Assembly: GCA_902615975.1 (NCBI GenBank)
Contig: CACMRC010000003.1
Coordinates: 57,833 to 121,832 of the forward strand
Reading direction: 5' to 3'
Source of the DNA: an uncultured Pelagibacteraceae bacterium
Lineage (GTDB): Bacteria; Pseudomonadota; Alphaproteobacteria; Pelagibacterales; Pelagibacteraceae
Length of the DNA: 64,000 nucleotides
Part shown: positions 1 to 64,000 of the stretch, one piece after another
Layout of the letters: each line of letters begins with the position of its first letter
How positions within the stretch are numbered: the stretch's first letter is position 1
The notes under the pieces: generated by a model
Told to the model about the DNA's origin: nothing
Databases searched by the model: none
What the model saw: only the letters and a program-made list of their open reading frames with translations
Program-made: the position numbers and the translations under genes

Positions 1-815
1 TGAAAGTTTTATTAAACAATACATCATTATTTGAATCATTAAGGCCATTTAATGACCTTGGCTTTGTTCCAACTATGGGTGGAATACATAATGGTCATTT
101 ATCATTGATTAATAAATCAAATAAACTTTGCGAAAAAACAATTGTAAGTATTTTTGTTAATCCAAAACAATTTAATAACAAAAAAGATTTAAGATCCTAC
201 CCAAGAAATATCAAGAAAGATTTAAAAATTCTTAAAAAAAGCAAAAAAGTTGATTTTGTTTATCTTCCAAAATTTAAAGACATATATAAAGATAAAAAAA
301 AGTCAAAAATTACATTACTCAAAAAAGATATAATTTTGTGTGCTAAATTTAGAAAAGATCATTTTGAAGGCGTTATAGATGTAATGAATAAACTAACTAA
401 AATTATAAATCCTCAAAAGATATTTATGGGAGAAAAAGATTTTCAACAATTTTATTTGGTAAAAAAACAACTAGAACGAAAATACAAAACTATGGTCATC
501 CCTTGCAAAACAATTCGTGATAGTAATAATGTAGCATTTTCATCAAGAAACCTTCTTTTAAATAAATCTAGTTTAATCATTGCAGCAAAAATTTATAAAA
601 AACTATTAAGTATTAAAAAAAATATTAAAAATAAAAAAAATATTTCGAGTTTTTTGAAACTTCAAAAAAAAGAATTAAAAAATAATTATAAAATTAAAAT
701 TGACTATTTAGAGCTAAGAAATATAAAAAATTTAAAAATCTCAGGTACAAAAAAAAATTCAAGATTATTTATTGCCTATTATTTAAACAACGTCAGATTA
801 ATTGATAACCTGTAA
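1..815 (+). CDS. panC: pantoate--beta-alanine ligase (pantothenate synthetase), 5' end cut by window edge
   Basis: The frame is open from nt 3 with no start codon before the ORF-track ATG at 75. The translated 'VPTMGGIHNGHLSL' spanning that ATG is the PanC HIGH-type motif, so the true start lies upstream of the window. 'FMGEKDFQQ' occurs downstream. Stop TAA at 813-815. Confidence 0.85.
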   Translation, partial: KVLLNNTSLFESLRPFNDLGFVPTMGGIHNGHLSLINKSNKLCEKTIVSIFVNPKQFNNKKDLRSYPRNIKKDLKILKKSKKVDFVYLPKFKDIYKDKKKSKITLLKKDIILCAKFRKDHFEGVIDVMNKLTKIINPQKIFMGEKDFQQFYLVKKQLERKYKTMVIPCKTIRDSNNVAFSSRNLLLNKSSLIIAAKIYKKLLSIKKNIKNKKNISSFLKLQKKELKNNYKIKIDYLELRNIKNLKISGTKKNSRLFIAYYLNNVRLIDNL

Positions 816-817
816 TT

Positions 818-2191
818 TTATAAAAAATATGCTCCAACACCTAAAAAAGAAACAAAACCTATTACATCTGTAATTGTTGTCACAAAAACACTTGAAGCAA
901 TCGCTGGATCTATATTCATTTTTTTCAGAGTAAAAGGAACTAGTATTCCAAATAATCCAGCTATAATCATTGTTAGTACCATTGATATTGCTATTATTAT
1001 TGAAAGGATACTATCTTGAAACCATATCTGAACAATAAAAGCACTTATTACTGCAAATATAATTCCATTCAAAATACCAATAGAAAATTCTTTAAATACA
1101 TTAGATGAGAAATTGTTTTGAGTTAAATCATTTGTAGCTATAGTTCTTACTGTAACTGCAAGTGTTTGCATTCCAGCATTTCCTCCCATTGAAGCTACAA
1201 TAGGCATTAAGAAAGCTAATACTACCATCTGTTCAATTGTTGCACCAAATAAACTAATGCACCATGTAGCTAGAAAGGCAGTAAATAAATTAAGCAAAAG
1301 CCAATTGAATCTTCTCTTTGTTTTTTTTACAACTCCATCAGTAATTTCTTCGTCTCCTACTCCTGCTAATCTTAAAGTATCTTCTTCCGCCTCCTCTTTC
1401 AAAACTGTTAAAACATCGTCGTTCATAATCATACCAACTAATTTATTGTTTTTGTCAACAACGGCAGCTGAATTCAAATTGTAATTTTCAAATAAGTTGG
1501 CAACCTCCTCTTTATCCATTTCAACAGGAATTAGTAATTGCGACTCTGACATAATTGTTGCCATTTTAGTATCACGAGGTGTAGTTAAAACTCTAGATGA
1601 TGGAACGGTACCTATTGGTTTAAAATCCTCATTAACAATGAAAATTTCTAAAAACTCCTCTGGTAAATCTTTGTTTTCCCTTAAATAGTCAATTGTTTGA
1701 CCTACGGACCAATTGCTGGGTATAGCAGTAAATTCACGCTGCATAAGTCTGGCAGCAGTATCCTCTGGATAGCTTAAGCTTTCTAGAAGAGCAAATCTAT
1801 CCTTTGGTGGTAAGGAGCTAAGAATTGCATTTTTATCCTCCTCAGGAACATTTTCTAATATAGATATAGCATCGTCTGACTCTAAACCTTTTAGAATACT
1901 TACTATAGATTCTGATGATAAATAGGTAATAATTTCTGATTGAATAGACTCATTTAATTCAACAAAAACCTCCGGATCAATATTGAAATTGTTTAATTTA
2001 ATTAAACTTTCTCTATCCCCTTCGCTAAGGTGTTCGATAATATCCGCAGCATCAGCTGGGTGCATTTCATTAAATGAATTGGTAATAAATTGAGCGTCAT
2101 TGTTAGCTATTTTACTGGTAACAACTCTTATATATTCTTTATTAAATTCAAAATTTACTTTTTTATCTTTAGTTTTTTTAGTTAAAGACAT
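818..2191 (-). CDS. mgtE: magnesium transporter MgtE
   Basis: 457 aa. N-terminal MgtE_N-like 'MHPADAADIIEHLSEGDRESL', a central CBS-pair-like region, and a C-terminal multi-TM channel domain with 'MGGNAGMQT'. Confidence 0.9.
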   Translation of the reverse strand: MSLTKKTKDKKVNFEFNKEYIRVVTSKIANNDAQFITNSFNEMHPADAADIIEHLSEGDRESLIKLNNFNIDPEVFVELNESIQSEIITYLSSESIVSILKGLESDDAISILENVPEEDKNAILSSLPPKDRFALLESLSYPEDTAARLMQREFTAIPSNWSVGQTIDYLRENKDLPEEFLEIFIVNEDFKPIGTVPSSRVLTTPRDTKMATIMSESQLLIPVEMDKEEVANLFENYNLNSAAVVDKNNKLVGMIMNDDVLTVLKEEAEEDTLRLAGVGDEEITDGVVKKTKRRFNWLLLNLFTAFLATWCISLFGATIEQMVVLAFLMPIVASMGGNAGMQTLAVTVRTIATNDLTQNNFSSNVFKEFSIGILNGIIFAVISAFIVQIWFQDSILSIIIAISMVLTMIIAGLFGILVPFTLKKMNIDPAIASSVFVTTITDVIGFVSFLGVGAYFL

Positions 2192-2252
2192 AAATCTACC
2201 TATAATTTAGATTTGCACTATTAATACATAATTAAGATAATACAAATTATAA

Positions 2253-2870
2253 ATGAACATAGAGATCAAAAAGTCAATAAAACCAGTAAATTATTTTGAT
2301 GCTATTAATCTACTAGAGACAAGATTAAAGGATTTATATGAAAATAATGATCGAGAATTAATTTGGACTTTGGAGCATAATGAAGTTTTTACAGCAGGAA
2401 CTTCCTATAAAGAAAATGAGATTATTGATAGATCCATCAAAATATTAAAAACAAATAGAGGTGGTAAAATTACCTTTCATGGGCCTGGTCAATTAATTTG
2501 TTATTTTGTTCTAGATTTAAGAAAAAAAAAGGATATCAGGAAATTTATAACAACTATTGAAAAAACAATAATTCAAACATTAATGTTTTATAAAATAGAA
2601 ACTTTTCCAGATAAAAATAATATCGGCATATGGCATAAATATAATAATGAAGTTAAAAAAATTGCTGCAATAGGTATAAGAGTAAGTAAATGGATTGCCT
2701 ATCATGGTTTTGCAATAAATATAAATAATGATTTAAAAAATTATAAAAAAATTATACCATGTGGTATTTCAGATAAAGGAGTAACTAATTTAAAAAATAT
2801 TTTAAATCAAGATTACTCAAATCTAAGTGATATATTAGTTAAAAATTTTATTTCAAATTTGAAAAACTAA
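2253..2870 (+). CDS. lipB: octanoyltransferase (lipoyl(octanoyl) transferase) LipB
   Basis: '[17 protein letters not shown]', '[21 protein letters not shown]' and 'IIPCGI' match the LipB catalytic Lys/Cys regions. 205 aa. Confidence 0.9.
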
Positions 2871-3765
2871 GCCTTTTAGATTTTAAAAGTTTTTTAAAAT
2901 AATCTGGTAACAGTGCTGAATAAGTATGCTTTATATCATTAATCTTAAATTTAATTTGATATGAATGTAGCATTAAATTTTTATTAATTCCTTTATTGGA
3001 ATTTGATAATTTATATTTTGTATCTCCAAATATAGGATTTCCAATTGCATATAGTTGTTTTCTTAACTGATGTTTTCGTCCAGTAATAGGTTTTAACTCT
3101 AATAAACTTGCTTCAGAATTTTTATCAATAACTGTGAAAATCGTTTTTGCTTTTTCGATTATTTTTTTATCGCCGTCGTACCTAATTAAATCATCATCCC
3201 AGATGCCAGATTTTTTATTAATTTCGCCTTGACAGATAGCTAAATAAGTTTTGTGTACTTTTCTTAGTCTAAATAAAGAAGTAAGCAATTGCGCGCTCTC
3301 TCTGTTTTTGGCCATAATAAAAACCCCAGAAGTATCTTTATCCAATCTATGAACAGAATATGGTTTTGTTCCCTCAAAGATTTCACTTTTAGCAAAAATA
3401 TCAACTAGATTTTTTTTTGATTTAGTTCCACCTTGTACTGATATTCCTGATGCTTTGTTTATAACAACAAAATTATCATTATTGTCAATAATTTGATCTT
3501 CATTTGATTTTACAATTTCTTTTGATGGTAAAAACTTAATTTTTTCTTGTTGAATTGTTTCTTTAAAATCAATGTTAAATATATTTATTTCATCTTTCGT
3601 TTTTATTTTAAAAGAGCTTTTTACTTTCTTTCTATTTAACTTTATTTTTCCTGTTCTTAAATATTTCTCAACTAGACCTTGTGGAATCTTACCAATTTTT
3701 AATCTTAACCATCTATCCAAACGCATATCATTACACGTTGAATCAACGATGTAAGATTTCTTCAT
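2848..3765 (-). CDS. RluA-family 23S rRNA pseudouridine synthase (RluC/RluD type)
   Basis: N-terminal S4-like RNA-binding segment '[31 protein letters not shown]' and catalytic-Asp motif '[16 protein letters not shown]'. 305 aa. Confidence 0.85.
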
Positions 3766-3775
3766 GATTTAAGAT

Positions 3776-4219
3776 TTAAGCTGTAGCTTGTTTTTTCTCT
3801 TCCGTTTTAGGAGATTCTTTAGTTGTGTCTTTTTTTGGTTTATCAATTCTCTTGGCTTCAACGTCTCTATCAACAAATTCAATTATTGCCATTGGAGCAT
3901 TATCTCCATATCTAAATCCAGCTTTAATTATTCTTGTGTAACCACCTTTTCTATCTTGATATCTTTTTGAAAGAGTTTTTTTAACTTTATTAGCTGATTT
4001 AATATCTTGTAGTTTAGAAACTAACATTTTGGTTGTCTGTAAAGTTTCTTTTTTACCTAATGTTATTATTTTATCCGCTTGAGGTTTTAGAAATTTAGCT
4101 TTTGGCAAAGTAGTTTTAATCTGCTCATACTTGATCAAAGAATTAAGCATATTCTTAAGTAGAGCTTTTCTGTGCTCTGATGTTCTATTTAACTTCTTAT
4201 TTGCCAAACCATGTCTCAT
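3776..4219 (-). CDS. rplQ: 50S ribosomal protein L17
   Basis: Canonical L17 N-terminus '[24 protein letters not shown]'. Sits directly after rpoA. Has a Lys/Glu-rich C-terminal tail. Confidence 0.97.
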
Positions 4220-5247
4220 TAAATTGCTTCCTCCAATTTCTTAGACATTTCTGCAATGTTGTCTGGTGGCCAGTTAGGAATTTCCATTCCTAAATATAAA
4301 GACATACCTGTTAAAACTTCTTTAATTTCATTTAATGATTTTCTTCCAAAATTAGGTGTTCTCAACATTTCACCCTCAGATTTTTGAACTAGATCACCGA
4401 TATAAATAATATTGTCATTTTTTAAGCAGTTCATTGATCTAACTGATAACTCTAACTCATCTACTTTTCTTAGTAAGTTTTTGTTAAATTCAGGTTCATT
4501 AGAAACTTCTTTTACAGGAGCTTCAACTGGCTCATCAAAGTTTACAAACATTTTAAGCTGATCTTGGAAAATTCTAGCTGAATAAGCTACAGCATCTTCA
4601 GCAGAAATTGATCCATTAGTTTCAACTTCCATTATTAATTTATCATAATCTAATGCTTTACCTTCTCTGGCAGTACTTACTGAATATGAAACTTTTTTAA
4701 CTGGACTATAAAGTGAGTCTATCGCAATAAGGCCTAATGGTGGCTCTTCAGGTTTATTTAGCTCTGCAGGAACATATCCTTTACCTGTATTAACATTCAT
4801 CTCCATATGAAAAGTAGTATTTTCATCTAGATTACAAATAACTAAATCAGGATTTAAAATTTCAACATCTGCAACTGGAGCTATATCTGAAGCTTTAATT
4901 TCTCCAGGTCCTTTTGCGTCTAAAATTAATTTTTTTGTACCCTCAGAATTGCTTTTCAATGCTAAAGATTTTACGTTTAAAACTATATCTGTCACATCTT
5001 CTCTAACACCTTTTATTGAAGTGAATTCATGTAAAACTCCATCAATTTGAATTGATGTTACAGCAGCTCCTCTTATGGATGATAATAAAATCCTTCTTAG
5101 AGAATTTCCTAAAGTTAATCCATAACCTTTTTCTAAAGGCTCAGCTACAATTTTTGCATGGGTTAAGTCGTCACTTATTTGAACATCTAATTTAGATGGT
5201 TTGATTAATGACTTCCAATTTTTTACATTAACATTTTCGATTTCCAT
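4219..5247 (-). CDS. rpoA: DNA-directed RNA polymerase subunit alpha
   Basis: 342 aa. N-terminal domain '[21 protein letters not shown]'. C-terminal domain '[22 protein letters not shown]'. Position is rpsK-rpoA-rplQ. Confidence 0.98.
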
Positions 5248-5696
5248 TAAACTCTCCTTTTTTTTGGTGGTCTAGTTCCATTATGAGGCATAGGCGTAGT
5301 GTCTTTGATTGACAAAATCTTAAATCCTCTAGCTTGCAATGCTCTTAAGGCTGTTTCTCTTCCTGATCCAGGTCCTTTGACTTCAACGGACAAAGTTTTC
5401 ATTCCGTACTCTAGAGCTTTAGAAGCTGCAGAGTCAGCTGCTATCTGAGCAGCATAAGGAGTAGATTTTCTTGATCCCTTAAACCCTTTTTGTCCAGCAG
5501 ATGCCCATGAAATTACATTTCCATTAGTATCAGCAATAGAGATGATGGTATTATTAAATGTTGATTGCACATAAGCAATTCCATTTAAAATATTTTTTTT
5601 AACTTTCTTTTTTTTTGAATAAGAACTTTTTACACTTTTCTTGGTAGATTTTTCTACTTTCTGATCTTTATTCTCAACTTTATCAGCTTTAGCCAT
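5247..5696 (-). CDS. rpsK: 30S ribosomal protein S11 (with about 20-aa Lys-rich N-terminal extension)
   Basis: '[22 protein letters not shown]' and the C-terminal '[13 protein letters not shown]' are S11 hallmarks. Confidence 0.97.
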
Positions 5697-5698
5697 AA

Positions 5699-6082
5699 CT
5701 ATTTTTTAGTTGGTGTTAATTTTTTTCCAGCAATAGCAATTGCTTTTCCTTTTCTTGTCCTAGCATTACATCTAGTTCTTTGTCCTCTAACAGGTAATTT
5801 TTTTCTATGTCTTGTTCCTCTGTAACAAGCTAGATCAATTAATCTTTTAATACTTAATGAATAATCTCTCCTTAAATCACCTTCTACTTTAAAGTTTTGA
5901 TCTATGTACTCTCTAATTTTTAAAATCTCTTCATCAGTTAACTCATTTACTCTTTTAGCTCTTGGAATTTCTAAAGATGAGCAAATTTGCTGAGAGAATT
6001 TATCACCAATTCCATAAATATAAGTTAAACCTATATGAACAAGTTTATTCTGTGGAATGTTTATACCTGCGATACGAGCCAT
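5699..6082 (-). CDS. rpsM: 30S ribosomal protein S13
   Basis: '[13 protein letters not shown]', '[11 protein letters not shown]' and a basic C-terminus. Synteny is rpsM-rpsK-rpoA. Confidence 0.97.
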
Positions 6083-6105
6083 AATTTTTGTGATAAATTG
6101 TGCCT

Positions 6106-6133
6106 TTTATATAAGAAGATTAATCAAAGTCAA
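6106..6133 (-). promoter_or_regulatory. candidate sigma70-type promoter for rpsM-rpsK-rpoA-rplQ (alpha-operon internal promoter)
   Basis: The minus strand reads TTGACT (6133-6128), a 16-nt spacer, then TATAAA (6111-6106). It lies in the 55-bp adk-rpsM gap, one of the few gaps in the cluster. Hexamers only, in an AT-rich genome. Confidence 0.35.
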
Positions 6134-6137
6134 CGTC

Positions 6138-6701
6138 TTATACATTGATAAAAGCATCTATTTTCCTTGTTATTTCATCAATTTCTAGGCTTCCATCAAT
6201 CTCTTTAAAATTCGGATTCTCAGAGTAGAAATTTAGAACTGGTTGGGTTGTTTCCATATATTTCTCATACCTTGAAACTATCGTATGAGCATCATCATCA
6301 GACCTATTTTCTATAATTTTTCTTTTCTCAAGCCTTTTGAGAATTATTTCTTTATCTACGTTTAGAAATAAAATTAAATCTATTTTCTGATTTGAATTTT
6401 TTAGTAACACTTCTAAATTTTTAGCCTGACTTAATGATCGAGGATATCCATCAAAGATTAATTTATTTTTTTTTTGAGGATCAAATATTAAATCTTCTAT
6501 AAGTTTATTAACAATATCATCACTTATAAATTTCCCATTCTTCATGTCATTGGTTATTGCTTTACCAATATCTGAATTTTTTTTCATTTCTTCTCGTAAA
6601 AGATCGCCTGTTGAAATTTGAAAGGCATTTAATTTGTTAACAAGATATTTAGACTGAGTACCTTTTCCAGCACCAGGAGGTCCAAATAAAATTATATTCA
6701 C
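6138..6701 (-). CDS. adk: adenylate kinase (short-LID form)
   Basis: P-loop 'GPPGAGKGTQ' and 'ISTGDLLR'. 187 aa with no Zn-finger LID. Position between secY and rpsM is typical of alphaproteobacteria. Confidence 0.95.
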   Translation of the reverse strand: MNIILFGPPGAGKGTQSKYLVNKLNAFQISTGDLLREEMKKNSDIGKAITNDMKNGKFISDDIVNKLIEDLIFDPQKKNKLIFDGYPRSLSQAKNLEVLLKNSNQKIDLILFLNVDKEIILKRLEKRKIIENRSDDDAHTIVSRYEKYMETTQPVLNFYSENPNFKEIDGSLEIDEITRKIDAFINV

Positions 6702-7982
6702 TTACTTACCAAATTTAGTTTTTTTAATCAGTTGTTCGTATTGTGAGCTCATTAATCTTGTTTGTATTTGTGTTACAGTATCGATAGCTACTACAACAAC
6801 AATTAATATAGATGCACCACCTAAATAAAAAGGTATAGGATAGTTTGCAATTAAAAATTCTGGCATCAAACAAACTAAAGTTAAATATAGAGCACCAATC
6901 GTAGTTAATTTTGTTGAAATATTTTCAATATATAATGCAGTACTTTCACCTGGTCTAATACCTGGCACAAATCCACCATACTTTCTCAAATTCTCAGCCG
7001 TTTCGGTAGGATTGAATGTTATAGAAGTATAAAAAAAAGTGAAAAATATTATTCCTGATGCATACAGCAACATATAAAGAGGTTGTCCTTGAGTAAAATA
7101 AGAGCTTAAGTTTAAAAATGTTTCATTATTAGAAAATGAGAAATTTGAGAATGTGACTGGTAGTAACAAAAGTGCGGAAGCAAAAATTGCAGGAATTACC
7201 CCAGCCTGATTTATTTTTAAAGGTAAATGTGATGACTCTCCACCATACATTTTATTACCCATTTGTCTTTTAGGATAATTAATTAGAATTTTTCTTAATG
7301 CTCTTTCCATAAAAACTACAAAGAGAATTGTAACTATTAATAGAACAAATATTGCTAAAATCATAAAGGTTGAAACTGCACCCGTTCTACCTAATTCAAA
7401 AGTTGTTACCAATGCTCTTGGAATTTCAGCTACAATACCAGCAAAAATTATTAACGAAATACCGTTACCAATACCTCGTTGTGTAATTTGTTCACCTAAC
7501 CACATTAAAAAAATTGTTCCTGCAACAATAGTTGTAACAGTAGTAATTTTAAAAAAAGCCCCTGGATTTATTACTAAGTCAGCTGACGATTCTAGACCTA
7601 CAGATAAACCATATCCTTGCACTGTTGCAAGTAACACTGTTCCATATCTAGTAATTTGGGTAATTTTAGCTCTACCAATCTCACCTTGTGCTTTTAGATT
7701 TTTAAAATAGTCAGAAACCCCAGTCAAAAGTTGAACTATAATTGCTGAAGAAATGTAAGGCATTATACCTAATGCAAAAATTGCCATTCTGCTAACTGCA
7801 CCTCCTGCAAAAACATTAAACATGCCTAACAACCCTTTTTGATTGCCTTCCATCATTATTTTCAATTGTTCTGGGTCTATACCTGGTAAAGGTACAAAAG
7901 TTCCAAATCTATAAACGGCTAAAATTAAAATAGTAAATATAATTCTATTTTTTAAATCATTTGTTGATGATGATGCGCTCAT
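6702..7982 (-). CDS. secY: preprotein translocase subunit SecY
   Basis: 426 aa polytopic protein. 'LGIMPYISSAIIVQLL' and 'GISLIIFAGIV' are SecY signatures. Position is rplO-secY-adk. Confidence 0.97.
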   Translation of the reverse strand: MSASSSTNDLKNRIIFTILILAVYRFGTFVPLPGIDPEQLKIMMEGNQKGLLGMFNVFAGGAVSRMAIFALGIMPYISSAIIVQLLTGVSDYFKNLKAQGEIGRAKITQITRYGTVLLATVQGYGLSVGLESSADLVINPGAFFKITTVTTIVAGTIFLMWLGEQITQRGIGNGISLIIFAGIVAEIPRALVTTFELGRTGAVSTFMILAIFVLLIVTILFVVFMERALRKILINYPKRQMGNKMYGGESSHLPLKINQAGVIPAIFASALLLLPVTFSNFSFSNNETFLNLSSYFTQGQPLYMLLYASGIIFFTFFYTSITFNPTETAENLRKYGGFVPGIRPGESTALYIENISTKLTTIGALYLTLVCLMPEFLIANYPIPFYLGGASILIVVVVAIDTVTQIQTRLMSSQYEQLIKKTKFGK

Positions 7983-7991
7983 ATAAACAAA

Positions 7992-8444
7992 CTATTTTTT
8001 TAATTGAATAGATCCACCAATTTTTTCTAGTTTTTCTATTGCTGATTTAGAGGCTAGGTCAGCTTCAATATTAATTTTATCTTTTACTTCACCAGAGCCT
8101 AAAATTTTTAATTTTTTGGAGTTTTTATTTATTAATTTAAGTTTTTTTAATAATTCTGCGTTTAATACTTCATTCGGATTAATATTTTTTTTATCTATGT
8201 AAGATTGAATTTTATCTAGATTTAAAATTGCTACACTCTCTTTTAATATTGGATTAAAACCTCTTTTTGGAAGTCTTCTGTATAATGGCATTTGACCACC
8301 TTCAAAACTTTTTATAGCTACTCCAGATCTTGATTTCTGACCCTTAACACCTCTACCTGATGTTTTGCCTTTTCCAGAACCAATTCCTCTTCCAACTCTT
8401 AATTTAGATTTATTGATTTTTTCTCTATTATTTAAAGTAATCAT
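7992..8444 (-). CDS. rplO: 50S ribosomal protein L15
   Basis: 'GRGIGSGKGKTSGRGVKGQKSRSG' glycine-rich L15 motif. The start shares one nt with the rpsE stop. Confidence 0.97.
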   Translation of the reverse strand: MITLNNREKINKSKLRVGRGIGSGKGKTSGRGVKGQKSRSGVAIKSFEGGQMPLYRRLPKRGFNPILKESVAILNLDKIQSYIDKKNINPNEVLNAELLKKLKLINKNSKKLKILGSGEVKDKINIEADLASKSAIEKLEKIGGSIQLKK

Positions 8445-8959
8445 TATCCTCTTTTTTCAATTATTTCAGAAATTTTTTTATTTCTTATTGCTGATATTTG
8501 TTTTGGTGAACTTTGTTTCTTCAATGCTTTCATTGTAGCTCTAATAACATTGTGCGCATTAGAGGTTCCCATAGATTTTGCAACAATATCTTTTACTCCT
8601 AAAACTTCGCATACTGCCCTCACAGGACCACCTGCTATTATACCTGTTCCTTTAGAAGCAGCTCTTAACACTATTCTACCTGAGCCGTCTTTTGCCTTAA
8701 CGTCATGATGTATCGTTCTACCTTCTCTTAATGGTATATGAGTAAGTTTTCTTCTTGCCATTTCATTTGCTTTTTTAATAGCATCAGGTACTTGTTTAGC
8801 TTTTGCGTGAGCTATACCGATTTTACCTGCTTGATTTCCAACTACTACAAGCGCTGAAAATCCAAATCTTCTTCCACCCTTAACAACTTTAGTAATTCGA
8901 TTTATGTGGACTAATTTTTCTAATATATCGTCAGTTTTTTTATCTTTTAAATTTTCCAT
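8444..8959 (-). CDS. rpsE: 30S ribosomal protein S5
   Basis: 'INRITKVVKGGRRFGFSALVVVGN' and 'GTGIIAGGPVRAV'. Confidence 0.97.
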   Translation of the reverse strand: MENLKDKKTDDILEKLVHINRITKVVKGGRRFGFSALVVVGNQAGKIGIAHAKAKQVPDAIKKANEMARRKLTHIPLREGRTIHHDVKAKDGSGRIVLRAASKGTGIIAGGPVRAVCEVLGVKDIVAKSMGTSNAHNVIRATMKALKKQSSPKQISAIRNKKISEIIEKRG

Positions 8960-8961
8960 AA

Positions 8962-9318
8962 TTAAAATTCCATCCCGTTTTCTCTTAGAGTTTCTGCAAA
9001 AACTTTAATTCTACCGTGATATTTGTAAGAACCTCTATCAAAGTAAATTTTAGTAATTTTTTTCTCTTGTGCTTTTTTAGCTAATTTTTGTGCAACCAAT
9101 TTAGATAACTCAGTTTTATTAACTTTGTCTGCTGATCTAAGATCTTTTTCTACAGATGAAGCTGATAACAAGGTTACATTTTTTGTGTCATCAATTATTT
9201 GAGCTGAAATATTTTTTGATGATCTAGAAATACTTAATCTAAATCTATCTTTTGAAGCAACTTTTTTAACTTTGTTGCTAACTCTAAATCTTTTTCTGAT
9301 ACTAGTGTTTATTTTCAT
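8962..9318 (-). CDS. rplR: 50S ribosomal protein L18
   Basis: 'NISAQIIDD' and the C-terminal '[27 protein letters not shown]'. Synteny is rplF-rplR-rpsE. Confidence 0.96.
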
Positions 9319-9857
9319 TACTTTTTCTTTCCCTCTTTTTTAAGAACATATTGTCCTTTTTCTCGAACACCTTTTCCTTTATATGGTTCAATTTTTCTGA
9401 ATGTTTTGATTTTAGATGCAACTTCACCAACGAGCTGCTTATCAGATCCTGTGATTTTTAATGTTGTTTGTTTTTCAACAGCAATTTTAATACCTTCTGG
9501 TATATCAAAATTGATATCATGGCTATAACCCAACTGCAAATTTAACTGATTTCCTTTTAATGCTGCTCTATAACCAACACCAATTAGTTCTAAAGTTTTT
9601 TCATAACCTGTGCTTGATCCAATTACAGCATTATTGATTAAACTTCTATTCATTCCCCAAAGTCTTTTTGAATTTTGATCTACTTTTTTTGGTTTAATAG
9701 AAATTTCTTTTCCTTCAATTATGTCTAAATTAAACATATCTAAATCAACATTGATCGATTTTTTACCTAAAGGTCCTTCAATATTTATAATATTACCAGC
9801 TAAAGCAACTTTTACTTTTTCAGGGATCGATATGTTTATTTTACCTATTTTAGACAT
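9318..9857 (-). CDS. rplF: 50S ribosomal protein L6
   Basis: '[17 protein letters not shown]', 'LIGVGYRA' and 'EPYKGKGVR'. Confidence 0.96.
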
Positions 9858-10252
9858 TAAAATACCTTACAAATTATTTCGCCACCAACTTTTTGTTTTC
9901 TAGCATCTATATCGGTCATTACTCCTTTTGGAGTTGAAACAATAGCAATTCCTAAACCATTATTTATTTTAGGTAAACTATCTGCAGAAGAAAAAATTCT
10001 TCTTCCCGGTTTAGATACTCTTTCAAAAGCGCTAATTACCGGATTACCGAAATGATACTTAAGTTCTAAAGACAACATTGGTTTTTTTTCCTCAGAACTT
10101 ACTTTAAAATCTTTTATGAAACCTTCGTTTTTAAGAATATCTGCAATTTTTGTTTTAAAATTAGATGAAGGTAGTTCTACTTTTTTATGATTTCTTGCTT
10201 GAGCATTCTTCACTCTTGCAATCATATCTCCTATAGGGTCACTTAAACTCAT
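9857..10252 (-). CDS. rpsH: 30S ribosomal protein S8
   Basis: 'DPIGDMIARVKNA' and the C-terminal 'GGEIICKVF'. Confidence 0.97.
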   Translation of the reverse strand: MSLSDPIGDMIARVKNAQARNHKKVELPSSNFKTKIADILKNEGFIKDFKVSSEEKKPMLSLELKYHFGNPVISAFERVSKPGRRIFSSADSLPKINNGLGIAIVSTPKGVMTDIDARKQKVGGEIICKVF

Positions 10253-10264
10253 AATTTTTCCTTT

Positions 10265-10570
10265 CTACCAGCTTGACTTAACTAAGCCAGGTATCTTTCC
10301 TTGTAATCCTAATTGTCTTAATGCGATTCTTGAAATTTTTAATTTTCTGTAAACACCGTGAGGTCTTCCAGTTATCTCACATCTATTCATAACTCTTGTT
10401 TTAGCCGAGTTTCTTGGTAGTTTAGATAATTTTTGTTGAGCTTTAAATCTTTCTTCTAATGGAATCTTTTTATCCATTACAATCTTCTTTAATGCTTGTC
10501 TTTTCTTATAAAGCCTATCTGAAAGCATAATTCTTTTTTTATTTTTATTAACAGCGCTTAACTTTGCCAT
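10265..10570 (-). CDS. rpsN: 30S ribosomal protein S14 (long, non-zinc form)
   Basis: 101 aa. 'NRCEITGRPHGVYRKLKISRIALR' and the terminal 'KSSW'. Confidence 0.96.
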   Translation of the reverse strand: MAKLSAVNKNKKRIMLSDRLYKKRQALKKIVMDKKIPLEERFKAQQKLSKLPRNSAKTRVMNRCEITGRPHGVYRKLKISRIALRQLGLQGKIPGLVKSSW

Positions 10571-10572
10571 AT

Positions 10573-11127
10573 TTAATTATCTCCTTTTTTAATAAATGGA
10601 AAATTCATTTTTTCTAGTAAAGCAAAACTATGTTCTTTATTGATTGCTTTAATTACAATTATTATATCTAAACCTCTAACTTTGTCTGCTCTATCAAAAC
10701 TTACTTCTGGAAAAATTATATGCTCTTTAATGCCAAATGTATAATTACCGAATTTATCAAAGCCTTTTGGTGACAGACCTCTAAAATCTTTAATTCTAGG
10801 TAATGCAATATTTACTAATCTATCTAAGAATTCATACATTCTATTTTTTCTTAAAGTTACTTTTAAACCAGCGTTTGTTCCTTTTCTTGTTTTAAAGTTC
10901 GCAACTGATTTTTTAAATTTTGTCGTTACTGGTTTTTGTCCAGTAATTTTAGCCATATCCTCTTCACATGATTTTAAAATCTTAGAATCTGAAGCATCTA
11001 AACCAAGCCCCATATTTAAAACTACTTTTTCAATTCTTGGAGCCATATATATATTTTTAAAACTAAACTGATCTTTTAATGCAGGCTGTATTTCTTTATT
11101 GAGTATTTCTTTTAGTCTTGGTTTCAT
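10573..11127 (-). CDS. rplE: 50S ribosomal protein L5
   Basis: 'NIYMAPRIEKVVLNMGLG' and 'ITGQKPVTTKFKKSVANFKTRKG'. Confidence 0.97.
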   Translation of the reverse strand: MKPRLKEILNKEIQPALKDQFSFKNIYMAPRIEKVVLNMGLGLDASDSKILKSCEEDMAKITGQKPVTTKFKKSVANFKTRKGTNAGLKVTLRKNRMYEFLDRLVNIALPRIKDFRGLSPKGFDKFGNYTFGIKEHIIFPEVSFDRADKVRGLDIIIVIKAINKEHSFALLEKMNFPFIKKGDN

Positions 11128-11372
11128 TATTTTTTAGCCTCTTTTTTCTTAGCAGCTTTTTCATCAATTAGTTTTAAGTTAGAAATATGAATAAAGCTTT
11201 CCTTTGGAAAAATTCCACCTTTTTTCTCTTTTGTTGTTTTTACGTGTTTTTTAACCATGTTTATTTCTTTAACTTTAACTCTGTTGTTAGCTCTATCAAT
11301 TTCAATAACTTCTCCTTCTTTTTTTTTATCTTTTCCAGTTAAAACTCTTACTTTCAAACCTTTTTTAATCAT
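11127..11372 (-). CDS. rplX: 50S ribosomal protein L24 (short, 81 aa)
   Basis: KOW motif '[22 protein letters not shown]' and 'NMVKKHVK'. Position is between rplN and rplE. Confidence 0.93.
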
Positions 11373-11740
11373 TATAAAACCTCTGGTGCCAATGAAATAA
11401 TTTTCATTTGACCTCTGCTTCTTAATTCTCTTGTAACTGGACCAAAAATTCTTGTACCCACTGGTTCTCCTTTGTCATCAACTAAGACAGCGGCATTATT
11501 ATCAAATCTTACTTTAGAACCATCGTTTCTATGTATTCCTTTTTTTACTCTTACAACTACTGCTTTATGAACAGATCCTTTTTTAACTTTACCTTTAGGT
11601 ATCGCCTCTTTGACTGCAATTACAATTGTATCACCAATACTAGCGTATCTTCTTTTTGATCCACCTAGAACTTTAATGCACTCAATTCTTTTTGCCCCAG
11701 TATTATCAGCTACTTGTAATTCTGTTTGAACACCAATCAT
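11372..11740 (-). CDS. rplN: 50S ribosomal protein L14
   Basis: '[17 protein letters not shown]' and '[10 protein letters not shown]'-type '[11 protein letters not shown]'. Confidence 0.98.
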
Positions 11741-11976
11741 TACTTTGTACTCTCCATAACTTGAAATTTTTTATTTTTAGAAAAAGGTTTGCTCTCAATA
11801 ATTGAAACTTTATCACCAGTTTTGAACTTATTATTTTCATCATGAGCGTTATAGTTTTTTCTAACTCTTATTACTTTTTTTAGAACTGGGTGAGAATATC
11901 TACGTTCTACCATAACAGTAACTGTTTTATTTGGTTTATCGCTTATAACTACACCTGTAAGTATTTTTTTAGGCAT
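11740..11976 (-). CDS. rpsQ: 30S ribosomal protein S17
   Basis: '[25 protein letters not shown]' and 'YNAHDENN'. Confidence 0.96.
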
Positions 11977-12160
11977 TTGCTTTTCCTTTTAAAATTGTTT
12001 TTAATCTTGCTATTGTTTTTCTAGTTTCCCCAATTTTAGCTGGGTTTGTTACTTGTGAATTCATTTTTTGAAATCTGAAATTAAAAAGATCTTTTTTGAG
12101 TTTATCTATGTTCTTCACAATTTCGTCCTTTGATAATTTTTTAATTTCTTGTTTTTTCAT
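11969..12160 (-). CDS. rpmC: 50S ribosomal protein L29
   Basis: 63 aa. '[11 protein letters not shown]'. Position is between rplP and rpsQ. Confidence 0.93.
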
Positions 12161-12570
12161 TATGCAAATCTCTTAATTGTTTTAGTCTTAATAGGTAATT
12201 TTGCTGACGCTTTGTATAAAGCTTCTTTTGCAATTTGTTCAGAAACACCATCAACTTCGAATAATATTCTTCCTGGTTTTACTCTGCATGCAAAGTATTC
12301 AGGTGAACCCTTTCCTTTACCCATTCTGACTTCAATTGGTTTTTTTGAAACTGGTATATTTGGAAATATTCTTGTCCAAACTCTTCCTTGTCTTTTCATA
12401 TGTCTTGTTAAAGCAACTCTTGCTGCTTCAATCTGTTTTCCAGTAACTCTTTCAGGCTGTAAAGCTTTTAATGCGTAAGCACCATAATTAATAGTACTTG
12501 CTCTAGTAGCAGTACCATGAATTCTACCTTTGTGCGCTTTTCTCCACTTTGTTCTTACTGGTTGAAGCAT
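12160..12570 (-). CDS. rplP: 50S ribosomal protein L16
   Basis: '[16 protein letters not shown]' and '[12 protein letters not shown]'. Confidence 0.98.
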
Positions 12571-13250
12571 TACTGTTTACCTTCCTTTGTTGTTACCTTG
12601 TTTGTCTCTTGGCTAAATTCTCTAGCAAAAACTTCACCTTTATAAATCCAAACTTTAATGCCAATAATTCCATATGTCGTTAGAGCCTCTGCCTCTGCAT
12701 AATCTATATCAGCTCTTAAAGTATGTGATGGAATACTTCCATCTCTTAACCACTCTGTTCTAGCTATTTCATTTCCGCCAAGTCTTCCACTCACAGAAAC
12801 TTTAATGCCTTTTGCTCCGAGTCTAATACATGATTGCATTGCTCTTTTCATAGCTCTTCTATAAGAAATTCTTTTAACAAGCTGCTGGGCTATGTTTTCA
12901 GCTACTAAGTAAGCATTAGTTTCAGGTTTTTTAACTTCTTTAATATTTAGATTAACTTCATTTGTTGTGAATTTTGAAAGATTGTTTTTAATTTTGTCTA
13001 TATCACTTCCTTTTTTACCAATAACAAATCCAGGTCTAGAAGTATAGATTGTAACATAACATTTATTAGATGTTCTTTCGATCATTACCTTTGAAACACC
13101 AGAGTTAATTACATTTTTCTTGATATATTCCCTAATTTTAAAATCTTCGATTAGGTAATTTCCAAAATCTTTTTTCTTAGCATACCATACAGAGTCCCAT
13201 CCTCTGTTGACACCTAATCTAAAACCTACAGGATTAACTTTTTGCCCCAT
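12570..13250 (-). CDS. rpsC: 30S ribosomal protein S3
   Basis: '[13 protein letters not shown]' and KH-domain '[11 protein letters not shown]'. Confidence 0.98.
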
Positions 13251-13632
13251 GCTTCTCCATTTGTTTTGCTTCTGATAATATTATTGTAACAGTTGACCAA
13301 GGTTTTAATATCGGTGCCGCTCTTCCTTTGGCTCTTGGTCTAAATCTTTTCATAACTATTTTTTTTCCACAATATGCCTCTTTAACTATTAATTTATCAA
13401 TATCGTATTGAAAATTATTTTCAGCATTAGCTACCGCTGAACTAATAGTTTTTCTAACATCTCTAGTAACTCTCTTTTCTGAAAACTGTAAATCTCTAAT
13501 TGCAACATCAACTTTTTTGCCAACAATGCTTTTTAGTATTGGATTTAGCTTTCTGACACTTGATCTAATACCGTTGTTAACAGACTTTACTGTTTTATCG
13601 TTAAATTTATCTATTTTCTTTTTCTTGCCCAT
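13234..13632 (-). CDS. rplV: 50S ribosomal protein L22
   Basis: '[24 protein letters not shown]'. Synteny is rpsS-rplV-rpsC. Overlaps rpsC by 17 nt. Confidence 0.95.
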
Positions 13633-13634
13633 GA

Positions 13635-13931
13635 TTATTTCTTCTCTGCTGTTGCTGGTTTAGCTTTTTTATCAGCTGGTGTATGACCAAAGAACGTTCT
13701 TGTTGGAGCAAACTCACCTAATTTATGTCCAACCATATCTTCTGAAACAGTTATTGGTATAAATTTTTTCCCATTATAAATTTGGAAACTTACCCCTACA
13801 AAATCTGGTAAAATTGTAGATTTTCTTGACCAAGTTTTAATAGGAATTTTCTTTGGATCGTCTTTATACTTGTCCACTTTCTTCATCAAGCTTTCTTCTA
13901 CAAACGGACCTTTCCAAACTGCTCTAGCCAT
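13635..13931 (-). CDS. rpsS: 30S ribosomal protein S19
   Basis: '[11 protein letters not shown]' and '[15 protein letters not shown]'. Confidence 0.97.
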
Positions 13932-14770
13932 TACTTAGTATCCTTCCTCTTATTTCTTCTCTTAACTATAAACTTATCTGTTCTCTTATTATCTCGGGTT
14001 TTTAAACCTTTAGCTGATTGTCCTGTAGGCGATACTGGATGTCTTCCTCCAGCTGATTTACCTTCACCACCTCCATGTGGGTGATCAACTGGGTTTTTAA
14101 CAACACCTCTTGTATGAGGTCTTCTGCCCAACCATCTTGATCTACCTGCTTTTCCAATTTTAATATTTTTTTGATCTGGATTACTTAAAATTCCAATAGT
14201 AGCCAAAGCTCTTGAATCTATTTTTCTCACTTCACCAGAGGCTAATTTTATTAAACTATAGTTTCCATCTAGACCACTAATAGTAACTGATGAACCAGCT
14301 GCTCTAGCAATTTTTCCACCACCACCTGGCTGTATCTCGACATTATGTATATTGATACCCACTGGAATGTCTTGCAATGGCATACAATTACCTACTTTAA
14401 TTTCCTTTTTAGAGCCGCTTTCAACTTTATCTCCAACTTTAATTTTTTGTGGTGCTAAGAAATATGAGTGAGTACCATCCTCAAATTTAACTAACATAAT
14501 GTAGCATGATCTATTAGGATCATATTCAATTCTTTCAACTGTGGCTTCCATGTCAAATTTTTTTCTATAAAAATCAACATGTCTGTACATTTTTTTATGT
14601 CCACCAGCTCTATTAATAGATGTAATATGACCGTTATTATTTCTACCTTTCATCGCATTTTTAGGTGAAACTAAGGTCTTGAATGGCTTGCCTTTCCATA
14701 AACCAGTTCTATCAACTAAAATGGTGCCTCTTGTAGATTTTGTATATGGTTTAAAAGTTTTTAATGCCAT
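13931..14770 (-). CDS. rplB: 50S ribosomal protein L2
   Basis: '[30 protein letters not shown]'. Confidence 0.98.
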
Positions 14771-14773
14771 TTA

Positions 14774-15067
14774 TTAAATTCCTGTTGTTAGATCAATACT
14801 TTGACCTTTTTTTAAAGTAATTATTGCTTTTTTATATCCAGATACTTTTACTTTTTTGCCTCTAGTTACTTTTGTTCTATTTTGTTTATTTATGATATTT
14901 ATTTTAGTTACATTAACTTTAAATATTTTTTCAATATTCTTTTTTAAATTTTTCTTATTTGCACCATCTGGAACTTTAAAAACAATTTTATTAAGTTCAG
15001 ATAAATTAGTAGATTTCTCAGTAACAACTGGAGAAAGAATTTTGTCGTATAAGTGAATTTTTTCCAT
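14774..15067 (-). CDS. rplW: 50S ribosomal protein L23
   Basis: 97 aa. 'ILSPVVTEKST' and 'YKKAIITL'. Position is between rplD and rplB. Confidence 0.94.
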   Translation of the reverse strand: MEKIHLYDKILSPVVTEKSTNLSELNKIVFKVPDGANKKNLKKNIEKIFKVNVTKINIINKQNRTKVTRGKKVKVSGYKKAIITLKKGQSIDLTTGI

Positions 15068-15068
15068 T

Positions 15069-15692
15069 TTATGAATATCTCTTTTCTAGTTCTTTCACGG
15101 AGCTTTCTGTGAAAACTACTTTTTTAAATTTAATAATGTCGAAAGCACTGAAATGATTTACATCTGTAACTTTAACATTTGGAATATTTCTTACTGATTT
15201 TTCTATTTTTTCTTTTGAATTTTTATCTAGAATTATTAGTGAATTTGTAATTTCAAGCTTATTAATAATTGAGTTCATCTCTTTTGTTTTTTTAATTTCA
15301 GAACTAAAATCATTTAAGATTAATAAATTTTTATTATTATTCTTTTCAGTAATTAATGAAGCTACGCTTTGTTTTTTCTCAGTTTTGTTTAGTTTTCTTT
15401 TTTTATAAGCCAATTCACCTTTTGGTCCATGAGCAATACCACCGCCTACGAAAATAGGAGCTTTTCTACTAGCATGCCTTGCACCACCTGTTCCCTTTTG
15501 AGCATATATTTTTGATGTAGGGCCTCTTACTTCATTTTGTTGTTTAGTTTTTGCGTGTCTTCCTTTGTAATTAGCATTTGTTTTGTAAAGAACAGCGCTG
15601 ACTAATTTATGATTAATTTTTGCAGAAAAAATCTTATCTAAAACTTCAATACTATCTTTTTTACCGTCTATACTAATTTTATCTAATTTCAT
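15069..15692 (-). CDS. rplD: 50S ribosomal protein L4
   Basis: 'QKGTGGARHASRKAPIFVGGGIAHGPK'. Confidence 0.96.
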   Translation of the reverse strand: MKLDKISIDGKKDSIEVLDKIFSAKINHKLVSAVLYKTNANYKGRHAKTKQQNEVRGPTSKIYAQKGTGGARHASRKAPIFVGGGIAHGPKGELAYKKRKLNKTEKKQSVASLITEKNNNKNLLILNDFSSEIKKTKEMNSIINKLEITNSLIILDKNSKEKIEKSVRNIPNVKVTDVNHFSAFDIIKFKKVVFTESSVKELEKRYS

Positions 15693-16402
15693 TATTTTTT
15701 CTTTTTCTCAGGTGTTTTTTTAGCCTCTTCAGCAGCTGCTTGTTTCTCACCAATTGTCATTTTACTTATATTTTTTACTGATTTTTTAACCATTACTTCA
15801 GAATTTTTTGAACCAGGTATCGACCCCTTTAAGTAAAGAAGTTCGTTCTCTAAGTCAGTTTTTATTATTTCAATATTTTGCATTGTTCTTAGCTTGTCAC
15901 CCATATGACCAGCCATTTTTTTTCCTTTAAAAACTTTTCCTGGATCTTGACTATGTCCTGTTGAACCATGTGCTCTGTGAGATATAGAAACACCATGACT
16001 GGCTCTTAAACCACCAAAATTATGTCTCTTCATAGCACCAGCAAAACCTTTACCAATTGTTTTTGATCTTGTGTCTACAAATTTGATATCTTTGAATATT
16101 TCTAAACCAAACTCGTTTCCTTCTTTGTAAACAGATGTGTCGTTTACTCTAAATTCTTTTAATTTTTTCTTAGCTTCAGTATTTTTTTTAGCAAAAACAC
16201 CTTTCATAGCTTTTGTTAATTTTGAATTTTTAATTTTCCCATATCCAAGCTGAACAGCCTTATACCCTCTTTTTTCTTCTTCAATAACCTGAATAACTCT
16301 AGCTTTTTCGACCTTAAGTACAGTCACAGGAACTAATTGACCAGATTTGTAGAACTCTCTCGTCATGCCTATTTTCTTTCCTATTAAAGCTATCTCACTC
16401 AT
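15692..16402 (-). CDS. rplC: 50S ribosomal protein L3
   Basis: 'GKGFAGAMKRHNFGGLRASHGVSISHRAHGSTG'. Confidence 0.97.
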   Translation of the reverse strand: MSEIALIGKKIGMTREFYKSGQLVPVTVLKVEKARVIQVIEEEKRGYKAVQLGYGKIKNSKLTKAMKGVFAKKNTEAKKKLKEFRVNDTSVYKEGNEFGLEIFKDIKFVDTRSKTIGKGFAGAMKRHNFGGLRASHGVSISHRAHGSTGHSQDPGKVFKGKKMAGHMGDKLRTMQNIEIIKTDLENELLYLKGSIPGSKNSEVMVKKSVKNISKMTIGEKQAAAEEAKKTPEKKKK

Positions 16403-16404
16403 AA

Positions 16405-16713
16405 TTAAATTTTTATCTCCACATCTACTCCAGAAGCTAAATCAAGTTTCATTAATGCCTCTACAGTTTGTGGTGTTGGTTCAATAATATCTATTAATCT
16501 TTTATGAGTTCTTGACTCAAATTGCTCTCTACTTTTCTTGTCTATATGAGGTGATCTTAAAACTGTATATCTTTCAATTCTAGTGGGTAATGGTATTGGT
16601 CCCTTAATTGTTGCTCCAGTTCTTTTTACTGTATTTACAATCTCCTCTGTAGAAGCATCTAGAACTTTATTGTCATATGCTCTTAATTTAATTCTAATAT
16701 TCTGTTTTTCCAT
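16405..16713 (-). CDS. rpsJ: 30S ribosomal protein S10
   Basis: '[14 protein letters not shown]' and '[14 protein letters not shown]'. Confidence 0.98.
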
Positions 16714-16715
16714 GA

Positions 16716-18794
16716 TTAACCTGCAATCTTCTTAGTAACTTCGTCTTGAACATTTTGTGGTACTTTTGAATAATGATCAAAAAACATTGAATATTGTGCT
16801 CTACCTTGAGACATTGATCTTAAATTATTTATATAACCAAACATGTTAGCCAAAGGAACCATTGCTGTTATTACGGTTGCGTTACCTCTTTGCTCTTGAG
16901 TGTTAATTTGACCCCTTCTACTATTTAAATCACCTATAACATCACCCATGTAGTCTTCAGGAGTTACTACTTCAACTCTCATTACTGGCTCTAATAATTT
17001 TAGCCCACCTTTTGTACATGCTTCTTTAAAGCAAGCTCTGCTTGCTAATTCAAATGCTAGTACACTTGAGTCAACATCGTGATGCAATCCATCTAAGATG
17101 GTTACTTTGTAATCAATCATTGGAAATCCAGCTAAAATTCCAGTATCTGAAACAGTTTCTATTCCTTTTTCAACACCAGGGATAAATTCTTTTGGAATTG
17201 CACCACCTTTAATTTTGCTCTCAACATCTCTACCTTTGCCAGGTTCTTGAGGCTCTACTAAAAGTTTAACTTTTGCAAATTGACCAGCACCACCACTTTG
17301 TTTTTTGTGAGTGTATTCAACCTCTGAAGCAGCTTCTATAGTTTCTCTATAAGCAACTTGTGGAGCTCCAACATTGGCTTCTACTTTAAATTCTCTTTTC
17401 ATTCTATCAACAATAATATCCAAGTGTAGTTCACCCATTCCCTTAATAATTGTTTGTCCTGACTCTTCGTCTGAAGTAACTCTAAAAGAAGGATCTTCCT
17501 TAGCTAACCTGCCTAATGCTTCACCCATTTTTTCTTGGTCCGCTTTTGTTTTTGGTTCTACTGCAATTTCAATTACTGGATCAGGGAACTCCATTGGTTC
17601 AAGAAGGACAGAATTTTCTTTGTCACATAAAGTATGACCTGTAATAGTATTTTTTAATCCTGCTAAAGCAACTATATCACCTGCATTAGCTTCTTTAATA
17701 TCTTCTCGAGAGTTTGCATGCATTAAAAGCATTCTTCCAACTCTTTCTTCTTTTTCTTTAGAAGAGTTGAAGACTGCTGTACCAGTTTTGATTGTACCAG
17801 AATAGATTCTAATAAAAGTTAGTGAGCCAACAAATGGATCGTTAGCCACTTTAAAAGCTAAAGCAGAAAATGGAACACTATCTTCAAATTTCATTTCCAT
17901 TTCATCTTCACTACCTAATTTAGTTCCTTTGATAGATCCAATATCTACGGGACTTGGTAAGTAGTTTACAACTGCATCTAGTAAAGGCTGAACACCTTTG
18001 TTTTTGAATGCTGAACCTGTCAAAACTGGAACAAAACTAAAATTTAGAGTTCCTTTTCTTATGCATTTGACTAAATCTTCTTCTTTAATTTCATCGCCAT
18101 TTAAATAGGCTTCCATTAGCTTTTCATCTTGTTCAACAGCTGTTTCAACTAATTCTGTTCTATATTTTTCTGAAATTTCTTTTAAATCTCCTGGAATTTC
18201 TTTGTATTCCCATTCAGCTCCTAGTGCTTCATTTTTCCAAACTTGAGCTTTCATTTTAACAAGATCAACTACACCAGATAAAGAGGCTTCAGCTCCTATA
18301 GGGACTTGCAGAACCAATGGTTTTGCACCTAATCTATCTCTAATCATGTCTACACATCTAAAGAAATCAGCACCTGTTCTGTCTAATTTGTTTACAAAAC
18401 AAATTCTTGGTACTTTATACTTGTCGGCTTGTCTCCATACAGTTTCGGATTGTGGCTCTACACCTGCAACACCATCAAAAACAGCAACAGCACCATCTAA
18501 AACTTTTAAAGACCTTTCTACTTCAATGGTAAAATCAACGTGACCAGGTGTGTCTATAATATTAATTCTATGATTATTCCAAAAACAAGTAGTGGCCGCA
18601 GATGTAATTGTAATTCCTCTTTCTTGTTCCTGCTCCATCCAATCCATTGTTGCAGCACCATCGTGTACTTCACCAATTTTGTGACTCTTTCCTGTATAGT
18701 ATAGAACTCGTTCAGTAGTAGTTGTTTTACCGGCATCTATATGGGCCATGATTCCAATATTTCTGTATTTGTCTAATGTGTGAGTTCTAGCCAT
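16716..18794 (-). CDS. fusA: translation elongation factor G
   Basis: 692 aa. G1 '[19 protein letters not shown]', G3 'DTPGHVDF', G4 'NKLD'. Position is rpsL-rpsG-fusA. Confidence 0.98.
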
Positions 18795-18800
18795 AATTTA

Positions 18801-19271
18801 TTACCACCTAAAATGAGCAAATGCCTTATTTGACTCTGCCATTTTATGCACATCCTCTCTTTTTTTAACTGCAGCTCCTTTTTTTTCATAAGCATCATAG
18901 AGCTCATTAAAAATTTTATCTGCCATGTGTTTATCTTTTCTTTTCCTTGCTGATTCAACTAACCATCTAATTGCTAATGCTTGTGCCCTTTTATTTTTAA
19001 CTTCAACAGGAACTTGATAAGTTGCACCACCAACTCTTCTAGATCTAACTTCTACAGTTGGTTTAATGTTGTTAATTGCCTCATTAAAAATGTTTATTGG
19101 TTCATCTTTCGTCTTTGTTTTAATTTTATCAATTGCATCATAAACAATTTTAGCGGCAATACCTCTTTTACCGTCATACATGATGTTGTTGATTAATTTT
19201 GGAATAATAGTTGATTTAAATTTTGGATCAGGAACTACATTTTTTTTTGGTTGAGTTTTTTTTCTAGACAT
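18801..19271 (-). CDS. rpsG: 30S ribosomal protein S7
   Basis: '[15 protein letters not shown]', 'GGATYQVPVEV' and the terminal 'AHFRW'. Confidence 0.98.
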   Translation of the reverse strand: MSRKKTQPKKNVVPDPKFKSTIIPKLINNIMYDGKRGIAAKIVYDAIDKIKTKTKDEPINIFNEAINNIKPTVEVRSRRVGGATYQVPVEVKNKRAQALAIRWLVESARKRKDKHMADKIFNELYDAYEKKGAAVKKREDVHKMAESNKAFAHFRW

Positions 19272-19642
19272 TATTTACCTTTTTTTGTTCCGTATAAAGA
19301 TCTTCTTTTTTTTCTGTTTGCAACACCTTGAGTATCAAGGTTACCTCTAAGAATATGATAACGAACACCTGGTAAATCTTTTACCCTACCGCCTCTAATT
19401 AGAACTACTGAGTGTTCTTGAAGGTTGTGACCTTCTCCAGGAATGTAAGCTGTAACTTCAAATCCATTTGACAATCTTACTCTAGCAACTTTTCTTAATG
19501 CAGAGTTTGGTTTCTTAGGAGTTGTTGTATAAACTTTCACACAAACACCTCTCTTTAAAGGTTGTTTTTGTAGAGCAGGAACTTTGTTCCTTGCTGCTGA
19601 TTTCACTCTTTTTTTTCTTAACAACTGGTTAATTGTTGGCAT
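19271..19642 (-). CDS. rpsL: 30S ribosomal protein S12
   Basis: '[12 protein letters not shown]' and '[19 protein letters not shown]'. Confidence 0.98.
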
Positions 19643-19751
19643 AAAATTTTTAAATTAATTAATTTATTTTTAGATGAAAATAACTGACAGGTTATTTTGT
19701 GGCAGCGTTTAGTACTGTTAGAAGCACTACATTCCAACCAAAAACATCGCC

Positions 19752-19779
19752 AAATTACTTAATAATAACCCTTTGTCAA
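19752..19779 (-). promoter_or_regulatory. candidate promoter for rpsL-rpsG-fusA and downstream genes
   Basis: The minus strand reads a perfect TTGACA (19779-19774), a 16-nt spacer, then TAATTT (19757-19752, TAnnnT). It lies in the largest spacer of the cluster (166 bp, rpoC-rpsL) and would give a leader of about 100 nt. Confidence 0.3.
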
Positions 19780-19808
19780 ACTAAAACTGCAATTTTTAGG
19801 CGATTTTT

Positions 19809-22800
19809 TTACTGATTTGTCTGTGTTTCTTCAGGTTCTGAAGCTTCTATTTTATCCTGCTCAGCTAAGAAATTATTATCGTCCTCTAGAGCTTTATTGT
19901 TCCATCTATTTTTAATATTACCAGTACCTGCAGGAACTAATCTTCCAACAATTACGTTTTCTTTTAGCCCATTTAATGGGTCAACTTTTCCTTTAATTGC
20001 GGCATCGGTTAATACTCTTGTTGTTTCTTGGAACGAAGCAGCCGAAATAAATGATTCAGTTTGAAGTGAAGCTTTAGTGATACCCATCAGGACTCTTTCA
20101 CCAACAGCAGGGGTTTTGCCCTCAGCAATTAATTTTTCGTTTGTATTGTCAAACCTAATTCTATCAATCACTTCACCAGGTAAATAACTTGAGTCACCTG
20201 ACACTTTTACTTCAACCTTTTTAAGCATTTGTCTTAAAATAGTTTCAATATGCTTATCATTTATAATTACACCTTGTAATCTATAAACTTCTTGAACTTG
20301 GTTAACAAAGTATTCCGTTAATTCTTTAATACCTAAAATTCTTAAAATATCATGTGGCAATGGTTGGCCATCTAAAAGATATTCTCCTTTTTGAATTCTT
20401 TCACCGGGGTTAAAATTGATGTGTTTACCTTTTGGAATTAGATAATTTGAAGGTTCCGATCCATCTTCAGGAACAATAGACACTCTTTGTTTACCTCTTA
20501 CCTCTTTACCAAAAACAACACTACCATCATTTTCTGCAATGATTGCACTATCCTTTGCTTTTCTAGCTTCAAATAACTCAGCAACTCTTGGAAGACCTCC
20601 AGTTATATCTTTTGTTTTTGTGGTTTCCTTAGGCAATCTTGCAATTACATCACCTGCATAAACTTTTTGACCATCTTTAATTGATAAAATAGAGTCTGGT
20701 ACTAAATAATATCTAGCTTCATTATCATCAGCTTTTTTAATCACATTTCCTTTTTCATCTCTAAGAGTAATTCTGGGTTTTAAGTCAGTGCTTTTTGATT
20801 GACCTCTCCAATCAATTACTGATTTAGAGGAAATTCCTGTTGCATCATCAGTAGTTTCTTGAATTGATACACCATCAATTAAGTCTACATAACTTGCTGT
20901 ACCACTTTTCTCTGCAATAACTGGCGTAGTATATGGATCCCATTCACATATTTTAGTATTTGCTTTTACTTTGTCACCATTGTTGAAAAATAATCTAGAT
21001 CCATAAGCAACTTTATAAACTGCTATCTGAACACCCTTGTCGTCCTCTATTGATAGCTGAGTATTTCTTCCCATCACAATCAAATTCTTTTTAGAGTCCT
21101 CTAAAATATTTGAGTTTATTATCTTTAAAGTTCCATCACTTTTAGTAACTATTTGAGAATCTTGTTTAACTGAAGCTGTTCCTCCTACGTGGAATGTTCT
21201 CATTGTTAACTGTGTTCCTGGTTCACCAATTGATTGAGCAGATATCATTCCAATAGCTTCTCCTACATGAACCATCTTACCTCGAGACAAATCTCTTCCA
21301 TAACAAGTAGCACAAACACCCTCTTTTGAACTACACGTCATAACTGAAAAAACTTTTATTGATTTAACTCCTGCAGCATCAATTTTATCGCAACCAGCTT
21401 CATCAATCATTTCAGATTTTTTAATAATTACTTCACCCGTTAAAGGGTTTTTAACTTCAGCAGCTGTAACTCTTCCTAATGCTCTTTCAGATAAGCTTAC
21501 AACAACATTACCACCCTCTAAAATTTCAGAAAGCTCAATAAACCCAGGATCATCACATGTAACTTTAGTAATAGTTAAATCTTGAGCTACATCACATAAT
21601 CTTCTTGTTAAATAACCAGAACTAGCTGTTTTAAGTGCTGTATCTGCTAATCCTTTTCTAGCTCCGTGTGTTGAATTGAAATACTCCAAAGCGGTCAATC
21701 CCTCTTTAAAGTTTGATATAATCGGACTTTCAATAATTTCACCTGAAGGTTTTGCAATTAAACCTCTCATACCAGCTAATTGCTTCATTTGAGCTGCAGA
21801 TCCTCTAGCGCCACTGTCGGCCATCATGAATACAGAATTTATTTTTAATCCTTCATCAGTTTTTTCTGTAGCTGAAATTCCCTTCATCATTTCGCCAGCA
21901 ACTTTGTCTGTACACTTAGACCAAGCATCAACTACTTTGTTATATTTTTCACCTCTTGTAATTAAACCTTCAGCATATTGTGTTTCATAATCTGCAATTA
22001 ATTTCTTAGTATCATTAATTAATTGAGTTTTATTTGCAGGTATTACAAGATCATCTTTTCCAAATGAAATTCCTGCTTTAAACGCATGTTTAAATCCTAA
22101 ATCTTTAAGCTTATCACAGAAAATTACAGTTGTTTTTTGACCGCAAAATCTAAATACAACATCAATTATTTCTGAAACTACTTTTTTAGGTAATAATCTA
22201 TCTACTAAAGAGAATTTAATGTTGCTATTCTTAGGCAGTAAATTTGCTAATAGAAATCTACCAGCTGTAGAAGTGTATTTTTCTGTTTTTTTATTCCCTT
22301 GTTCATCTACAGTCTCATATCTTGAAATAATAGTGCTATGAACATTTATTTGACCAGATGATAATGCAAATTCAATTTGATCTGAATTTGTAAAGTATCC
22401 AGCTGGTTTATCAGATATAGGTTCCTGGGATAGATAGTAAATTCCTAAAATCATGTCCTGACTTGGAACGATAATTGGTTTACCATTTGATGGAGAAAGA
22501 ATATTATTTGTAGATAACATTAAAATTCTTGCCTCTAATTGTGCTTCTAAACTTAATGGAACATGAACTGCCATTTGGTCACCATCAAAGTCAGCGTTAA
22601 ATGCTGCACAAGTTAAAGGATGTAATTCAATTGCATCACCTTCAATTAATTTCGGCTCAAATGCTTGAACTCCAAGTCTATGAAGTGTTGGAGCTCTATT
22701 TAATAGGACAGGATGCTCTCTTACAATTAATTCTAAAGCATCCCAAACTGCATTTGTTTCTTTTTCAACTAATTTTTTAGCTTGTTTGATTGTTGATGCT

Positions 22801-23981
22801 AATCCTAATTTATTTAATCTTGCATACAAAAATGGTTTAAATAATTCTAAAGCCATTTTTTTTGGTAAACCACACTCATGTAATTTCAAATCTGGCCCAA
22901 CAACAATTACCGATCTTCCTGAATAATCAACTCTTTTACCTAATAAATTTTGTCTAAATCTTCCTTGCTTACCTTTTAACATTTCAGCAAGAGATTTAAG
23001 TGGTCTCTTACCTGTGCCTGTAATTACTCTGCCTCTTCTTCCGTTATCGAAAAGAGCATCAACAGATTCTTGAAGCATTCTTTTTTCATTTCTTACAATG
23101 ATATCTGGAGCTTTAAGATCCATTAACCTCTTTAACCTGTTATTTCTGTTAATTACTCTTCTGTATAAATCGTTAAGATCCGAAGTAGCAAATCTTCCAC
23201 CGTCTAGAGGAACTAATGGTCTTAATTCTGGTGGTATAACAGGTACAACAGTCATAATCATCCACTCGGGTTTTTGACCTGTTTCAATAAATGACTCTAT
23301 TAATTTTAATCTTTTAATTGCCCTTTCTTCATTAACTTTTGATTTGGTTTCATTAATAAAGCTAACAAGATTTTTTCTCTCCAATTCTAAATCTAAATTT
23401 TTCAACATCTCAAGAACAGCTTCTGCTCCTATTCCCGCTGTAAAACTTTCTTCACCAAATTCATCCTGGAATTTTGCCAATTCTTCTTCATTTAAAAGTT
23501 GATTTTTTTGCAAACCAGTTAAACCAGGTTCTATTACTATAAAGTTTTCAAAATAAAGAACTCTCTCTATTTCTTTTAATTTCATGTCTACTGCTAAAGC
23601 AATTCTGCTTGGAAGAGACTTCAAGAACCAAATATGTGCTACCGGTGTGGCTAGATTAATGTGGCCCATTCTTTCTCTTCTTACATTTGATTTTGTAACC
23701 TCAACACCACATTTCTCACATATAATTCCTCTAAATTTCATTCGTTTATACTTACCGCATAAACACTCATAATCTTTTATTGGTCCAAAGATCCTTGCAC
23801 AGAATAGACCATCTTTTTCTGGTCTAAAGGTTCTGTAGTTGATTGTTTCAGGCTTTTTAATTTCACCAAATGTCCAAGATTTAATTTTCTCTGGGCTAGC
23901 AAGTGAAATTTTAATGCTATTAAAATTTTGAGCTTCTGAAATTTCGCTGCCCTTAAATAGATCTGTTAATTCTTTTTTCAT
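19809..23981 (-). CDS. rpoC: DNA-directed RNA polymerase subunit beta'
   Basis: 1390 aa. Catalytic '[12 protein letters not shown]' and Zn-binding '[23 protein letters not shown]'. Confidence 0.99.
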
Positions 23982-26900
23982 TAATTAAGCTCCACATTTA
24001 ATGCTAATGATTTAATCTCTTTAACTAAAACGTTAAATGACTCTGGTATTCCAGACTCAAAGTTTTCTTCGCCTTTAACTATAGTTTCATAAACTTTAAC
24101 TCTTCCTGCAACGTCATCAGATTTAACAGTTAAAATTTCCTGCAATGTGTATGATGCACCATATGCCTCAAGTGCCCACACTTCCATTTCACCAAATCTT
24201 TGACCGCCTAATTGTGCTTTACCACCGAGTGGTTGTTGTGTAACCAAACTGTAGGGTCCAGTAGATCTTGCATGAATTTTATCTTCAACTAAGTGATGAA
24301 GTTTTAGCATGTAGATTATTCCGACTGTAACCGGTCTATCAAATTTCTCTCCTGTTCTTCCATCCCATAAATAAGTTTGTCCTGATCCTGGTAAATTTGC
24401 TAGTTCAAGCATCTCAGTAACATTTTTTTCTTTAGCACCATCAAAAACAGGCGTTGAGATTGCGATACCATTTTGTAAATTTTCACAAAGATCTTTGAAT
24501 TCATTCTTACTTAATTTATCTACTTTTTCGTTGAAAATTTCTTCACCATAAACAGATTTTAAGAATTTTTCGATTTTTTCTGTTCTTTCAATTTTTTTGT
24601 TATTTTCGTTAACTAAATTTTTTACTTGTTCACCAAATTCTTTACATGCCCAACCTAAGTGTGTCTCTAAAATTTGTCCAACGTTCATCCTACTTGGAAC
24701 ACCCAGAGGGTTTAATACAATATCAACTGGTCTACCATCTTCTCTATATGGCATATCTTCAACAGGTACAATTTTACTTACAACGCCTTTGTTACCATGT
24801 CTTCCTGACATTTTATCACCAGGTCTTAATCTTCTTTTTATAGCAACGAATACTTTTACCATTTTCATAACACTTGGTAATAAATCATCACCACTTCTAA
24901 TTTTTAAAACTTTATCTTCAAATCTCTCTGTTATGTCTTCTTTTGCTTTATTATATTGATCTTTTAATTGAGCTAATGTAGCTTCATCATTTACATTTCC
25001 TACAGAGATTTTGAAGACATCATTAATAGATAGTTTATTAATTGTATCAAAATCTAACTTAGTTCCTTCTGATAAATCTTTTACTTTTTTAGTTAAAGAT
25101 GATCCTGACAAGAATTGTGAAGCTCTTTGTTTGATACTTCTTTCTAATATTTCTTCCTCAACAATTTTATCTTGTTGAACTTGCTCAATTTCAGCTCTTT
25201 CAATAGTTATTGATCTTTCATCTTTCTCAATTCCATGTCTATTGAATACTCTTACATCAACTACCGTTCCACTTGATCCTCTAGACATTCTTAGAGATGT
25301 ATCTGTTACATCGATAGCTTTTTCTCCAAAAATTGATCTTAATAATTTTTCTTCAGGACCAGATGCTGAGTCACCTTTTGGAGTAACTTTACCTACTAAA
25401 ATATCTCCAGCATTTACCTCTGCACCAATATAAACTATTCCTGACTCATCAAGGTTTTTTAAGGCCTCTTCATTTACATTTGGTATATCTCTTGTTATTT
25501 CTTCTTCGCCTAGCTTTGTATCTCTTGCCATTATTTCGTATTCAACAATGTGAACAGATGTGAATACGTCGTCTGTAACACATCTTTCTGAAATTAAGAT
25601 TGAGTCTTCAAAGTTATAACCTTGCCACGGCATGAATGCTACGGTAACGTTCTTACCTAAAGCAAGTTCACCTAACTTTGTTGAAGGACCATCTGCAATA
25701 ATATCTCCAGATTTAACTTTATCACCAACTCTAACAAGTGGTCTTTGATTTATACAAGTATTTTGGTTTGATCTTTTAAATTTTTGAAGATTATAGATAT
25801 CTACACCAGACTTACTAAAGTCTGTTTCCTCAGTTACTTTTATAACAATTCTTTTACCATCTATTTTATCAACAACTCCATCACGCTTAGCAACAATAGT
25901 CACCCCCGAATCTAAAGCAACATCACTTTCAATTCCTGTACCGACAAGTGGAGACTCAGGTTTTAATAATGGAACTGCTTGTCTCATCATATTTGATCCC
26001 ATTAAAGCTCTGTTTGCATCATCATTTTCTAAGAATGGAATTAAAGATGCTGCAACTGAAACTAATTGTTTTGGTGATACGTCAATGTAATCAATAGAGT
26101 CAGGTTTTGCTAAAAGAAAGTTAAGGTTTTGTCTGCATGAAACTAGTTCTTCAGTAATTTTTCCATTTTTATCAAGTTTTGTATTTGCTTGAGCAATAGT
26201 GAATTTTGTTTCTTCCATTGCTGACAAGTATTCGACTTTATCTTGAACAACACCATCTTTTACTTTTTTGTAAGGACTTTCAATAAAGCCATACTTATTA
26301 ATTTTTGCATAAGTAGATAAACTATTAATCAAACCAATATTTGGACCCTCTGGTGTCTCAATTGGACAAATTCTTCCATAGTGAGTTGGATGGACGTCCC
26401 TTACTTCAAAACCTGCTCTTTCTCTTGTTAAACCACCCGGACCTAACGCTGAAACTCTCCTTTTATGAGTAATTTCAGATAAAGGATTTGTTTGATCCAT
26501 AAACTGAGATAGTTGTGAACTTGCAAAAAAATCTTTCAATGAAACTGTTAATGGTTTTGCATTAATTAGATCTTGTGGCATTGCTGACTCAACATCCAAA
26601 GTTGTCATTTTTTCTTTAATAGCTCTTTCCATTCTATAAACACCAATTCTAGCTTGGTTCTCAACTAGCTCTCCAACAGAACGAACTCTTCTATTTCCTA
26701 GGTGATCAATGTCATCGACATCATCTTTACCATCACGTAAATCCAACATTTTATGAATAATTGCAATGATGTCGTCATTTCTTAATATGGTAATTTTGTC
26801 AGAACACTCTTGGTTTAATCTTGAGTTCATTTTAACTCTTCCAACATCAGATAGATCATATCTGTCCGAGCTAAAGAAAAGATTATTAAATATTTGAGTT

Positions 26901-28069
26901 GCTATCTCTATAGTTGGCGGTTCACCAGGTCTTAACATTTTATAGATTTCAGTGATAGCTTCGTCTTTAGAATTATTTTTATCAGCTAAAATAGTTGTAA
27001 GTAGATAAGGTCCTTTGTTTATAGAGTTTGTAACAGATATTTGAAGTGTGTGTATATCTGCATCTAAAATTTGTTGAATAATTGTATCATTTAATTCTGT
27101 CCCAATTTTAAATACACCGTCCTCTTCTTCATTGACTTTAACATCTCTGTGTAAAAATTTACCAAACAAAGATTCTCTAGAAACTAGTATGTCTTTCAAA
27201 CCATCGTTAGCTAATTTTTTTGCATTTAAAAAATTTATCTTTTCACCTAATTTGATTACTACCTCACCAGTTTTTGCATCAATTACTTCTTCTGAAAAAT
27301 TTTTAGCCTTGTAGTTTTCTGGGTTAAATTTAGTTTTCCACTTTTCTGTTTTTGTATCAAAAGTATATTGTTCACTTTCATAGAACTCATCTACTATTTC
27401 TGATTTTGTGTAACCTAAAGCTAATAATAAAGTAGATGAAAAAATTTTCTTTTTTCTATCAATTTTAAAATATAGAAAATCTTTAACATCATACTCAAAA
27501 TCTAACCAAGAACCTCTATTAGGTATTACTCTACAATTAAATAAAAGTTTACCACTTGCATGAGTTTTTCCTTTATCATGATCAAAAAATACGCCTGGAC
27601 TTCTGTGCATTTGGTTAACTACAACTCTTTGAACACCGTTAGTTATAAAAGTTCCACTATTGGTCATCATAGGAACTTCACCCATATATACTTCTTGCTC
27701 TTTAGCTGATAAAATATCTTTAGTATTGTTTTCTTGATCTATTTCGTAAACTACTAATCTTAAAGTACACTTAAGAGCTGATGAATATGTAAGACCTCTT
27801 GCTATACATTCTTCAACATCAAATTTTGGTTTCTCTAATCTATATGAAACATACTCTAAAGTTGCTTTGTCATTTAAATCTTCAATAGGAAAAATACTTT
27901 TAAAAACTCTATCAAAACCTTTAGTAAGTTCTGCTGCCTCTACATTAAATTCAGTTAATTCTTTGTAGGAATTTTTTTGGACTTCAATTAAGTTAGGTAT
28001 AGATAAACTCTCTTTTAGTTTACCAAAACTTTTTCTAATATTTTTCTTTTCAGTAAAAGATAATTGCAT
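23981..28069 (-). CDS. rpoB: DNA-directed RNA polymerase subunit beta
   Basis: 1362 aa. '[12 protein letters not shown]', '[10 protein letters not shown]' and '[30 protein letters not shown]' (rif region). Confidence 0.99.
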
Positions 28070-28080
28070 CTATGTTTATA

Positions 28081-28106
28081 AATACTGATTAAAAATAATC
28101 AGTATT
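28081..28106 (-). promoter_or_regulatory. perfect 11-bp stem / 4-nt loop hairpin in the rplL-rpoB spacer (candidate attenuator or processing site)
   Basis: 'aatactgatta' (28081-28091) is the exact reverse complement of 'taatcagtatt' (28096-28106), with loop 'aaaa'. On the transcribed strand it ends 11 nt before the rpoB ATG. No clean U-tract follows it. Confidence 0.4.
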
Positions 28107-28125
28107 CGAATTCTTTCTATTTAAT

Positions 28126-28491
28126 TTATTTAAGTTCTACTTTAGCGCCAGCAGCTTCTAACTTAGCTTTGATCTCTTCAGCGTCTTTTTTATTTACACC
28201 AGATTTAACTTCTTTTGGTGCTCCCTCTACAAGATCTTTTGCTTCTTTTAAACCTAATGAAGTAGCTGCTCTTACTTCTTTGATAACATTAATTTTTTTA
28301 TCACCTGCAGAAACTAACATGATTGTAAAATCATCTTTATCTTCTGCTGGAGCTGCACCACCTGCTGCTGCGGGAGCTGCTGCTGCCATAGGAGTTACAC
28401 CCCATTTTTCTTCTAATTGTTTTGATAGTTCTGCTGCCTCTGCAACAGTCAAACTTGATAAGTCTTCTATAATTTTGTTAAGGTCAGGCAT
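28126..28491 (-). CDS. rplL: 50S ribosomal protein L7/L12
   Basis: Ala/Pro-rich hinge '[14 protein letters not shown]' and C-terminal domain '[18 protein letters not shown]'. Confidence 0.98.
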
Positions 28492-28496
28492 ATGTA

Positions 28497-29018
28497 TTAC
28501 TCTTTGGGTTGTGTTTCAGAATTTTCTGCCGACAAACTACTCATTTTTTCTGAATGTGCAAGCAAAATACTGATTAATTTAGATGCAGAAGCGTTTAAAA
28601 TACCCACAATATTGGCTCTTGCCTCGTCTAATGTAGGTAAACTTGCTACATTTTGAACGCCAGCCGAATCTAAGACCTCATCATCCATTATTCCACCAAT
28701 TAATTTTAAGTTTTCGTTATCTTTTGCAAATTTTGAAAGAATTCTTGCAGACATTATTGCATCCTCTCCAAATGCAACTGCTGTTGGGCCAGTAAATAAT
28801 TTAGATAAATCTTTACACTTTGTTTTTTCTAAAGCTAATTTTGTAATTCTGTTCTTGGTTATTTTAAAAATAATACCATGTTCTCTCATTTTAGTTCTCA
28901 ATTCGTCTAATTGAGTCATCGTTAAACCTTGGTAATGGGTAACCATAACAGCCTTGCTGTTTTCAAACTTACTAGTCATTTCTTCAATATAATTTTTCTT
29001 TTGTTCTTTATTCATCAT
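28497..29018 (-). CDS. rplJ: 50S ribosomal protein L10
   Basis: 173 aa. '[11 protein letters not shown]'. Position is between rplA and rplL. Confidence 0.95.
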
Positions 29019-29020
29019 AA

Positions 29021-29710
29021 TTATATCGATTTCCCTAATTTAACTCTATATGAAACGCCCATTGTAGATGTTGCAAATACACTTCTAATTAAATCACCTT
29101 TCAAAGTATTGTTTGATTTTTCTTTTTCTAAAGCATCTAAAATTGCGTTATAGTTTTTTAGTAATTGATCATCGCTAAAAGATTTTTTGCCGATACTAAC
29201 TCCAATGTTTCCATCTTTATCATTTCTAATTTCTACTTGACCAGATTTAGCATTAGTTACAGCTTCTTTAATATTTTCAGAAACTGAACCAAGCTTTGGA
29301 TTAGGCATCAAACCTTTTGGCCCTAAAACTTTTCCTAATTTAGAAAGTTTAATCATCATTCCAGGTGTACAAATTAATTTTTCAAAATTTAATTCCCCAC
29401 CTTTGATTCTCTCAACAAATTCATCGCCACCCACAATATCTGCTCCAGCATCTTTTGCATCTTGTGCTTTATTATCTTCACAAACAACTGCAACTTTAAC
29501 TTTCTTACCTGTTCCACCAGGTAAATTAACTACTGTTCTAATATTAACTTCACTTTTCTTTTGTTTGTTATTTATTTGAAAACTTAAATCTAAAGACTCA
29601 TCAAATTTAGTTGTGCAATTTTTTTTAATTTGCGGTAATAATTTTTCTATTGACTCGGCATTTAAGTTATTTGTCTTTTCAGGTAATTTTTTATATCTTT
29701 TTGATGTCAT
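29021..29710 (-). CDS. rplA: 50S ribosomal protein L1
   Basis: 'LGKVLGPKGLMPNPKLGSV' and 'VNLPGGTGK'. Confidence 0.97.
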   Translation of the reverse strand: MTSKRYKKLPEKTNNLNAESIEKLLPQIKKNCTTKFDESLDLSFQINNKQKKSEVNIRTVVNLPGGTGKKVKVAVVCEDNKAQDAKDAGADIVGGDEFVERIKGGELNFEKLICTPGMMIKLSKLGKVLGPKGLMPNPKLGSVSENIKEAVTNAKSGQVEIRNDKDGNIGVSIGKKSFSDDQLLKNYNAILDALEKEKSNNTLKGDLIRSVFATSTMGVSYRVKLGKSI

Positions 29711-30135
29711 TATTCTTTTACCTCAATACCCATTGATCTAGCTGATCCTGCAATAATTTTTATAGCTTCCTCAATATCATGTGCATTTAAATCATTCATT
29801 TTTTCTTTTGCTATGCTCTCTAATTGTTTTTTAGAAATTGAAGCAATAATATTTCTTCCAGGTTCTTTTGATCCACCTTTTAATTTTACTGCTTCTTTAA
29901 TATAAAATGATGCTGGGGGTGATTTAATTTTAAAATCAAATTTTTTATCTTTATATACAGTAATTTCTACTGGAACAGGTTTTCCTGCCATTGACTTAGT
30001 TTTGTCATTAAAAGCTTTACAAAACTCCATAATGTTTACACCACGTTGACCTAATGCAGGTCCAACTGGGGGAGCTGGATTAGCTTGACCTCCTTTAATT
30101 TGTAGTTTTATAAATCCACTAATTTCTTTTGCCAT
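29710..30135 (-). CDS. rplK: 50S ribosomal protein L11
   Basis: '[26 protein letters not shown]'. Confidence 0.98.
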
Positions 30136-30665
30136 TAACTTACCTTCTCAACCTGATTATATTCTAAATCTACTGGTGTAGGACGACCAAATATAGAAAC
30201 TGACACCTTAAGTCTAGCTTTTTCTTCATCAATTTCCTCAATCATTCCATTAAATGAAGCAAATGGACCGTCTACAACCTGAACTTTTTCACCTACACTA
30301 TAATCCACACCAGATTTTGGCTGAGCAACACCATCTTTAATCTGACCTAAAATCTTCTCTACCTCTTTATCTGAAACTGGAACAGGAATACCTTTTGTAC
30401 CTAAAAAACCACTAACCCTCTTAATATTTTTAATCATGTGATAAATATTATTATCCATTTCACTTTTAATTAGTACATATCCAGGAAAGTATTTTTTTTT
30501 TCTTTGTATTCTTTTGCCTCTCTTAACCTCAGTAACATCGTGAGTAGGTACAATAATCTCTTCAAACTTATCAGCAATTTTAGCTTTATCTGCCTCCTCT
30601 TTGATTAAAGAAGCAACCTTATTCTCAAAGCTAGAATGTGACTGAACAATGTACCAATTTTTCAT
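30135..30665 (-). CDS. nusG: transcription termination/antitermination factor NusG
   Basis: '[14 protein letters not shown]' NGN domain and C-terminal KOW '[21 protein letters not shown]'. Position is secE-nusG-rplK. Confidence 0.96.
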
Positions 30666-30856
30666 TAAATACTCACTTTAAGTAAAAGTTCTAAGAAAAA
30701 TTTTAAAACCTGATCTAAAAGAAGAAAAAATAAAGACATAACAACTGCCATAACAAAAACCATTAAAGCACCTTGCAATGTCTCTTTCCAAGTTGGCCAA
30801 GTAATTTTAAAAGCCTCTTGTTTGACTTCCTGGATAAATTTAATCGGGTTTCTCAT
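30665..30856 (-). CDS. secE: preprotein translocase subunit SecE
   Basis: 63 aa. 'FIQEVKQEAFKITWPTWKE' followed by a single TM segment. Position is tRNA-Trp-secE-nusG. Confidence 0.92.
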   Translation of the reverse strand: MRNPIKFIQEVKQEAFKITWPTWKETLQGALMVFVMAVVMSLFFLLLDQVLKFFLELLLKVSI

Positions 30857-30873
30857 AATTTATAAGCTCAGAT

Positions 30874-30949
30874 TGGCAGGAGCGGAGGGACTCGAACCCT
30901 CAGCCTCCGGTTTTGGAGACCGGCGCTCTACCAATTGAGCTACACTCCT
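30874..30949 (-). tRNA. trnW: tRNA-Trp (anticodon CCA)
   Basis: The reverse complement is AGGAGTGTAGCTCAATTGGTAGAGCGCCGGTCTCCAAAACCGGAGGCTGAGGGTTCGAGTCCCTCCGCTCCTGCCA. It folds as a cloverleaf by hand: acceptor AGGAGTG/CGCTCCT, anticodon stem CCGGT/ACCGG, loop CT-CCA-AA, T-loop TTCGAGT. The 3' CCA is encoded. Confidence 0.95.
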
Positions 30950-30959
30950 ATTTATAGAG

Positions 30960-32150
30960 TTACTCTATAATTTTTGTTACTACTCCTGCTCCAACAGTTC
31001 TTCCACCTTCTCTAATCGCAAAATTTAATTTCTCTGCCATTGCGATTGGAGTGATTAGTTTTACTGTAAATTTAGCGTCATCACCTGGCATAACCATTTC
31101 TGTACCAGCTGGTAACTCTACTTCACCTGTTACGTCTGTTGTTCTAAAATAAAACTGAGGTCTGTATTTAGTAAAGAAAGGAGTGTGTCTTCCACCTTCA
31201 TCTTTTTTAAGTACATACGCTTGAGCTTCAAATTTAGTGTGTGGAGTAATTGAACCAGGCTTACAAAGAACTTGACCTCTTTCGATATCAGTTCTTTCAA
31301 TACCTCTCAATAAAATTCCAACGTTATCACCAGCTTCACCAGAATCTAAAAGTTTTCTAAACATCTCAACTCCTGTACAAACTGATTTTTTAGTTTCTCT
31401 AATTCCAACTATTTCAACTTCCTCTCCAGTTTTAATAACACCAGACTCAACTCTTCCGGTTGCAACTGTTCCTCTTCCAGAAATTGAGAATACGTCCTCA
31501 ACTGGCATCAAAAATGGTTTATCAACTTCTCTAGCTGGTTGTGGAATATGTTCATCAACAGCTTTCATTAATTCTAAAATTGAATTTTTTCCAATTTCAT
31601 CATCTCTACCTTCAACTGCTGCTAAAGCTGAACCTTTAACGATTGGTGTTTTGTCACCTGGATATTTGTATGAAGTTAAAAGTTCTCTAATTTCCTCTTC
31701 AACAAGTTCGATCATTTCTTTATCATCAACCTGGTCTACTTTATTTAAGTAAACAACGATTGCAGGAATACCAACTTGTCTTCCCAAAAGAATGTGTTCT
31801 CTTGTTTGTGGCATTGGACCATCAGCTGCGTTAACAACTAAGATTGCTCCATCCATTTGTGCAGCACCAGTGATCATATTTTTAACATAGTCAGCGTGAC
31901 CAGGACAATCTACATGAGCATAGTGTCTTTTTTCAGTTTCATACTCAACGTGTGCTGTTGAAATTGTTATACCTCTCTCTTTTTCTTCAGGCGCTTTATC
32001 AATCTGGTCATAAGCAACTGCAGTTCCACCGCCCGCTTGTGCTAATACATTTGTAATCGCGGCAGTAAGAGTTGTTTTACCATGGTCGACATGACCTATA
32101 GTCCCAATGTTACAGTGGGGTTTGTTTCTTACAAATTTTTCTTTTGACAT
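30960..32150 (-). CDS. tuf: translation elongation factor Tu
   Basis: 396 aa. '[10 protein letters not shown]', 'DCPGHADY' and 'NKVD'. Sits in the tRNA-Tyr/Gly-tuf-tRNA-Trp-secE context. Confidence 0.99.
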
Positions 32151-32197
32151 TACGTTTTTACCTCAGTTTTTTTTTGTTTCTTATAATTTTAATTTCT

Positions 32198-32271
32198 TGG
32201 AGCGGGTAAAGGGAATCGAACCCTTACATCCAGCTTGGAAGGCTAGCGTTCTACCATTGAACTACACCCGC
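32198..32271 (-). tRNA. trnG: tRNA-Gly (anticodon UCC)
   Basis: The reverse complement is GCGGGTGTAGTTCAATGGTAGAACGCTAGCCTTCCAAGCTGGATGTAAGGGTTCGATTCCCTTTACCCGCTCCA. Anticodon stem CTAGC/GCTGG, loop CT-TCC-AA. CCA is encoded. Confidence 0.95.
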
Positions 32272-32315
32272 ACAACCCCAAGAGTAACACTCCATGTTAT
32301 CTAAAATTTATTAAA

Positions 32316-32401
32316 TGGTGGAGGGGGAAAGATTCGAACTTTCGAAGACCGAAGTCAACGGGTTTACAGCCCGCCCCATTTGACCGCTCTGGAACCCCTC
32401 C
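32316..32401 (-). tRNA. trnY: tRNA-Tyr (anticodon GUA), long variable arm
   Basis: The reverse complement is GGAGGGGTTCCAGAGCGGTCAAATGGGGCGGGCTGTAAACCCGTTGACTTCGGTCTTCGAAAGTTCGAATCTTTCCCCCTCCACCA. Loop CT-GTA-AA. 86 nt with a class II variable arm. CCA is encoded. Confidence 0.95.
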
Positions 32402-32530
32402 TTTGGGGAAGTGTCCCCTTGTTCAATAAAGCTTCAAATAACAAGCGTTTTATATATTTTATTTATGCAAATGCAACACGTGATTTAATAAGTAAATATT
32501 AAAAAAAACGTGTAAAACACTTAATAATTT

Positions 32531-33274
32531 ATGAATAAATCATCTTTTTTCATTGTTGGCCAACATGCAGTAATTGAAGCTCTTAGAAACCCCAAAAGAA
32601 AGGTTTTAAGAGTATTTTTAACAGAGGAATCTAAAAAAAATATTCATAGAAAGAATCCAAATAAAAATATTTTGGAAGATGTAAGGGTTTACTTTAAATC
32701 TAAAAAAGAATTAGACAAATACACTTCAAAAGAACAATTAATGCATAATGGTTATGTTGCTGAAATTGAACATTTAGATCAACCAGAGATAAAACAATTT
32801 ATAAAAAATAAAAATAATTTAACATTTGTTTGTCTCGATGAAGTTACTGATCCAAGAAATATTGGTTCATTAATCAGAAGTGCCGCATCATTTGATATTG
32901 ATGGATTAATAATTAAGGAAAGACATTTTCCTCGTGATAGTAAATTGATGTATAAATCAGCTAGTGGATGTATGGAACATATAAATATATTTCAAGTCTC
33001 TAACATTAATTCTACACTTAAAAATTTAAGAGAAAAAAATTTCTGGGTTTACGGTTTTGATACCAAAGGTCAAAAAGATTTCACTGACATCAAATGGAAA
33101 GGAAATAATATTCTTCTATTTGGGTCAGAAGGGTTTGGTATGAGAAAACACACAGGTAAATATGCAGATTTTTTTGTTAAAATTAATATTAATGAAGACA
33201 TCGAAAGTTTAAATATCTCAAATAGTGCTGCTATTGTGTTTCATCACCTCAGTTATTTAAAAAAAAAGAGTTGA
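32531..33274 (+). CDS. rlmB: SpoU/TrmH-family 23S rRNA 2'-O-methyltransferase (RlmB-like)
   Basis: N-terminal 'IVGQHAVIEALRNPKRKV' substrate-binding domain, then SpoU motifs 'DEVTDPRNIGSLIRSA', 'LLFGSEGFGM' and 'SLNISNSAAIV'. Confidence 0.85.
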   Translation: MNKSSFFIVGQHAVIEALRNPKRKVLRVFLTEESKKNIHRKNPNKNILEDVRVYFKSKKELDKYTSKEQLMHNGYVAEIEHLDQPEIKQFIKNKNNLTFVCLDEVTDPRNIGSLIRSAASFDIDGLIIKERHFPRDSKLMYKSASGCMEHINIFQVSNINSTLKNLREKNFWVYGFDTKGQKDFTDIKWKGNNILLFGSEGFGMRKHTGKYADFFVKININEDIESLNISNSAAIVFHHLSYLKKKS

Positions 33275-33307
33275 TTATTTAAGAAATAGTTAATAATTAT
33301 TGCTCAT

Positions 33308-33383
33308 GCCCTTGTAGCTCAGCTGGTAGAGCAATTGATTTGTAATCAATAGGTCCGCGGTTCGAATCCGTGCGGGGGCACCA
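33308..33383 (+). tRNA. trnT: tRNA-Thr (anticodon UGU)
   Basis: GCCCTTGTAGCTCAGCTGGTAGAGCAATTGATTTGTAATCAATAGGTCCGCGGTTCGAATCCGTGCGGGGGCACCA. Anticodon stem ATTGA/TCAAT, loop TT-TGT-AA. The acceptor stem has two G-U pairs. CCA is encoded. Confidence 0.93.
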
Positions 33384-33424
33384 TAATTCACCAAAAAATT
33401 TTATTAAATTTTTAAAAATTAAAT

Positions 33425-35140
33425 TTATAATTTTTCAACCAAATAAGTTCCCATAACCAAATTATCTATATTATATTTTCGATAACATCTAATGGCATCC
33501 TCGGAATCATTTACTATAGGTTCACCTTTAACATTGAAAGAAGTATTCAAAATAACAGGAATGTTAGTTATTTTTTTAAATTCATTTAACAATTTCCAAA
33601 ATTTGTAATTTGTTTCTTTGGAAACACTTTGAACTCTGCAACTATTATCCACATGCACTACCGCTGGTATTAAACTTGATTTATTTTTTTTTACTTTACA
33701 AGCAATTAACATATGCGGACTTTTTTGATTTATTTCAAAAAACTCATATAAATTTTCTTCCATTACAGCAGGTGCAAATGGTCTGAAATATTCTCTAAAT
33801 TTAACATTTTTATTAATGTGATCTTTAATGCTTTCAGGAAAAGGTCTGGCTAATATACTTCTGTTACCTAAAGCCCTTGGGCCAAACTCGGCACCATCTT
33901 GATACCAAGCAACAATTTTACCTTTTTTTAATAGTTCAGCAGTTATTTTGAAAATTTCATCTTTATAATTTGTAAATTTCAAACCACTTTCATTAAGTTT
34001 TTGTTTTATTTTTTTTTCACTTTCCATGTATCCTTTATAAAAATCATTCGTGGGAATTTTCTTAAATTTTTTATTATTTTTCTGTTCGGCAAGCAAACAG
34101 GCCCCATAAGATACTCCGGCATCTCCACTTGCTGGTTGTATAAATATTTTTTTAAATAATTTAGATGATTGAATTTTACCGTTCAAAGAGCAGTTAAGAC
34201 CAACTCCACCACTAATACAAAGGTAATTTGTTTTAGTTATCTTTTTCATTATTTTTAATTGTGAAATTACAATTTCCTCAATTCTATCTTGTAATGCTGC
34301 GGCTATATTTTTATGATGACTTGTAATTTTATTTTCTGCTTTTCGAGGCTTGCCAAACGTTTTAAAAAACTTTTCACTAAACCAAGTATTTTTCTGATAA
34401 TGATAACTTATCCATTTTAAATTAATAAGATATTTTAATGGATCTTTTTTATCTAATTTAATGATATCTCTAAAATAATTTATATAACTTACATTTGAAC
34501 CTGGCACTTTTTTATTAGAATTTCCATAAGGTGCCAAACCCATTATTATACCTTCGTCACAAAAAATCCGCCAACCAAGGAAAAAAGTTATAGCTGAATA
34601 AATTAAGCCTAAAGAATTTGGATATTTATTTTTATCATGAAATATATTAATTTTTTTTCCATTACCTAAACCAAATAAAGCTGAATGAACTTCGCCCATT
34701 CCATCATATGAAACAATCAATGATTTTTTAAATCCACTTGGAAAAAAAGTACTTGCATGATGACATAAATGATGGTTTAGAAATTCAATTTTTTTTCTAA
34801 AACCCAACTTCTTTCTTAAAAAACTTTCTGTATAATAAAGTTTTTTAATTCTCTCAATGTCATCAAAAATATTTTTTATTCTATAATTATCTTTAAGGGC
34901 TAAAATTAAATACTTCTCTTTAATTTGTAGAAAAGGATCATTTCCAAAAGCTATAATATCCAAATCTTTTAACTTTAAATTACCTATTTTTAAGCAATCC
35001 TTAATTGCTAATTCTGGAAAAGCCCTGGTATGTTTTTCTTTATTATATCTTTCCTCCTCACAAGCTGCAATTAACTTACCATTTATTGTTAAGGAGGCTG
35101 AAGTGTCATGCCCCCCAAAATTAATACCTAAAATTTTCAT
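33425..35140 (-). CDS. NodU/CmcH-family carbamoyltransferase
   Basis: 571 aa. N-terminal 'MKILGINFGGHDTSASL..AACEEERYNKEKH' (ASKHA-like fold start of the family) and C-terminal 'NTSFNVKGEPIV'. Confidence 0.85.
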   Translation of the reverse strand: MKILGINFGGHDTSASLTINGKLIAACEEERYNKEKHTRAFPELAIKDCLKIGNLKLKDLDIIAFGNDPFLQIKEKYLILALKDNYRIKNIFDDIERIKKLYYTESFLRKKLGFRKKIEFLNHHLCHHASTFFPSGFKKSLIVSYDGMGEVHSALFGLGNGKKINIFHDKNKYPNSLGLIYSAITFFLGWRIFCDEGIIMGLAPYGNSNKKVPGSNVSYINYFRDIIKLDKKDPLKYLINLKWISYHYQKNTWFSEKFFKTFGKPRKAENKITSHHKNIAAALQDRIEEIVISQLKIMKKITKTNYLCISGGVGLNCSLNGKIQSSKLFKKIFIQPASGDAGVSYGACLLAEQKNNKKFKKIPTNDFYKGYMESEKKIKQKLNESGLKFTNYKDEIFKITAELLKKGKIVAWYQDGAEFGPRALGNRSILARPFPESIKDHINKNVKFREYFRPFAPAVMEENLYEFFEINQKSPHMLIACKVKKNKSSLIPAVVHVDNSCRVQSVSKETNYKFWKLLNEFKKITNIPVILNTSFNVKGEPIVNDSEDAIRCYRKYNIDNLVMGTYLVEKL

Positions 35141-35170
35141 GTCTATTTCACTTTTATTATATGAGTATAT

Positions 35171-35941
35171 TTAATTAATTTCTTTTCTTATTTGTTCAAT
35201 TTTAATTTTTTTTTGTAGACTTCTATTTTTGTCATAAAGAAGATTAAACTTTATTTTATTATTTATTTTTATAGTAATTGATTTAGCATTTCTTACTTCC
35301 AGATTATCTGCTACAGCACTTATTGGTCTTTTTGAAGGATTTAAGTTTTTTATAACAATTTTAGATTTATCATTAACAATTCTACCCTTCCATCTTCTTG
35401 GTCTAAAGGCACTTATTGGGGATATTGACAATTTTTTTGAATGAAGACTTAATATTGGTCCATGGACAGATAGATTGTAAGCTGTACTTCCAGCAGGCGT
35501 TGATACCAGCACACCATCTGAAACTAATTTTTTGATTATTTGTTTTGAGCCTTGCTTGATGGATAATGAAGCAGCTTGTCTACTTTGTCTAAGAACTGAT
35601 ACCTCATTAATTGCTATAGATTTCTTGGTTTGATTATTTTTATTTTTAACAATCATTTCTAATGGAGAAATTGAAACTAAATTTGCTTTTGACAAGTTTT
35701 TTAAAATATCTTTTGAGGAAAATTTATTCATAAGAAAACCATAATTTCCAGAATTAATCCCATAATAATGTTTGTTTGAATTTTTATTCTTTTTTAGTGT
35801 TTGAAGCATAAAACCATCTCCACCAATAACAATGATTAGATTATCTTGTTTTAAAGGCTTTGTTTTTATTTTTTTTAATAATAAATTTTTAATACTTAAA
35901 GATTTCTTGTTTTTATCTGAAATAATTTGAAGTTTATTCAT
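35171..35941 (-). CDS. nadK: NAD(+) kinase
   Basis: 'IVIGGDGFMLQT' (GGDG motif) and 'DGVLVSTPAGSTAYNLS'. 256 aa. Confidence 0.9.
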   Translation of the reverse strand: MNKLQIISDKNKKSLSIKNLLLKKIKTKPLKQDNLIIVIGGDGFMLQTLKKNKNSNKHYYGINSGNYGFLMNKFSSKDILKNLSKANLVSISPLEMIVKNKNNQTKKSIAINEVSVLRQSRQAASLSIKQGSKQIIKKLVSDGVLVSTPAGSTAYNLSVHGPILSLHSKKLSISPISAFRPRRWKGRIVNDKSKIVIKNLNPSKRPISAVADNLEVRNAKSITIKINNKIKFNLLYDKNRSLQKKIKIEQIRKEIN

Positions 35942-35945
35942 TTAG

Positions 35946-36031
35946 TGGTGCCCTCGGCCAGACTCGAACTGGCACTCCGCAAGCGGCAAGGATTTTAAGT
36001 CCTTTGTGTCTACCAATTTCACCACGAGGGC
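35946..36031 (-). tRNA. trnL: tRNA-Leu (anticodon UAA), intact
   Basis: The reverse complement is GCCCTCGTGGTGAAATTGGTAGACACAAAGGACTTAAAATCCTTGCCGCTTGCGGAGTGCCAGTTCGAGTCTGGCCGAGGGCACCA. Anticodon stem AAGGA/TCCTT, loop CT-TAA-AA, long variable arm. CCA is encoded. Confidence 0.95.
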
Positions 36032-36063
36032 ATTAATGAATTTCATGAGTGTTTATGCCAATA

Positions 36064-36092
36064 TTTATAATTGAACAAGAGAAATAAGTAAA
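36064..36092 (-). promoter_or_regulatory. candidate promoter of tRNA-Leu(UAA)
   Basis: The minus strand reads TTTACT (36092-36087), a 17-nt spacer, then TATAAA (36069-36064), about 33 nt upstream of the tRNA 5' end. The same arrangement is conserved in the duplicated flank at 38363-38391. Confidence 0.4.
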
Positions 36093-36103
36093 TTTTTTTT
36101 ATT

Positions 36104-36135
36104 TTATCTCCCTAGGTACTGGTCAGGTACTGGTT
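36104..36135. repeat. 32-bp direct repeat, copy 1 (contains tandem GGTACTGGT boxes 11 bp apart)
   Basis: 'ttatctccctaGGTACTGGTcaGGTACTGGTt' matches 38135-38166 at 28 of 32 positions. Lies between the tRNA-Leu flank and the stop of the last cassette ORF. Confidence 0.85.
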
Positions 36136-36155
36136 GTCCTATAAAGTCCTACAAA

Positions 36156-36485
36156 TTATATTACACTACAATTAAGGTAATAAGTACTTGTGGTAGTTTC
36201 ACTGGTCCAAATTTCAAAGCCCTTTCCATTCTTAAAATTAACCTTATGCCGTACATTAGACTTATTCCAATAATAATTGACCTCTGCACTTATATTATTT
36301 ATTTTTATTGAGGATGTTTTTAAAATATATCCGTCACTTAAAAATTGATCATTTTTAATCTCAAAAATTTCTTTAGATGTTTTGTTTTTAGAGTCGGTTA
36401 CTTCACAAATATATGTAATATTTTTTGCATATAGTACTGTTGACCAAAAAAAGAAAATAATAATAAAATTTAAAATTTTTTTCAC
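36156..36485 (-). CDS. exported hypothetical protein (109 aa, two Cys)
   Basis: Sec-type signal 'MKKILNFIIIFFFWSTVLYA|KN'. Cys27 ('TYICEV') and Cys106 ('LNCSVI', 3 residues from the end). ATGA overlap with the upstream ORF. No family recognised. Confidence 0.7.
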   Translation of the reverse strand: MKKILNFIIIFFFWSTVLYAKNITYICEVTDSKNKTSKEIFEIKNDQFLSDGYILKTSSIKINNISAEVNYYWNKSNVRHKVNFKNGKGFEIWTSETTTSTYYLNCSVI

Positions 36486-37186
36486 GAACAGCTATATTCT
36501 TGAAATGAAATTTTTTGAGTTTCAAAAGATGACATATACTTATCGATAATATTTCGTGCTTCAACTGATGTGTCTATAATTTTTTTCATATATCTATCAG
36601 ATTCTTCATAAAGATTTTTTCCTGGTTGCTGTTCTGTGAAATTTATTGAGTCTTTGTAAATTTTAGACAACTTATTAATAGATTTTTTTATATCCTTATG
36701 TTTATTTAAAAAAATATTATCAAATATGATAAATACTCTATCTAATTTTGTTCTGTTTTCGTCTATTTCATTAATTATATAATAGTATTTTTTTTTACTT
36801 GAAATGTGTCCTTCAATCCAAAACGAAACTTTTTTGGTTTCATCATAAAAAACAAAATAAATTGCTTTTGCAATCAAATCAGTACCATTTGAAGTAAGAC
36901 TTTCATTATATACATCAGCCCCATTTGGTAGTTTTTCACTACTTGGAAAAAAATCAGCAACTTCTTTAGCGTTAAAATGATTTATATAAAATTTTAAAGT
37001 TCGATCGTTTCTTGTGCATTTTATAACATTTTCTTTGCCTGCAAATAATTTCTCGTGTCCACCAAGAGTTATGGGTAGAATTTTACTCTTAAAAAACCAC
37101 TCTTTTGCTTTTGTAGCGTTTGTATCTGCATAAGACGAGGCGTACAAAAATAAAAAAACAAAAAAAGCTATAAAAAGTTTTTTCAT
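36482..37186 (-). CDS. exported hypothetical protein (234 aa, two Cys)
   Basis: Signal 'MKKLFIAFFVFLFLYASSYA|DT'. Cys57 and Cys233 ('EYSCS', penultimate residue). 'YYYIINEIDENRT' resembles 'FYVFEIDREQT' of the upstream ORF. 1-nt stop/start overlap with that ORF. Confidence 0.75.
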   Translation of the reverse strand: MKKLFIAFFVFLFLYASSYADTNATKAKEWFFKSKILPITLGGHEKLFAGKENVIKCTRNDRTLKFYINHFNAKEVADFFPSSEKLPNGADVYNESLTSNGTDLIAKAIYFVFYDETKKVSFWIEGHISSKKKYYYIINEIDENRTKLDRVFIIFDNIFLNKHKDIKKSINKLSKIYKDSINFTEQQPGKNLYEESDRYMKKIIDTSVEARNIIDKYMSSFETQKISFQEYSCS

Positions 37187-37755
37187 TATTTAATCTTACA
37201 TTTGTGTTCAAAATCGTCAATTAAAAGTGGTTTCTCATTTTTAATTATCACATCCAAATGAGATTTTATAAATTTCATTATTTTTTTTTCTTTATCTAAA
37301 GTTTCTTGGTCTAAATTACTTGAAAGACCTAATTTTTGAGTTGTTCCAGTTAGAGTGTATAAGTTTTCGGTAACAAAAATACTTTCTGCTAATGGGTAAG
37401 GAAAAGTCTGCTCTCTATCTATTTCAAACACATAGAATTTTAAAATATCTTCACCAGGAGTAAAAAACTCTGCTTGAATGTAATTTTCATCATATATGTA
37501 TCCTATTAAATTCTCTTGAATTTCTTGTCCAAAAACTAAGACCTCATTCCTTAAAATATTGCCATGAGAATATATCACGTAATCGTCATCAAAACTCTTT
37601 ATAATTTTTAAAGGAAACTTAATTGATGGATGATCTGTTCCAAAAACTGTTTGTAAAGTACAAGTGTATTCATTTTTAGAAATATCAGCGAATGATAAAT
37701 CAAAAAATAAAAAACTAAGAATAATGGCAATAATATTTTTTTTAAGTTTTATCAT
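37186..37755 (-). CDS. exported hypothetical protein (189 aa, two Cys)
   Basis: Signal 'MIKLKKNIIAIILSFLFFDLSFA|DI'. Cys32 ('EYTCTL') and Cys186 ('HKCKIK'). No family recognised. Confidence 0.75.
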   Translation of the reverse strand: MIKLKKNIIAIILSFLFFDLSFADISKNEYTCTLQTVFGTDHPSIKFPLKIIKSFDDDYVIYSHGNILRNEVLVFGQEIQENLIGYIYDENYIQAEFFTPGEDILKFYVFEIDREQTFPYPLAESIFVTENLYTLTGTTQKLGLSSNLDQETLDKEKKIMKFIKSHLDVIIKNEKPLLIDDFEHKCKIK

Positions 37756-37758
37756 ATT

Positions 37759-38118
37759 TTATTTACATGGAAAAACTCTGTACAAATAAGTTGATAGATA
37801 AAAAGCAACCTTATCATTATCTTTGTATTTTCCATTTTTTTTTGCATACATAATTTCAGAATCTATATAATTAATAAAATCATTGAGAGATGGCGACCAA
37901 TTTGAAGGCGGACAAAAAGTTTTTTGATTATATGCTAATGAAACTATTTTATTCCAAAAAATTGCTGAACCTGCAGCTAATACATAATTTTCTAAAACTG
38001 CTACGATTGGAGCATTTTTGCTATTCTTATCATTTAAATACTTGCCTACTGTCATTGTTGAATTAGCAGAATTTATATATACAAAATTTAAAATAATTAT
38101 TATTAAAATTTTTTTCAT
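37759..38118 (-). CDS. exported hypothetical protein (119 aa, two Cys); C-terminal half reminiscent of Rap1a/Tai4-type periplasmic immunity proteins
   Basis: Signal 'MKKILIIIILNFVYINSANS|T'. Cys69 ('TFCPPSNWSPSLNDFINYI') and Cys118 (terminal 'RVFPCK'). The resemblance is from my memory of the family pattern, with no search run. Confidence 0.7.
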   Translation of the reverse strand: MKKILIIIILNFVYINSANSTMTVGKYLNDKNSKNAPIVAVLENYVLAAGSAIFWNKIVSLAYNQKTFCPPSNWSPSLNDFINYIDSEIMYAKKNGKYKDNDKVAFYLSTYLYRVFPCK

Positions 38119-38134
38119 AATTTATCATATCATA

Positions 38135-38166
38135 TTATCTCTTTAGGTACTGGTTTGGTACTGGTT
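38135..38166. repeat. 32-bp direct repeat, copy 2 (tandem GGTACTGGT boxes)
   Basis: 'ttatctctttaGGTACTGGTttGGTACTGGTt' matches 36104-36135 at 28 of 32 positions. It starts 17 bp upstream (in the minus-strand sense) of the start codon of the first cassette ORF. Confidence 0.85.
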
Positions 38167-38242
38167 TTGAGATATTTAATAAGCTTAATTTCATTATATT
38201 TATTTAAATCTAAATTAAAGTTATGAGATTTTATAGGATGTT

Positions 38243-38272
38243 TAGACTACCTTGGACTACTATGGACTGACT
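38243..38272. repeat. three 10-bp-phased direct boxes TAGACTAC / TGGACTAC / TGGACTGA
   Basis: 'TAGACTACct TGGACTACta TGGACTGAct' read directly at 38243-38272, between repeat copy 2 and the decayed tRNA. Confidence 0.7.
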
Positions 38273-38283
38273 AAAAAGTGAAT

Positions 38284-38330
38284 CCCTCGGCTTTTAAGTC
38301 CTTTGTGTCTACCAATTTCACCACGAGGGC
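38284..38330 (-). pseudogene. decayed tRNA-Leu(UAA) copy with internal deletion of the 3' anticodon-stem strand, variable arm and T-arm
   Basis: 38292-38330 is identical to 35993-36031 (anticodon loop to the 5' end of the tRNA). 38284-38291 'ccctcggc' equals 35951-35958 (3' acceptor strand). The 34 nt between them in the intact gene (35959-35992) are missing and the CCA end is mutated. Confidence 0.8.
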
Positions 38331-38362
38331 ATTAATGAATTTCATGTGTGTTTACGCTAATA

Positions 38363-38391
38363 TTTATAATTGAACAAGTTTAATAAGTAAA
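38363..38391 (-). promoter_or_regulatory. duplicated copy of the tRNA-Leu promoter, now pointing into the four-ORF cassette
   Basis: The minus strand reads TTTACT (38391-38386), a 17-nt spacer, then TATAAA (38368-38363). Both hexamers and the spacing are identical to 36064-36092, although the flank has 6 substitutions elsewhere. Confidence 0.4.
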
Positions 38392-38402
38392 TTTTTTTAA
38401 TA

Positions 38403-39419
38403 TTAAATTATTTTTGAAATAAATTTAATTACAGAAAAAAAACCCATTTTTGGTCTGATTGCTGATCCTTTTTGACTTTTATCAGAATTATTTAAATAAT
38501 ACTTATGAGCATCTAACATAAGCTCAGCAGTGCTTTTAGTGGGTACAAAGTTTAAATCTTTTTTAATTCTTGAAATATCCAATACAATATTACTAACAAG
38601 GATTTTATTATGATAATCTATAAAATTTATAAAACGCAAAAAAGATAATATCTTCAAAATAAGCAGACCTAAATTTTTATTAAAATGTCTTATTTTAGAT
38701 TTTGAGCCAGTTTTATTTATAAGATATTCAAAAGTTTCTTTCATTGTCTCAACCTTTTCACATCCAATATTATAGACATGCTTTCCTGTTAAATTTATAG
38801 ATTTTTCAATTGCAATAAATAAATCGGATGCAGACACAAATTGTAGTTTATTAGAACCATCTCCTAAAATCCAAAGAGTACAATTATCTTTTAAAAACTC
38901 AAAAAGCACTCCCAGACGATGAGCTCTAGATTTATCAACAATAATTGGACACCTAAAAATTGAAATATTTAATTCAGAGTCCGTGTCCAATAAAAGTGTC
39001 TCAACTTCAAATTTTGTTATTCCATAATAATTTTTACATGAAATTGGTTCAGATTCACTAATTAAATAATCATAATTTTTTTCATAAAGTGAAAATGTTG
39101 AAGTAAAAATTAAATTTTCAACGTTATTTTTTATAGCTGATTTTTTTATGTTTTTAGATCCTTCTACATTTGTTTTATATATTTTCTTTTTGTCATGAGT
39201 ATCAAATATTTCAGATGCAAAATGAAAAATTATATCTGGTTTTTCTTTACTAATAACATCATCAATTTCTGCAAAATTTCCTATGTCTACTTTATAAAAA
39301 TTTGCTTCATTTGAACTAGATATATCAACAAATACTAATTCAAAATTATGGATAAAATATTCTTTAGCAAGATTGCCCAAAAAACCATTTGAACCTGTGA
39401 TTAATATTTTTTTTTTCAT
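38403..39419 (-). CDS. NAD-dependent sugar epimerase/dehydratase (extended SDR)
   Basis: Rossmann 'KILITGSNGFLGNL' (GxxGxxG) and catalytic 'YGITKFEVE' (YxxxK). 338 aa. Confidence 0.85.
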   Translation of the reverse strand: MKKKILITGSNGFLGNLAKEYFIHNFELVFVDISSSNEANFYKVDIGNFAEIDDVISKEKPDIIFHFASEIFDTHDKKKIYKTNVEGSKNIKKSAIKNNVENLIFTSTFSLYEKNYDYLISESEPISCKNYYGITKFEVETLLLDTDSELNISIFRCPIIVDKSRAHRLGVLFEFLKDNCTLWILGDGSNKLQFVSASDLFIAIEKSINLTGKHVYNIGCEKVETMKETFEYLINKTGSKSKIRHFNKNLGLLILKILSFLRFINFIDYHNKILVSNIVLDISRIKKDLNFVPTKSTAELMLDAHKYYLNNSDKSQKGSAIRPKMGFFSVIKFISKII

Positions 39420-39421
39420 GC

Positions 39422-40549
39422 TTAAACTAAATTATTTCTTTTTATATGATTGACAAAGAAAATTATAAAACTTGTAAAAATTAAAAACATTCCAGATTGA
39501 TAAAACATATCATTATCAATCAAATGTCTAATTATCCTATGAAAATAAAAATAGTAAATTGTTAAATATAACCCACATTTAGATATAGCAAATTTATAAT
39601 TTTTAATAACATAAATAAGCAAAGGTAGCATTAAAACATAATCATAGTTTGAGTGTGGCATAAAAATTAAAGGTAAGAAACAAATTACAGATAATTTTGC
39701 TAATTTATTTTTTATATCTTTTATTTGATATAAAAAATAAATATTCCCAAGTAAAACTATTCCTAATTGAATTATTTTATTTGTAACATTATTTTCCTTT
39801 AAAAAATAAATATTTATAATCGAATACAAGTCACCTGTTCTGGTATAATTACCTTGAAAATTCATTCTAAGTGGTTCAAAAAAATTGTAAATTAAATGAC
39901 TATTTGTATAGTAGCTGTAAAATAACCAGCCCAATATCGTTATAATTGAAGTTAATAATAATTTCTTAATTTTTTTTTCAACAAGTAAATTTAAAAATAA
40001 GATATAACCTGTGCTATATTTTACATATGAAATGCCTGATAAAATCAAATTAAAGTTTTTATATAGATTTGAGACTGTCAAGTAGGGTAACATTAAAAAA
40101 AATAACACCATTAGACTGTTCTGGCCCAGATTAAGTGTCATCCTTGTAGGATGGCAAGTTAAAAAAATTCCTAATATCAAATATGAAGAAAGAATAGATA
40201 CGTTATTTGATCTACAAAGAATGATTGGTATTAAAAAAGCAAAAAAAACATTAAGTATGATCCAAAAAATTTTTGCCTGTTCCCATTCTAGAAGAGTTAT
40301 CGGATATAAAAAAATAAATAAAAAATGCCCATATCTTCCATGTTGACATCCTAAAAAAACATCTCCTGTTGTCATCTGATATTCATAATGATTTATCCCA
40401 TCCCAAAAAAGTTTAGATGGTTGCCACATTAAATCACAACTATTGGATAAACCTTTAGAAATTGTTTGTATAAAAAAACCTACAACCAAAATTGATAGAA
40501 AAATAAATATTATTTTATTTCTTTTGCTTAAATTTAAAAAAAATTCCAT
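39422..40549 (-). CDS. polytopic inner-membrane protein, probable glycan polymerase / GT-C-type glycosyltransferase
   Basis: 375 aa, almost entirely hydrophobic, with at least 9 segments by eye and no soluble domain. 2-nt gap to the epimerase gene. The family assignment is inferred from architecture and context only. Confidence 0.6.
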   Translation of the reverse strand: MEFFLNLSKRNKIIFIFLSILVVGFFIQTISKGLSNSCDLMWQPSKLFWDGINHYEYQMTTGDVFLGCQHGRYGHFLFIFLYPITLLEWEQAKIFWIILNVFFAFLIPIILCRSNNVSILSSYLILGIFLTCHPTRMTLNLGQNSLMVLFFLMLPYLTVSNLYKNFNLILSGISYVKYSTGYILFLNLLVEKKIKKLLLTSIITILGWLFYSYYTNSHLIYNFFEPLRMNFQGNYTRTGDLYSIINIYFLKENNVTNKIIQLGIVLLGNIYFLYQIKDIKNKLAKLSVICFLPLIFMPHSNYDYVLMLPLLIYVIKNYKFAISKCGLYLTIYYFYFHRIIRHLIDNDMFYQSGMFLIFTSFIIFFVNHIKRNNLV

Positions 40550-40565
40550 TTTCTTTACTAAAATT

Positions 40566-40967
40566 TTATGAAACTAATGCTCTTTTTAAGTATTTGATAT
40601 CTAGATTACAATCTTTATATCCTCTCTTAACTACATTAAAATATCTTTCTGTAGGATACATAAATGGTGTTTTTTTTACCATTGTGTAAGTCATTACTTT
40701 TTTTCCATAATAATAAAAAAAATATTTTTGATAAAGAATTGGAAAATCTTCATATACATCTAATTTTTTTTCATCATTTTTAGAAATTTCAAATAAAGCT
40801 CCAGGAACAATAGAATTTTTTTTATACTCTATATCTGCTGCCCTATATTTGCTTCTAAAGGTTAATCTAAAATCCTTTAAATTAATTTTTTTTAAAAAAA
40901 TACTATCTTTACATCTACGTTTCATCTGAAAGTGATGAAGATTACTGCCGTAAGCAAAATACAACAT
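40566..40967 (-). CDS. gamma-glutamylcyclotransferase-like (AIG2/GGCT fold) protein
   Basis: N-terminal 'MLYFAYGSNL' (the YGSN motif of the GGCT fold) and 'LDVYEDFP'. 133 aa. Confidence 0.75.
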   Translation of the reverse strand: MLYFAYGSNLHHFQMKRRCKDSIFLKKINLKDFRLTFRSKYRAADIEYKKNSIVPGALFEISKNDEKKLDVYEDFPILYQKYFFYYYGKKVMTYTMVKKTPFMYPTERYFNVVKRGYKDCNLDIKYLKRALVS

Positions 40968-41716
40968 TATCTATCTACTACTTCAATTTTTTTTTCATTA
41001 ATAAATTTCAAAATTTGAGAATTACAATCATCTATTTTATTCTGATCTTCTGACCTAATCACAATTGATACACCTAGTTTACCAGCGTGGAAAAAAGGAT
41101 AACTTCCAATTTCTACATCTTTATTGTTATCTTGAACCTTAGTTAATGAATTTGCTATTTCACTTTCAACAGTTCTTAAGCTTATAGTAAGACTTTTAAT
41201 AGGCTTCCCCCCTACTATTCTATTAGTCAAACCACCCAACATTGATTTCAAAATGGATGGAACACCTGGCAATGAAAATACATTTTTAACATTAAATCCT
41301 GGTGCGCCACTTGTTGGATTTAAAATTAAATTTGCATTCTCTGGCATCCAAGCCATTTTTTGTCTTCCTTCATTAAATTCACCAGGTTGATAATAAGCTT
41401 CTAAAATTTTAAAAGCTTCCTTATGAACTTCGTATTTAATTCCAAATGCTTTTGAAACTGATTGAGCTGTAATATCATCATGAGTAGGACCAATACCACC
41501 AGTTGTAAAAACATAATCGTAAGTTGATCTAAGTAAATTTAAAGTATCAACAATAGTCTCCTCAACATCAGGAATTACTCTGACTTCTGCAACATTAACA
41601 CCAATTGAATTTAACCAAATTGCCAGGGTTGAGGTATTTGTGTCTTGAGTTCTGCCAGATAAAATTTCATTACCTATAATTAAAATTGATGCATTAACTT
41701 TTGCTTTTTTATCCAT
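40967..41716 (-). CDS. CinA-like / molybdopterin-binding (MoCF_biosynth) domain protein
   Basis: 'ILIIGNEILSGRTQDTN' and 'VFTTGGIGPTHDDIT' are typical of the CinA N-terminal/MoaB-like domain. 249 aa. Confidence 0.8.
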   Translation of the reverse strand: MDKKAKVNASILIIGNEILSGRTQDTNTSTLAIWLNSIGVNVAEVRVIPDVEETIVDTLNLLRSTYDYVFTTGGIGPTHDDITAQSVSKAFGIKYEVHKEAFKILEAYYQPGEFNEGRQKMAWMPENANLILNPTSGAPGFNVKNVFSLPGVPSILKSMLGGLTNRIVGGKPIKSLTISLRTVESEIANSLTKVQDNNKDVEIGSYPFFHAGKLGVSIVIRSEDQNKIDDCNSQILKFINEKKIEVVDR

Positions 41717-41736
41717 ATGAAATATATAATTTAGTA

Positions 41737-42435
41737 ATGGAATTTACCAAGTCTTTAATAAAAGGCAAACTAATCAAACGTTATAAAAGGTTTTTTACTG
41801 ACGTTAAGCTCGATAAAGAAATTGTCACAGCTCACTGTCCTAACACAGGATCAATGAAAGGTTTGTTAGATGAAGGTAATGAAGTTTATTTACTTCCTAA
41901 TAATGATCCAAAACGAAAGCTTAAATATGGATTGGAAATTATTAAATCTAGAAAAAATTTAGTGGGGGTGAATACTCACATGGCCAATAGAATAGTTGAG
42001 CATGCGCTCAACAACAATCTTATAAATGAACTTAAAAATAATGGCTCTATTAAACCAGAGGTTTTTTTCAATAAAGAGACAAGATTTGATTTTTTATTAG
42101 AAAAAAAAGGTCAAAAAATGTTTGTAGAGGTTAAAAATGTTACTTTATTTAGAAATAAAGATACTGCTGAATTTCCAGATGCACCAACAGCAAGAGGAAT
42201 TAAGCATTTATTAACCCTTATTGATGCCATAAAAAAAAGTTATAAAACATACTTAATATTTTTAGTTCAAATACAAAATATGAAATATTTTAAAATAGCT
42301 AAAGATATAGATGAAGAATATTATAAGAACTATTTAATAGCTAAAAAAGCTGGTGTAAATTTTTTAGCATATAGATGTGATATAAGTTCTAAAAAAATTT
42401 TTGTAGATAAAAAATTAAAAATTATAGATGACTGA
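41737..42435 (+). CDS. sfsA: sugar fermentation stimulation protein A homolog (SfsA nuclease-like)
   Basis: 'GKLIKRYKRFFTDV' is the SfsA N-terminus. I take the ATG at 41737 as the start. The ORF-track TTG at 41701 would overlap the divergent cinA-like start. Confidence 0.85.
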   Translation: MEFTKSLIKGKLIKRYKRFFTDVKLDKEIVTAHCPNTGSMKGLLDEGNEVYLLPNNDPKRKLKYGLEIIKSRKNLVGVNTHMANRIVEHALNNNLINELKNNGSIKPEVFFNKETRFDFLLEKKGQKMFVEVKNVTLFRNKDTAEFPDAPTARGIKHLLTLIDAIKKSYKTYLIFLVQIQNMKYFKIAKDIDEEYYKNYLIAKKAGVNFLAYRCDISSKKIFVDKKLKIIDD

Positions 42436-43198
42436 TTATAAAGAGAAATTTGAAAAAATGAGAATTGCAGGAAATTTAGCTGCACGAACTTTGGATATGT
42501 TAACTGATAATATTAAAGAAGGTGTATCAACTGATCATATCGATAAACTAGGTTATGAATTTATAAGAGACAATGGAGGCTACTCTGCGCCACTATATTA
42601 CAGAGGGTTTACAAAATCTTTATGTACGTCTTTAAATCATGTTGTATGTCACGGAATACCATCTGATAGAATTTTACAAGAAGGTGATGCAATTAATGTA
42701 GATGTAACTGCAATTGTAGATGAACACTACGGGGATACAAGTAGAATGTTTTGTGTTGGAAAAACTCCAGTTAAGTTAAACAATCTTATAGATGCTACTT
42801 ACGAGTCTATGATGAGAGCTATTAAAATTTTAAAACCTGGCATTAAATTGGGAGATATTGGTTATGAAATTCAATCATTTGTAGAAGAAAAAGGGTTTAC
42901 AGTTGTTAGAGACTTTTGTGGTCACGGAATAAGCACAACATTTCATGAGCAACCAAATATTTTACACTACGGTAAAAAAAATACAGGCATGGAATTAAGA
43001 CCTGGTATGACATTCACCATAGAACCAATGATAAATGCAGGTAAATATGATGTAAAAATGTTGAATGATGGTTGGACAGCTGTTACAAAAGATAAATCTT
43101 TATCTGCACAATTTGAACATACGTTAGGAATTACTGAAAATGGTTATGAAATCTTTACAGAATCTGCTAAAGGTTATTCAAAGCCTCCATACTTATAA
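42428..43198 (+). CDS. map: type I methionine aminopeptidase
   Basis: 'LCTSLNHVVCHGIP', 'DVTAIVDEHYGDTS', 'FCGHGI' and 'TIEPMI' include metal-ligand motifs. 256 aa. Confidence 0.95.
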   Translation: MTDYKEKFEKMRIAGNLAARTLDMLTDNIKEGVSTDHIDKLGYEFIRDNGGYSAPLYYRGFTKSLCTSLNHVVCHGIPSDRILQEGDAINVDVTAIVDEHYGDTSRMFCVGKTPVKLNNLIDATYESMMRAIKILKPGIKLGDIGYEIQSFVEEKGFTVVRDFCGHGISTTFHEQPNILHYGKKNTGMELRPGMTFTIEPMINAGKYDVKMLNDGWTAVTKDKSLSAQFEHTLGITENGYEIFTESAKGYSKPPYL

Positions 43199-43201
43199 TT
43201 A

Positions 43202-44494
43202 ATGATTAAAAGATACTCGCGAAAAGAATTAACTGATATTTGGTCAGAAGAAAATAAATATAAAATCTGGTTAAATGTAGAAGTTGCAGCTGCTGAGGCA
43301 ATGGAAAAACTTGGACAAATTCCAAAAGGTGTTGCTTCAGTTATAAGAAAAAAAGCTAGAATTAATGTAAGCAGAATTCACAAAATAGAATCTGAGGTAA
43401 AACACGATGTAATAGCTTTTCTAACTTCTGTTACTGAAAAAGCTGGAATTAAAGCTAGATACCTTCATCAGGGTATGACCTCATCTGATGTTCTAGATAC
43501 TAGTTTTAATATTCAATTGGTCCAATCAGGTAAAATTATATTAAAAGATATAGACCAAATTTTAAAAGTTTTAAAAAAACAAGCCAAAAAATATAAATTT
43601 ACACCGTGTATGGGAAGAAGCCACGGTATCCATGCTGAGCCAATTACTTTTGGGTTAAAATTGGCTTCGTTCTTTGAGGAATTTAAGAGAAATAGAAAAA
43701 GACTAAAAGATGCTATTGAGGAAGTATCAACCTGTGCAATTTCTGGGGCTGTTGGTACATTTGCTAACATCAATCCAAACGTTGAAAAATATGTTGCCAA
43801 AAAATTAGGTCTAAAAGTTGAGCCAATATCTACACAAGTAATTCCAAGAGACAGACATGCATTTTATTTTTCTGTTTTAGGAATTATTGCAGGTTCAATA
43901 GAGAGAGTAGCAGTTGAAATAAGACACTTACAAAGAACTGAGGTTTATGAGCTACAAGAATATTTCTCTAAAAATCAAAAAGGATCCTCTGCAATGCCTC
44001 ATAAAAAAAATCCTATCTTAAGTGAGAATCTTACCGGTTTAGCTAGAATGGTTAGAAGTTCAGTTGTGCCAGCACTTGAAAACATTGCTCTTTGGCACGA
44101 GAGAGATATTTCTCATTCAAGTGTTGAAAGAAATATTGGACCAGATGCTAATATAACAACCGATTTTGCATTAGTTAGACTTACAAATATTTTAGATAAT
44201 ATGATTGTTTATCCAAAAAAAATGCTGGAAAACTTAAATTTAACAAAAGGTTTAATTTTTTCTCAAGAAGTTATGCTGGAATTAACTAAAGCAGGATTAA
44301 GTAGAGAAAAATCATACAAGATGGTTCAATCTTATGCAAAAAAATGTTTTGCAGAAAATTTAAATTTAATTGACGTGATTTCATCTGATAAATTTATAAA
44401 AAGTAAAATTTCGCCAAAAAAACTAAAATCTATATTTAATTATTCTAAACACTTTAAATATGTAAATTTTATCTTTAGAAGAGTTTTTAAATAA
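43202..44494 (+). CDS. purB: adenylosuccinate lyase
   Basis: '[10 protein letters not shown]', '[10 protein letters not shown]' and the signature '[11 protein letters not shown]'. 430 aa. Confidence 0.96.
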
Positions 44495-45279
44495 TGAAAA
44501 AAGGTAAAAAATTATACGAAGGAAAAGCTAAAATCATTTATGCAACAAATGATAAAAACTTAGTTATTCAATATTTTAAAGATGATGCAACTGCATTCAA
44601 TAATCAAAAAAAAACTACTATTGAAGGTAAAGGTGTTTTGAATAATAGAATTTCAGAACATATACTCTCTAACCTTTCTCAAATAGGAATTAAAAATCAT
44701 TTAGTCAAAAGATTAAATATGAGAGAGCAAGTTATAAAACTTGTTGAAATAATTCCGATCGAATTCATTGTGAGAAATGTTGCAACAGGTTCAATTACTA
44801 AAAGATTAGGTATTGAGGATGGTACAGTTTTAAAAGAACCACTAATTGAATACTGCTTAAAAGATGACAAACTTGGAGATCCATTAATATCCGAAGAGCA
44901 TATTTTAGCATTTGATTGGGCGACAAAAGCAGAGATCGATAAAGTAAAAAAAATGATTTTAAGAATTAATGATTTTATGATTGGAATGTTTAGAGGTGTT
45001 AGAATTAAACTTATCGATTTTAAATTAGAATTTGGAAGAATTAAAATCGATGGAAAAAATGAGGTTATTTTAGCAGATGAAATCAGCCCTGATACATGCA
45101 GATTGTGGGACAGTATTACAGAAAAAAAATTAGATAAAGATAGGTTTAGAAAAGATCTGGGTGATTTAATTCCAGCATATACTGAGGTTGCTAAAAGATT
45201 AGGTATACTTCATGAACAATCTAATGTTTCAGCAGTAAATGTAACTAAATTATCTTCAGTTAAAAGAAAGAAAAAATGA
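44494..45279 (+). CDS. purC: phosphoribosylaminoimidazole-succinocarboxamide (SAICAR) synthase
   Basis: '[10 protein letters not shown]', 'IPIEFIVRN' and '[14 protein letters not shown]'. Confidence 0.95.
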
Positions 45280-45518
45280 AAATTTCTGTAATCATTACTC
45301 TAAAAAAGGATGTACTTGATCCACAAGGAAAGGTTATTCATCAAACTCTGGATGGAATGGGATTTCAGGATATTAATGAAGTTAGACAAGGTAAATATTT
45401 TGAAATAGACACTAAAGAAACCGATAACGACAAAGCAAAAGCAAAAGTTGAAGAAATGTGCAAAAAACTTTTGGCAAATCTTGTAATTGAAAATTATAAA
45501 ATTATTGATCCAAAGTAA
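45276..45518 (+). CDS. purS: FGAM synthase subunit PurS
   Basis: 80 aa. '[13 protein letters not shown]'. Position is between purC and purQ, with an ATGA overlap. Confidence 0.92.
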
Positions 45519-45521
45519 TTA

Positions 45522-46205
45522 ATGAAATCATCAGTTATTACTTTTCCAGGTTCAAATTGTGACAGAGACATGGATGTTGCTCTAAAAAAATTTGGATTTA
45601 AAAATAAAATGGTTTGGCATGCTGATGCTGAATTACCAAAAAGTGATTTGGTTGTATTGCCAGGTGGTTTTTCATATGGTGACTACTTAAGATGTGGAAG
45701 TATGGCATCTAAATCAAAAATAATGCGGTCAGTAATTAATTTTGCAAATTCAGGAGGTATGGTTATGGGTATCTGTAATGGATTTCAAATATTGGTAGAA
45801 ACTGGTTTAGTTCCAGGTGTTTTGCTTAGAAACAAATTTTTAGAATTTATTTGTAAAAATGTTTTTGTAAAAATTAATGATAAAAAAAATAAATATTTTA
45901 AAAATGTTGATAACGAAGTTTTAGAATTTCATATCGCTCATAATGAAGGAAATTATTTTTGTACCAATGATCAATTAAAAGAAATTGAAGATAATAATCA
46001 AATAGCTATTAACTATTGTGATGAAAATGGAAAAATAGAAGATCAATTTAATCCTAATGGATCCTTAAAAAATATTGCAGGTATATTTAATAAAGAGAAA
46101 AATGTTCTAGGAATGATGCCCCACCCTGAAAGAATGATTGATAGATCTTTATCAGGCGAGGATGGATCATTATTTTTTAAAAACTTAATTAACAACTTAA
46201 AATGA
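45522..46205 (+). CDS. purQ: FGAM synthase glutamine amidotransferase subunit PurQ
   Basis: 'FPGSNCDRD', 'GGFSYGDYLR', nucleophile 'GICNGFQIL' and 'MMPHPER'. Confidence 0.96.
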   Translation: MKSSVITFPGSNCDRDMDVALKKFGFKNKMVWHADAELPKSDLVVLPGGFSYGDYLRCGSMASKSKIMRSVINFANSGGMVMGICNGFQILVETGLVPGVLLRNKFLEFICKNVFVKINDKKNKYFKNVDNEVLEFHIAHNEGNYFCTNDQLKEIEDNNQIAINYCDENGKIEDQFNPNGSLKNIAGIFNKEKNVLGMMPHPERMIDRSLSGEDGSLFFKNLINNLK

Positions 46206-48394
46206 TTGTAAACGAAAAAGTAGCAGTTGATCATGGTTTAAAAAAAGATGAATACGCTAAAATTTGTGATCTATTAAAGAGAACTCCTAATATCACAGAG
46301 CTAGGTATTTTTTCTGCAATGTGGAATGAACATTGTTCTTATAAATCATCAAGATTACACCTAAAAAAATTACCTACTAAAGGAAAGAAAGTTATTCAAG
46401 GTCCTGGAGAAAACGCTGGTGTCATCGATATTGAAGATAATGATGCGATAGTTTTTAAAATAGAAAGTCACAACCATCCATCATTTATTGAACCATATCA
46501 AGGTGCTGCTACTGGTGTTGGGGGGATAATGAGAGATGTATTTACAATGGGCGCAAGACCAATAGCTAACTTGAACTCCATTCATTTTGGGTCACCACAA
46601 AATAAAAAAACAAAAAATTTATTAAGAGGAGTTGTTCATGGCATAGGTGGTTATGGAAACTGCATGGGTGTTCCAACAATCGCTGGCCAAACAAGCTTTG
46701 ATAGCTCGTATAACGGAAATATTTTGGTTAACGCTATGACATTGGGATTAGTCAAAAAAGATAAAATTTTTTATTCTAAAGCTGCTGGTTTAAATAAACC
46801 TGTCATTTATGTGGGGTCTAAAACAGGAAGAGATGGAATACATGGAGCAAGTATGGCTTCAGCTAGTTTTGATGAAAAAATTGAGGAAAAAAAGCCAACA
46901 GTTCAAGTTGGAGATCCATTTACTGAAAAACTTTTACTAGAAGCTTGTCTAGAGTTAATGGCAGGAGACTCAATTATAGCCATTCAAGATATGGGTGCTG
47001 CAGGATTAACTTCTTCAAGTATTGAAATGGCTTCAAAAGGAAACCTCGGAATTGAAATCAATTTAAATAAAGTACCATGCAGAGAAACCAAAATGACACC
47101 ATACGAAATTATGCTCTCTGAGAGCCAAGAAAGAATGTTAATTGTTTTAGAAAACGGTAAAGAAGAACAAGCAAAAAAAATATTTGATAAATGGAATTTA
47201 GATTTTGCGGTAATTGGAAAAACGACTAAGTCAAAAAAAATAGAACTTTATTTTGATGAAGAAAAAGTTGCAGACATACCTGTTAATACATTGGTTGAAA
47301 ACTCTCCTATGTATGATCGAAAATGGAAAAAAGCAAAGTTACCTAAAAAAAATAAATTTAAAAAAGAAGATATTAAGCATTTAAAAATTATTGATGTTTT
47401 AAAAAAAATTTTAGCCAATCCAAATATATGTAGCAAAGAATGGATTTGGCAACAGTATGACCATACAGTCATGGGAGATACAATACAAAAACCTGGTGGG
47501 GATGCCGGTGTTGTAAGAGTTCATGGTACAGATAAAGCAGTTGCCGCTTCGGTAGATTCTTCTGCAGTTTATTGTTGGGCTCACCCTTCAACTGGTGGAA
47601 AGCAAGTAGTTTGTGAAAGTTTTAGAAATCTTATATCTGTTGGCGCAAAACCTATTGCTATCACAAATTGTTTAAATTTTGGTAGTCCTGAAAATGAAGA
47701 AAACATGGGTGAGTTTGTTGAATGTGTTCAAGGAATTGGTGAAGCAAGTGATTATTTAAAATTCCCAGTAGTTTCTGGAAATGTATCTTTCTACAACCAA
47801 ACAAAAGATGAAGGTATAAAACCTACGCCTGCAATTGGTGGAGTAGGTTTAATTAAGGATTATAAGAATATGATCACTATGGAGTTTAAAGAAGTTGATA
47901 ATTTAGTTTTAGTGATTGGAAAAACCGAAGGACATATTGATCAAAGTTTATTTGCAAGAAATATTTTAGATGAAAAAAATGGACCTCCACCCGAGGTAAA
48001 TCTATTTAATGAAAAAAATAATGGAGAAACTTTACTCAAATTGATGGATAACAATTTAATAAAAAGTGCTCATGACGTTTCTTTAGGAGGTATAATTACT
48101 GCGGTATCAAAAATGTGCATTAAAGGAAAAAAAGGAGTAAACATTAAAAAACCCAAATATCTAATTAATGAAATAGAATACTTTTTTGCTGAAGATCAAG
48201 GTAGATATATTATAGAAATAAACAAAAAAGATTTTAAAAAAGTAGCTGATATATTACATAAAAATGCAGTCCATTTCGATGAACTTGGTACAATTAATGA
48301 AAATGAACTATATATTAATGATAAGACAAAAGTTACAATTGACGAATTATCAACTTCTAATAAAAGTTGGCTTACAAACTATATGAGTAAATAA
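46202..48394 (+). CDS. purL: FGAM synthase subunit PurL
   Basis: 730 aa. 'WNEHCSYKSS', 'ESHNHPSFIEPYQGAATGVGGIMRD'. Confidence 0.97.
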   Translation: MIVNEKVAVDHGLKKDEYAKICDLLKRTPNITELGIFSAMWNEHCSYKSSRLHLKKLPTKGKKVIQGPGENAGVIDIEDNDAIVFKIESHNHPSFIEPYQGAATGVGGIMRDVFTMGARPIANLNSIHFGSPQNKKTKNLLRGVVHGIGGYGNCMGVPTIAGQTSFDSSYNGNILVNAMTLGLVKKDKIFYSKAAGLNKPVIYVGSKTGRDGIHGASMASASFDEKIEEKKPTVQVGDPFTEKLLLEACLELMAGDSIIAIQDMGAAGLTSSSIEMASKGNLGIEINLNKVPCRETKMTPYEIMLSESQERMLIVLENGKEEQAKKIFDKWNLDFAVIGKTTKSKKIELYFDEEKVADIPVNTLVENSPMYDRKWKKAKLPKKNKFKKEDIKHLKIIDVLKKILANPNICSKEWIWQQYDHTVMGDTIQKPGGDAGVVRVHGTDKAVAASVDSSAVYCWAHPSTGGKQVVCESFRNLISVGAKPIAITNCLNFGSPENEENMGEFVECVQGIGEASDYLKFPVVSGNVSFYNQTKDEGIKPTPAIGGVGLIKDYKNMITMEFKEVDNLVLVIGKTEGHIDQSLFARNILDEKNGPPPEVNLFNEKNNGETLLKLMDNNLIKSAHDVSLGGIITAVSKMCIKGKKGVNIKKPKYLINEIEYFFAEDQGRYIIEINKKDFKKVADILHKNAVHFDELGTINENELYINDKTKVTIDELSTSNKSWLTNYMSK

Positions 48395-48624
48395 TGGCGA
48401 TGGATTTAAAAGAAATTGAGAATTTTATAAAAGAGGCAATGCCAGATGCAACTGTTGAAATACAAGATTTGGCAGGTGATGGAAATCATTATTCAGCTAC
48501 TGTTACCTCGTCTCAATTTTCTGGAAAAAGTAAAATTGAGCAACATAAAATGGTTTATAACTCATTAAAAGGTAGAATGGGTAATGAGCTTCATGCATTA
48601 GCAATTAAAACAAAGGAGAATTAA
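48394..48624 (+). CDS. BolA-family protein
   Basis: 76 aa. 'DGNHYSATVTSSQFSGKSKIEQHKMVY' and 'LHALAIKT'. Paired with a monothiol glutaredoxin. Confidence 0.88.
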   Translation: MAMDLKEIENFIKEAMPDATVEIQDLAGDGNHYSATVTSSQFSGKSKIEQHKMVYNSLKGRMGNELHALAIKTKEN

Positions 48625-48963
48625 ATGGATCAACAAACAAATGATTTAATAAAAAATGAAATTGAAAACAACGAAGTATGTTTGTTTATGAAAGGCACAC
48701 CTGACGCTCCACAATGTGGATTTTCAATGGCAACTTCAAATATTTTAAAAATCCTAGAAGTAAATTTTAAAGGTATAAATGTTTTAGAAAATCAAAATTT
48801 AAGAGAAGGTATTAAAGTTTTTAGTGACTGGCCAACAATCCCTCAACTTTATGTTAAAAATGAATTTATTGGTGGATGCGATATTGTTAAAGAAATGTAT
48901 GAAAGTGGCGAATTGACAAAACTTTTTGAAAGCAAAAATATAAATTTTAAGGCTAAAAGTTAA
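48625..48963 (+). CDS. grxD: monothiol glutaredoxin (Grx4/GrxD type)
   Basis: 'LFMKGTPDAPQCGFS' (CGFS active site) and 'WPTIPQLYVKNEFIGGCDI'. Confidence 0.95.
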   Translation: MDQQTNDLIKNEIENNEVCLFMKGTPDAPQCGFSMATSNILKILEVNFKGINVLENQNLREGIKVFSDWPTIPQLYVKNEFIGGCDIVKEMYESGELTKLFESKNINFKAKS

Positions 48964-49581
48964 TTATCTAGAATAATATTCAATCACCAGATTAGGCTCC
49001 ATAACAATTGGATATGGAACTTCTTCAAACTTTGGAACTCTAACAAACTTTAATTTTTTGTTTTTTTCATCCATCTGAATATATTCTGGAGTTTCTCTTT
49101 CTTTATTTGCAAGAGCAATATCGATTATTGCAAGTTGCTTTGATTTATCTCTTATTTCGATTGAATCTTCTTCTCTTACTAAATAGCTTCCAATATTCAC
49201 TTTTTTACCATTTACTTTTACATGGCCATGGTTGATTAATTGTCTAGCTGAAAAAATTGTTGTTGCAAATTTTGCCCTGTAAATCACAGCATCTAATCTT
49301 CTTTCAAGAAGACCAATTAAATTTTCTCCAGTATCACCTTTAAGCATTACTGCTTTTTTGTAAATATTTCTAAATTGTCTCTCGTTAATGTTGCCATAAT
49401 ATGCTTTTAATTTTTGTTTAGCTTGAAGCTGTATTCCATAATCAGATGGCTTTGACGTTTTTGTTTGACCATGTTGTCCTGGTCCATAAGCTCTAGTATT
49501 AAAAGGACTTTTAGGTCTTCCCCAAAGGTTAACTTTTAATCTTCTGTCTACTTTATGTTTAGAGTTTAATCTTTTTGTCAT
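48964..49581 (-). CDS. rpsD: 30S ribosomal protein S4
   Basis: '[16 protein letters not shown]', the S4 domain '[34 protein letters not shown]'. 205 aa. Confidence 0.96.
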
Positions 49582-49621
49582 TTGATAGTGGGCTTTATAA
49601 ACTTACTCATCATTTTGTCAA

Positions 49622-50335
49622 TCAACGTTTTTTACCTAAACTTGCAAATACCCCTGATAAAATACGTGTTTCTTTGGTTGATAATTCCATCCTATAAAAA
49701 ATATTCCTCAAGTTTTCAAGCATTATCGGTTTCTTTTCTTTTGACTTAAAAAAACTTATCTCTTCAAGATTCTTTATACAAAGGTTAGCCATAGCAACTA
49801 TCTCCTTTTTAGATGCTGATTTAACTTTATTTGATTTATTAAAAGAAGATGCTTTTGAATTAATTATGCTTGATAGATATTGAGCAATTATTATTAAGCT
49901 GTGAGATAAATTTAACGATTTAAAATCAGGATTAGTCGAAATTTGAAGAGTATAATTGGCATAGCTTATTTCATTATTTGATAGACCAGATGCTTCTGAG
50001 CCAAATAAAAAAGCTATTTTCTTTTTATAATTTATTTTTTTTAAATCTTCTAATTGGATATGTTTAATATTTTTATTTCTAAATCGTGCTGATGTTGCAA
50101 TTACAATGTCAATATTTTTTAATGGTTTTTCTATATTTTCAAAATTTTTCGCCTTATTAATTATATTTTTTGCTCCTACTGAAGTTGCTAAAATTTTATC
50201 ATTCGGAAATATTGGTTTAGGATCAATAACAATAAGTTTATTAAAATTAAAATTTTTCATTCCTCTTGCACATGCTCCTATATTTTCTGAGAGTTGAGGT
50301 TTGTGTAAAATGAAAGAAATATTATTAATAGACAT
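49622..50335 (-). CDS. SpoU/TrmH-family RNA methyltransferase (TrmJ/LasT-like)
   Basis: 'ILHKPQLSENIGACARGMKNFNF' and 'LFGSEASGLSN'. 237 aa. Confidence 0.8.
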   Translation of the reverse strand: MSINNISFILHKPQLSENIGACARGMKNFNFNKLIVIDPKPIFPNDKILATSVGAKNIINKAKNFENIEKPLKNIDIVIATSARFRNKNIKHIQLEDLKKINYKKKIAFLFGSEASGLSNNEISYANYTLQISTNPDFKSLNLSHSLIIIAQYLSSIINSKASSFNKSNKVKSASKKEIVAMANLCIKNLEEISFFKSKEKKPIMLENLRNIFYRMELSTKETRILSGVFASLGKKR

Positions 50336-51198
50336 TAATCTATGCCATGATTTCTGTTATAATTGGAAATAGCTGATGATTTAATATCATTTAAATATTT
50401 TGGATCTACTGTCCAAATAGAAACTTTTAATGGATAACATTTTGCAACATCAGATGAGTGTTCAGATCCACAATCACCTCCTGGACAAGCAGAAAGAGCA
50501 CCCAATAAATCTATTTCAGCAAAAAATTCTAAATAATCACCAGGTCTTGCTGGGCTTGCTTTCATGAAATATTGTTTAGTATCATTAGTAAATCCAGTTA
50601 ACATAAAAACATTTAATACATCATGAACTATTTTTTCTGCGTGATCTAATTGAACATTCTTTTCTTTAACCAAAGCTCTTGTTAAGTTTGAATGACAGCA
50701 GTAATGATAATCGTTATTGCTCAAAAGTTTTGATGTATACGGATCACATCTAGTACCAATTACGTCATGAACTGATCCTCCATCTTTATCATAATCATAC
50801 CAATCTAAAGTATCCCAAGTTATTGTTGCTAAAGACCTAAGATAGGGAAAACTACTAAACATTTTATCTCCAACAGAAAGATGAGTTCCATAGAGTGCTC
50901 TTGTTTTTCCTGAGTAGAATTTTTCTTCTAAATTATTTAAATTAAATAAATTTAAATCACCTACTTGAGGTCCCTCTACACTTTCTATTCTAAAAAACTC
51001 ACCAAATTTAACTTCAAACGTTTTTGCATCTCTTGGAGGTATTATAATTTCCTCTTTTTTAACCAAGTGTTTTCGAGCGGAATGTAAAATACTCAAATTT
51101 TTTTCTTCAATATTGGTATTTGGATAACAAACTATTGGTTCGGCTCCTATTCTATCTTTTAAGTCAGGTGGTTTTTCTGAAAATTTTTTAATTTTCAT
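50335..51198 (-). CDS. DUF1989-family protein (so-called urea-carboxylase-associated family)
   Basis: 'IIPPRDAKTFEVKFGEFFRIESVEGPQVGDLNLFN' and the Cys/His cluster 'YHYCCHSNL' fit my recollection of DUF1989. 287 aa. Confidence 0.65.
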   Translation of the reverse strand: MKIKKFSEKPPDLKDRIGAEPIVCYPNTNIEEKNLSILHSARKHLVKKEEIIIPPRDAKTFEVKFGEFFRIESVEGPQVGDLNLFNLNNLEEKFYSGKTRALYGTHLSVGDKMFSSFPYLRSLATITWDTLDWYDYDKDGGSVHDVIGTRCDPYTSKLLSNNDYHYCCHSNLTRALVKEKNVQLDHAEKIVHDVLNVFMLTGFTNDTKQYFMKASPARPGDYLEFFAEIDLLGALSACPGGDCGSEHSSDVAKCYPLKVSIWTVDPKYLNDIKSSAISNYNRNHGID

Positions 51199-51200
51199 TC

Positions 51201-52802
51201 TTACGAACTTCCAGGAGCTTTATCCTTAAATAACTTATAATCTAAACTATCAACAAGAGCTTTAAAAGATGCATCAATGATATTTGGTGATACTCCAATA
51301 GTAAACCAATTAACACCCTTCGAATCTGTACTTTCAATACTAACCCTTGTTACAGCTTCTGTACCAGTATTTAAAATTCTAACTTTATAATCAACCAATC
51401 TTAAATCTTTTAAATATTCTGAATATTTAGCGAGCTTGTTAACATTCTTTCTAATTGCATTATCTAGAGCATTAACAGGTCCGTTTCCTTGTCCTTCGCA
51501 CAAAATTTTGTCTCCATCTACTTCTAATTGAGCTTTTGCATATGAAACTATTTCTCCTGCATTATCTTTTTTTACCGAAACATCATATTCATTAATAGAA
51601 ATATATCTTGGTATCTCCCCCATTAATCTTCGAGCTAACAACTCAAAAGATGCGTCAGCACCATCATAACTGTAACCAATAAATTCTCGATCTTTTACTT
51701 CATCTAAAAGTTTTTTAATCTTTGGATCACTTTTCTCAACTTTAATTCCTATTAAATTCAATCTTGACATTATATTTGATTGACCTGATTGGTCTGAAAC
51801 TATAATATTTCTAGAATTTCCAACTTCTTCAGGATTAATATGTTCATAAGTTTTTGGATCTTTTTGAACTGCTGAAACATGCATTCCACCCTTGTGAGAA
51901 AAAGCAGAAGCGCCGACATAAGGTAAATGTTTGTTTGGTTTCCTATTTAATATTTCATCTAATAATCTTGAGCATTGAGTTAAGTTTTTTAAATTTTCTT
52001 TTTTAATACTTATTTCAAACTTATCTGAAAAATCCTTCTTTAAAAAAAATGAGGGAATTAATGACATTAAATTAGCATTTCCACATCTTTCACCCAAACC
52101 ATTAATTGTTCCCTGGACTTGTCTAACACCCGCTTGAACTGCTGCAAGACTATTAGCTACTGCATTTTCAGTATCATTATGAGCATGTATTCCTAAATTT
52201 TTTCCAGGAATGTGCTTACTTACTTCAGATACAATTTCTGTTACTTCGTGTGGAAGTGTACCGCCATTTGTATCACATAATACAATCCATCTAGCACCAT
52301 TATCAAAAGAAGCTTTTAAACATGACATTGCATATTCTGGATTAGCTTTGTATCCATCAAAAAAATGTTCAGCATCAAACATGAACTCTTTTCCAGATTT
52401 AACAATATGTTTTGTGCTTTCACTTATATTCATTAAATTCTGCTCGTTACTTATTCCTAATGCAACATCCACTTGAAAATCCCATGATTTTCCAAATAAG
52501 CAAACAGAAGTACTTTTTGAATTAATTAATGATGAGAGCATAGGGTCATTTTCCGCGCTATGCTCAGATTTTTTAGTCATTCCAAATGCAGTTAATTTCG
52601 TTCTTTTAAAATTGTGATCCTTATTGAAAAACTCAGTATCAGTTGGATTTGCACCTGGCCAACCTCCTTCAACATAATCCACACCCAATTTATCTAATGC
52701 TGATGAGATTTTTTCCTTATCATCAATTGAAAAATCTACACCTTGGGTTTGAGCTCCATCACGCAGTGTTGTATCAAATATATAAAGTTGTTCCTTGCTC
52801 AT
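51201..52802 (-). CDS. cimA: (R)-citramalate synthase (LeuA/CimA family, long form)
   Basis: 'IFDTTLRDGAQTQGVDFSIDDKEKI..GVDYVEGGWPGANPTD' and 'HAHNDTENAVANSL'. 533 aa with a C-terminal LeuA-dimer-like regulatory domain. Confidence 0.75.
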   Translation of the reverse strand: MSKEQLYIFDTTLRDGAQTQGVDFSIDDKEKISSALDKLGVDYVEGGWPGANPTDTEFFNKDHNFKRTKLTAFGMTKKSEHSAENDPMLSSLINSKSTSVCLFGKSWDFQVDVALGISNEQNLMNISESTKHIVKSGKEFMFDAEHFFDGYKANPEYAMSCLKASFDNGARWIVLCDTNGGTLPHEVTEIVSEVSKHIPGKNLGIHAHNDTENAVANSLAAVQAGVRQVQGTINGLGERCGNANLMSLIPSFFLKKDFSDKFEISIKKENLKNLTQCSRLLDEILNRKPNKHLPYVGASAFSHKGGMHVSAVQKDPKTYEHINPEEVGNSRNIIVSDQSGQSNIMSRLNLIGIKVEKSDPKIKKLLDEVKDREFIGYSYDGADASFELLARRLMGEIPRYISINEYDVSVKKDNAGEIVSYAKAQLEVDGDKILCEGQGNGPVNALDNAIRKNVNKLAKYSEYLKDLRLVDYKVRILNTGTEAVTRVSIESTDSKGVNWFTIGVSPNIIDASFKALVDSLDYKLFKDKAPGSS

Positions 52803-54154
52803 TTAAATTTCCAAGTCGTTTTACCATCTTTATCTTCTATTAAAACACCTTTATATAAAAGCTCTTTTCTAATTTTATCAGCTTCTTCGTAATTTTTGTT
52901 CTCTCTAGCCTTATTTCTTTCTTGAATTTTTTGTAAAATTTGTTTTTCAGAAATTAAAGCTTTGTTAATTTTAAATTTAAGCCAATTTTCTTTACTTTCA
53001 TTTAATAGTCCTACAAATTGACAAGCAGAAACAAATAAAGATTTATCTTCATTGTTACCTTTTTGAGCTTTACCATATAATTGATGTAAATTAGCAATAT
53101 ATCCAGGAGTGTTTAAATCATCGTAAAGTGGCTGAAGAATTTCATCAGAAACTTTTGAATTATTTTCAATATCTAAATATGAATTGTACCATTTATTTAT
53201 CGTGTTTTGACAATCGTCCAGAAGTTTATCATTCCAATCTAATGGTTGTTTATAATGTGCACTTAGTAAAGCTAATCTTAAAACTTGACCGCTAATCTTA
53301 TTTCTAAAATCTTTTATTTTTAAAATATTTCCCTGAGACTTAGCCATCTTTTCATTAGACATAGTGATGAATGCATTATGCATCCAAAATTTTGCAAATA
53401 TTTTTGTATCATTAGCGCATCTTGATTGAGCTATTTCATTTTCATGATGAGGAAATAACAAATCTATACCACCTCCATGAACATCAAACTCATCTCCTAA
53501 AAATTTCTTTGACATTGCTGAGCACTCAAGATGCCATCCTGGTCTTCCTTTTCCCCAGGGAGATTCCCATGAAGGTTCGTCATCTTCTGAAGGTTTCCAT
53601 AAAACAAAATCTTCTGAATTTTTTTTATTTTCACTGACTTCTACTCTTGATCCAGCAATAAGTTCCTCTAATTTTTTATTTGATAGTTGACCATAATCCT
53701 TGAATTTTTTAACCTCAAAATAAACATGCTTATTATTTTCATAAGCAAATCCTTTGTTTATTAATTCAGAAATCATTTCAATCATCAAATCTATATTTTC
53801 TGTTGCTTTAGGTTGATGTGTTGGTTCTTCACAATTTAGGTAATAACAATCTTCACTAAAACTTTTTGTTACCTTGCTTGTTAATTCTGAAATTGAAATT
53901 TTATTTTCTTTTGAAGATTTAATAATTTTATCATCTACATCTGTAATATTTCTCACATAAGTAACTTTAGGATAATTTTTTTTAAAAATTTTAAATAGAA
54001 TATCAAATACAACTATTGGTCTTGCATTTCCAATATGGGGATCATCATAAACAGTTGGACCACACACATACATTCTAATATTGCTTTTATCTATTGGAAC
54101 AAACTTTTCTTTTTTATTTGTTAGATTATTTGTTAAAAAAATATCTTTACTCAT
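52799..54154 (-). CDS. cysS: cysteine--tRNA ligase
   Basis: 'CGPTVYDDPHIGNARP' (HIGH), 'PGWHLECS' and 'KMAKSQGN' (KMSKS). 451 aa. Confidence 0.96.
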   Translation of the reverse strand: MSKDIFLTNNLTNKKEKFVPIDKSNIRMYVCGPTVYDDPHIGNARPIVVFDILFKIFKKNYPKVTYVRNITDVDDKIIKSSKENKISISELTSKVTKSFSEDCYYLNCEEPTHQPKATENIDLMIEMISELINKGFAYENNKHVYFEVKKFKDYGQLSNKKLEELIAGSRVEVSENKKNSEDFVLWKPSEDDEPSWESPWGKGRPGWHLECSAMSKKFLGDEFDVHGGGIDLLFPHHENEIAQSRCANDTKIFAKFWMHNAFITMSNEKMAKSQGNILKIKDFRNKISGQVLRLALLSAHYKQPLDWNDKLLDDCQNTINKWYNSYLDIENNSKVSDEILQPLYDDLNTPGYIANLHQLYGKAQKGNNEDKSLFVSACQFVGLLNESKENWLKFKINKALISEKQILQKIQERNKARENKNYEEADKIRKELLYKGVLIEDKDGKTTWKFK

Positions 54155-54199
54155 TATTTTAGGAATATACTTAAAAAATAGATTTGTGAATCTATTTGA

Positions 54200-54937
54200 T
54201 TAATTTGGAATTTTGCACACTGGAATTGGCTCCATTTTGTGCAAATTTTGTTTTCTAATTGTTTCGTATTTAGCTCGATTAGCTGAATTAGGATTTTTCA
54301 TAGCTTCTTCTAATTCATCATATTTTAGTCCAAGTTGACCTTCATCAGTTCTTCCATCGTCCCATAAACCATCTGTAGGGGCCGCATCAATAATTTCTTT
54401 TAAAATTCCAAGCTCTTTTCCAAGCTCCCAAACTTCAGTTTTATTACAATCTGCTATTGGCGATATATCTACCCCACCATCTCCGTATTTTGTGTAAAAC
54501 CCAACACCAAAATCTTCAACTTTATTTCCGGTTCCAACTACTATTCCTTTATTCGCTGCAGCAACTTGATATAGAGTTGTCATTCTCAATCTAGCTCTAG
54601 AGTTCGCCATCCCATGTTCGTTATCAAAATTTGATAAACTAGAACTAAAAGCCAAAAATAACTCATCTAAATTGATAGTATGTGCCTCAACATTTTTAAA
54701 ATTATTAACTAACCACTCTTGATGCTTTAAACTTAAATCATGTTGATGTGATTTCTGTTTGATTGGCATTGACAAAACAATAGTTTTTAAACCTGTCATT
54801 GCGCTTAATGTGCTGGAAACCGACGAATCTATTCCTCCAGAAATTCCTATAACTAATGAATCTGCCTTACTTGGCATATTATTTACATAGTCTTTAATCC
54901 AATTAGAAATAAAATTTACTTTTTCTGAAGCATTCAT
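54200..54937 (-). CDS. nadE: NH3-dependent NAD(+) synthetase
   Basis: PP-loop 'GISGGIDSSV'. 245 aa. Confidence 0.9.
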   Translation of the reverse strand: MNASEKVNFISNWIKDYVNNMPSKADSLVIGISGGIDSSVSSTLSAMTGLKTIVLSMPIKQKSHQHDLSLKHQEWLVNNFKNVEAHTINLDELFLAFSSSLSNFDNEHGMANSRARLRMTTLYQVAAANKGIVVGTGNKVEDFGVGFYTKYGDGGVDISPIADCNKTEVWELGKELGILKEIIDAAPTDGLWDDGRTDEGQLGLKYDELEEAMKNPNSANRAKYETIRKQNLHKMEPIPVCKIPN

Positions 54938-54975
54938 GATTTTAAAGTATTAAATATTTAAAATTTTACAATGTC

Positions 54976-56361
54976 TTAAGATGCCGCTCTATCTGCATTT
55001 TTAGAATAAGAGCTATTCTTTTTTATCTCATCTGAAATCAAGAAAGCTAATTCTAAAGCTTGGTTTGCATTTAGTCTTGGGTCACAATGAGTGTGATATC
55101 TTGATGATAAATCTTTTTCTGATATCTTTTGTGCTCCACCAATACATTCTGTTACATTTTGACCTGTCAATTCTATATGAAGACCACCTGCGTAACTTCC
55201 TTCGCTTTGGTGACATGCAAAGACATTTTTAACCTCTTTTAATACACTGTTAAATGGTCTTGTTTTAAATCCTGTCGCAGCTTTTACTGTATTTCCATGA
55301 CAAGGATCACATGACCAAATTACATTTAAACCTTCTTTTTTTATTGCCCTAATTAATTTTGGTAAAAATTTTGAAACATTATCTGCACCAAATCTTGATA
55401 TTAGTGTGATTTTACCTTTTTCATTCTTAGGGTTTATTTTGTTGCAAAGATCGACCAAGTCATCAGCTTTTAATGTTGGTCCACATTTAATTCCTATTGG
55501 ATTTTCTATACCTCTACAAAATTCAACATGACCACCATCTAATTGTCTTGTTCTGTCTCCAATCCAAACAAAGTGAGCGGATGTGTCATGATTTTCTCCA
55601 GTAGTAGAATCCACTCTGGTCATAGTCTCTTCAAATGGAAGTAATAAAGCTTCATGAGAAGTCCAAAAATTAACTGTTTTTAATCTTCTATTAAATTCTG
55701 AGGTAATTCCACATGCATCCATAAATGATAATGCATTAGCAATATTATCTTCTAATTCTTTAAATCTTTTTAATTCAGGTGAGTTTTTGATGAAGCCTAA
55801 ATTCCAATTATGAACATTTTTAAGATCAGCAAAACCTCCATGACAGAATGCTCTTATCAAGTTTAAAGTTGCAGCTGACTGTGAGTAAGCCTTGAATAAT
55901 CTTTTAGGATCTGGAACTCTAGCCTTTTCAGTAAATTCCATAGCATTTATGTTGTCACCTAAATAACTTGGAAGCTCTACTCCATCTTTTATTTCTGTTG
56001 GTGCACTTCTTGGTTTTGAAAATTGACCAGCTATTCTTCCAACTTTTACTACAGGTAATGAAGCTGAGTAAGTTAAAACTAGTGACATTTGTAATATTAG
56101 TTTAAATGTATCTCTTATATTATCTGGATTAAATTCTGCAAAACTCTCGGCACAATCTCCACCTTGAAGTAAAAAAGCTTTTCCGTCTACGACATCTGAT
56201 AACTGACTTTTAAGATGTCTCGTTTCTCCAGCAAATACTAATGGAGGAAATGTCCCTATCTTATCCAAAACTTTATCCAATTCTTTTTTATCTGGATATT
56301 CTGGAATGTGTTTTACAGGATATTTTCTCCAACTATTTTTTTTCCAACTTTTCATATTCAA
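54976..56361 (-). CDS. class II (plant-like) 3-deoxy-7-phosphoheptulonate (DAHP) synthase
   Basis: 461 aa. 'FLLQGGDCAESF', 'VKVGRIAGQFSKPRS' and 'WSCDPCHGNT'. Confidence 0.9.
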   Translation of the reverse strand: MNMKSWKKNSWRKYPVKHIPEYPDKKELDKVLDKIGTFPPLVFAGETRHLKSQLSDVVDGKAFLLQGGDCAESFAEFNPDNIRDTFKLILQMSLVLTYSASLPVVKVGRIAGQFSKPRSAPTEIKDGVELPSYLGDNINAMEFTEKARVPDPKRLFKAYSQSAATLNLIRAFCHGGFADLKNVHNWNLGFIKNSPELKRFKELEDNIANALSFMDACGITSEFNRRLKTVNFWTSHEALLLPFEETMTRVDSTTGENHDTSAHFVWIGDRTRQLDGGHVEFCRGIENPIGIKCGPTLKADDLVDLCNKINPKNEKGKITLISRFGADNVSKFLPKLIRAIKKEGLNVIWSCDPCHGNTVKAATGFKTRPFNSVLKEVKNVFACHQSEGSYAGGLHIELTGQNVTECIGGAQKISEKDLSSRYHTHCDPRLNANQALELAFLISDEIKKNSSYSKNADRAAS

Positions 56362-56390
56362 CCTAGGGGTGTTTTAACAGAGTTTAAAGT

Positions 56391-58211
56391 TTATTCAACA
56401 GTGACAGATTTAGCCAAATTTCTAGGCTTATCAATGTCATAACCTTTTTTAAGAGCAGAGTAATATGCAAGTTTTTGAAGTGGAATAGTCAAAAGGAATG
56501 GAAGTAAGTCATCATTTGTGTTCTCAACCTCAATAGTCTGCCAAATATTTTCTGAGACAACTTCATCTTTACTTTTATTAGTTATTAATAAAACCTTTGC
56601 TCCTCTAGCAATAACTTCCTGCATATTTGAAATCGTTTTTTTGTAATAATTATCTCTAGGGGCCAAAACTACTACTGGCATTCCCTCCTCAATTAAAGCT
56701 AATGGCCCATGTTTCATTTCTCCTGCTGGATATCCTTCAGCATGAATGTATGAAAGTTCTTTTAGTTTTAATGCACCTTCTAAAGCTATCGGATATGAAT
56801 AACCTCTTCCTAAAAACATTGAACCTTTAGCTTCATTAAATGTTGAGGATATTGCCTGAATATCATGATCATGTAATAAAGTTTTTTCTATTAATCCCGG
56901 TAGATCTTTTAAATCTCTAATCTTTTCTTGATACTCTTTTTTTTCAATTTCATTTCTCATTGATCCAAGTTTTAAGGACAAAATATATAAAACAAGTATT
57001 TGACCTAGAAATGCTTTTGTTGATGCAACTCCTATTTCAGGACCACAATGAATTGGTAAAACAAAATTAGAGTCTCTAGCAATTGAGCTTTCAATTACAT
57101 TAACAACCGCACATGTCTTCATATTATTTTTATTACAAAGATCTAAGGCTGCATAAGTATCTGCTGTTTCACCTGATTGTGAAACAAAGACATATAAAGT
57201 ATCTTTTTTGAACCTATTTTTTCTGTATCTAAATTCTGATGCTATATCTATGTTAACATCCAAGTTTGTAAGTTCCTCAAACCAATATTTAGCCATTAAA
57301 CAAGAATGGTATGCAGTTCCGCATCCAATTAAAGATATTGAATTAATCTCCTCTATTTTCCATGGAAAATTAAAAATATTTATCTCTTTATTTACATTAT
57401 CCACATATTCTTTTATTCCGGTTTTAATTGTTGTTGGTTGTTCTTCAATTTCTTTTGCCATAAAATGTTTAAAATCACCTTTGTCATAACTTGCTTCATC
57501 TATTGATAATTCTAATATTTTTTTATTAACTTTTTTTCCTTCCTCATTAAAAAAAAGAACTTGATCCTTTTTTACAACACAAAATTCACCATCATCAAGA
57601 TACGTAATCTTATTCGTCATAGATTTCAAAGCATAAGAGTCTGATCCTAAATAGTTTTCATTTGGACCATAGCCAACAGCTAATGGTGATCCTCTTCTAG
57701 CACCAACTATTAAGTCTGGTATATCTTTAAAAACTATTCCAAGAGCAAAGCTACCATGCAGTTGTTTTAATGTTTTAGTAATAGCTTCTTCTAATTCTGA
57801 AGTCTTTAAATGTTCCGTTATTAAATGAACAATTACTTCTGTATCAGTCTGTGATTTAAAATTGTGACCTTTGTTAATTAAATGTTTTTTTAATATTGTA
57901 GAGTTTTCAATAATTCCATTATGAACTACTGAAACGTTATGAGAGGAATGAGGATGTGCATTTAAACTATTTGGAATTCCATGAGTAGCCCATCTTACAT
58001 GTCCTATACCAATATTTCCTTTTAAGTTTTTTAAATCAAAATTATTTTCTAAATTATCAACTCTTCCCTCTGATTTTACTTCATTAATTTCACCATCTGA
58101 AAGTGTAGCTATACCAGCTGAGTCATATCCTCTGTATTCTAATTTTTTTAATGAATTAATTATATTTACAGAAACAGGTTTGTTGCTAGATATTCCAATA
58201 ATTCCACACAT
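56391..58211 (-). CDS. glmS: glutamine--fructose-6-phosphate aminotransferase
   Basis: N-terminal nucleophile 'MCGIIGI', two SIS domains ('VSQSGETADT') and the terminal 'LAKSVTVE'. Confidence 0.97.
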   Translation of the reverse strand: MCGIIGISSNKPVSVNIINSLKKLEYRGYDSAGIATLSDGEINEVKSEGRVDNLENNFDLKNLKGNIGIGHVRWATHGIPNSLNAHPHSSHNVSVVHNGIIENSTILKKHLINKGHNFKSQTDTEVIVHLITEHLKTSELEEAITKTLKQLHGSFALGIVFKDIPDLIVGARRGSPLAVGYGPNENYLGSDSYALKSMTNKITYLDDGEFCVVKKDQVLFFNEEGKKVNKKILELSIDEASYDKGDFKHFMAKEIEEQPTTIKTGIKEYVDNVNKEINIFNFPWKIEEINSISLIGCGTAYHSCLMAKYWFEELTNLDVNIDIASEFRYRKNRFKKDTLYVFVSQSGETADTYAALDLCNKNNMKTCAVVNVIESSIARDSNFVLPIHCGPEIGVASTKAFLGQILVLYILSLKLGSMRNEIEKKEYQEKIRDLKDLPGLIEKTLLHDHDIQAISSTFNEAKGSMFLGRGYSYPIALEGALKLKELSYIHAEGYPAGEMKHGPLALIEEGMPVVVLAPRDNYYKKTISNMQEVIARGAKVLLITNKSKDEVVSENIWQTIEVENTNDDLLPFLLTIPLQKLAYYSALKKGYDIDKPRNLAKSVTVE

Positions 58212-58214
58212 AAA

Positions 58215-58826
58215 TTATTTTTTCTTTCTTTTATAATTCTTAACTTCTAATTGTGGCGATCTTGTTAATGCTAAAGATTTTGTTCTAACATTCTTTGTAA
58301 TTACCGAACCAGCTCCAACAATACTATCTTTATTTATAGTAACTGGAGCAACTAAAGAAGAATTTGAACCTATAAATACTTTATCTTTGATTTTTGTCTT
58401 ATTCTTATTTACTCCATCATAATTACAAGTAATTGTACCTGCTCCAATATTTACTAATTTTCCTATTTGAGCATCTCCTACATAAGATAAATGATTAACT
58501 TTAGATTTATTTCCTAAAGTACTTTTTTTAATCTCTACAAAATTACCTACTTTGGATCCCTCTTTTAAAATTGTATTGGGTCTTATTCTGGCATATGGAC
58601 CAATCTCAACTTTATTTTCAATTTTACAAGACTCTAAATGTGAAAAAGATTTTATTATTACATTGTTCCCAATTTTAACATTAGAGCCAATTACAACATA
58701 AGGTTCTATTGTTACTTTCTTCCCAATCTTTGTATCTTTTGAAAAAAAAATAGTTTCAGGACCAATCATTTTAACTCCAGATTTTATAAATTTCTCTCTA
58801 AGTTTTTTTTGAGTTGAGTCTTTCAT
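58215..58826 (-). CDS. stand-alone GlmU C-terminal domain (left-handed beta-helix GlcN-1-P N-acetyltransferase); no uridyltransferase domain
   Basis: 203 aa that align by eye to the C-terminal ~220 residues of E. coli GlmU: 'GPYARIRPNT', 'VGNFVEIKKS', 'HLSYVGDAQIG', 'NIGAGTITCNYDG', 'FIGSNSSLVAPV'. Only 69 bp of non-coding DNA lies upstream before the divergent gph. Confidence 0.8.
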   Translation of the reverse strand: MKDSTQKKLREKFIKSGVKMIGPETIFFSKDTKIGKKVTIEPYVVIGSNVKIGNNVIIKSFSHLESCKIENKVEIGPYARIRPNTILKEGSKVGNFVEIKKSTLGNKSKVNHLSYVGDAQIGKLVNIGAGTITCNYDGVNKNKTKIKDKVFIGSNSSLVAPVTINKDSIVGAGSVITKNVRTKSLALTRSPQLEVKNYKRKKK

Positions 58827-58895
58827 TTTGATGTTATTTATATTAAGTATATTGTTTGATTAATTCACAATTTATTTCTTTAAAATACTTTAATA

Positions 58896-59561
58896 ATGAA
58901 ACAAAAATTTACAATTTTATTTGATTTAGATGGTACATTAGTAGATACAGCTCCAGATTTAATACGAGCACATAACCATGTAATGAAAAAATTTGGTTAT
59001 CCTACAAAAACTTTAGGAGAATTAAAAAATGCTGTTGGAAAAGGAGCAAAAGCTATGATGGCAAAAGCTAACGGTCAATGGAAGTGGTTTGATGAAAAAA
59101 TTCAAAACGAAATGACTGATGAATTTTTATCTTATTATGGGAAAAATATTTTACATGAAAGTAAATTAATTAATGGTGTTAAGGAATTTTTAAATTGGTG
59201 TAAAAATGAAAATATTTCTATGGCAGTATGCACTAATAAAACTGAACACTTAGCAGTTGATCTTTTAAAAAAAATTGGGATTTATGATTATTTCGAATAT
59301 GTTGCAGGTTATAATACTTTTGAATATTGCAAACCAGACCCTCGACATTTAACAACTACAATTGAAATATTAGATGGTGATAAAAATAAATCAATTATGA
59401 TCGGTGACAGCGAGACAGATGCTAATGCTGCAAAGGCTGCTGAAATTCCAATAATATTACTAAAATATGGATATACAGAAAAAAGATCTGAGGAAATTTA
59501 TCATAATCACATTATAAAAGACTTTGTAGGCATTGAGAAAATAGTATCGGAATATCTTTAA
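58896..59561 (+). CDS. gph: HAD-IA hydrolase, phosphoglycolate phosphatase-like
   Basis: 'ILFDLDGTLVDTAPDL' (DxDGT), 'VCTNK' and 'MIGDSETDANAAKAA'. Confidence 0.8.
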   Translation: MKQKFTILFDLDGTLVDTAPDLIRAHNHVMKKFGYPTKTLGELKNAVGKGAKAMMAKANGQWKWFDEKIQNEMTDEFLSYYGKNILHESKLINGVKEFLNWCKNENISMAVCTNKTEHLAVDLLKKIGIYDYFEYVAGYNTFEYCKPDPRHLTTTIEILDGDKNKSIMIGDSETDANAAKAAEIPIILLKYGYTEKRSEEIYHNHIIKDFVGIEKIVSEYL

Positions 59562-59614
59562 TATTGATTAATTTATTTTAACTATTAAAACAAAATCACA
59601 AATAAGGAGTAATT

Positions 59615-61117
59615 TTGTTATTACACACAGTTAAAGTATATCCATCAAAAATTAATCTTCCAAAGAAGAAACAGCTTGCATGGAAAATTGCAGAGATAGC
59701 AAGCGATAATGCTAAGTTAAATAAAGATGCTATTGAAATGGTTATAAATAGAATTATTGATAATGCTTCTGTTGCAATTGCTTCATTAAATAGAAAGCCA
59801 GTAATCTCATCTAGAGAAATGGCTTTAAGACACCCTAGAAAAAATGGTGCAAATTTATTTGGTGTAAACTCAAAATTAAAATTTGATTGTGAATGGGCAG
59901 CATGGTCAAATGGTACAGCTGTTAGAGAATTAGATTTTCATGATACTTTCTTAGCTGCAGATTATAGTCATCCAGGTGACAACATTCCTCCTCTTATAAG
60001 TGTAGCACAACAAAACAAAAAAAGCGGATTGGATTTATTAAGAGGAATAATTACTGCATATGAAGTTCAGGTAAATTTAGTCAAAGGTATTTGTTTACAT
60101 AAGCATAAGGTGGACCACATTGCTCATTTAGGCCCTAGTGTTGCTGCTGGATTAGGAACAATGCTGAAATTAAATACTGAAACTATATATCAAGCTGTTC
60201 AACAGGCATTACATACATCAATATCTACAAGACAATCTAGAAAAGGAGAAATTTCAAGTTGGAAAGCTTATGCTCCTGCTCATGCTGGTAAGCTTGCTAT
60301 CGAAGCTGTAGATAGAACTATGAGAGGTGAAGGTGCTCCAAGTCCAATATATGAGGGTGAAGATAGTGTAATAGCAAGAATATTGGATGGAAAAAAAGCA
60401 AACTACAAAGTCCCTTTACCAAAAAAAGGTGAGAGTAAAAAATCTATCTTAGAGACATATACAAAAGAATATTCTGCAGAATATCAATCGCAAGCATTAA
60501 TAGATCTAGCTAAAAAGCTAAAAACAAAAATTAATAATTTAAATTATATTAAAAAAATTGATATTTTTACAAGTCATCACACTCATTATGTGATTGGAAC
60601 AGGTGCTAATGATCCACAAAAAATGGATCCCAAGGCTAGTAGAGAAACGTTAGATCATTCTATAATGTATATATTTGCTGTAGCTTTAGAAGACGGAGAT
60701 TGGCATCATGTTAAATCTTATACTAAAGCAAGAGCAAATAGAAAAAGTACAATTAAAATTTGGAGATCAATTAAAACATATGAAGATAAAAAATGGACAA
60801 AGAAATATCATGATCCAAATCCAAAAAATAAAGCTTTTGGAGCTAAAGTAGTTGTAACACTTAACAATGGGAAAAAAATAACAGAGGAACTTGATAGAGC
60901 AGACGCACATCCATTTGGAGCAAGACCGTTTAAGAGAGAAAATTATATAAATAAATTTTTAACTTTAACTGAGGGTATTTTGGATAAAAAAGAAAGCAAT
61001 CGTTTTTTAAAAACAGTACAAAATTTAAGAAATTTAAAAGCAGGTCAACTTCATAAATTGAATATTGAAGTAAGAAGAAATAAATTAAAACAAAATAATA
61101 AAAAAGGAATTTTTTAA
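59615..61117 (+). CDS. prpD: 2-methylcitrate dehydratase (MmgE/PrpD family)
   Basis: 500 aa. '[22 protein letters not shown]' is PrpD-like. TTG start at 59615 is preceded by AAGGAG at 59604-59609, one of the few clear SD sequences here. Followed by prpB and prpC. Confidence 0.85.
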
Positions 61118-62013
61118 TGCACTTTGTAGAAAAAGAACCAAGTCAAAAAAGATTAGATTTTGATCAAAAATTAAAATCAAATAAAATATTAAGAGTTCCA
61201 GGTGCATACAATCCTTTGACAGCAAAGCTTATAGAAGAAATTGGATATGATGCAGTTTATATATCCGGTGGAGTTATGGCTAATGATCTTGGTTTTCCCG
61301 ATATTGGCTTAACAACTCTACAAGATGTTAGCACAAGATCTTATCTAATTTCGAGAGTAACTAATCTTCCAACAATAGTTGATATCGATACAGGATTTAA
61401 ATCTTGTAAAGAAACCATAGAAACATTTGAAGAATTTGGAATAACAGGTGTCCACTTAGAGGATCAGATTGAAAGAAAAAGATGTGGGCATCTTGATAAT
61501 AAAAAACTTATTTCAACTGATGCTATGGTTAAAAAAATTAAAGAATGTGTTGCTACTAAAAAAGACCAAAATTTTAAAATTATTGCACGTTCAGATGCTA
61601 AAAGTGTTGAAGGTTTAGATAAAATGATTGAAAGATGCAAAGCCTACATTGATGCTGGTGCTGAAATTATTTTCCCAGAAGCTCTTGAAGATGAAAAAGA
61701 TTTTGAAAAAGTTCGTAAAGAATTGTCTGGTTACTTGTTAGCTAATATGACTGAATTTGGTAAATCGAAATTGTTTAATTACAAAGAATTAGAAAATTTT
61801 GGGTATAATATAGTTATTTATCCAGTAACCTCACAAAGATTAGCAATGAAAAATGTCGAAGATGGATTAAGAGACATTTATGTAAATGGACATCAAAATA
61901 ATATTATTGATAAGATGCAAACTAGAAAAAGACTTTATGAATTAGTTGATTATGAAAAATATAATTCATTAGATGAAAAAATTTATAATTTTAGTACGGA
62001 AGGACATGAATAA
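61117..62013 (+). CDS. prpB: methylisocitrate lyase
   Basis: 'DIDTGF', 'GVHLEDQIERKRCGHLDNK' (KRCGH active-site loop) and 'IFPEAL'. Confidence 0.92.
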   Translation: MHFVEKEPSQKRLDFDQKLKSNKILRVPGAYNPLTAKLIEEIGYDAVYISGGVMANDLGFPDIGLTTLQDVSTRSYLISRVTNLPTIVDIDTGFKSCKETIETFEEFGITGVHLEDQIERKRCGHLDNKKLISTDAMVKKIKECVATKKDQNFKIIARSDAKSVEGLDKMIERCKAYIDAGAEIIFPEALEDEKDFEKVRKELSGYLLANMTEFGKSKLFNYKELENFGYNIVIYPVTSQRLAMKNVEDGLRDIYVNGHQNNIIDKMQTRKRLYELVDYEKYNSLDEKIYNFSTEGHE

Positions 62014-63137
62014 TGAGTGATGATATTAAAAAAGGCTTACTAGGTATTGTTGTAGATGAAACAGAAGTTTCAAAAGTAATGCCAGAAATAAATTCTCTTA
62101 CTTATAGAGGGTATGCTGCTCAAGATTTATGTGAATATTGTAGATTTGAGGAAGTTGCATATCTTATTCTTAATAAGGATCTCCCGAATACTATCCAACT
62201 TAGACAATTTGAAAAAGAAGAAAGAAACAACAGAGAACTAACAAAAAATTTATATGAAATAATCAAACACATGCCAAAGAAATCTCATCCAATGGATGTT
62301 GCAAGAACCGCTGTTAGCGTGATGGGATTAGAGGATAAAGAAACGACAGATTCTTCTCCTGAAGCAAATATGAGAAAAGCATTAAGAATTTTTGCAAAAA
62401 CGCCGACCGCGTTAGCAGCCTTTTATAGAATCAGAAAAGGAAAAAAAATTATTAAACCTAAGAAAAACTTAACTTTTGCTGAAAATTTCTTCTATATGTG
62501 TTTTGGAAAAGTTCCTCAAAAAGAAATAGTTAAGGCCTTTGATGTTTCTTTAATTTTATACGCTGAACACAGCTTTAACGTATCAACTTTTACAGCTAGA
62601 ACCATTACAAGTAGCTTGTCTGATATACATGGAGCAATAACAGGTGCAATTGCTAGTTTAAAAGGCCCACTTCACGGTGGAGCCAATGAAGAAGTGATGC
62701 ATATGATGAATAAAATTAAAAAACCAGAAAATGCACTAAAATGGATAAATAATGCACTTAAAAATAAGGAAGTGGTTATGGGTTTTGGTCATAGAGTTTA
62801 TAAATCAGGTGATTCCAGAGTTCCAACTATGAGAAAGTACTTTGGTAAAGTTGCTAAACTTAAGAAAGATAAAAAATTTGAAAAAATCTATGACATCGTT
62901 GAAAAAGTGATGATTAAGAAAAAAAATATTCATCCCAACGTAGATTACCCTACAGGACCTACTTATCATTTAATGGGTTTTGAAACTGATTTTTTTACCC
63001 CAATATTTGTAATTTCTAGAATTACAGGTTGGTCAGCTCACATAATGGAACAACATGCTGCTAATAAACTTATTAGACCTTTAGCTAGTTACAAAGGTAG
63101 CAAGCATCGAAAAGTGATGCAGTTAAATCAAAGATAA
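62013..63137 (+). CDS. prpC: 2-methylcitrate synthase (citrate synthase family)
   Basis: 'LYAEHSFNVSTF', 'GPLHGGANE' and 'GFGHRVYKSGDSR'. 374 aa. Confidence 0.9.
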   Translation: MSDDIKKGLLGIVVDETEVSKVMPEINSLTYRGYAAQDLCEYCRFEEVAYLILNKDLPNTIQLRQFEKEERNNRELTKNLYEIIKHMPKKSHPMDVARTAVSVMGLEDKETTDSSPEANMRKALRIFAKTPTALAAFYRIRKGKKIIKPKKNLTFAENFFYMCFGKVPQKEIVKAFDVSLILYAEHSFNVSTFTARTITSSLSDIHGAITGAIASLKGPLHGGANEEVMHMMNKIKKPENALKWINNALKNKEVVMGFGHRVYKSGDSRVPTMRKYFGKVAKLKKDKKFEKIYDIVEKVMIKKKNIHPNVDYPTGPTYHLMGFETDFFTPIFVISRITGWSAHIMEQHAANKLIRPLASYKGSKHRKVMQLNQR

Positions 63138-63145
63138 TTTTAAAA

Positions 63146-64000
63146 TTAACTAAAAGCTTCTGCCCAGGTACCCTGTGTTGATGCTTTAGAATATTCAGTC
63201 GCTCTACCTTCGAAGAAATTCATATGCTCAACTGCGTTAAGCATTGTATCCAACCAAGTTAGTGGATTTTTTTGAACATCATAAATCGGTTCTAATCCTA
63301 ATTGAATAAGTCTTCTATTTGCAATGAACCTAATATAATCTTTTACTTCTTGAGCAGTTAAACCTTCCATGGGACCCATTTCAAAAGCTAAATTAATAAA
63401 AGCGTCTTCATGCTCTACGATTATTCTACAAGCTTCATAAAGTTCTTTTTTAAGTTTAGGTGTCCAGATTTCAGGATTTTCTTTTATAAACTCCTTAAAA
63501 ATTCTGATCATAGAATTACAATGAAGCGTTTCATCTCTTACAGACCAAGTAACAATCTGTCCCATTCCTTTCATTTTATTGTGTCTTGGAAAATTCAATA
63601 AAATTGCAAAACTTGCAAACAACTGTAACCCTTCTGTAAATGCACTAAACACTGCAACTGTTTTTGCAATATCCTCTTTAGAATTTACATTGAAACCCTG
63701 CATGTAATCGTACTTGTCTTTCATCTCTTTGTATTTCATGAAAGCTGAATATTCAGATTCAGGCATACCAATCGTATCTAAAAGATGAGAATATGCTGCT
63801 ACATGAACTGTTTCCATTGCAGCAAATGCTGTCATCATCATTAATACTTCAGTTGGTTTAAATACGGTTGTGTAATGTCTTAAATAACAATTATTAACTT
63901 CTACATCTGCTTGAGTAAAAAATCTAAAGATTTGTGTTAATAAATTTTTCTCAGGTTGAGACAAATTTTTTTGCCAATCTCTAACATCATCTCCTAAAGG
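63146..64000 (-). CDS. nrdB: ribonucleoside-diphosphate reductase beta subunit (class I R2), 5' end beyond window
   Basis: 'AFAAMETVHVAAYS', 'FASFAILLNF' and 'VRDETLHC' diiron/tyrosyl-radical motifs. The frame stays open upstream of the ORF-track start (a TTG at 63964) to the window edge. Confidence 0.88.
   Translation of the reverse strand, partial: PLGDDVRDWQKNLSQPEKNLLTQIFRFFTQADVEVNNCYLRHYTTVFKPTEVLMMMTAFAAMETVHVAAYSHLLDTIGMPESEYSAFMKYKEMKDKYDYMQGFNVNSKEDIAKTVAVFSAFTEGLQLFASFAILLNFPRHNKMKGMGQIVTWSVRDETLHCNSMIRIFKEFIKENPEIWTPKLKKELYEACRIIVEHEDAFINLAFEMGPMEGLTAQEVKDYIRFIANRRLIQLGLEPIYDVQKNPLTWLDTMLNAVEHMNFFEGRATEYSKASTQGTWAEAFS

Follow-up and report, generated by a model that had tools for sequence, protein, structure and literature searches.

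We have examined a 2,299-bp islet next to the tRNA-Leu(UAA) gene of a SAR11 (Pelagibacter) genome, within a 64-kb window which is the whole stretch of DNA analysed. The islet is probably a cargo-only integrative cassette, a satellite-type relative which is mobilised in trans or in cis and which on insertion replaced the tRNA's 5' half. It is one of a large family of cargo-only cassettes which looks previously undescribed and whose integrase is apparently borrowed from small phage-satellite-like elements. The two tRNA repeats at the ends of the islet behave like attL and attR of a tyrosine-integrase system in which the target gene has its 5' half replaced.

The duplicated tRNA half

A sequence-only reading of this DNA had pointed to two tRNA copies, to be checked with a tRNA finder. 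Only copy 1 was recognised as a cloverleaf, by ARAGORN as tRNA-Leu(taa) at 35946-36031 on the minus strand and by Rfam at 35949-36031 (58.6 bits); copy 2 received no call from either program, and Rfam gave no second RNA match within 35800-38500. The longest exact block shared by the copies is 55 nt (35993-36047 and 38292-38346), 6 of the 52 positions of the adjoining flank differ (36048-36099 and 38347-38398), and the entire repeat covers 117 nt with 9 mismatches (35990-36106 and 38289-38405) at a spacing of 2,299 bp. ARAGORN, Rfam and repeat comparison reproduced all the coordinates of the earlier reading exactly. Its view that the duplicate is the 5' half with the promoter flank and not the 3' end was also borne out: the repeat holds tRNA positions 1-39 and 75 nt of upstream flank, and ends precisely at position 39, the 3' edge of the anticodon loop. 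The islet ends hold a further repeat pair which had escaped that reading (36101-36135 and 38132-38166).

Direct repeats of a part of the tRNA flank the insert, and at one end the gene is complete again. According to the 3'-end rule (Williams 2002), the duplicate supplied by the element in classical tRNA integration is the 3' part, whereas here positions 1-39 and the 5' flank are duplicated. The sequence-only reading had for this reason preferred a whole-tRNA duplication or a homologous-recombination cassette to an attL/attR pair. That preference is not supported, as the repeats behave as attL/attR and experiments with pelagiphages have demonstrated 5'-end replacement at the SAR11 tRNA-Leu(TAA) gene (Zhao et al., bioRxiv 10.1101/410191). 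Positions 40-86 of the intact gene (35946-35992) are chromosomal, and positions 1-39 (35993-36031) would be supplied by the cassette. The features of the locus are collected in Table 1.

Table 1. Features of the islet and its chromosomal neighbours (motifs in tRNA orientation)
Feature	Position	Strand	Remarks
nadK (NAD kinase)	35171..35941	-	Pfam NAD_kinase_C and NAD_kinase; conserved chromosomal gene directly downstream of tRNA
Intact tRNA-Leu(UAA), read as attR	35946..36031	-	ARAGORN and Rfam; boundary at 39 recurs in most partial copies
Cassette-borne copy of conserved 75-nt tRNA upstream flank (presumed promoter)	36032..36106	-	Flank comparison with L224
P-arm twin repeat ACCAGTACC-TG-ACCAGTACC, then TAGGGAGATAAAAT	36101..36135	-	Candidate arm-type integrase sites
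GTAGGACTTTATAGGAC, cassette-family motif (TATAGGAnnTTATAGGA), cargo-proximal end of P arm	36136..36155	-	Inverted relative to 38228-38239
ORF A, 109 aa	36156..36485	-	Signal-peptide-like N-terminus, no family
ORF B, 234 aa	36482..37186	-	Signal-peptide-like N-terminus, no family
ORF C, 189 aa	37186..37755	-	Signal-peptide-like N-terminus, no family
ORF D, 119 aa	37759..38118	-	Signal-peptide-like N-terminus, no family
P'-arm twin repeat ACCAGTACC-AA-ACCAGTACC, then TAAAGAGATAAT	38132..38166	-	13 nt upstream of ORF D start codon
ATCCTATAAAAT motif	38228..38239	-	Inverted partner of 36136-36155
AGTC AGTCC ATAGT AGTCC AAGGT AGTCT	38244..38272	-	Three AGTCY units after a truncated AGTC, 10-nt period
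GCCGAGGGATTCAC, first bases of element P' arm, includes 'ccctcggc'	38278..38291	-	Recurs in metagenome and attP
Orphaned chromosomal tRNA-Leu positions 1-39, read as attL core	38292..38330	-	39/39 identical to tRNA
Original chromosomal upstream flank (presumed promoter), now facing cargo	38331..38405	-	Runs on into upstream sequence as in L030
NAD-dependent epimerase/dehydratase, chromosomal left neighbour	38403..39419	-	Pfam Epimerase

Empty sites, alternative cargos and the origin of the junction

Using nadK as an anchor, we compared 80 orthologous Pelagibacter loci. In 32 of them, tRNA positions 1-39 recurred on the same strand in one to three additional copies, 1-5.6 kb upstream of the intact tRNA. 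One locus (L030) is an exact empty site, reading GGACT-GT87-epimerase-flank-tRNA-nadK with the islet absent, and the flank at 38331..38405 of the window continues into the 3' end of the epimerase gene just as it does there; at six further loci GGACT, flank and tRNA are directly joined. The empty sites and the alternative-cargo alleles foreseen by the earlier reading thus both exist, the latter as the 32 of 80 loci with inserts, none of which has the window's cargo. The cargo differs in every cassette of this set and includes peptidases, pilin-like proteins, TRAP and ABC transporters, an ATP-grasp enzyme and a GIY-YIG endonuclease. The surroundings are variable as well (epimerase and GT87 in 4-5 of 80 loci), and the epimerase gene, present in only 4 of 80, belongs to a variable surface-sugar region.

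The four cargo ORFs of the window are all encoded on the minus strand, and their N-termini resemble signal peptides. Pfam and PHROG gave no family for any of them, and tblastn with ORF A found no match in the 80 genomes or in 120 metagenome loci; ORF B has only 3 homologous clusters among 5.8 billion proteins and ORF C only 5. No recombinase domain was found in the four ORFs and the islet encodes no integrase of its own; as the earlier reading had stated, it is a discrete insertion without recombinase between the tRNA and its partial copy. The same was seen more widely. No integrase was detected among the Pfam-scanned cassette ORFs, tblastn with both integrase families was negative in every cassette and, apart from a podophage-type integrase in L026, throughout the 64-kb window and the 80 loci, and of the 52 metagenome junctions followed by 1.5 kb of sequence or more, 50 were free of integrase.

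The break at position 39, followed by GCCGAGGGAT(TCAC/AGAA)..AGTCAGTCCATAGTAGTCC.., was found in about 20 other Pelagibacter genomes and about 120 metagenome contigs. This bears on the proposal that copy 2 was once a complete tRNA, duplicated in tandem in the genome of the window, which then lost 34 internal nt and its CCA end. In its favour, GCCGAGGG, which follows position 39, equals the T-stem/acceptor strand of the tRNA 3' part and is found nowhere else in the window; CCCTCGGC occurs twice in the 64 kb, at 35951 and 38284, and by our own estimate a chance 8-mer match at the junction has a probability of roughly 40 x 4^-8, about 6e-4. However, the identical junction and the next ~160 nt recur in more than 120 independent SAR11 contigs and in circular attP sites, so that the 34-nt 'deletion' is not a local event. 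Sister families have other sequences directly after position 39 (CGCAAnGGATTCAC, TAGTTTGA.. or AACATAGGGT..), and the acceptor-like pairing is no better than that of shuffled sequences (z = -0.41). We therefore rule out a local decay of copy 2, and the tandem-duplication scenario is hardly credible. As the same junction sequence is present in other genomes, in contigs and in the attP of integrase elements, 'ccctcggc' is an inherited part of the element arm; it is possible that this arm was anciently derived from a fuller tRNA copy.

The attachment module

An attachment module of ~330 bp is common to the window and 27 other inserts (28 cassettes in all) at both ends, and none of these 27 inserts has an integrase gene. 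It comprises three AGTCY repeats, an 8-9-nt twin repeat on each arm, a host-like tRNA promoter flank and the tRNA 5' half. In the 28 cassettes the cargo begins directly after the P' twin repeat and stops directly before the TATAGGA motif, and the TATAGGAnnTTATAGGA motif is kept at the cargo-proximal end of the P arm in about 25. The AGTCY repeats are a conserved P'-arm feature of cassettes and integrase-bearing elements alike, and GCCGAGGGATTCAC is found at the equivalent position of 120 metagenome stretches and of the attP of four elements (L177, L179, L107 and L212).

In the window the plus-strand units of the twin repeats, GGTACTGGT, lie at 36115-36123 and 36126-36134 on the P arm and at 38146-38154 and 38157-38165 on the P' arm. 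There are two arm repeats on P, and on P' two in cassettes but three in autonomous elements, with an 11-nt period; in the integrase-bearing relatives the equivalent P' repeats fall within the first ~25 codons of the integrase gene. More than 15 types of twin repeat were seen. They are alike within a cassette and unlike between cassettes: 27 of 47 pairs matched, while 2,000 shuffles gave 4.0 matches on average and never more than 11. The same cargo can even carry a different repeat type with both arms still matched, as in the window and L224 or in L071 and L073. That the arm repeats are kept matched suggests a maintained function.

The four-gene cassette of the window was also found on TARA contigs (L224-L229) at 96-97% identity. 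On L224 both arms carry a different repeat, CTATTACA, and the cassette-borne flank is 100% identical to that of the window, whereas the chromosomal flanks are only about 80% identical. On L225 the cassette follows immediately on the P arm of an autonomous-type element whose arm repeat is CTGGTACC; since this differs from the cassette repeat CTATTACA, a strict matching of repeat to helper is unproven.

Could the islet be a dead scar, an immobile remnant of an autonomous satellite-type element which lost its integrase and replication genes and gained unrelated ones, so that the conserved ends reflect recent ancestry only? The arms of the cassettes show clear homology to those of integrase-bearing elements, such decay has been described for CIMEs (PMC5704250), and no joined circular or excised form of the window's cassette was seen; two small circular-looking contigs (L140 and L144) are ambiguous as excised forms because repeat-flanked segments assemble in circular-looking form. 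We consider this explanation unlikely, however, as the cargo boundaries are uniform in 28 cassettes and no integrase fragments were found, the repeats of both arms stay matched where one cargo has different repeat types, and the host-like promoter flank of the cassettes is missing from autonomous elements.

The same flank raises another question. Together with the 5' half it offers 114-117 nt at 92-100% identity to the chromosome, and a RecA-dependent insertion is therefore also conceivable, through a crossover in the 117-nt homology or a swap with flanking core genes and with no site-specific integrase involved. SAR11 is known for high recombination rates, and the variability of the region around the islet would fit. 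Homologous recombination nevertheless leaves unexplained why ~200 bp of conserved non-homologous arms (AGTCY, twin repeats, TATAGGA) accompany unrelated cargo and why these arms are identical with the attP of integrase elements, and the autonomous relatives integrate with the 39-nt tRNA half as their only homology. It is in our view very unlikely.

Integrase-bearing relatives

The position-39 junction is also the attP of circular 8-9-kb elements which encode a 545-aa tyrosine integrase (PF00589). Exact terminal overlaps were found in L001, L016, L020 and L177 (units of 7.7-8.9 kb, 8,800 bp for the circular unit of L177), L107 has an imperfect 404-nt overlap with 35 mismatches (8.8-kb unit), and L230 and L234 are head-to-tail concatemers. 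Besides the integrase, L001, L177, L230 and others encode an AEP/DUF5906 primase-helicase. L177 shares the P' arm start of the window and its twin repeat CCAGTACC, with a P-arm twin repeat of the window's type at the equivalent place. Where cassettes hold the tRNA promoter flank, the circular integrase elements carry a non-host flank of their own. The AlphaFold model of the L177 integrase matches the P4-like arm-type binding domains 3jtz and 3rmp_C (target TM-score 0.74), and on this model the relatives' integrase has an arm-binding domain of P4 type. With direct repeats in tandem on either arm and an integrase whose N-terminal domain is predicted to bind such arms, the system corresponds to a lambda/P4-type attP.

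Proposed mechanism

In the cassette reading that we favour, the excised circle would contain one contiguous ~330-bp attachment site in three parts: a P arm with the TATAGGA twin motif, two ACCAGTACC arm repeats and GAGATAAAAT; a middle in which a host-like tRNA-Leu promoter flank precedes tRNA positions 1-39; and a P' arm with GCCGAGGGATTCAC, three AGTCY repeats, ATCCTATAAAAT, an AT-rich spacer and two further ACCAGTACC repeats. A tyrosine integrase of ~545 aa, provided by related 8-9-kb circular or concatemeric satellite-type elements and not by the cassette, would exchange strands between this site and the tRNA-Leu(UAA) gene of the chromosome, at or beside the anticodon loop. The crossover is placed only approximately, because attP and attB differ 3' of the loop (GCCGAGG and TCCTTGC, respectively). 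The helper integrase may act in trans; alternatively, the cassette may travel in tandem with an autonomous element, as CIMEs do.

In the product, attL (38292-38405) keeps the former promoter and 5' half as orphans, the cargo in the middle is co-directional with the tRNA, and at attR the chromosomal 3' half has received its promoter and 5' half from the cassette, so that the tRNA stays intact. Transcription from the orphaned tRNA promoter probably runs on into the cargo. Between the flank at 38331..38405 and the tRNA, no terminator-like site was detected. Promoter scans gave 21 sites where 17.4 were expected and are uninformative in DNA so rich in AT. Repeated integration would build arrays with the newest cassette closest to nadK.

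Is it possible that the SAR11 tRNA-Leu(UAA) locus is an integron-like platform for gene capture, with integrases borrowed from satellites, an exchangeable repeat 'address' and swapping of att modules? We put this forward tentatively, as a conjecture which may well be wrong. It supposes a large population of 1-5-kb cargo-only cassettes, each with a portable attP of ~330 bp in which a tRNA promoter and 5' half are supplied as replacements; integrases from virion- or vesicle-borne satellites would insert and remove these cassettes. The exchangeable address would be the 8-9-nt twin repeats of the two arms, which assign each cassette to one integrase lineage, and a swap of the whole att module in the circular state would change it. 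If true, the platform is a dedicated route of gene flow into an organism long considered nearly free of mobile elements.

Comparison with known systems

HTVC019P-type pelagiphages have the same target gene as the cassette, and their attP holds the 5' part of the tRNA, which complements the split gene (10.1101/410191). We recovered such attP sites between the integrase and RNA polymerase genes in L002, L005, L008, L011 and others. The phage integrases of 280-300 aa, however, do not match the 545-aa family, the arm sequences also differ, and the phages are about 35-40 kb, compared with 1-5 kb for the cargo cassettes.

Pelagibacter-associated VEIMEs and tycheposon-like elements are virion- or vesicle-borne integrative satellites with a tyrosine integrase and a primase (PMC9618062; 10.1101/2020.12.28.424599; PMC11876622), and about 20% of VEIMEs are without integrase and may use that of another element, according to the VEIME paper. 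L001, L177, L230 and the other relatives resemble them in size (7.7-8.9 kb), tyrosine integrase, AEP/DUF5906 primase-helicase and tRNA target; their integrase gave general PF00589 and fold matches. The relatives occur as circles and head-to-tail concatemers, and the window's cassette shares the architecture of their attachment site. Unlike a VEIME or phage satellite, it consists of attachment module and cargo only, without the integrase, primase/replicase and packaging-related genes that L001, L177, L230 and L234 do have, and it carries the host-like tRNA promoter flank that autonomous elements do not.

CIMEs are cis-mobilisable elements of the ICE/IME systems of Streptococcus (PMC5704250). 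Like them, the cassette has attL and attR without recombination or transfer genes, can stand in tandem with an autonomous element (accretion), as on L225, and forms arrays by repeated integration at one tRNA. CIMEs are, however, described as decay products of irregular content at gene 3' ends (PMC5704250), whereas the cassettes are uniform, with the same boundaries in 28. The cassette also differs in that it replaces the tRNA 5' half and promoter and keeps its arm repeats matched.

As in integrons, the cassettes are small, promoter-poor cargo units without a recombinase of their own, inserted serially at a fixed platform with the newest closest to it and co-oriented with an upstream promoter. 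Here, however, the platform is a tRNA gene, the attP is lambda-like with arm repeats, and every cassette brings a new copy of the promoter. There is no attC hairpin, IntI or attI; near the islet neither an attC-like structure nor IntI was found, its boundaries being direct tRNA-half repeats and arm-type direct repeats.

Additive flexible genomic islands (PMC10872708; PMC4898812) are likewise variable islands beside a tRNA and punctuated by partial tRNA copies. They repeat the last ~20 bp, the 3' end, of the tRNA, whereas the cassettes repeat its 5' 39 nt with the promoter flank, and with each cassette unit goes a defined module of ~330 bp.

Results

When the starts and ends of all inserts at tRNA-Leu were aligned, a single design proved common to 28 of them, including the 2,299-bp islet of the window. 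Here ARAGORN placed tRNA-Leu(UAA) on the minus strand; Rfam concurred, finding no other RNA family over 35800-38500. A repeat finder recovered a 117-nt repeat of 92% identity, spaced by 2,299 bp, and a script found within it an exact block of 55 nt, beyond which 52 nt carry 6 substitutions, and located CCCTCGGC solely at two sites; all coordinates and counts of the sequence-only reading were reproduced in this way. Read in tRNA orientation, the repeat includes tRNA positions 1-39, to the final anticodon-loop base, and, upstream of them, 75 nt of flank. On one side the neighbouring gene is nadK; on the other lie the genes for an epimerase and for a glycosyltransferase of the GT87 type. The latter two are present in only 4-5 of 80 related loci and the GGACT/AIG2-like gene next after GT87 in 57 of 80; the whole interval between this gene and the tRNA varies as a surface-sugar region, and does so independently of the cassette system. 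Four more tRNA genes (Trp, Gly, Tyr and Thr) are clustered 2.5-5 kb from tRNA-Leu.

Table. Positions of features in the window and in comparison loci and contigs (L-numbers)
Sequence	Positions	Strand	Feature
Window	30874-33383		tRNA cluster
Window	35946-36031	-	intact tRNA-Leu(UAA)
Window	35990-36106; 38289-38405		117-nt repeat
Window	35993-36047; 38292-38346		exact 55-nt block
Window	35951; 38284		CCCTCGGC
Window	38403-40967		genes beyond islet: epimerase, GT87, GGACT/AIG2-like
Window	40566-40967		GGACT/AIG2-like gene
L001	143-230		P' repeats in integrase gene
L017	6380-6450		P' repeats in integrase gene
L177	2877-2960		P' repeats in integrase gene
L026	8961-9996		podophage-type integrase locus
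L044	6486-9910		cassette with differing ends
L048	8362-9783		cassette with endonuclease cargo
L054	8297-9976		insert with tRNA 3' fragment
L078	8664-9996		insert with tRNA 3' fragment
L066	7735-7778		partial tRNA to position 44
L088	7735-7778		partial tRNA to position 44
L103	7734-7777		partial tRNA to position 44
L140	1-1476		circular-looking contig
L144	1-1628		circular-looking contig
L230	1-17701		concatemer
L234	1-14033		concatemer

How common are such inserts among relatives? In 32 of the 80 Pelagibacter loci of our comparison set, which were fetched via nadK, one to three extra same-strand copies of tRNA positions 1-39 lie 1-5.6 kb upstream of the intact tRNA. A few of these copies reach positions 40-44, and in most the 75-nt flank is repeated too. 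One locus (L030) has the exact order of the window (GGACT-like gene, GT87, epimerase, flank, tRNA, nadK) with the insert absent, and in six further loci the GGACT-like gene is followed directly by flank and tRNA. Both empty and alternative-cargo alleles, which the sequence-only reading had suggested looking for, are therefore common, and the second copy in the window matches tRNA-Leu at 39 of 39 positions, so that the locus neither carries the same four genes in all relatives nor has a second copy that resembles the tRNA only by chance. Partial tRNA copies that extend to position 44, with the complete anticodon stem, were seen in L066, L088 and L103; there they are followed by unrelated sequence and minus-strand genes (a 406-aa protein, a HAD hydrolase) with no arm motifs, and represent a rearrangement of a different kind, probably an older one, at this locus. 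In L078 and L054 a complete tRNA-Leu is followed by an insert of 1.2-1.6 kb and then by a tRNA 3' fragment (from about position 27-31) beside nadK. The L078 insert ends in TGTGCAC-type repeats resembling the podophage arm, and that of L054 encodes a protein with an LIYLDPPFN motif, typical of DNA methyltransferases; the tRNA-Leu site thus also receives inserts of other types that lack an integrase.

The second copy had been read as a once-complete tRNA which lost 34 nt in this genome. Against this stands the recurrence of the same junction: the half-tRNA is continued in the same manner (GCCGAGGGAT(TCAC or AGAA), AGTCAGTCCATAGTAGTCCAAGGTAGTCT, CATCCTATAAAATC) in about 20 other genomes, and an exact junction search of metagenome contigs returned at least 120 stretches. 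Sister junction types (CGCAAnGGATTCAC, TAGTTTGA.., AACATAGGGT..) have the same layout. Judged from these sequences, the bases after position 39 did not arise by random decay; since the junction recurs and has sister types, 'ccctcggc' is a heritable part of an element arm. It may go back, at a remote time, to the 3' strand of the tRNA, but the 34 nt were not lost in this genome. A whole-tRNA duplication followed by local decay was rejected because of this recurrence. The truncated copy can form an acceptor-like stem, but no better than shuffled sequences, and we set its tRNA-like fold aside as evidence.

Table. Common design of the inserts, in tRNA orientation
Part	Content
1	chromosomal flank, then tRNA positions 1-39
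2	GCCGAGGGAT-type start
3	three AGTCY repeats, 10-nt period
4	ATCCTATAAAAT
5	AT-rich spacer, ~60 nt
6	twin repeat (two 8-9-mers, 11-nt period), then AGAGATAAT
7	cargo
8	TATAGGAnnTTATAGGA
9	same twin repeat as part 6, then GAGAGATAAAAT and A-run
10	host-like 75-nt flank, then next half-tRNA or intact tRNA

The twin repeat is the same at both ends within a cassette and differs between cassettes; among its types are CCAGTACC (the window), CCAGCACA, CTTGTACA, CTCGTACA, CTAGTAC, CTAGAAAC, CTAGTAGC, CTGGTAC, CAGGAGC and CAAGAGC. By a crude count the two ends match in 27 of 47 cassettes; in 2,000 shuffles the number of matches averaged 4.0 and never exceeded 11. The ends carry different types in L044 (CAGCAC at the start, CTAGAGCA at the end), L120 and L160, which may be fusions of two cassettes minus the internal att site. 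Cargo differs almost everywhere and includes trypsin-like peptidases, pilin-like proteins, a TRAP transporter with a dimethylformamidase-like enzyme, an ABC transporter, an ATP-grasp enzyme with a proteasome-type subunit, and a GIY-YIG endonuclease. The main cargo of L048 is a homing-endonuclease-like protein (GIY-YIG and NUMOD1), a selfish gene carried inside a cargo-only cassette. No integrase was found in the cassettes by Pfam on 20 representative cargo proteins or by tblastn with two integrase families, and among the matches listed, 50 of the 52 metagenome junctions with at least 1.5 kb downstream were without one. Two small metagenome contigs with the GCCGAGGGAT junction, L140 and L144, overlap exactly at their termini, by 43 nt (unit 1,433 bp) and 60 nt (unit 1,568 bp). 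They may be cargo-only circles that were excised, or cassettes between repeats may have been assembled wrongly into this form. We rejected them as proof of excision, since identical flanking repeats give the same assembly pattern.

The cassette of the window encodes four ORFs on the same strand as the tRNA, with hydrophobic, signal-like N-termini. None matched a family in Pfam or PHROGs, homology searches returned only 3 and 5 clusters, none of them named, and an exact-sequence look-up of ORF B gave no match. Homologues of the four were found in 0 of the 80 Pelagibacter loci and 0 of the 120 metagenome loci listed. The comparison shows these four orphan secreted-protein genes to be horizontally acquired cargo. 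The four-gene cassette is also present on TARA contigs L224-L229, at 96-97% nucleotide identity.

Which integrases are associated with this site? The 39-nt half by itself was found on 23 viral contigs, of two kinds. In podovirus-like contigs a 280-300-aa integrase is followed by the half-tRNA and an RNA polymerase gene, the order described for HTVC019P-type pelagiphages, which integrate into SAR11 tRNA-Leu(TAA) and provide the gene's 5' part (10.1101/410191). A related podophage-type integrase (~280 aa, like those of L002, L005 and L011) was seen in the single-cell genome L026. Next downstream of it is a tRNA-Leu in which non-tRNA sequence has taken the place of the 5' part, with three TGTGCAT-like repeats between; an HTVC019P-type pelagiphage appears to have integrated at this hotspot, and this would be its integrase end. 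The second kind are small elements with a tyrosine integrase of 545 aa (L001, L016, L020, L022) or a related one of 515 aa (L017, L019), the gene beginning directly after the P' arm, one of the two sides of the attachment site. L001 encodes an AEP/DUF5906 primase-helicase, shared by L016 and L022. Same-family integrases lie behind the GCCGAGGGATTCAC arm in metagenome contigs L177, L179, L107 and L212. Several of the small elements look circular or concatemeric: L177 is self-closing at 8,800 bp and L001 closes at 7,700 bp; in L107, whose terminal overlap is imperfect, the unit is 8,813 bp. The 545-aa family forms 115 clusters, all on contigs of at most 20 kb. The TARA and ENA contigs L230 and L234 are head-to-tail concatemers of 2-3 units, each a ~8-kb integrase-primase element, in agreement with the reported hallmark of virion-encapsidated integrative mobile elements of Pelagibacter (PMC9618062; PMC11876622).

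These autonomous elements have two twin-type repeats on P. The three on P' fall among the first ~25 codons of the gene for the integrase, so that each change of DNA repeat type also alters the N-terminal peptide, an overlap that could serve autoregulation of the integrase. The repeat types are CCAGTACC (L177), CCAGCACA (L179), CCTGTAC (L107) and CTCGTACA (L212), and all four also occur among cargo-only cassettes; L177, with CCAGTACC and the GCCGAGGGATTCAC arm, thus has both the arm start and the repeat type of the window. In an AlphaFold model of the integrase (mean pLDDT 80.8), residues 1-24 form a disordered tail (pLDDT ~30), a sheet-plus-helix domain matches the arm-type binding domains of P4-like integrases (3jtz, 3rmp_C; target TM-score 0.74) and the recombinase body matches Tn1549, XerH and lambda integrases. 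Given this arm-binding-like domain in the model, the twin repeats are well explained as putative arm-type sites. No helper integrase was found in the 64-kb window by tblastn with the two families.

Discussion

How might a cassette without an integrase have reached this site? Most likely, the attP of a circular cassette would have recombined with the tRNA at or beside the anticodon loop, mediated by an integrase; the cassette would provide tRNA positions 1-39 and a promoter, and the orphaned chromosomal promoter would end up facing the cargo. On the 3' side of the anticodon loop attP and attB differ in sequence. The insertion may have been RecA-dependent, through the 117-nt homology, but this leaves the conserved non-homologous arms unexplained. 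With regard to movement or recombination of the cassette as a module, the contig L224 has the left context of the window (the epimerase end) and CTATTACA as twin repeat on both arms; in the remainder of its P arm and in the cassette-borne flank it does not differ from the window, while its chromosomal flank is only ~80% identical. Likewise, L071 and L073 have common cargo with a different repeat type on both arms. Such sequences, in which both arms changed in concert, would be accounted for most simply if an excised circle had exchanged its att module as a whole; as the two arms are contiguous only in the circular form, the concerted change gives indirect support for excision. In L225 the cassette comes immediately after the P arm of an autonomous-type element and that element's private promoter flank; tandems like this have been described for cis-mobilisable elements (PMC5704250). 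Across the whole unit no terminator-like sites were found, and a promoter scan gave a count no better than shuffled sequence and thus says little.

SAR11 is the ocean's most abundant bacterial group, and its streamlined genomes were long believed to be without mobile elements, yet have hypervariable regions of unclear origin. The tRNA-Leu locus, a hotspot occupied in ~40% of the genomes sampled there, offers a concrete, sequence-defined mechanism for part of this variation. The uniform design keeps an essential tRNA expressed by supplying its own promoter and 5' half, and the cassettes are visibly linked to satellite-type elements of marine virus particles. Their matched yet variable arm repeats suggest a hypothesis, directly testable, for the sorting of DNA without an integrase among helper integrases. 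In the literature searched we found no description of this cassette family, of cargo-only cassettes of uniform design whose portable attP of ~330 bp contains a native-like tRNA promoter, of their high frequency at tRNA-Leu, or of matched, exchangeable arm repeats common to cassettes and satellite-type integrase elements. Membership of the cassette in an integron was rejected. The general phenomenon is already known: tRNA-targeting integrative elements build additive islands with partial tRNAs, as in tycheposons (10.1101/2020.12.28.424599) and additive islands (PMC10872708), it is also known from VEIMEs and CIMEs, and replacement of the 5' end at tRNA-Leu is known for pelagiphages.

Follow-up and report, generated by a model that had tools for sequence, protein, structure and literature searches.

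Four open reading frames, here called genes A to D, lie one behind the other on the minus strand of the window, that is, the whole stretch of 64,000 nucleotides from an uncultured Pelagibacteraceae bacterium that was analysed in this work.

37759-38118, minus strand: gene A, 119 aa, predicted signal peptide, Cys69 and Cys118 (FCPP...FPCK), putative remote Rap1a/Tai4a-like protein
37186-37755, minus strand: gene B, 189 aa, predicted signal peptide, Cys32 and Cys186, probable partner of A
36482-37186, minus strand: gene C, 234 aa, predicted signal peptide, Cys57 and Cys233
36156-36485, minus strand: gene D, 109 aa, GTG start, predicted signal peptide, Cys27 and Cys106, orphan

The operon and the cassette that carries it

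ORF calling returned these genes with exactly the coordinates and spacing of the initial annotation: a 3-nt gap between A and B, a 1-nt overlap between B and C and a 4-nt overlap between C and D. The description of their products also stood in its main points, as each protein holds exactly two cysteines (positions above in precursor numbering), the second of them 1-3 residues before the end of the chain. The signal peptides were as described with respect to their K-rich n-region, hydrophobic core and lack of a lipobox; the small residue claimed for position -3 does not hold in every case, since D has Leu there. Judging from these features, the products of the four genes look exported.

The arrangement of the cysteines is unusual for these bacteria. 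A cysteine within the last six residues occurs in 3.4% of ORF-derived genes from SAR11 loci (n=1516), and among 93 signal-peptide-like proteins of up to 250 aa only six combine exactly two cysteines with a C-terminal one, three of which are those of the present operon. This design is thus rare in the SAR11 background, and its occurrence in four consecutive genes is far from what chance would give. The cysteine pair is retained in all full-length homologues found. With respect to a metagenome copy of 97% identity, 8 synonymous and 4 non-synonymous changes gave a pN/pS of 0.12, a value that denotes purifying selection. All four ORFs are genuine genes that share one orientation and are closely packed.

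The operon constitutes the entire cargo of a 2.26-kb cassette devoid of an integrase, which is inserted after nt 39, in the anticodon loop, of the tRNA-Leu(UAA) of a Pelagibacter (SAR11 Ia) genome. The elements that delimit this cassette are the following:

35946..36031, minus strand: intact tRNA-Leu, anticodon UAA (ARAGORN; Rfam tRNA, 58.6 bits)
35990..36106, minus strand: right copy of a 117-nt direct repeat, made of tRNA-Leu nt 1-42 and 75 nt of the tRNA upstream region
36101..36135, minus strand: right-end tandem motif D2a, AACCAGTACCtgaCCAGTACCTAGGGAGATAAAAT, with two 8-nt repeats about 11 nt apart and then GGAGATAAAAT (repeat search)
36136..36151, minus strand: tandem motif TAGGAC-TTTA-TAGGAC, immediately following the D stop codon (read from the sequence)
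38132..38166, minus strand: D2b, the other copy of the D2 motif (86% identity to D2a), 14 nt before the start codon of A
38228..38291, minus strand: conserved left end of the cassette, GCCGAGGGA, AGTCC/AGTCC/AGTCT at an exact 10-nt spacing and then TATAAAAT
38289..38405, minus strand: left copy of the 117-nt direct repeat, starting at the stop codon of an epimerase gene
38292..38330, minus strand: pseudo-tRNA-Leu, a partial copy (nt 1-39) that stops in the anticodon loop

The tRNA-Leu noticed beside the operon by the initial annotation is separated by 124 nt from the D stop codon, and the genes do lie in a variable cassette associated with that tRNA. A repeat search found the two copies of the 117-nt repeat (family D1) to be 92% identical and 2299 nt apart. 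The recombination core is the 5' half of the tRNA-Leu (nt 1-39/42). Because the cassette brings its own tRNA 5' half together with the upstream region, insertion reconstitutes the tRNA at one end and leaves a pseudo-tRNA of 39 nt at the other; the insert is therefore flanked by tRNA-derived direct repeats and the intact tRNA is restored, as expected of an integrative element. The genes on both sides of the cassette have housekeeping or glycosylation functions, and the region showed no Rfam family besides the tRNA. The duplicated TAGGAy motif occupies the equivalent place in two further loci, L092 and L004.

Protein A, the Rap1a family and the companions of A

Searches of Pfam, NCBIfam, PHROGs and PADLOC with the four proteins gave no match, the PADLOC defence-system models staying silent even at E<=1, and PDB sequences searched with A to D, both as single sequences and as profiles, gave none either. 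A probable relative of known function was found through the family of A, for which an exhaustive profile search collected 36 clusters. In the 33-sequence alignment of the family C69 is invariant, P71, P117 and C118 are nearly invariant and the N-terminal hydrophobic segment is conserved. The Pfam family Rap1a (PF18602) was matched over its full domain length by 15 of 33 A-family members, with a best E of 3.1e-5 and scores of 13-25 bits, below the Pfam gathering score of 27.7. A itself did not match Pfam Rap1a at E<=1, the search of NCBIfam with the A family found no match, and the A-family profile did not reach the Rap1a chains among PDB sequences. Together, the profile matches strongly suggest that the A family is remotely related to Rap1a (Tai4a), a dimeric immunity protein of the periplasm that inhibits a toxin with peptidoglycan endopeptidase activity, and by this evidence we place A as a remote homologue of Rap1a, short of formal membership in PF18602.

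Rap1a comprises 127 aa, has a signal peptide and contains five helices; its Cys78-Cys122 disulfide is required for folding (PMC3852654). This bond ties down the C-terminus. Rap1a/Tai4a of Serratia marcescens and A share a precursor of about 120 aa, a Sec signal peptide (predicted in A) and a small all-helical domain, of about 100 residues in mature A; the AF2 model of A (pLDDT 71) places the helices at residues 24-30, 37-63, 78-94 and 105-115. Both proteins have one cysteine before the last helices and another adjoining the C-terminus (the FPC motif of A). Cys69 and Cys118 are 49 residues apart and the cysteines of the Rap1a pair 44, the match being one of position and not of an alignment of Rap1a to A; on these grounds the conserved pair of A appears to correspond to the Cys78-Cys122 disulfide. 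Differences also exist. The family matches of A are below threshold, and a Foldseek comparison of its model with the PDB gave nothing below E 4 and no Rap1a structure; this comparison is a weak test, as the model has a pLDDT of 71 and was built from only 6 close sequences. Unlike Rap1a/Tai4a, A is found in a streamlined planktonic bacterium and has no cognate Tae4/Ssp1 effector nearby: neither an amidase effector nor type VI genes were found beside A, the cassette containing the four exported proteins only. This implies that A, if it is an immunity protein, is an orphan.

For B only 5 close homologues were found, and a scan of GTDB genomes gave no relative. In L092 an exported protein of 181 aa ending in FECKIK follows directly after an A homologue; it resembles B weakly (hhalign E 0.009; z 3.9 in a global alignment). 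B therefore looks like a conserved partner of A, which we consider probable. C has only 3 homologues among 5.8 billion proteins, and the cysteine pair is kept in the homologue of 51% identity. Its predicted structure consists of a beta-sheet, two long helices and a terminal strand (AF2 pLDDT 69, core >80), and Foldseek found no neighbour for this model in the PDB or in BFVD. D was found only in metagenome copies of the ABCD cassette (L085-L087) and had no match in family, PDB or viral-contig searches. C and D are thus orphans without a fold neighbour. The idea that D or B could be a lysozyme inhibitor (MliC-like) or a lipocalin-like protein was dropped, as profile searches gave it no support.

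The initial annotation had likened the operon to immunity or antagonism-defence cassettes. Of this proposal, the part concerning A gained ground through the remote kinship with the Rap1a immunity family, whereas for B, C and D no relative of known function could be detected, and to speak of immunity in their case is an extrapolation.

Cassettes at the tRNA-Leu site and the phages and satellite-like elements that share its core

Genes A to D are not part of the SAR11 core, as a search of 80 SAR11 loci, carried as far as E<=1, detected no relative of any of them, and they occur on only a handful of metagenome contigs. The insertion site itself is a busy one: cassettes of the same type, with varied cargo, are present singly or in arrays at the tRNA-Leu site of 32 of the 80 SAR11 genomes. 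The site is empty in L011, where the epimerase homologue directly adjoins an intact tRNA-Leu, and in five genomes the tRNA alone lies between GGCT and NADK. Across 56 genomes the interval between these two genes ranges from 86 bp to >9.3 kb and its content is unrelated. A comparison of 39 cassettes showed that all of them break at nt 39 of the tRNA, that their genes are almost all co-oriented with it, and that the left-end motif following the partial tRNA is conserved in most. Copies of the ABCD cassette (96-97% identical) are found after the epimerase gene in the window and in L085, and after another cassette in L086. Neither tblastn nor Pfam revealed an integrase in the 64-kb window or in the 39 cassettes.

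The target is also a phage target. Nucleotides 1-42 of the tRNA-Leu are identical to the attP core located beside the integrase of pelagiphage HTVC105P, and experiments have shown that temperate pelagiphages integrate at tRNA-Leu(TAA) (bioRxiv 10.1101/410191). With the HTVC019P-type pelagiphages (HTVC105P/109P/119P) the cassette has in common the core, tRNA nt 1-42, and the origin of the tRNA 5' part in the incoming element; it differs from them in having no phage genes and in continuing past the core with a sequence unrelated to that of the phage arm. For this last reason we dropped the idea that an HTVC105P-type prophage left the cassette as its remnant.

A closer likeness was found in small circular elements. 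L097, a 7.7-kb contig that is circular by its 99-bp terminal repeat, encodes a 545-aa Phage_integrase-like protein (a tyrosine recombinase) and an AEP primase with DUF5906 (a primase-helicase), and such 7.7-kb circular elements with integrase and primase look like phage satellites. Their attP core is the core of the cassette, and their arms share the architecture of both cassette ends. After the attP core, the circular integrase-bearing L097, L112, L116 and L118 carry GGATTCAC...AGTCTC three times, as the cassette has its three AGTCY repeats after the core; before the core, both have a tandem repeat and GGAGATAAAT. The D2a-type architecture, with other repeat sequences, occurs about 85 nt upstream of the L097 core and at the right ends of L092, L004 and L086. 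Integrases were found only in these related circular elements and in L007, and an A-family gene adjoins a related primase on L095.

Pelagibacter commonly harbours the marine phage satellites known as VEIMEs, of which about 20% have no integrase (Eppley et al. 2022, PMC9618062). The cassette resembles these VEIME-like elements, as represented by L097, in its tRNA-Leu core, its small size and, with respect to some VEIMEs, the absence of an integrase. Unlike them, it measures only 2.3 kb and contains no integrase, primase or any replication gene; the IMG/VR viral contigs contained neither its junction nor its left-end motif nor any of the four proteins, and no excised or circular form of the ABCD cassette was seen. 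Its right end carries a tRNA upstream region of the chromosomal type, where L097 has a P arm, a configuration that also fits spread by homologous recombination alone.

Proposed function, alternatives and comparison with known systems

The ABCD cassette is most likely a strain-specific module of periplasmic protection, acting as orphan immunity. According to this proposal, A to D would leave the cytoplasm through Sec and become oxidised once in the periplasm, where the disulfide would pin the C-terminus; they would act independently, with A and B possibly working as a pair, and would stoichiometrically bind or inhibit incoming enzymes that degrade the envelope, for example the peptidoglycan hydrolases of competitors or phages. 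The cassette itself would spread by means of a recombinase supplied in trans or through homologous recombination across its conserved flanks. It speaks against this proposal that SAR11, a free-living planktonic cell, is not known to have a type VI system, so that contact-dependent attack may be rare, and that no toxin gene was found near the cassette. To the explanation taken as a whole, namely a mobile tRNA-Leu cassette, a Rap1a-related A and an orphan-immunity role, we give about even chances.

The best of the alternatives, though we think it unlikely, is that the cassette is a decayed satellite or prophage "moron" that lost its integrase and replication genes, and whose exported proteins alter the envelope so as to stop competing phages at the stage of adsorption or of DNA entry (superinfection exclusion) instead of neutralizing toxins. 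Its location at a proven pelagiphage attB, the likeness of its ends to the att arms of the integrase- and primase-bearing L097 and the A-family gene next to a related primase on L095 all agree with such an origin, as do the type IV pilins, the restriction enzyme and the trypsin-like protease encoded by sister cassettes, a typical surface and defence cargo. Periplasmic serine proteases and phage-interference genes are, in addition, carried by Pelagibacter VEIMEs (PMC9618062). However, the cassette holds no remnants of phage genes, A to D have neither PHROG or PADLOC matches nor relatives on viral contigs or in phage genomes, and the sole family link leads to an anti-toxin immunity fold and not to known exclusion proteins.

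We consider it quite improbable that A to D form a single periplasmic or surface complex, such as an accessory of adhesion or uptake, with the operon as its functional unit. The translational coupling implied by the spacing of the genes, the design common to the four proteins (a signal peptide and one cysteine pair), the A-B pair seemingly conserved in L092 and a sister cassette in which a C homologue is paired with an Adhesin_E-domain protein would fit a complex of this kind. Against it stands the modular content of the cassettes, in which A-B, C and D are found apart: C occurs without A, B or D in L001, A without B in L093, and D is replaced by another sequence in L004. These arrangements leave a fixed four-gene system unsupported, and the cassette has no gene for a membrane anchor, usher, pilin or transporter. 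As for the tandem paralogy that the initial annotation read from the similar overall design and from short look-alike motifs, descent of the array from one ancestral exported two-Cys protein is very improbable, because BLASTP, phmmer and profile-profile hhalign gave the motifs no significance and aligned nothing beyond the signal peptides, and because A is predicted to be all-helical and C mostly beta, which already contradicts common descent for this pair, with two-fold differences in size among the proteins.

Returning to the protective module, a broader and more speculative proposal, which we advance tentatively and regard as rather doubtful in its entirety, is that the tRNA-Leu(UAA) site works as an integron-like capture platform. 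Miniature satellite-derived cassettes, reduced to their att arms, would be moved in trans by the tyrosine recombinases of satellites or pelagiphages, stacked in arrays and transcribed from a conserved left-end promoter, and ABCD would be an orphan immunity module shielding the peptidoglycan of a planktonic host that lacks type VI from foreign lytic enzymes.

SAR11 bacteria have small genomes thought to be nearly free of mobile elements, and most of their strain-level diversity resides in islands of unclear origin. For one of these islands, the locus described here offers a concrete mechanism that is defined at the sequence level, consisting of small cassettes bounded by a tRNA half and conserved arms, which are architecturally like those of integrase-bearing circular satellite-like elements and share their target with temperate pelagiphages. 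The defined boundaries open this island to experiment, and three or four new families of exported proteins (the A family, B, C and D) are defined. If A and its neighbours were inhibitors of the immunity type, peptidoglycan antagonism or phage lysins would exert selection even on dilute, free-living plankton.

SAR11 islands with partial tRNA repeats are described among the additive flexible genomic islands (PMC11796062, Microbiome 2025), a work that does not seem to cover the conservation of the cassette ends, any connection with circular elements that bear an integrase, or the ABCD cargo. In contrast to integrons, the present system has no IntI gene nearby and uses half of a tRNA, with direct-repeat arms, as its recombination site; integron cassettes are, like these, small, promoter-proximal, co-oriented, free of an integrase and stacked in arrays at one site.

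Orphan immunity islands, or acquired interbacterial defence clusters, are known from other bacteria, for example the AID systems of Bacteroidales. Unlike in these islands, only one of the four cassette genes has any link to an immunity family, and the cassette has no recombinase. As in the AID-type islands, a mobile, strain-variable element carries a set of small exported proteins that are unrelated to one another and unaccompanied by toxins, and at least one of them is probably related to a type VI immunity family.

The insertion in tRNA-Leu(UAA) and related cassettes

The host belongs to SAR11 (Pelagibacter, clade Ia), and the NAD kinase of the window was 82-93% identical to those of 80 Pelagibacter genomes; the genes around the operon comprise rpoBC, the ribosomal-protein and EF-Tu region and several tRNAs. 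Across 56 genomes, the interval from a gamma-glutamylcyclotransferase-like gene (GGCT) to the NAD kinase gene (NADK) varied from 86 bp to >9.3 kb. Intervals of 86-170 bp enclosed tRNA-Leu alone, and the content of larger ones was unrelated from genome to genome (glycosyltransferases, methyltransferases, type IV pilins, transporters, lipoproteins). In the window, a 117-nt direct repeat, 92% identical between its copies, brackets the operon formed by genes A to D:

35990-36106: right repeat copy, comprising nt 1-42 of the intact tRNA-Leu(UAA) and the adjoining 75 nt upstream
36156-36485, minus strand: gene D, 109 aa, GTG start
36482-37186, minus strand: gene C, 234 aa
37186-37755, minus strand: gene B, 189 aa
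37759-38118, minus strand: gene A, 119 aa
38289-38405: left repeat copy, from the epimerase stop codon to a pseudo-tRNA cut after nt 39 (anticodon loop)

An empty site was present in locus L011, where an epimerase homolog (91%) directly adjoins the intact tRNA. The direct repeat and this empty site therefore identify a 2.26-kb insertion, equipped with a tRNA 5' half of its own, that has the operon as its cargo. It is established that this cassette lacks an integrase and was inserted at an attachment site of phages and satellites, and we hold its description as a whole with high confidence.

The epimerase and membrane glycosyltransferase-like genes beside the cassette (38403-40549) are island cargo too; among the 80 genomes their close homologs (89-94%) occurred only in L011 and L047, and no tRNA repeat was found at their boundary. 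A second variable spot lies on the opposite side of NADK, where the window has a carbamoyltransferase gene between NADK and tRNA-Thr (33425-35140); a counterpart downstream of NADK was missing in almost all 80 SAR11 loci, and small exported ORFs take its place in other loci.

Further partial copies of tRNA-Leu, one or two per locus, were present in 32 of the 80 reference loci, and every copy breaks at nt 39. Together with the window and the Tara contig L085, these loci defined 39 cassettes, which measure 1.0-5.6 kb; nearly all their genes run in the direction of the tRNA, and no integrase was found in them. At the left end of most of them the pseudo-tRNA is followed by GCCGAGGGA, resembling the tRNA 3' acceptor end GCCGAGGGC, then by three AGTCC/AGTCT repeats with an exact spacing of 10 nt and by CATCCTATAAAATC; other classes carry three AGTCTC repeats in that position. 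These repeats may serve a recombinase as arm sites, or they may form an operator that overlaps a promoter. In the window (38228-38291) and in the cassettes of L005-L084 the repeats precede a conserved TATAAAAT, and the same layout lies upstream of the integrase gene of the viral contig L097 (42-100). The right end consists of two copies of TAGGAy, two cassette-specific tandem repeats of 8-10 nt with a period of ~11 nt (unit CCAGTACC in the window, ACTAGAAGCC in the compared contig L092 and ACTATAnCAG in L004), GGAGATAAAAT and the tRNA upstream region. Such tandem repeats (two 8-10-nt units, 11-nt period, then rGGAGATAAAT) were located at window positions 36101-36135 and 38132-38166, at the ends of L092, at L004 2030-2073 and at L097 7590-7632. 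In the window and L092 a matching second copy closely precedes the first gene; the tandem repeats at the two ends of L004 do not match.

Cargo elsewhere includes type IV pilins, TRAP/ABC transporters, a trypsin-like protease, a 1175-aa restriction-type enzyme, a GIY-YIG protein and many exported proteins without assigned function. Type IV pilin genes occur in several cassettes (L035 4034-8139, L028 8641-9210, L081 9276-9758; N-terminal FTLIELLVVVAIIGILAA, Pfam N_methyl), and this tRNA-Leu site therefore also serves for the exchange of pilin variants. The commonest occupant beside tRNA-Leu was a reverse-strand module of two genes (406 aa and about 279 aa), found in L020, L043, L047, L069 and L084 at about 7734-9910 and also in L008, L022, L032 and others; in five genomes a more degenerate partial tRNA reaching nt 42 precedes it, and it looks like an older, partly fixed cassette. 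In some genomes a different type of insertion has left a second copy of the tRNA-Leu 3' part, starting at about nt 27-31 (L007 9018-9996; L059 and L035 9941-9996). In L007 an integrase-like gene, 22% identical to that of pelagiphage HTVC105P, lies directly beside the duplication, and thus tRNA-Leu is targeted by at least two recombination systems. For four SAR11 islands, partial tRNA repeats have been noted in general terms as marks of cassette insertions (2025, PMC11796062).

The four exported proteins

The four ORFs were reproduced exactly as first annotated in coordinates, sizes and spacing (a 3-nt gap at A/B, a 1-nt overlap at B/C and a 4-nt overlap at C/D). The initial annotation had further proposed that each product carries exactly two cysteines, the second near the C-terminus, and this was borne out (A 69/118, B 32/186, C 57/233, D 27/106). 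As to signal peptides, a lysine-rich n-region, a hydrophobic core and the lack of a lipobox hold for all four N-termini, but a small residue at -3, also claimed, does not hold for D, which has Leu. A cysteine within the last six residues occurs in 3.4% of 1516 ORF-derived SAR11 genes, and exactly two cysteines with one C-terminal in 6 of 93 signal-peptide-like proteins of <=250 aa, three of the six coming from this operon; the pattern is far from chance. Both cysteines were retained in every full-length homolog. Among the homologs of A and B, P0008 has lost the last cysteine by a C-terminal frameshift and P0007 has an unrelated N-terminus in place of the signal peptide of A. Exported proteins with a near-C-terminal cysteine are a recurrent theme in the cargo of the tRNA-Leu island, and runs of them occur in other cassettes, in L025 8062-9787 (three consecutively), L062 5894-6955, L013 7787-8011 and L001 1320-1772 (with an Adhesin_E-domain protein).

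Comparison of the window with a 97%-identical metagenome copy revealed 8 synonymous and 4 non-synonymous differences (pN/pS 0.12), and judging from the sequences A-D look like real genes. Some gene callers predict a shorter A of 98 aa that begins at Met22; the long form is favoured because its hydrophobic N-terminus is kept in >30 distant homologs.

The idea that A-D are tandem paralogs had to be abandoned. BLASTP, phmmer and profile-profile comparison revealed no mutual similarity beyond the signal peptides, the shared motifs pointed out earlier were not significant, and the predicted secondary structures of A (all-helical) and C (a seven-strand sheet, two long helices and a terminal strand) differ.

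Searches of 5.8 billion proteins retrieved five relatives of A (79-96%), five of B (77-99%) and three of C (95%, 86% partial, 51%), all from marine metagenomes; none of A, B, C or D had a relative in the 80 SAR11 reference loci. The whole operon was recovered at 96-97% identity on the short Tara contigs L085-L087. In the window and L085 the cassette comes after the epimerase gene, in L086 after the right end of another cassette; it therefore occurs in at least two contexts. D was present only in copies of this cassette, with other sequence in its place in L004. From the distribution of B, C and D and of their relatives, the operon is a mosaic of separately shuffled exported-protein genes; both the rarity of the cassette and the modularity of its genes are established.

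Relatives of A, B and C

An exhaustive profile search of 1.84 billion representatives (E<=1e-3) gathered an A family of 36 proteins, nearly all of 106-133 aa and aligning end to end. All 33 aligned members share Cys69, and nearly all share Pro71, Pro117 and Cys118 (F-C-x-P ... F-P-C-K). Pfam PF18602 (Rap1a immunity proteins) was matched by 15 of the 33 over the whole domain, with a best E of 3.1e-5 and scores of 13-25 bits, below the gathering score of 27.7. A itself did not match PF18602, NCBIfam gave nothing, and Rap1a was reached neither by PDB sequence searches nor by Foldseek with the moderate model of A (pLDDT 71). Rap1a of Serratia marcescens is a five-helix protein with a 127-aa precursor bearing a signal peptide; its dimer sterically blocks Ssp1, a type VI peptidoglycan endopeptidase, and its folding requires the Cys78-Cys122 disulfide (PMC3852654). 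A resembles it in length, helical content and, apparently, position of the two cysteines. We strongly infer that A is periplasmic, disulfide-stabilised and Rap1a-like, and treat it as a remote Rap1a-like protein, not as a formal family member; a Rap1a-like ancestry is probable, and by analogy a disulfide stapling the C-terminus of A is a well-supported prediction.

In L092 the gene of an A homolog (47%) overlaps by 8 nt with the gene directly after it, whose 181-aa exported product has two cysteines, an FDD motif placed as in B and the same ...C-K-I-K end. The similarity of this product to B is weak (hhalign E 0.009; z 3.9 in global alignment, matched by 4 of 1000 shuffles), yet the synteny suggests a conserved A-B pair; no B-like gene follows the A homolog of the contig L093. 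Two B homologs (P0011, P0012) extend about 40 residues past the C-terminal cysteine, so its extreme position is not obligatory. The 51% homolog of C lies within another cassette with the same ends, accompanied by a 110-aa four-cysteine exported protein and a 150-aa Adhesin_E-domain protein with a near-C-terminal cysteine. In the AF2 model of C (pLDDT 69, core >80), Cys57 belongs to the first strand and Cys233 to the last, which would fit a C-terminal staple; no structural neighbour of C was found in PDB or BFVD.

Origin and possible role of the cassette

HTVC105P carries the core of the insertion, the 5' part of tRNA-Leu (nt 1-42), directly downstream of its integrase gene, and HTVC109P contains this core as well. 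Experiments have demonstrated that these phages integrate at tRNA-Leu(TAA), supplying its 5' part (bioRxiv 10.1101/410191); the phage arm beyond the core is unrelated to the cassette left end. The core is carried by 23 IMG/VR contigs, and in four of them (L097, L112, L116, L118) it is followed by CGCAAnGGATTCAC...AGTCTC x3, as at the cassette left end, and preceded at ~85 nt by a tandem repeat and GGGGAGATAAAT, as at the right end. L097 (IMGVR_UViG_3300025897_001356, 1-7799; core tRNA-Leu nt 1-39) has an exact terminal repeat of 99 bp and so represents a 7.7-kb circle. Directly after the core it encodes a 545-aa protein with a sub-threshold, tyrosine-recombinase-like Phage_integrase domain, and further a 781-aa AEP primase with DUF5906; L112, L116 and L118 are its relatives. 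These features match the description of VEIMEs, marine phage satellites prevalent in Pelagibacter, and L097 is probably a VEIME-like SAR11 phage satellite. Both arms are kept in the cassette and integrase and replication genes are absent; from its sequence it therefore looks like a miniature or decayed derivative of L097-like elements. On the 4.8-kb metagenome contig L095 (84-3469), a 32% A homolog adjoins an AEP primase that has an AAA_25 helicase domain and is related to the L097 primase (31% over 133 aa); Rap1a-like genes are therefore cargo of such mobile elements elsewhere too. Two observations limit the derivation of the A-D cassette from such elements. Neither a circular form of it nor its genes on viral contigs were found. 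Its right arm is chromosomal-type tRNA upstream sequence, so that it may equally well have spread by homologous recombination between the conserved flanks.

As to function, A-D would act as periplasmic binders or inhibitors protecting the envelope, an orphan immunity module in which A and B possibly work as a pair; we propose the immunity function only tentatively. In the main rival reading, the four proteins are 'morons' that benefit the mobile element by excluding phages or modifying the surface. Since the genes move independently of one another, assembly into one four-subunit complex is less likely.

Additive islands at tRNA genes, the integration of pelagiphages at tRNA-Leu, VEIME satellites and Rap1a immunity proteins have all been described before. 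What appears to be undescribed is a family of integrase-less cassettes with satellite-type arms that stack at nt 39 of tRNA-Leu, the cargo of two-cysteine exported proteins A-D, the families B, C and D, without functionally characterised relatives, and the A family as a distant marine branch of Rap1a.
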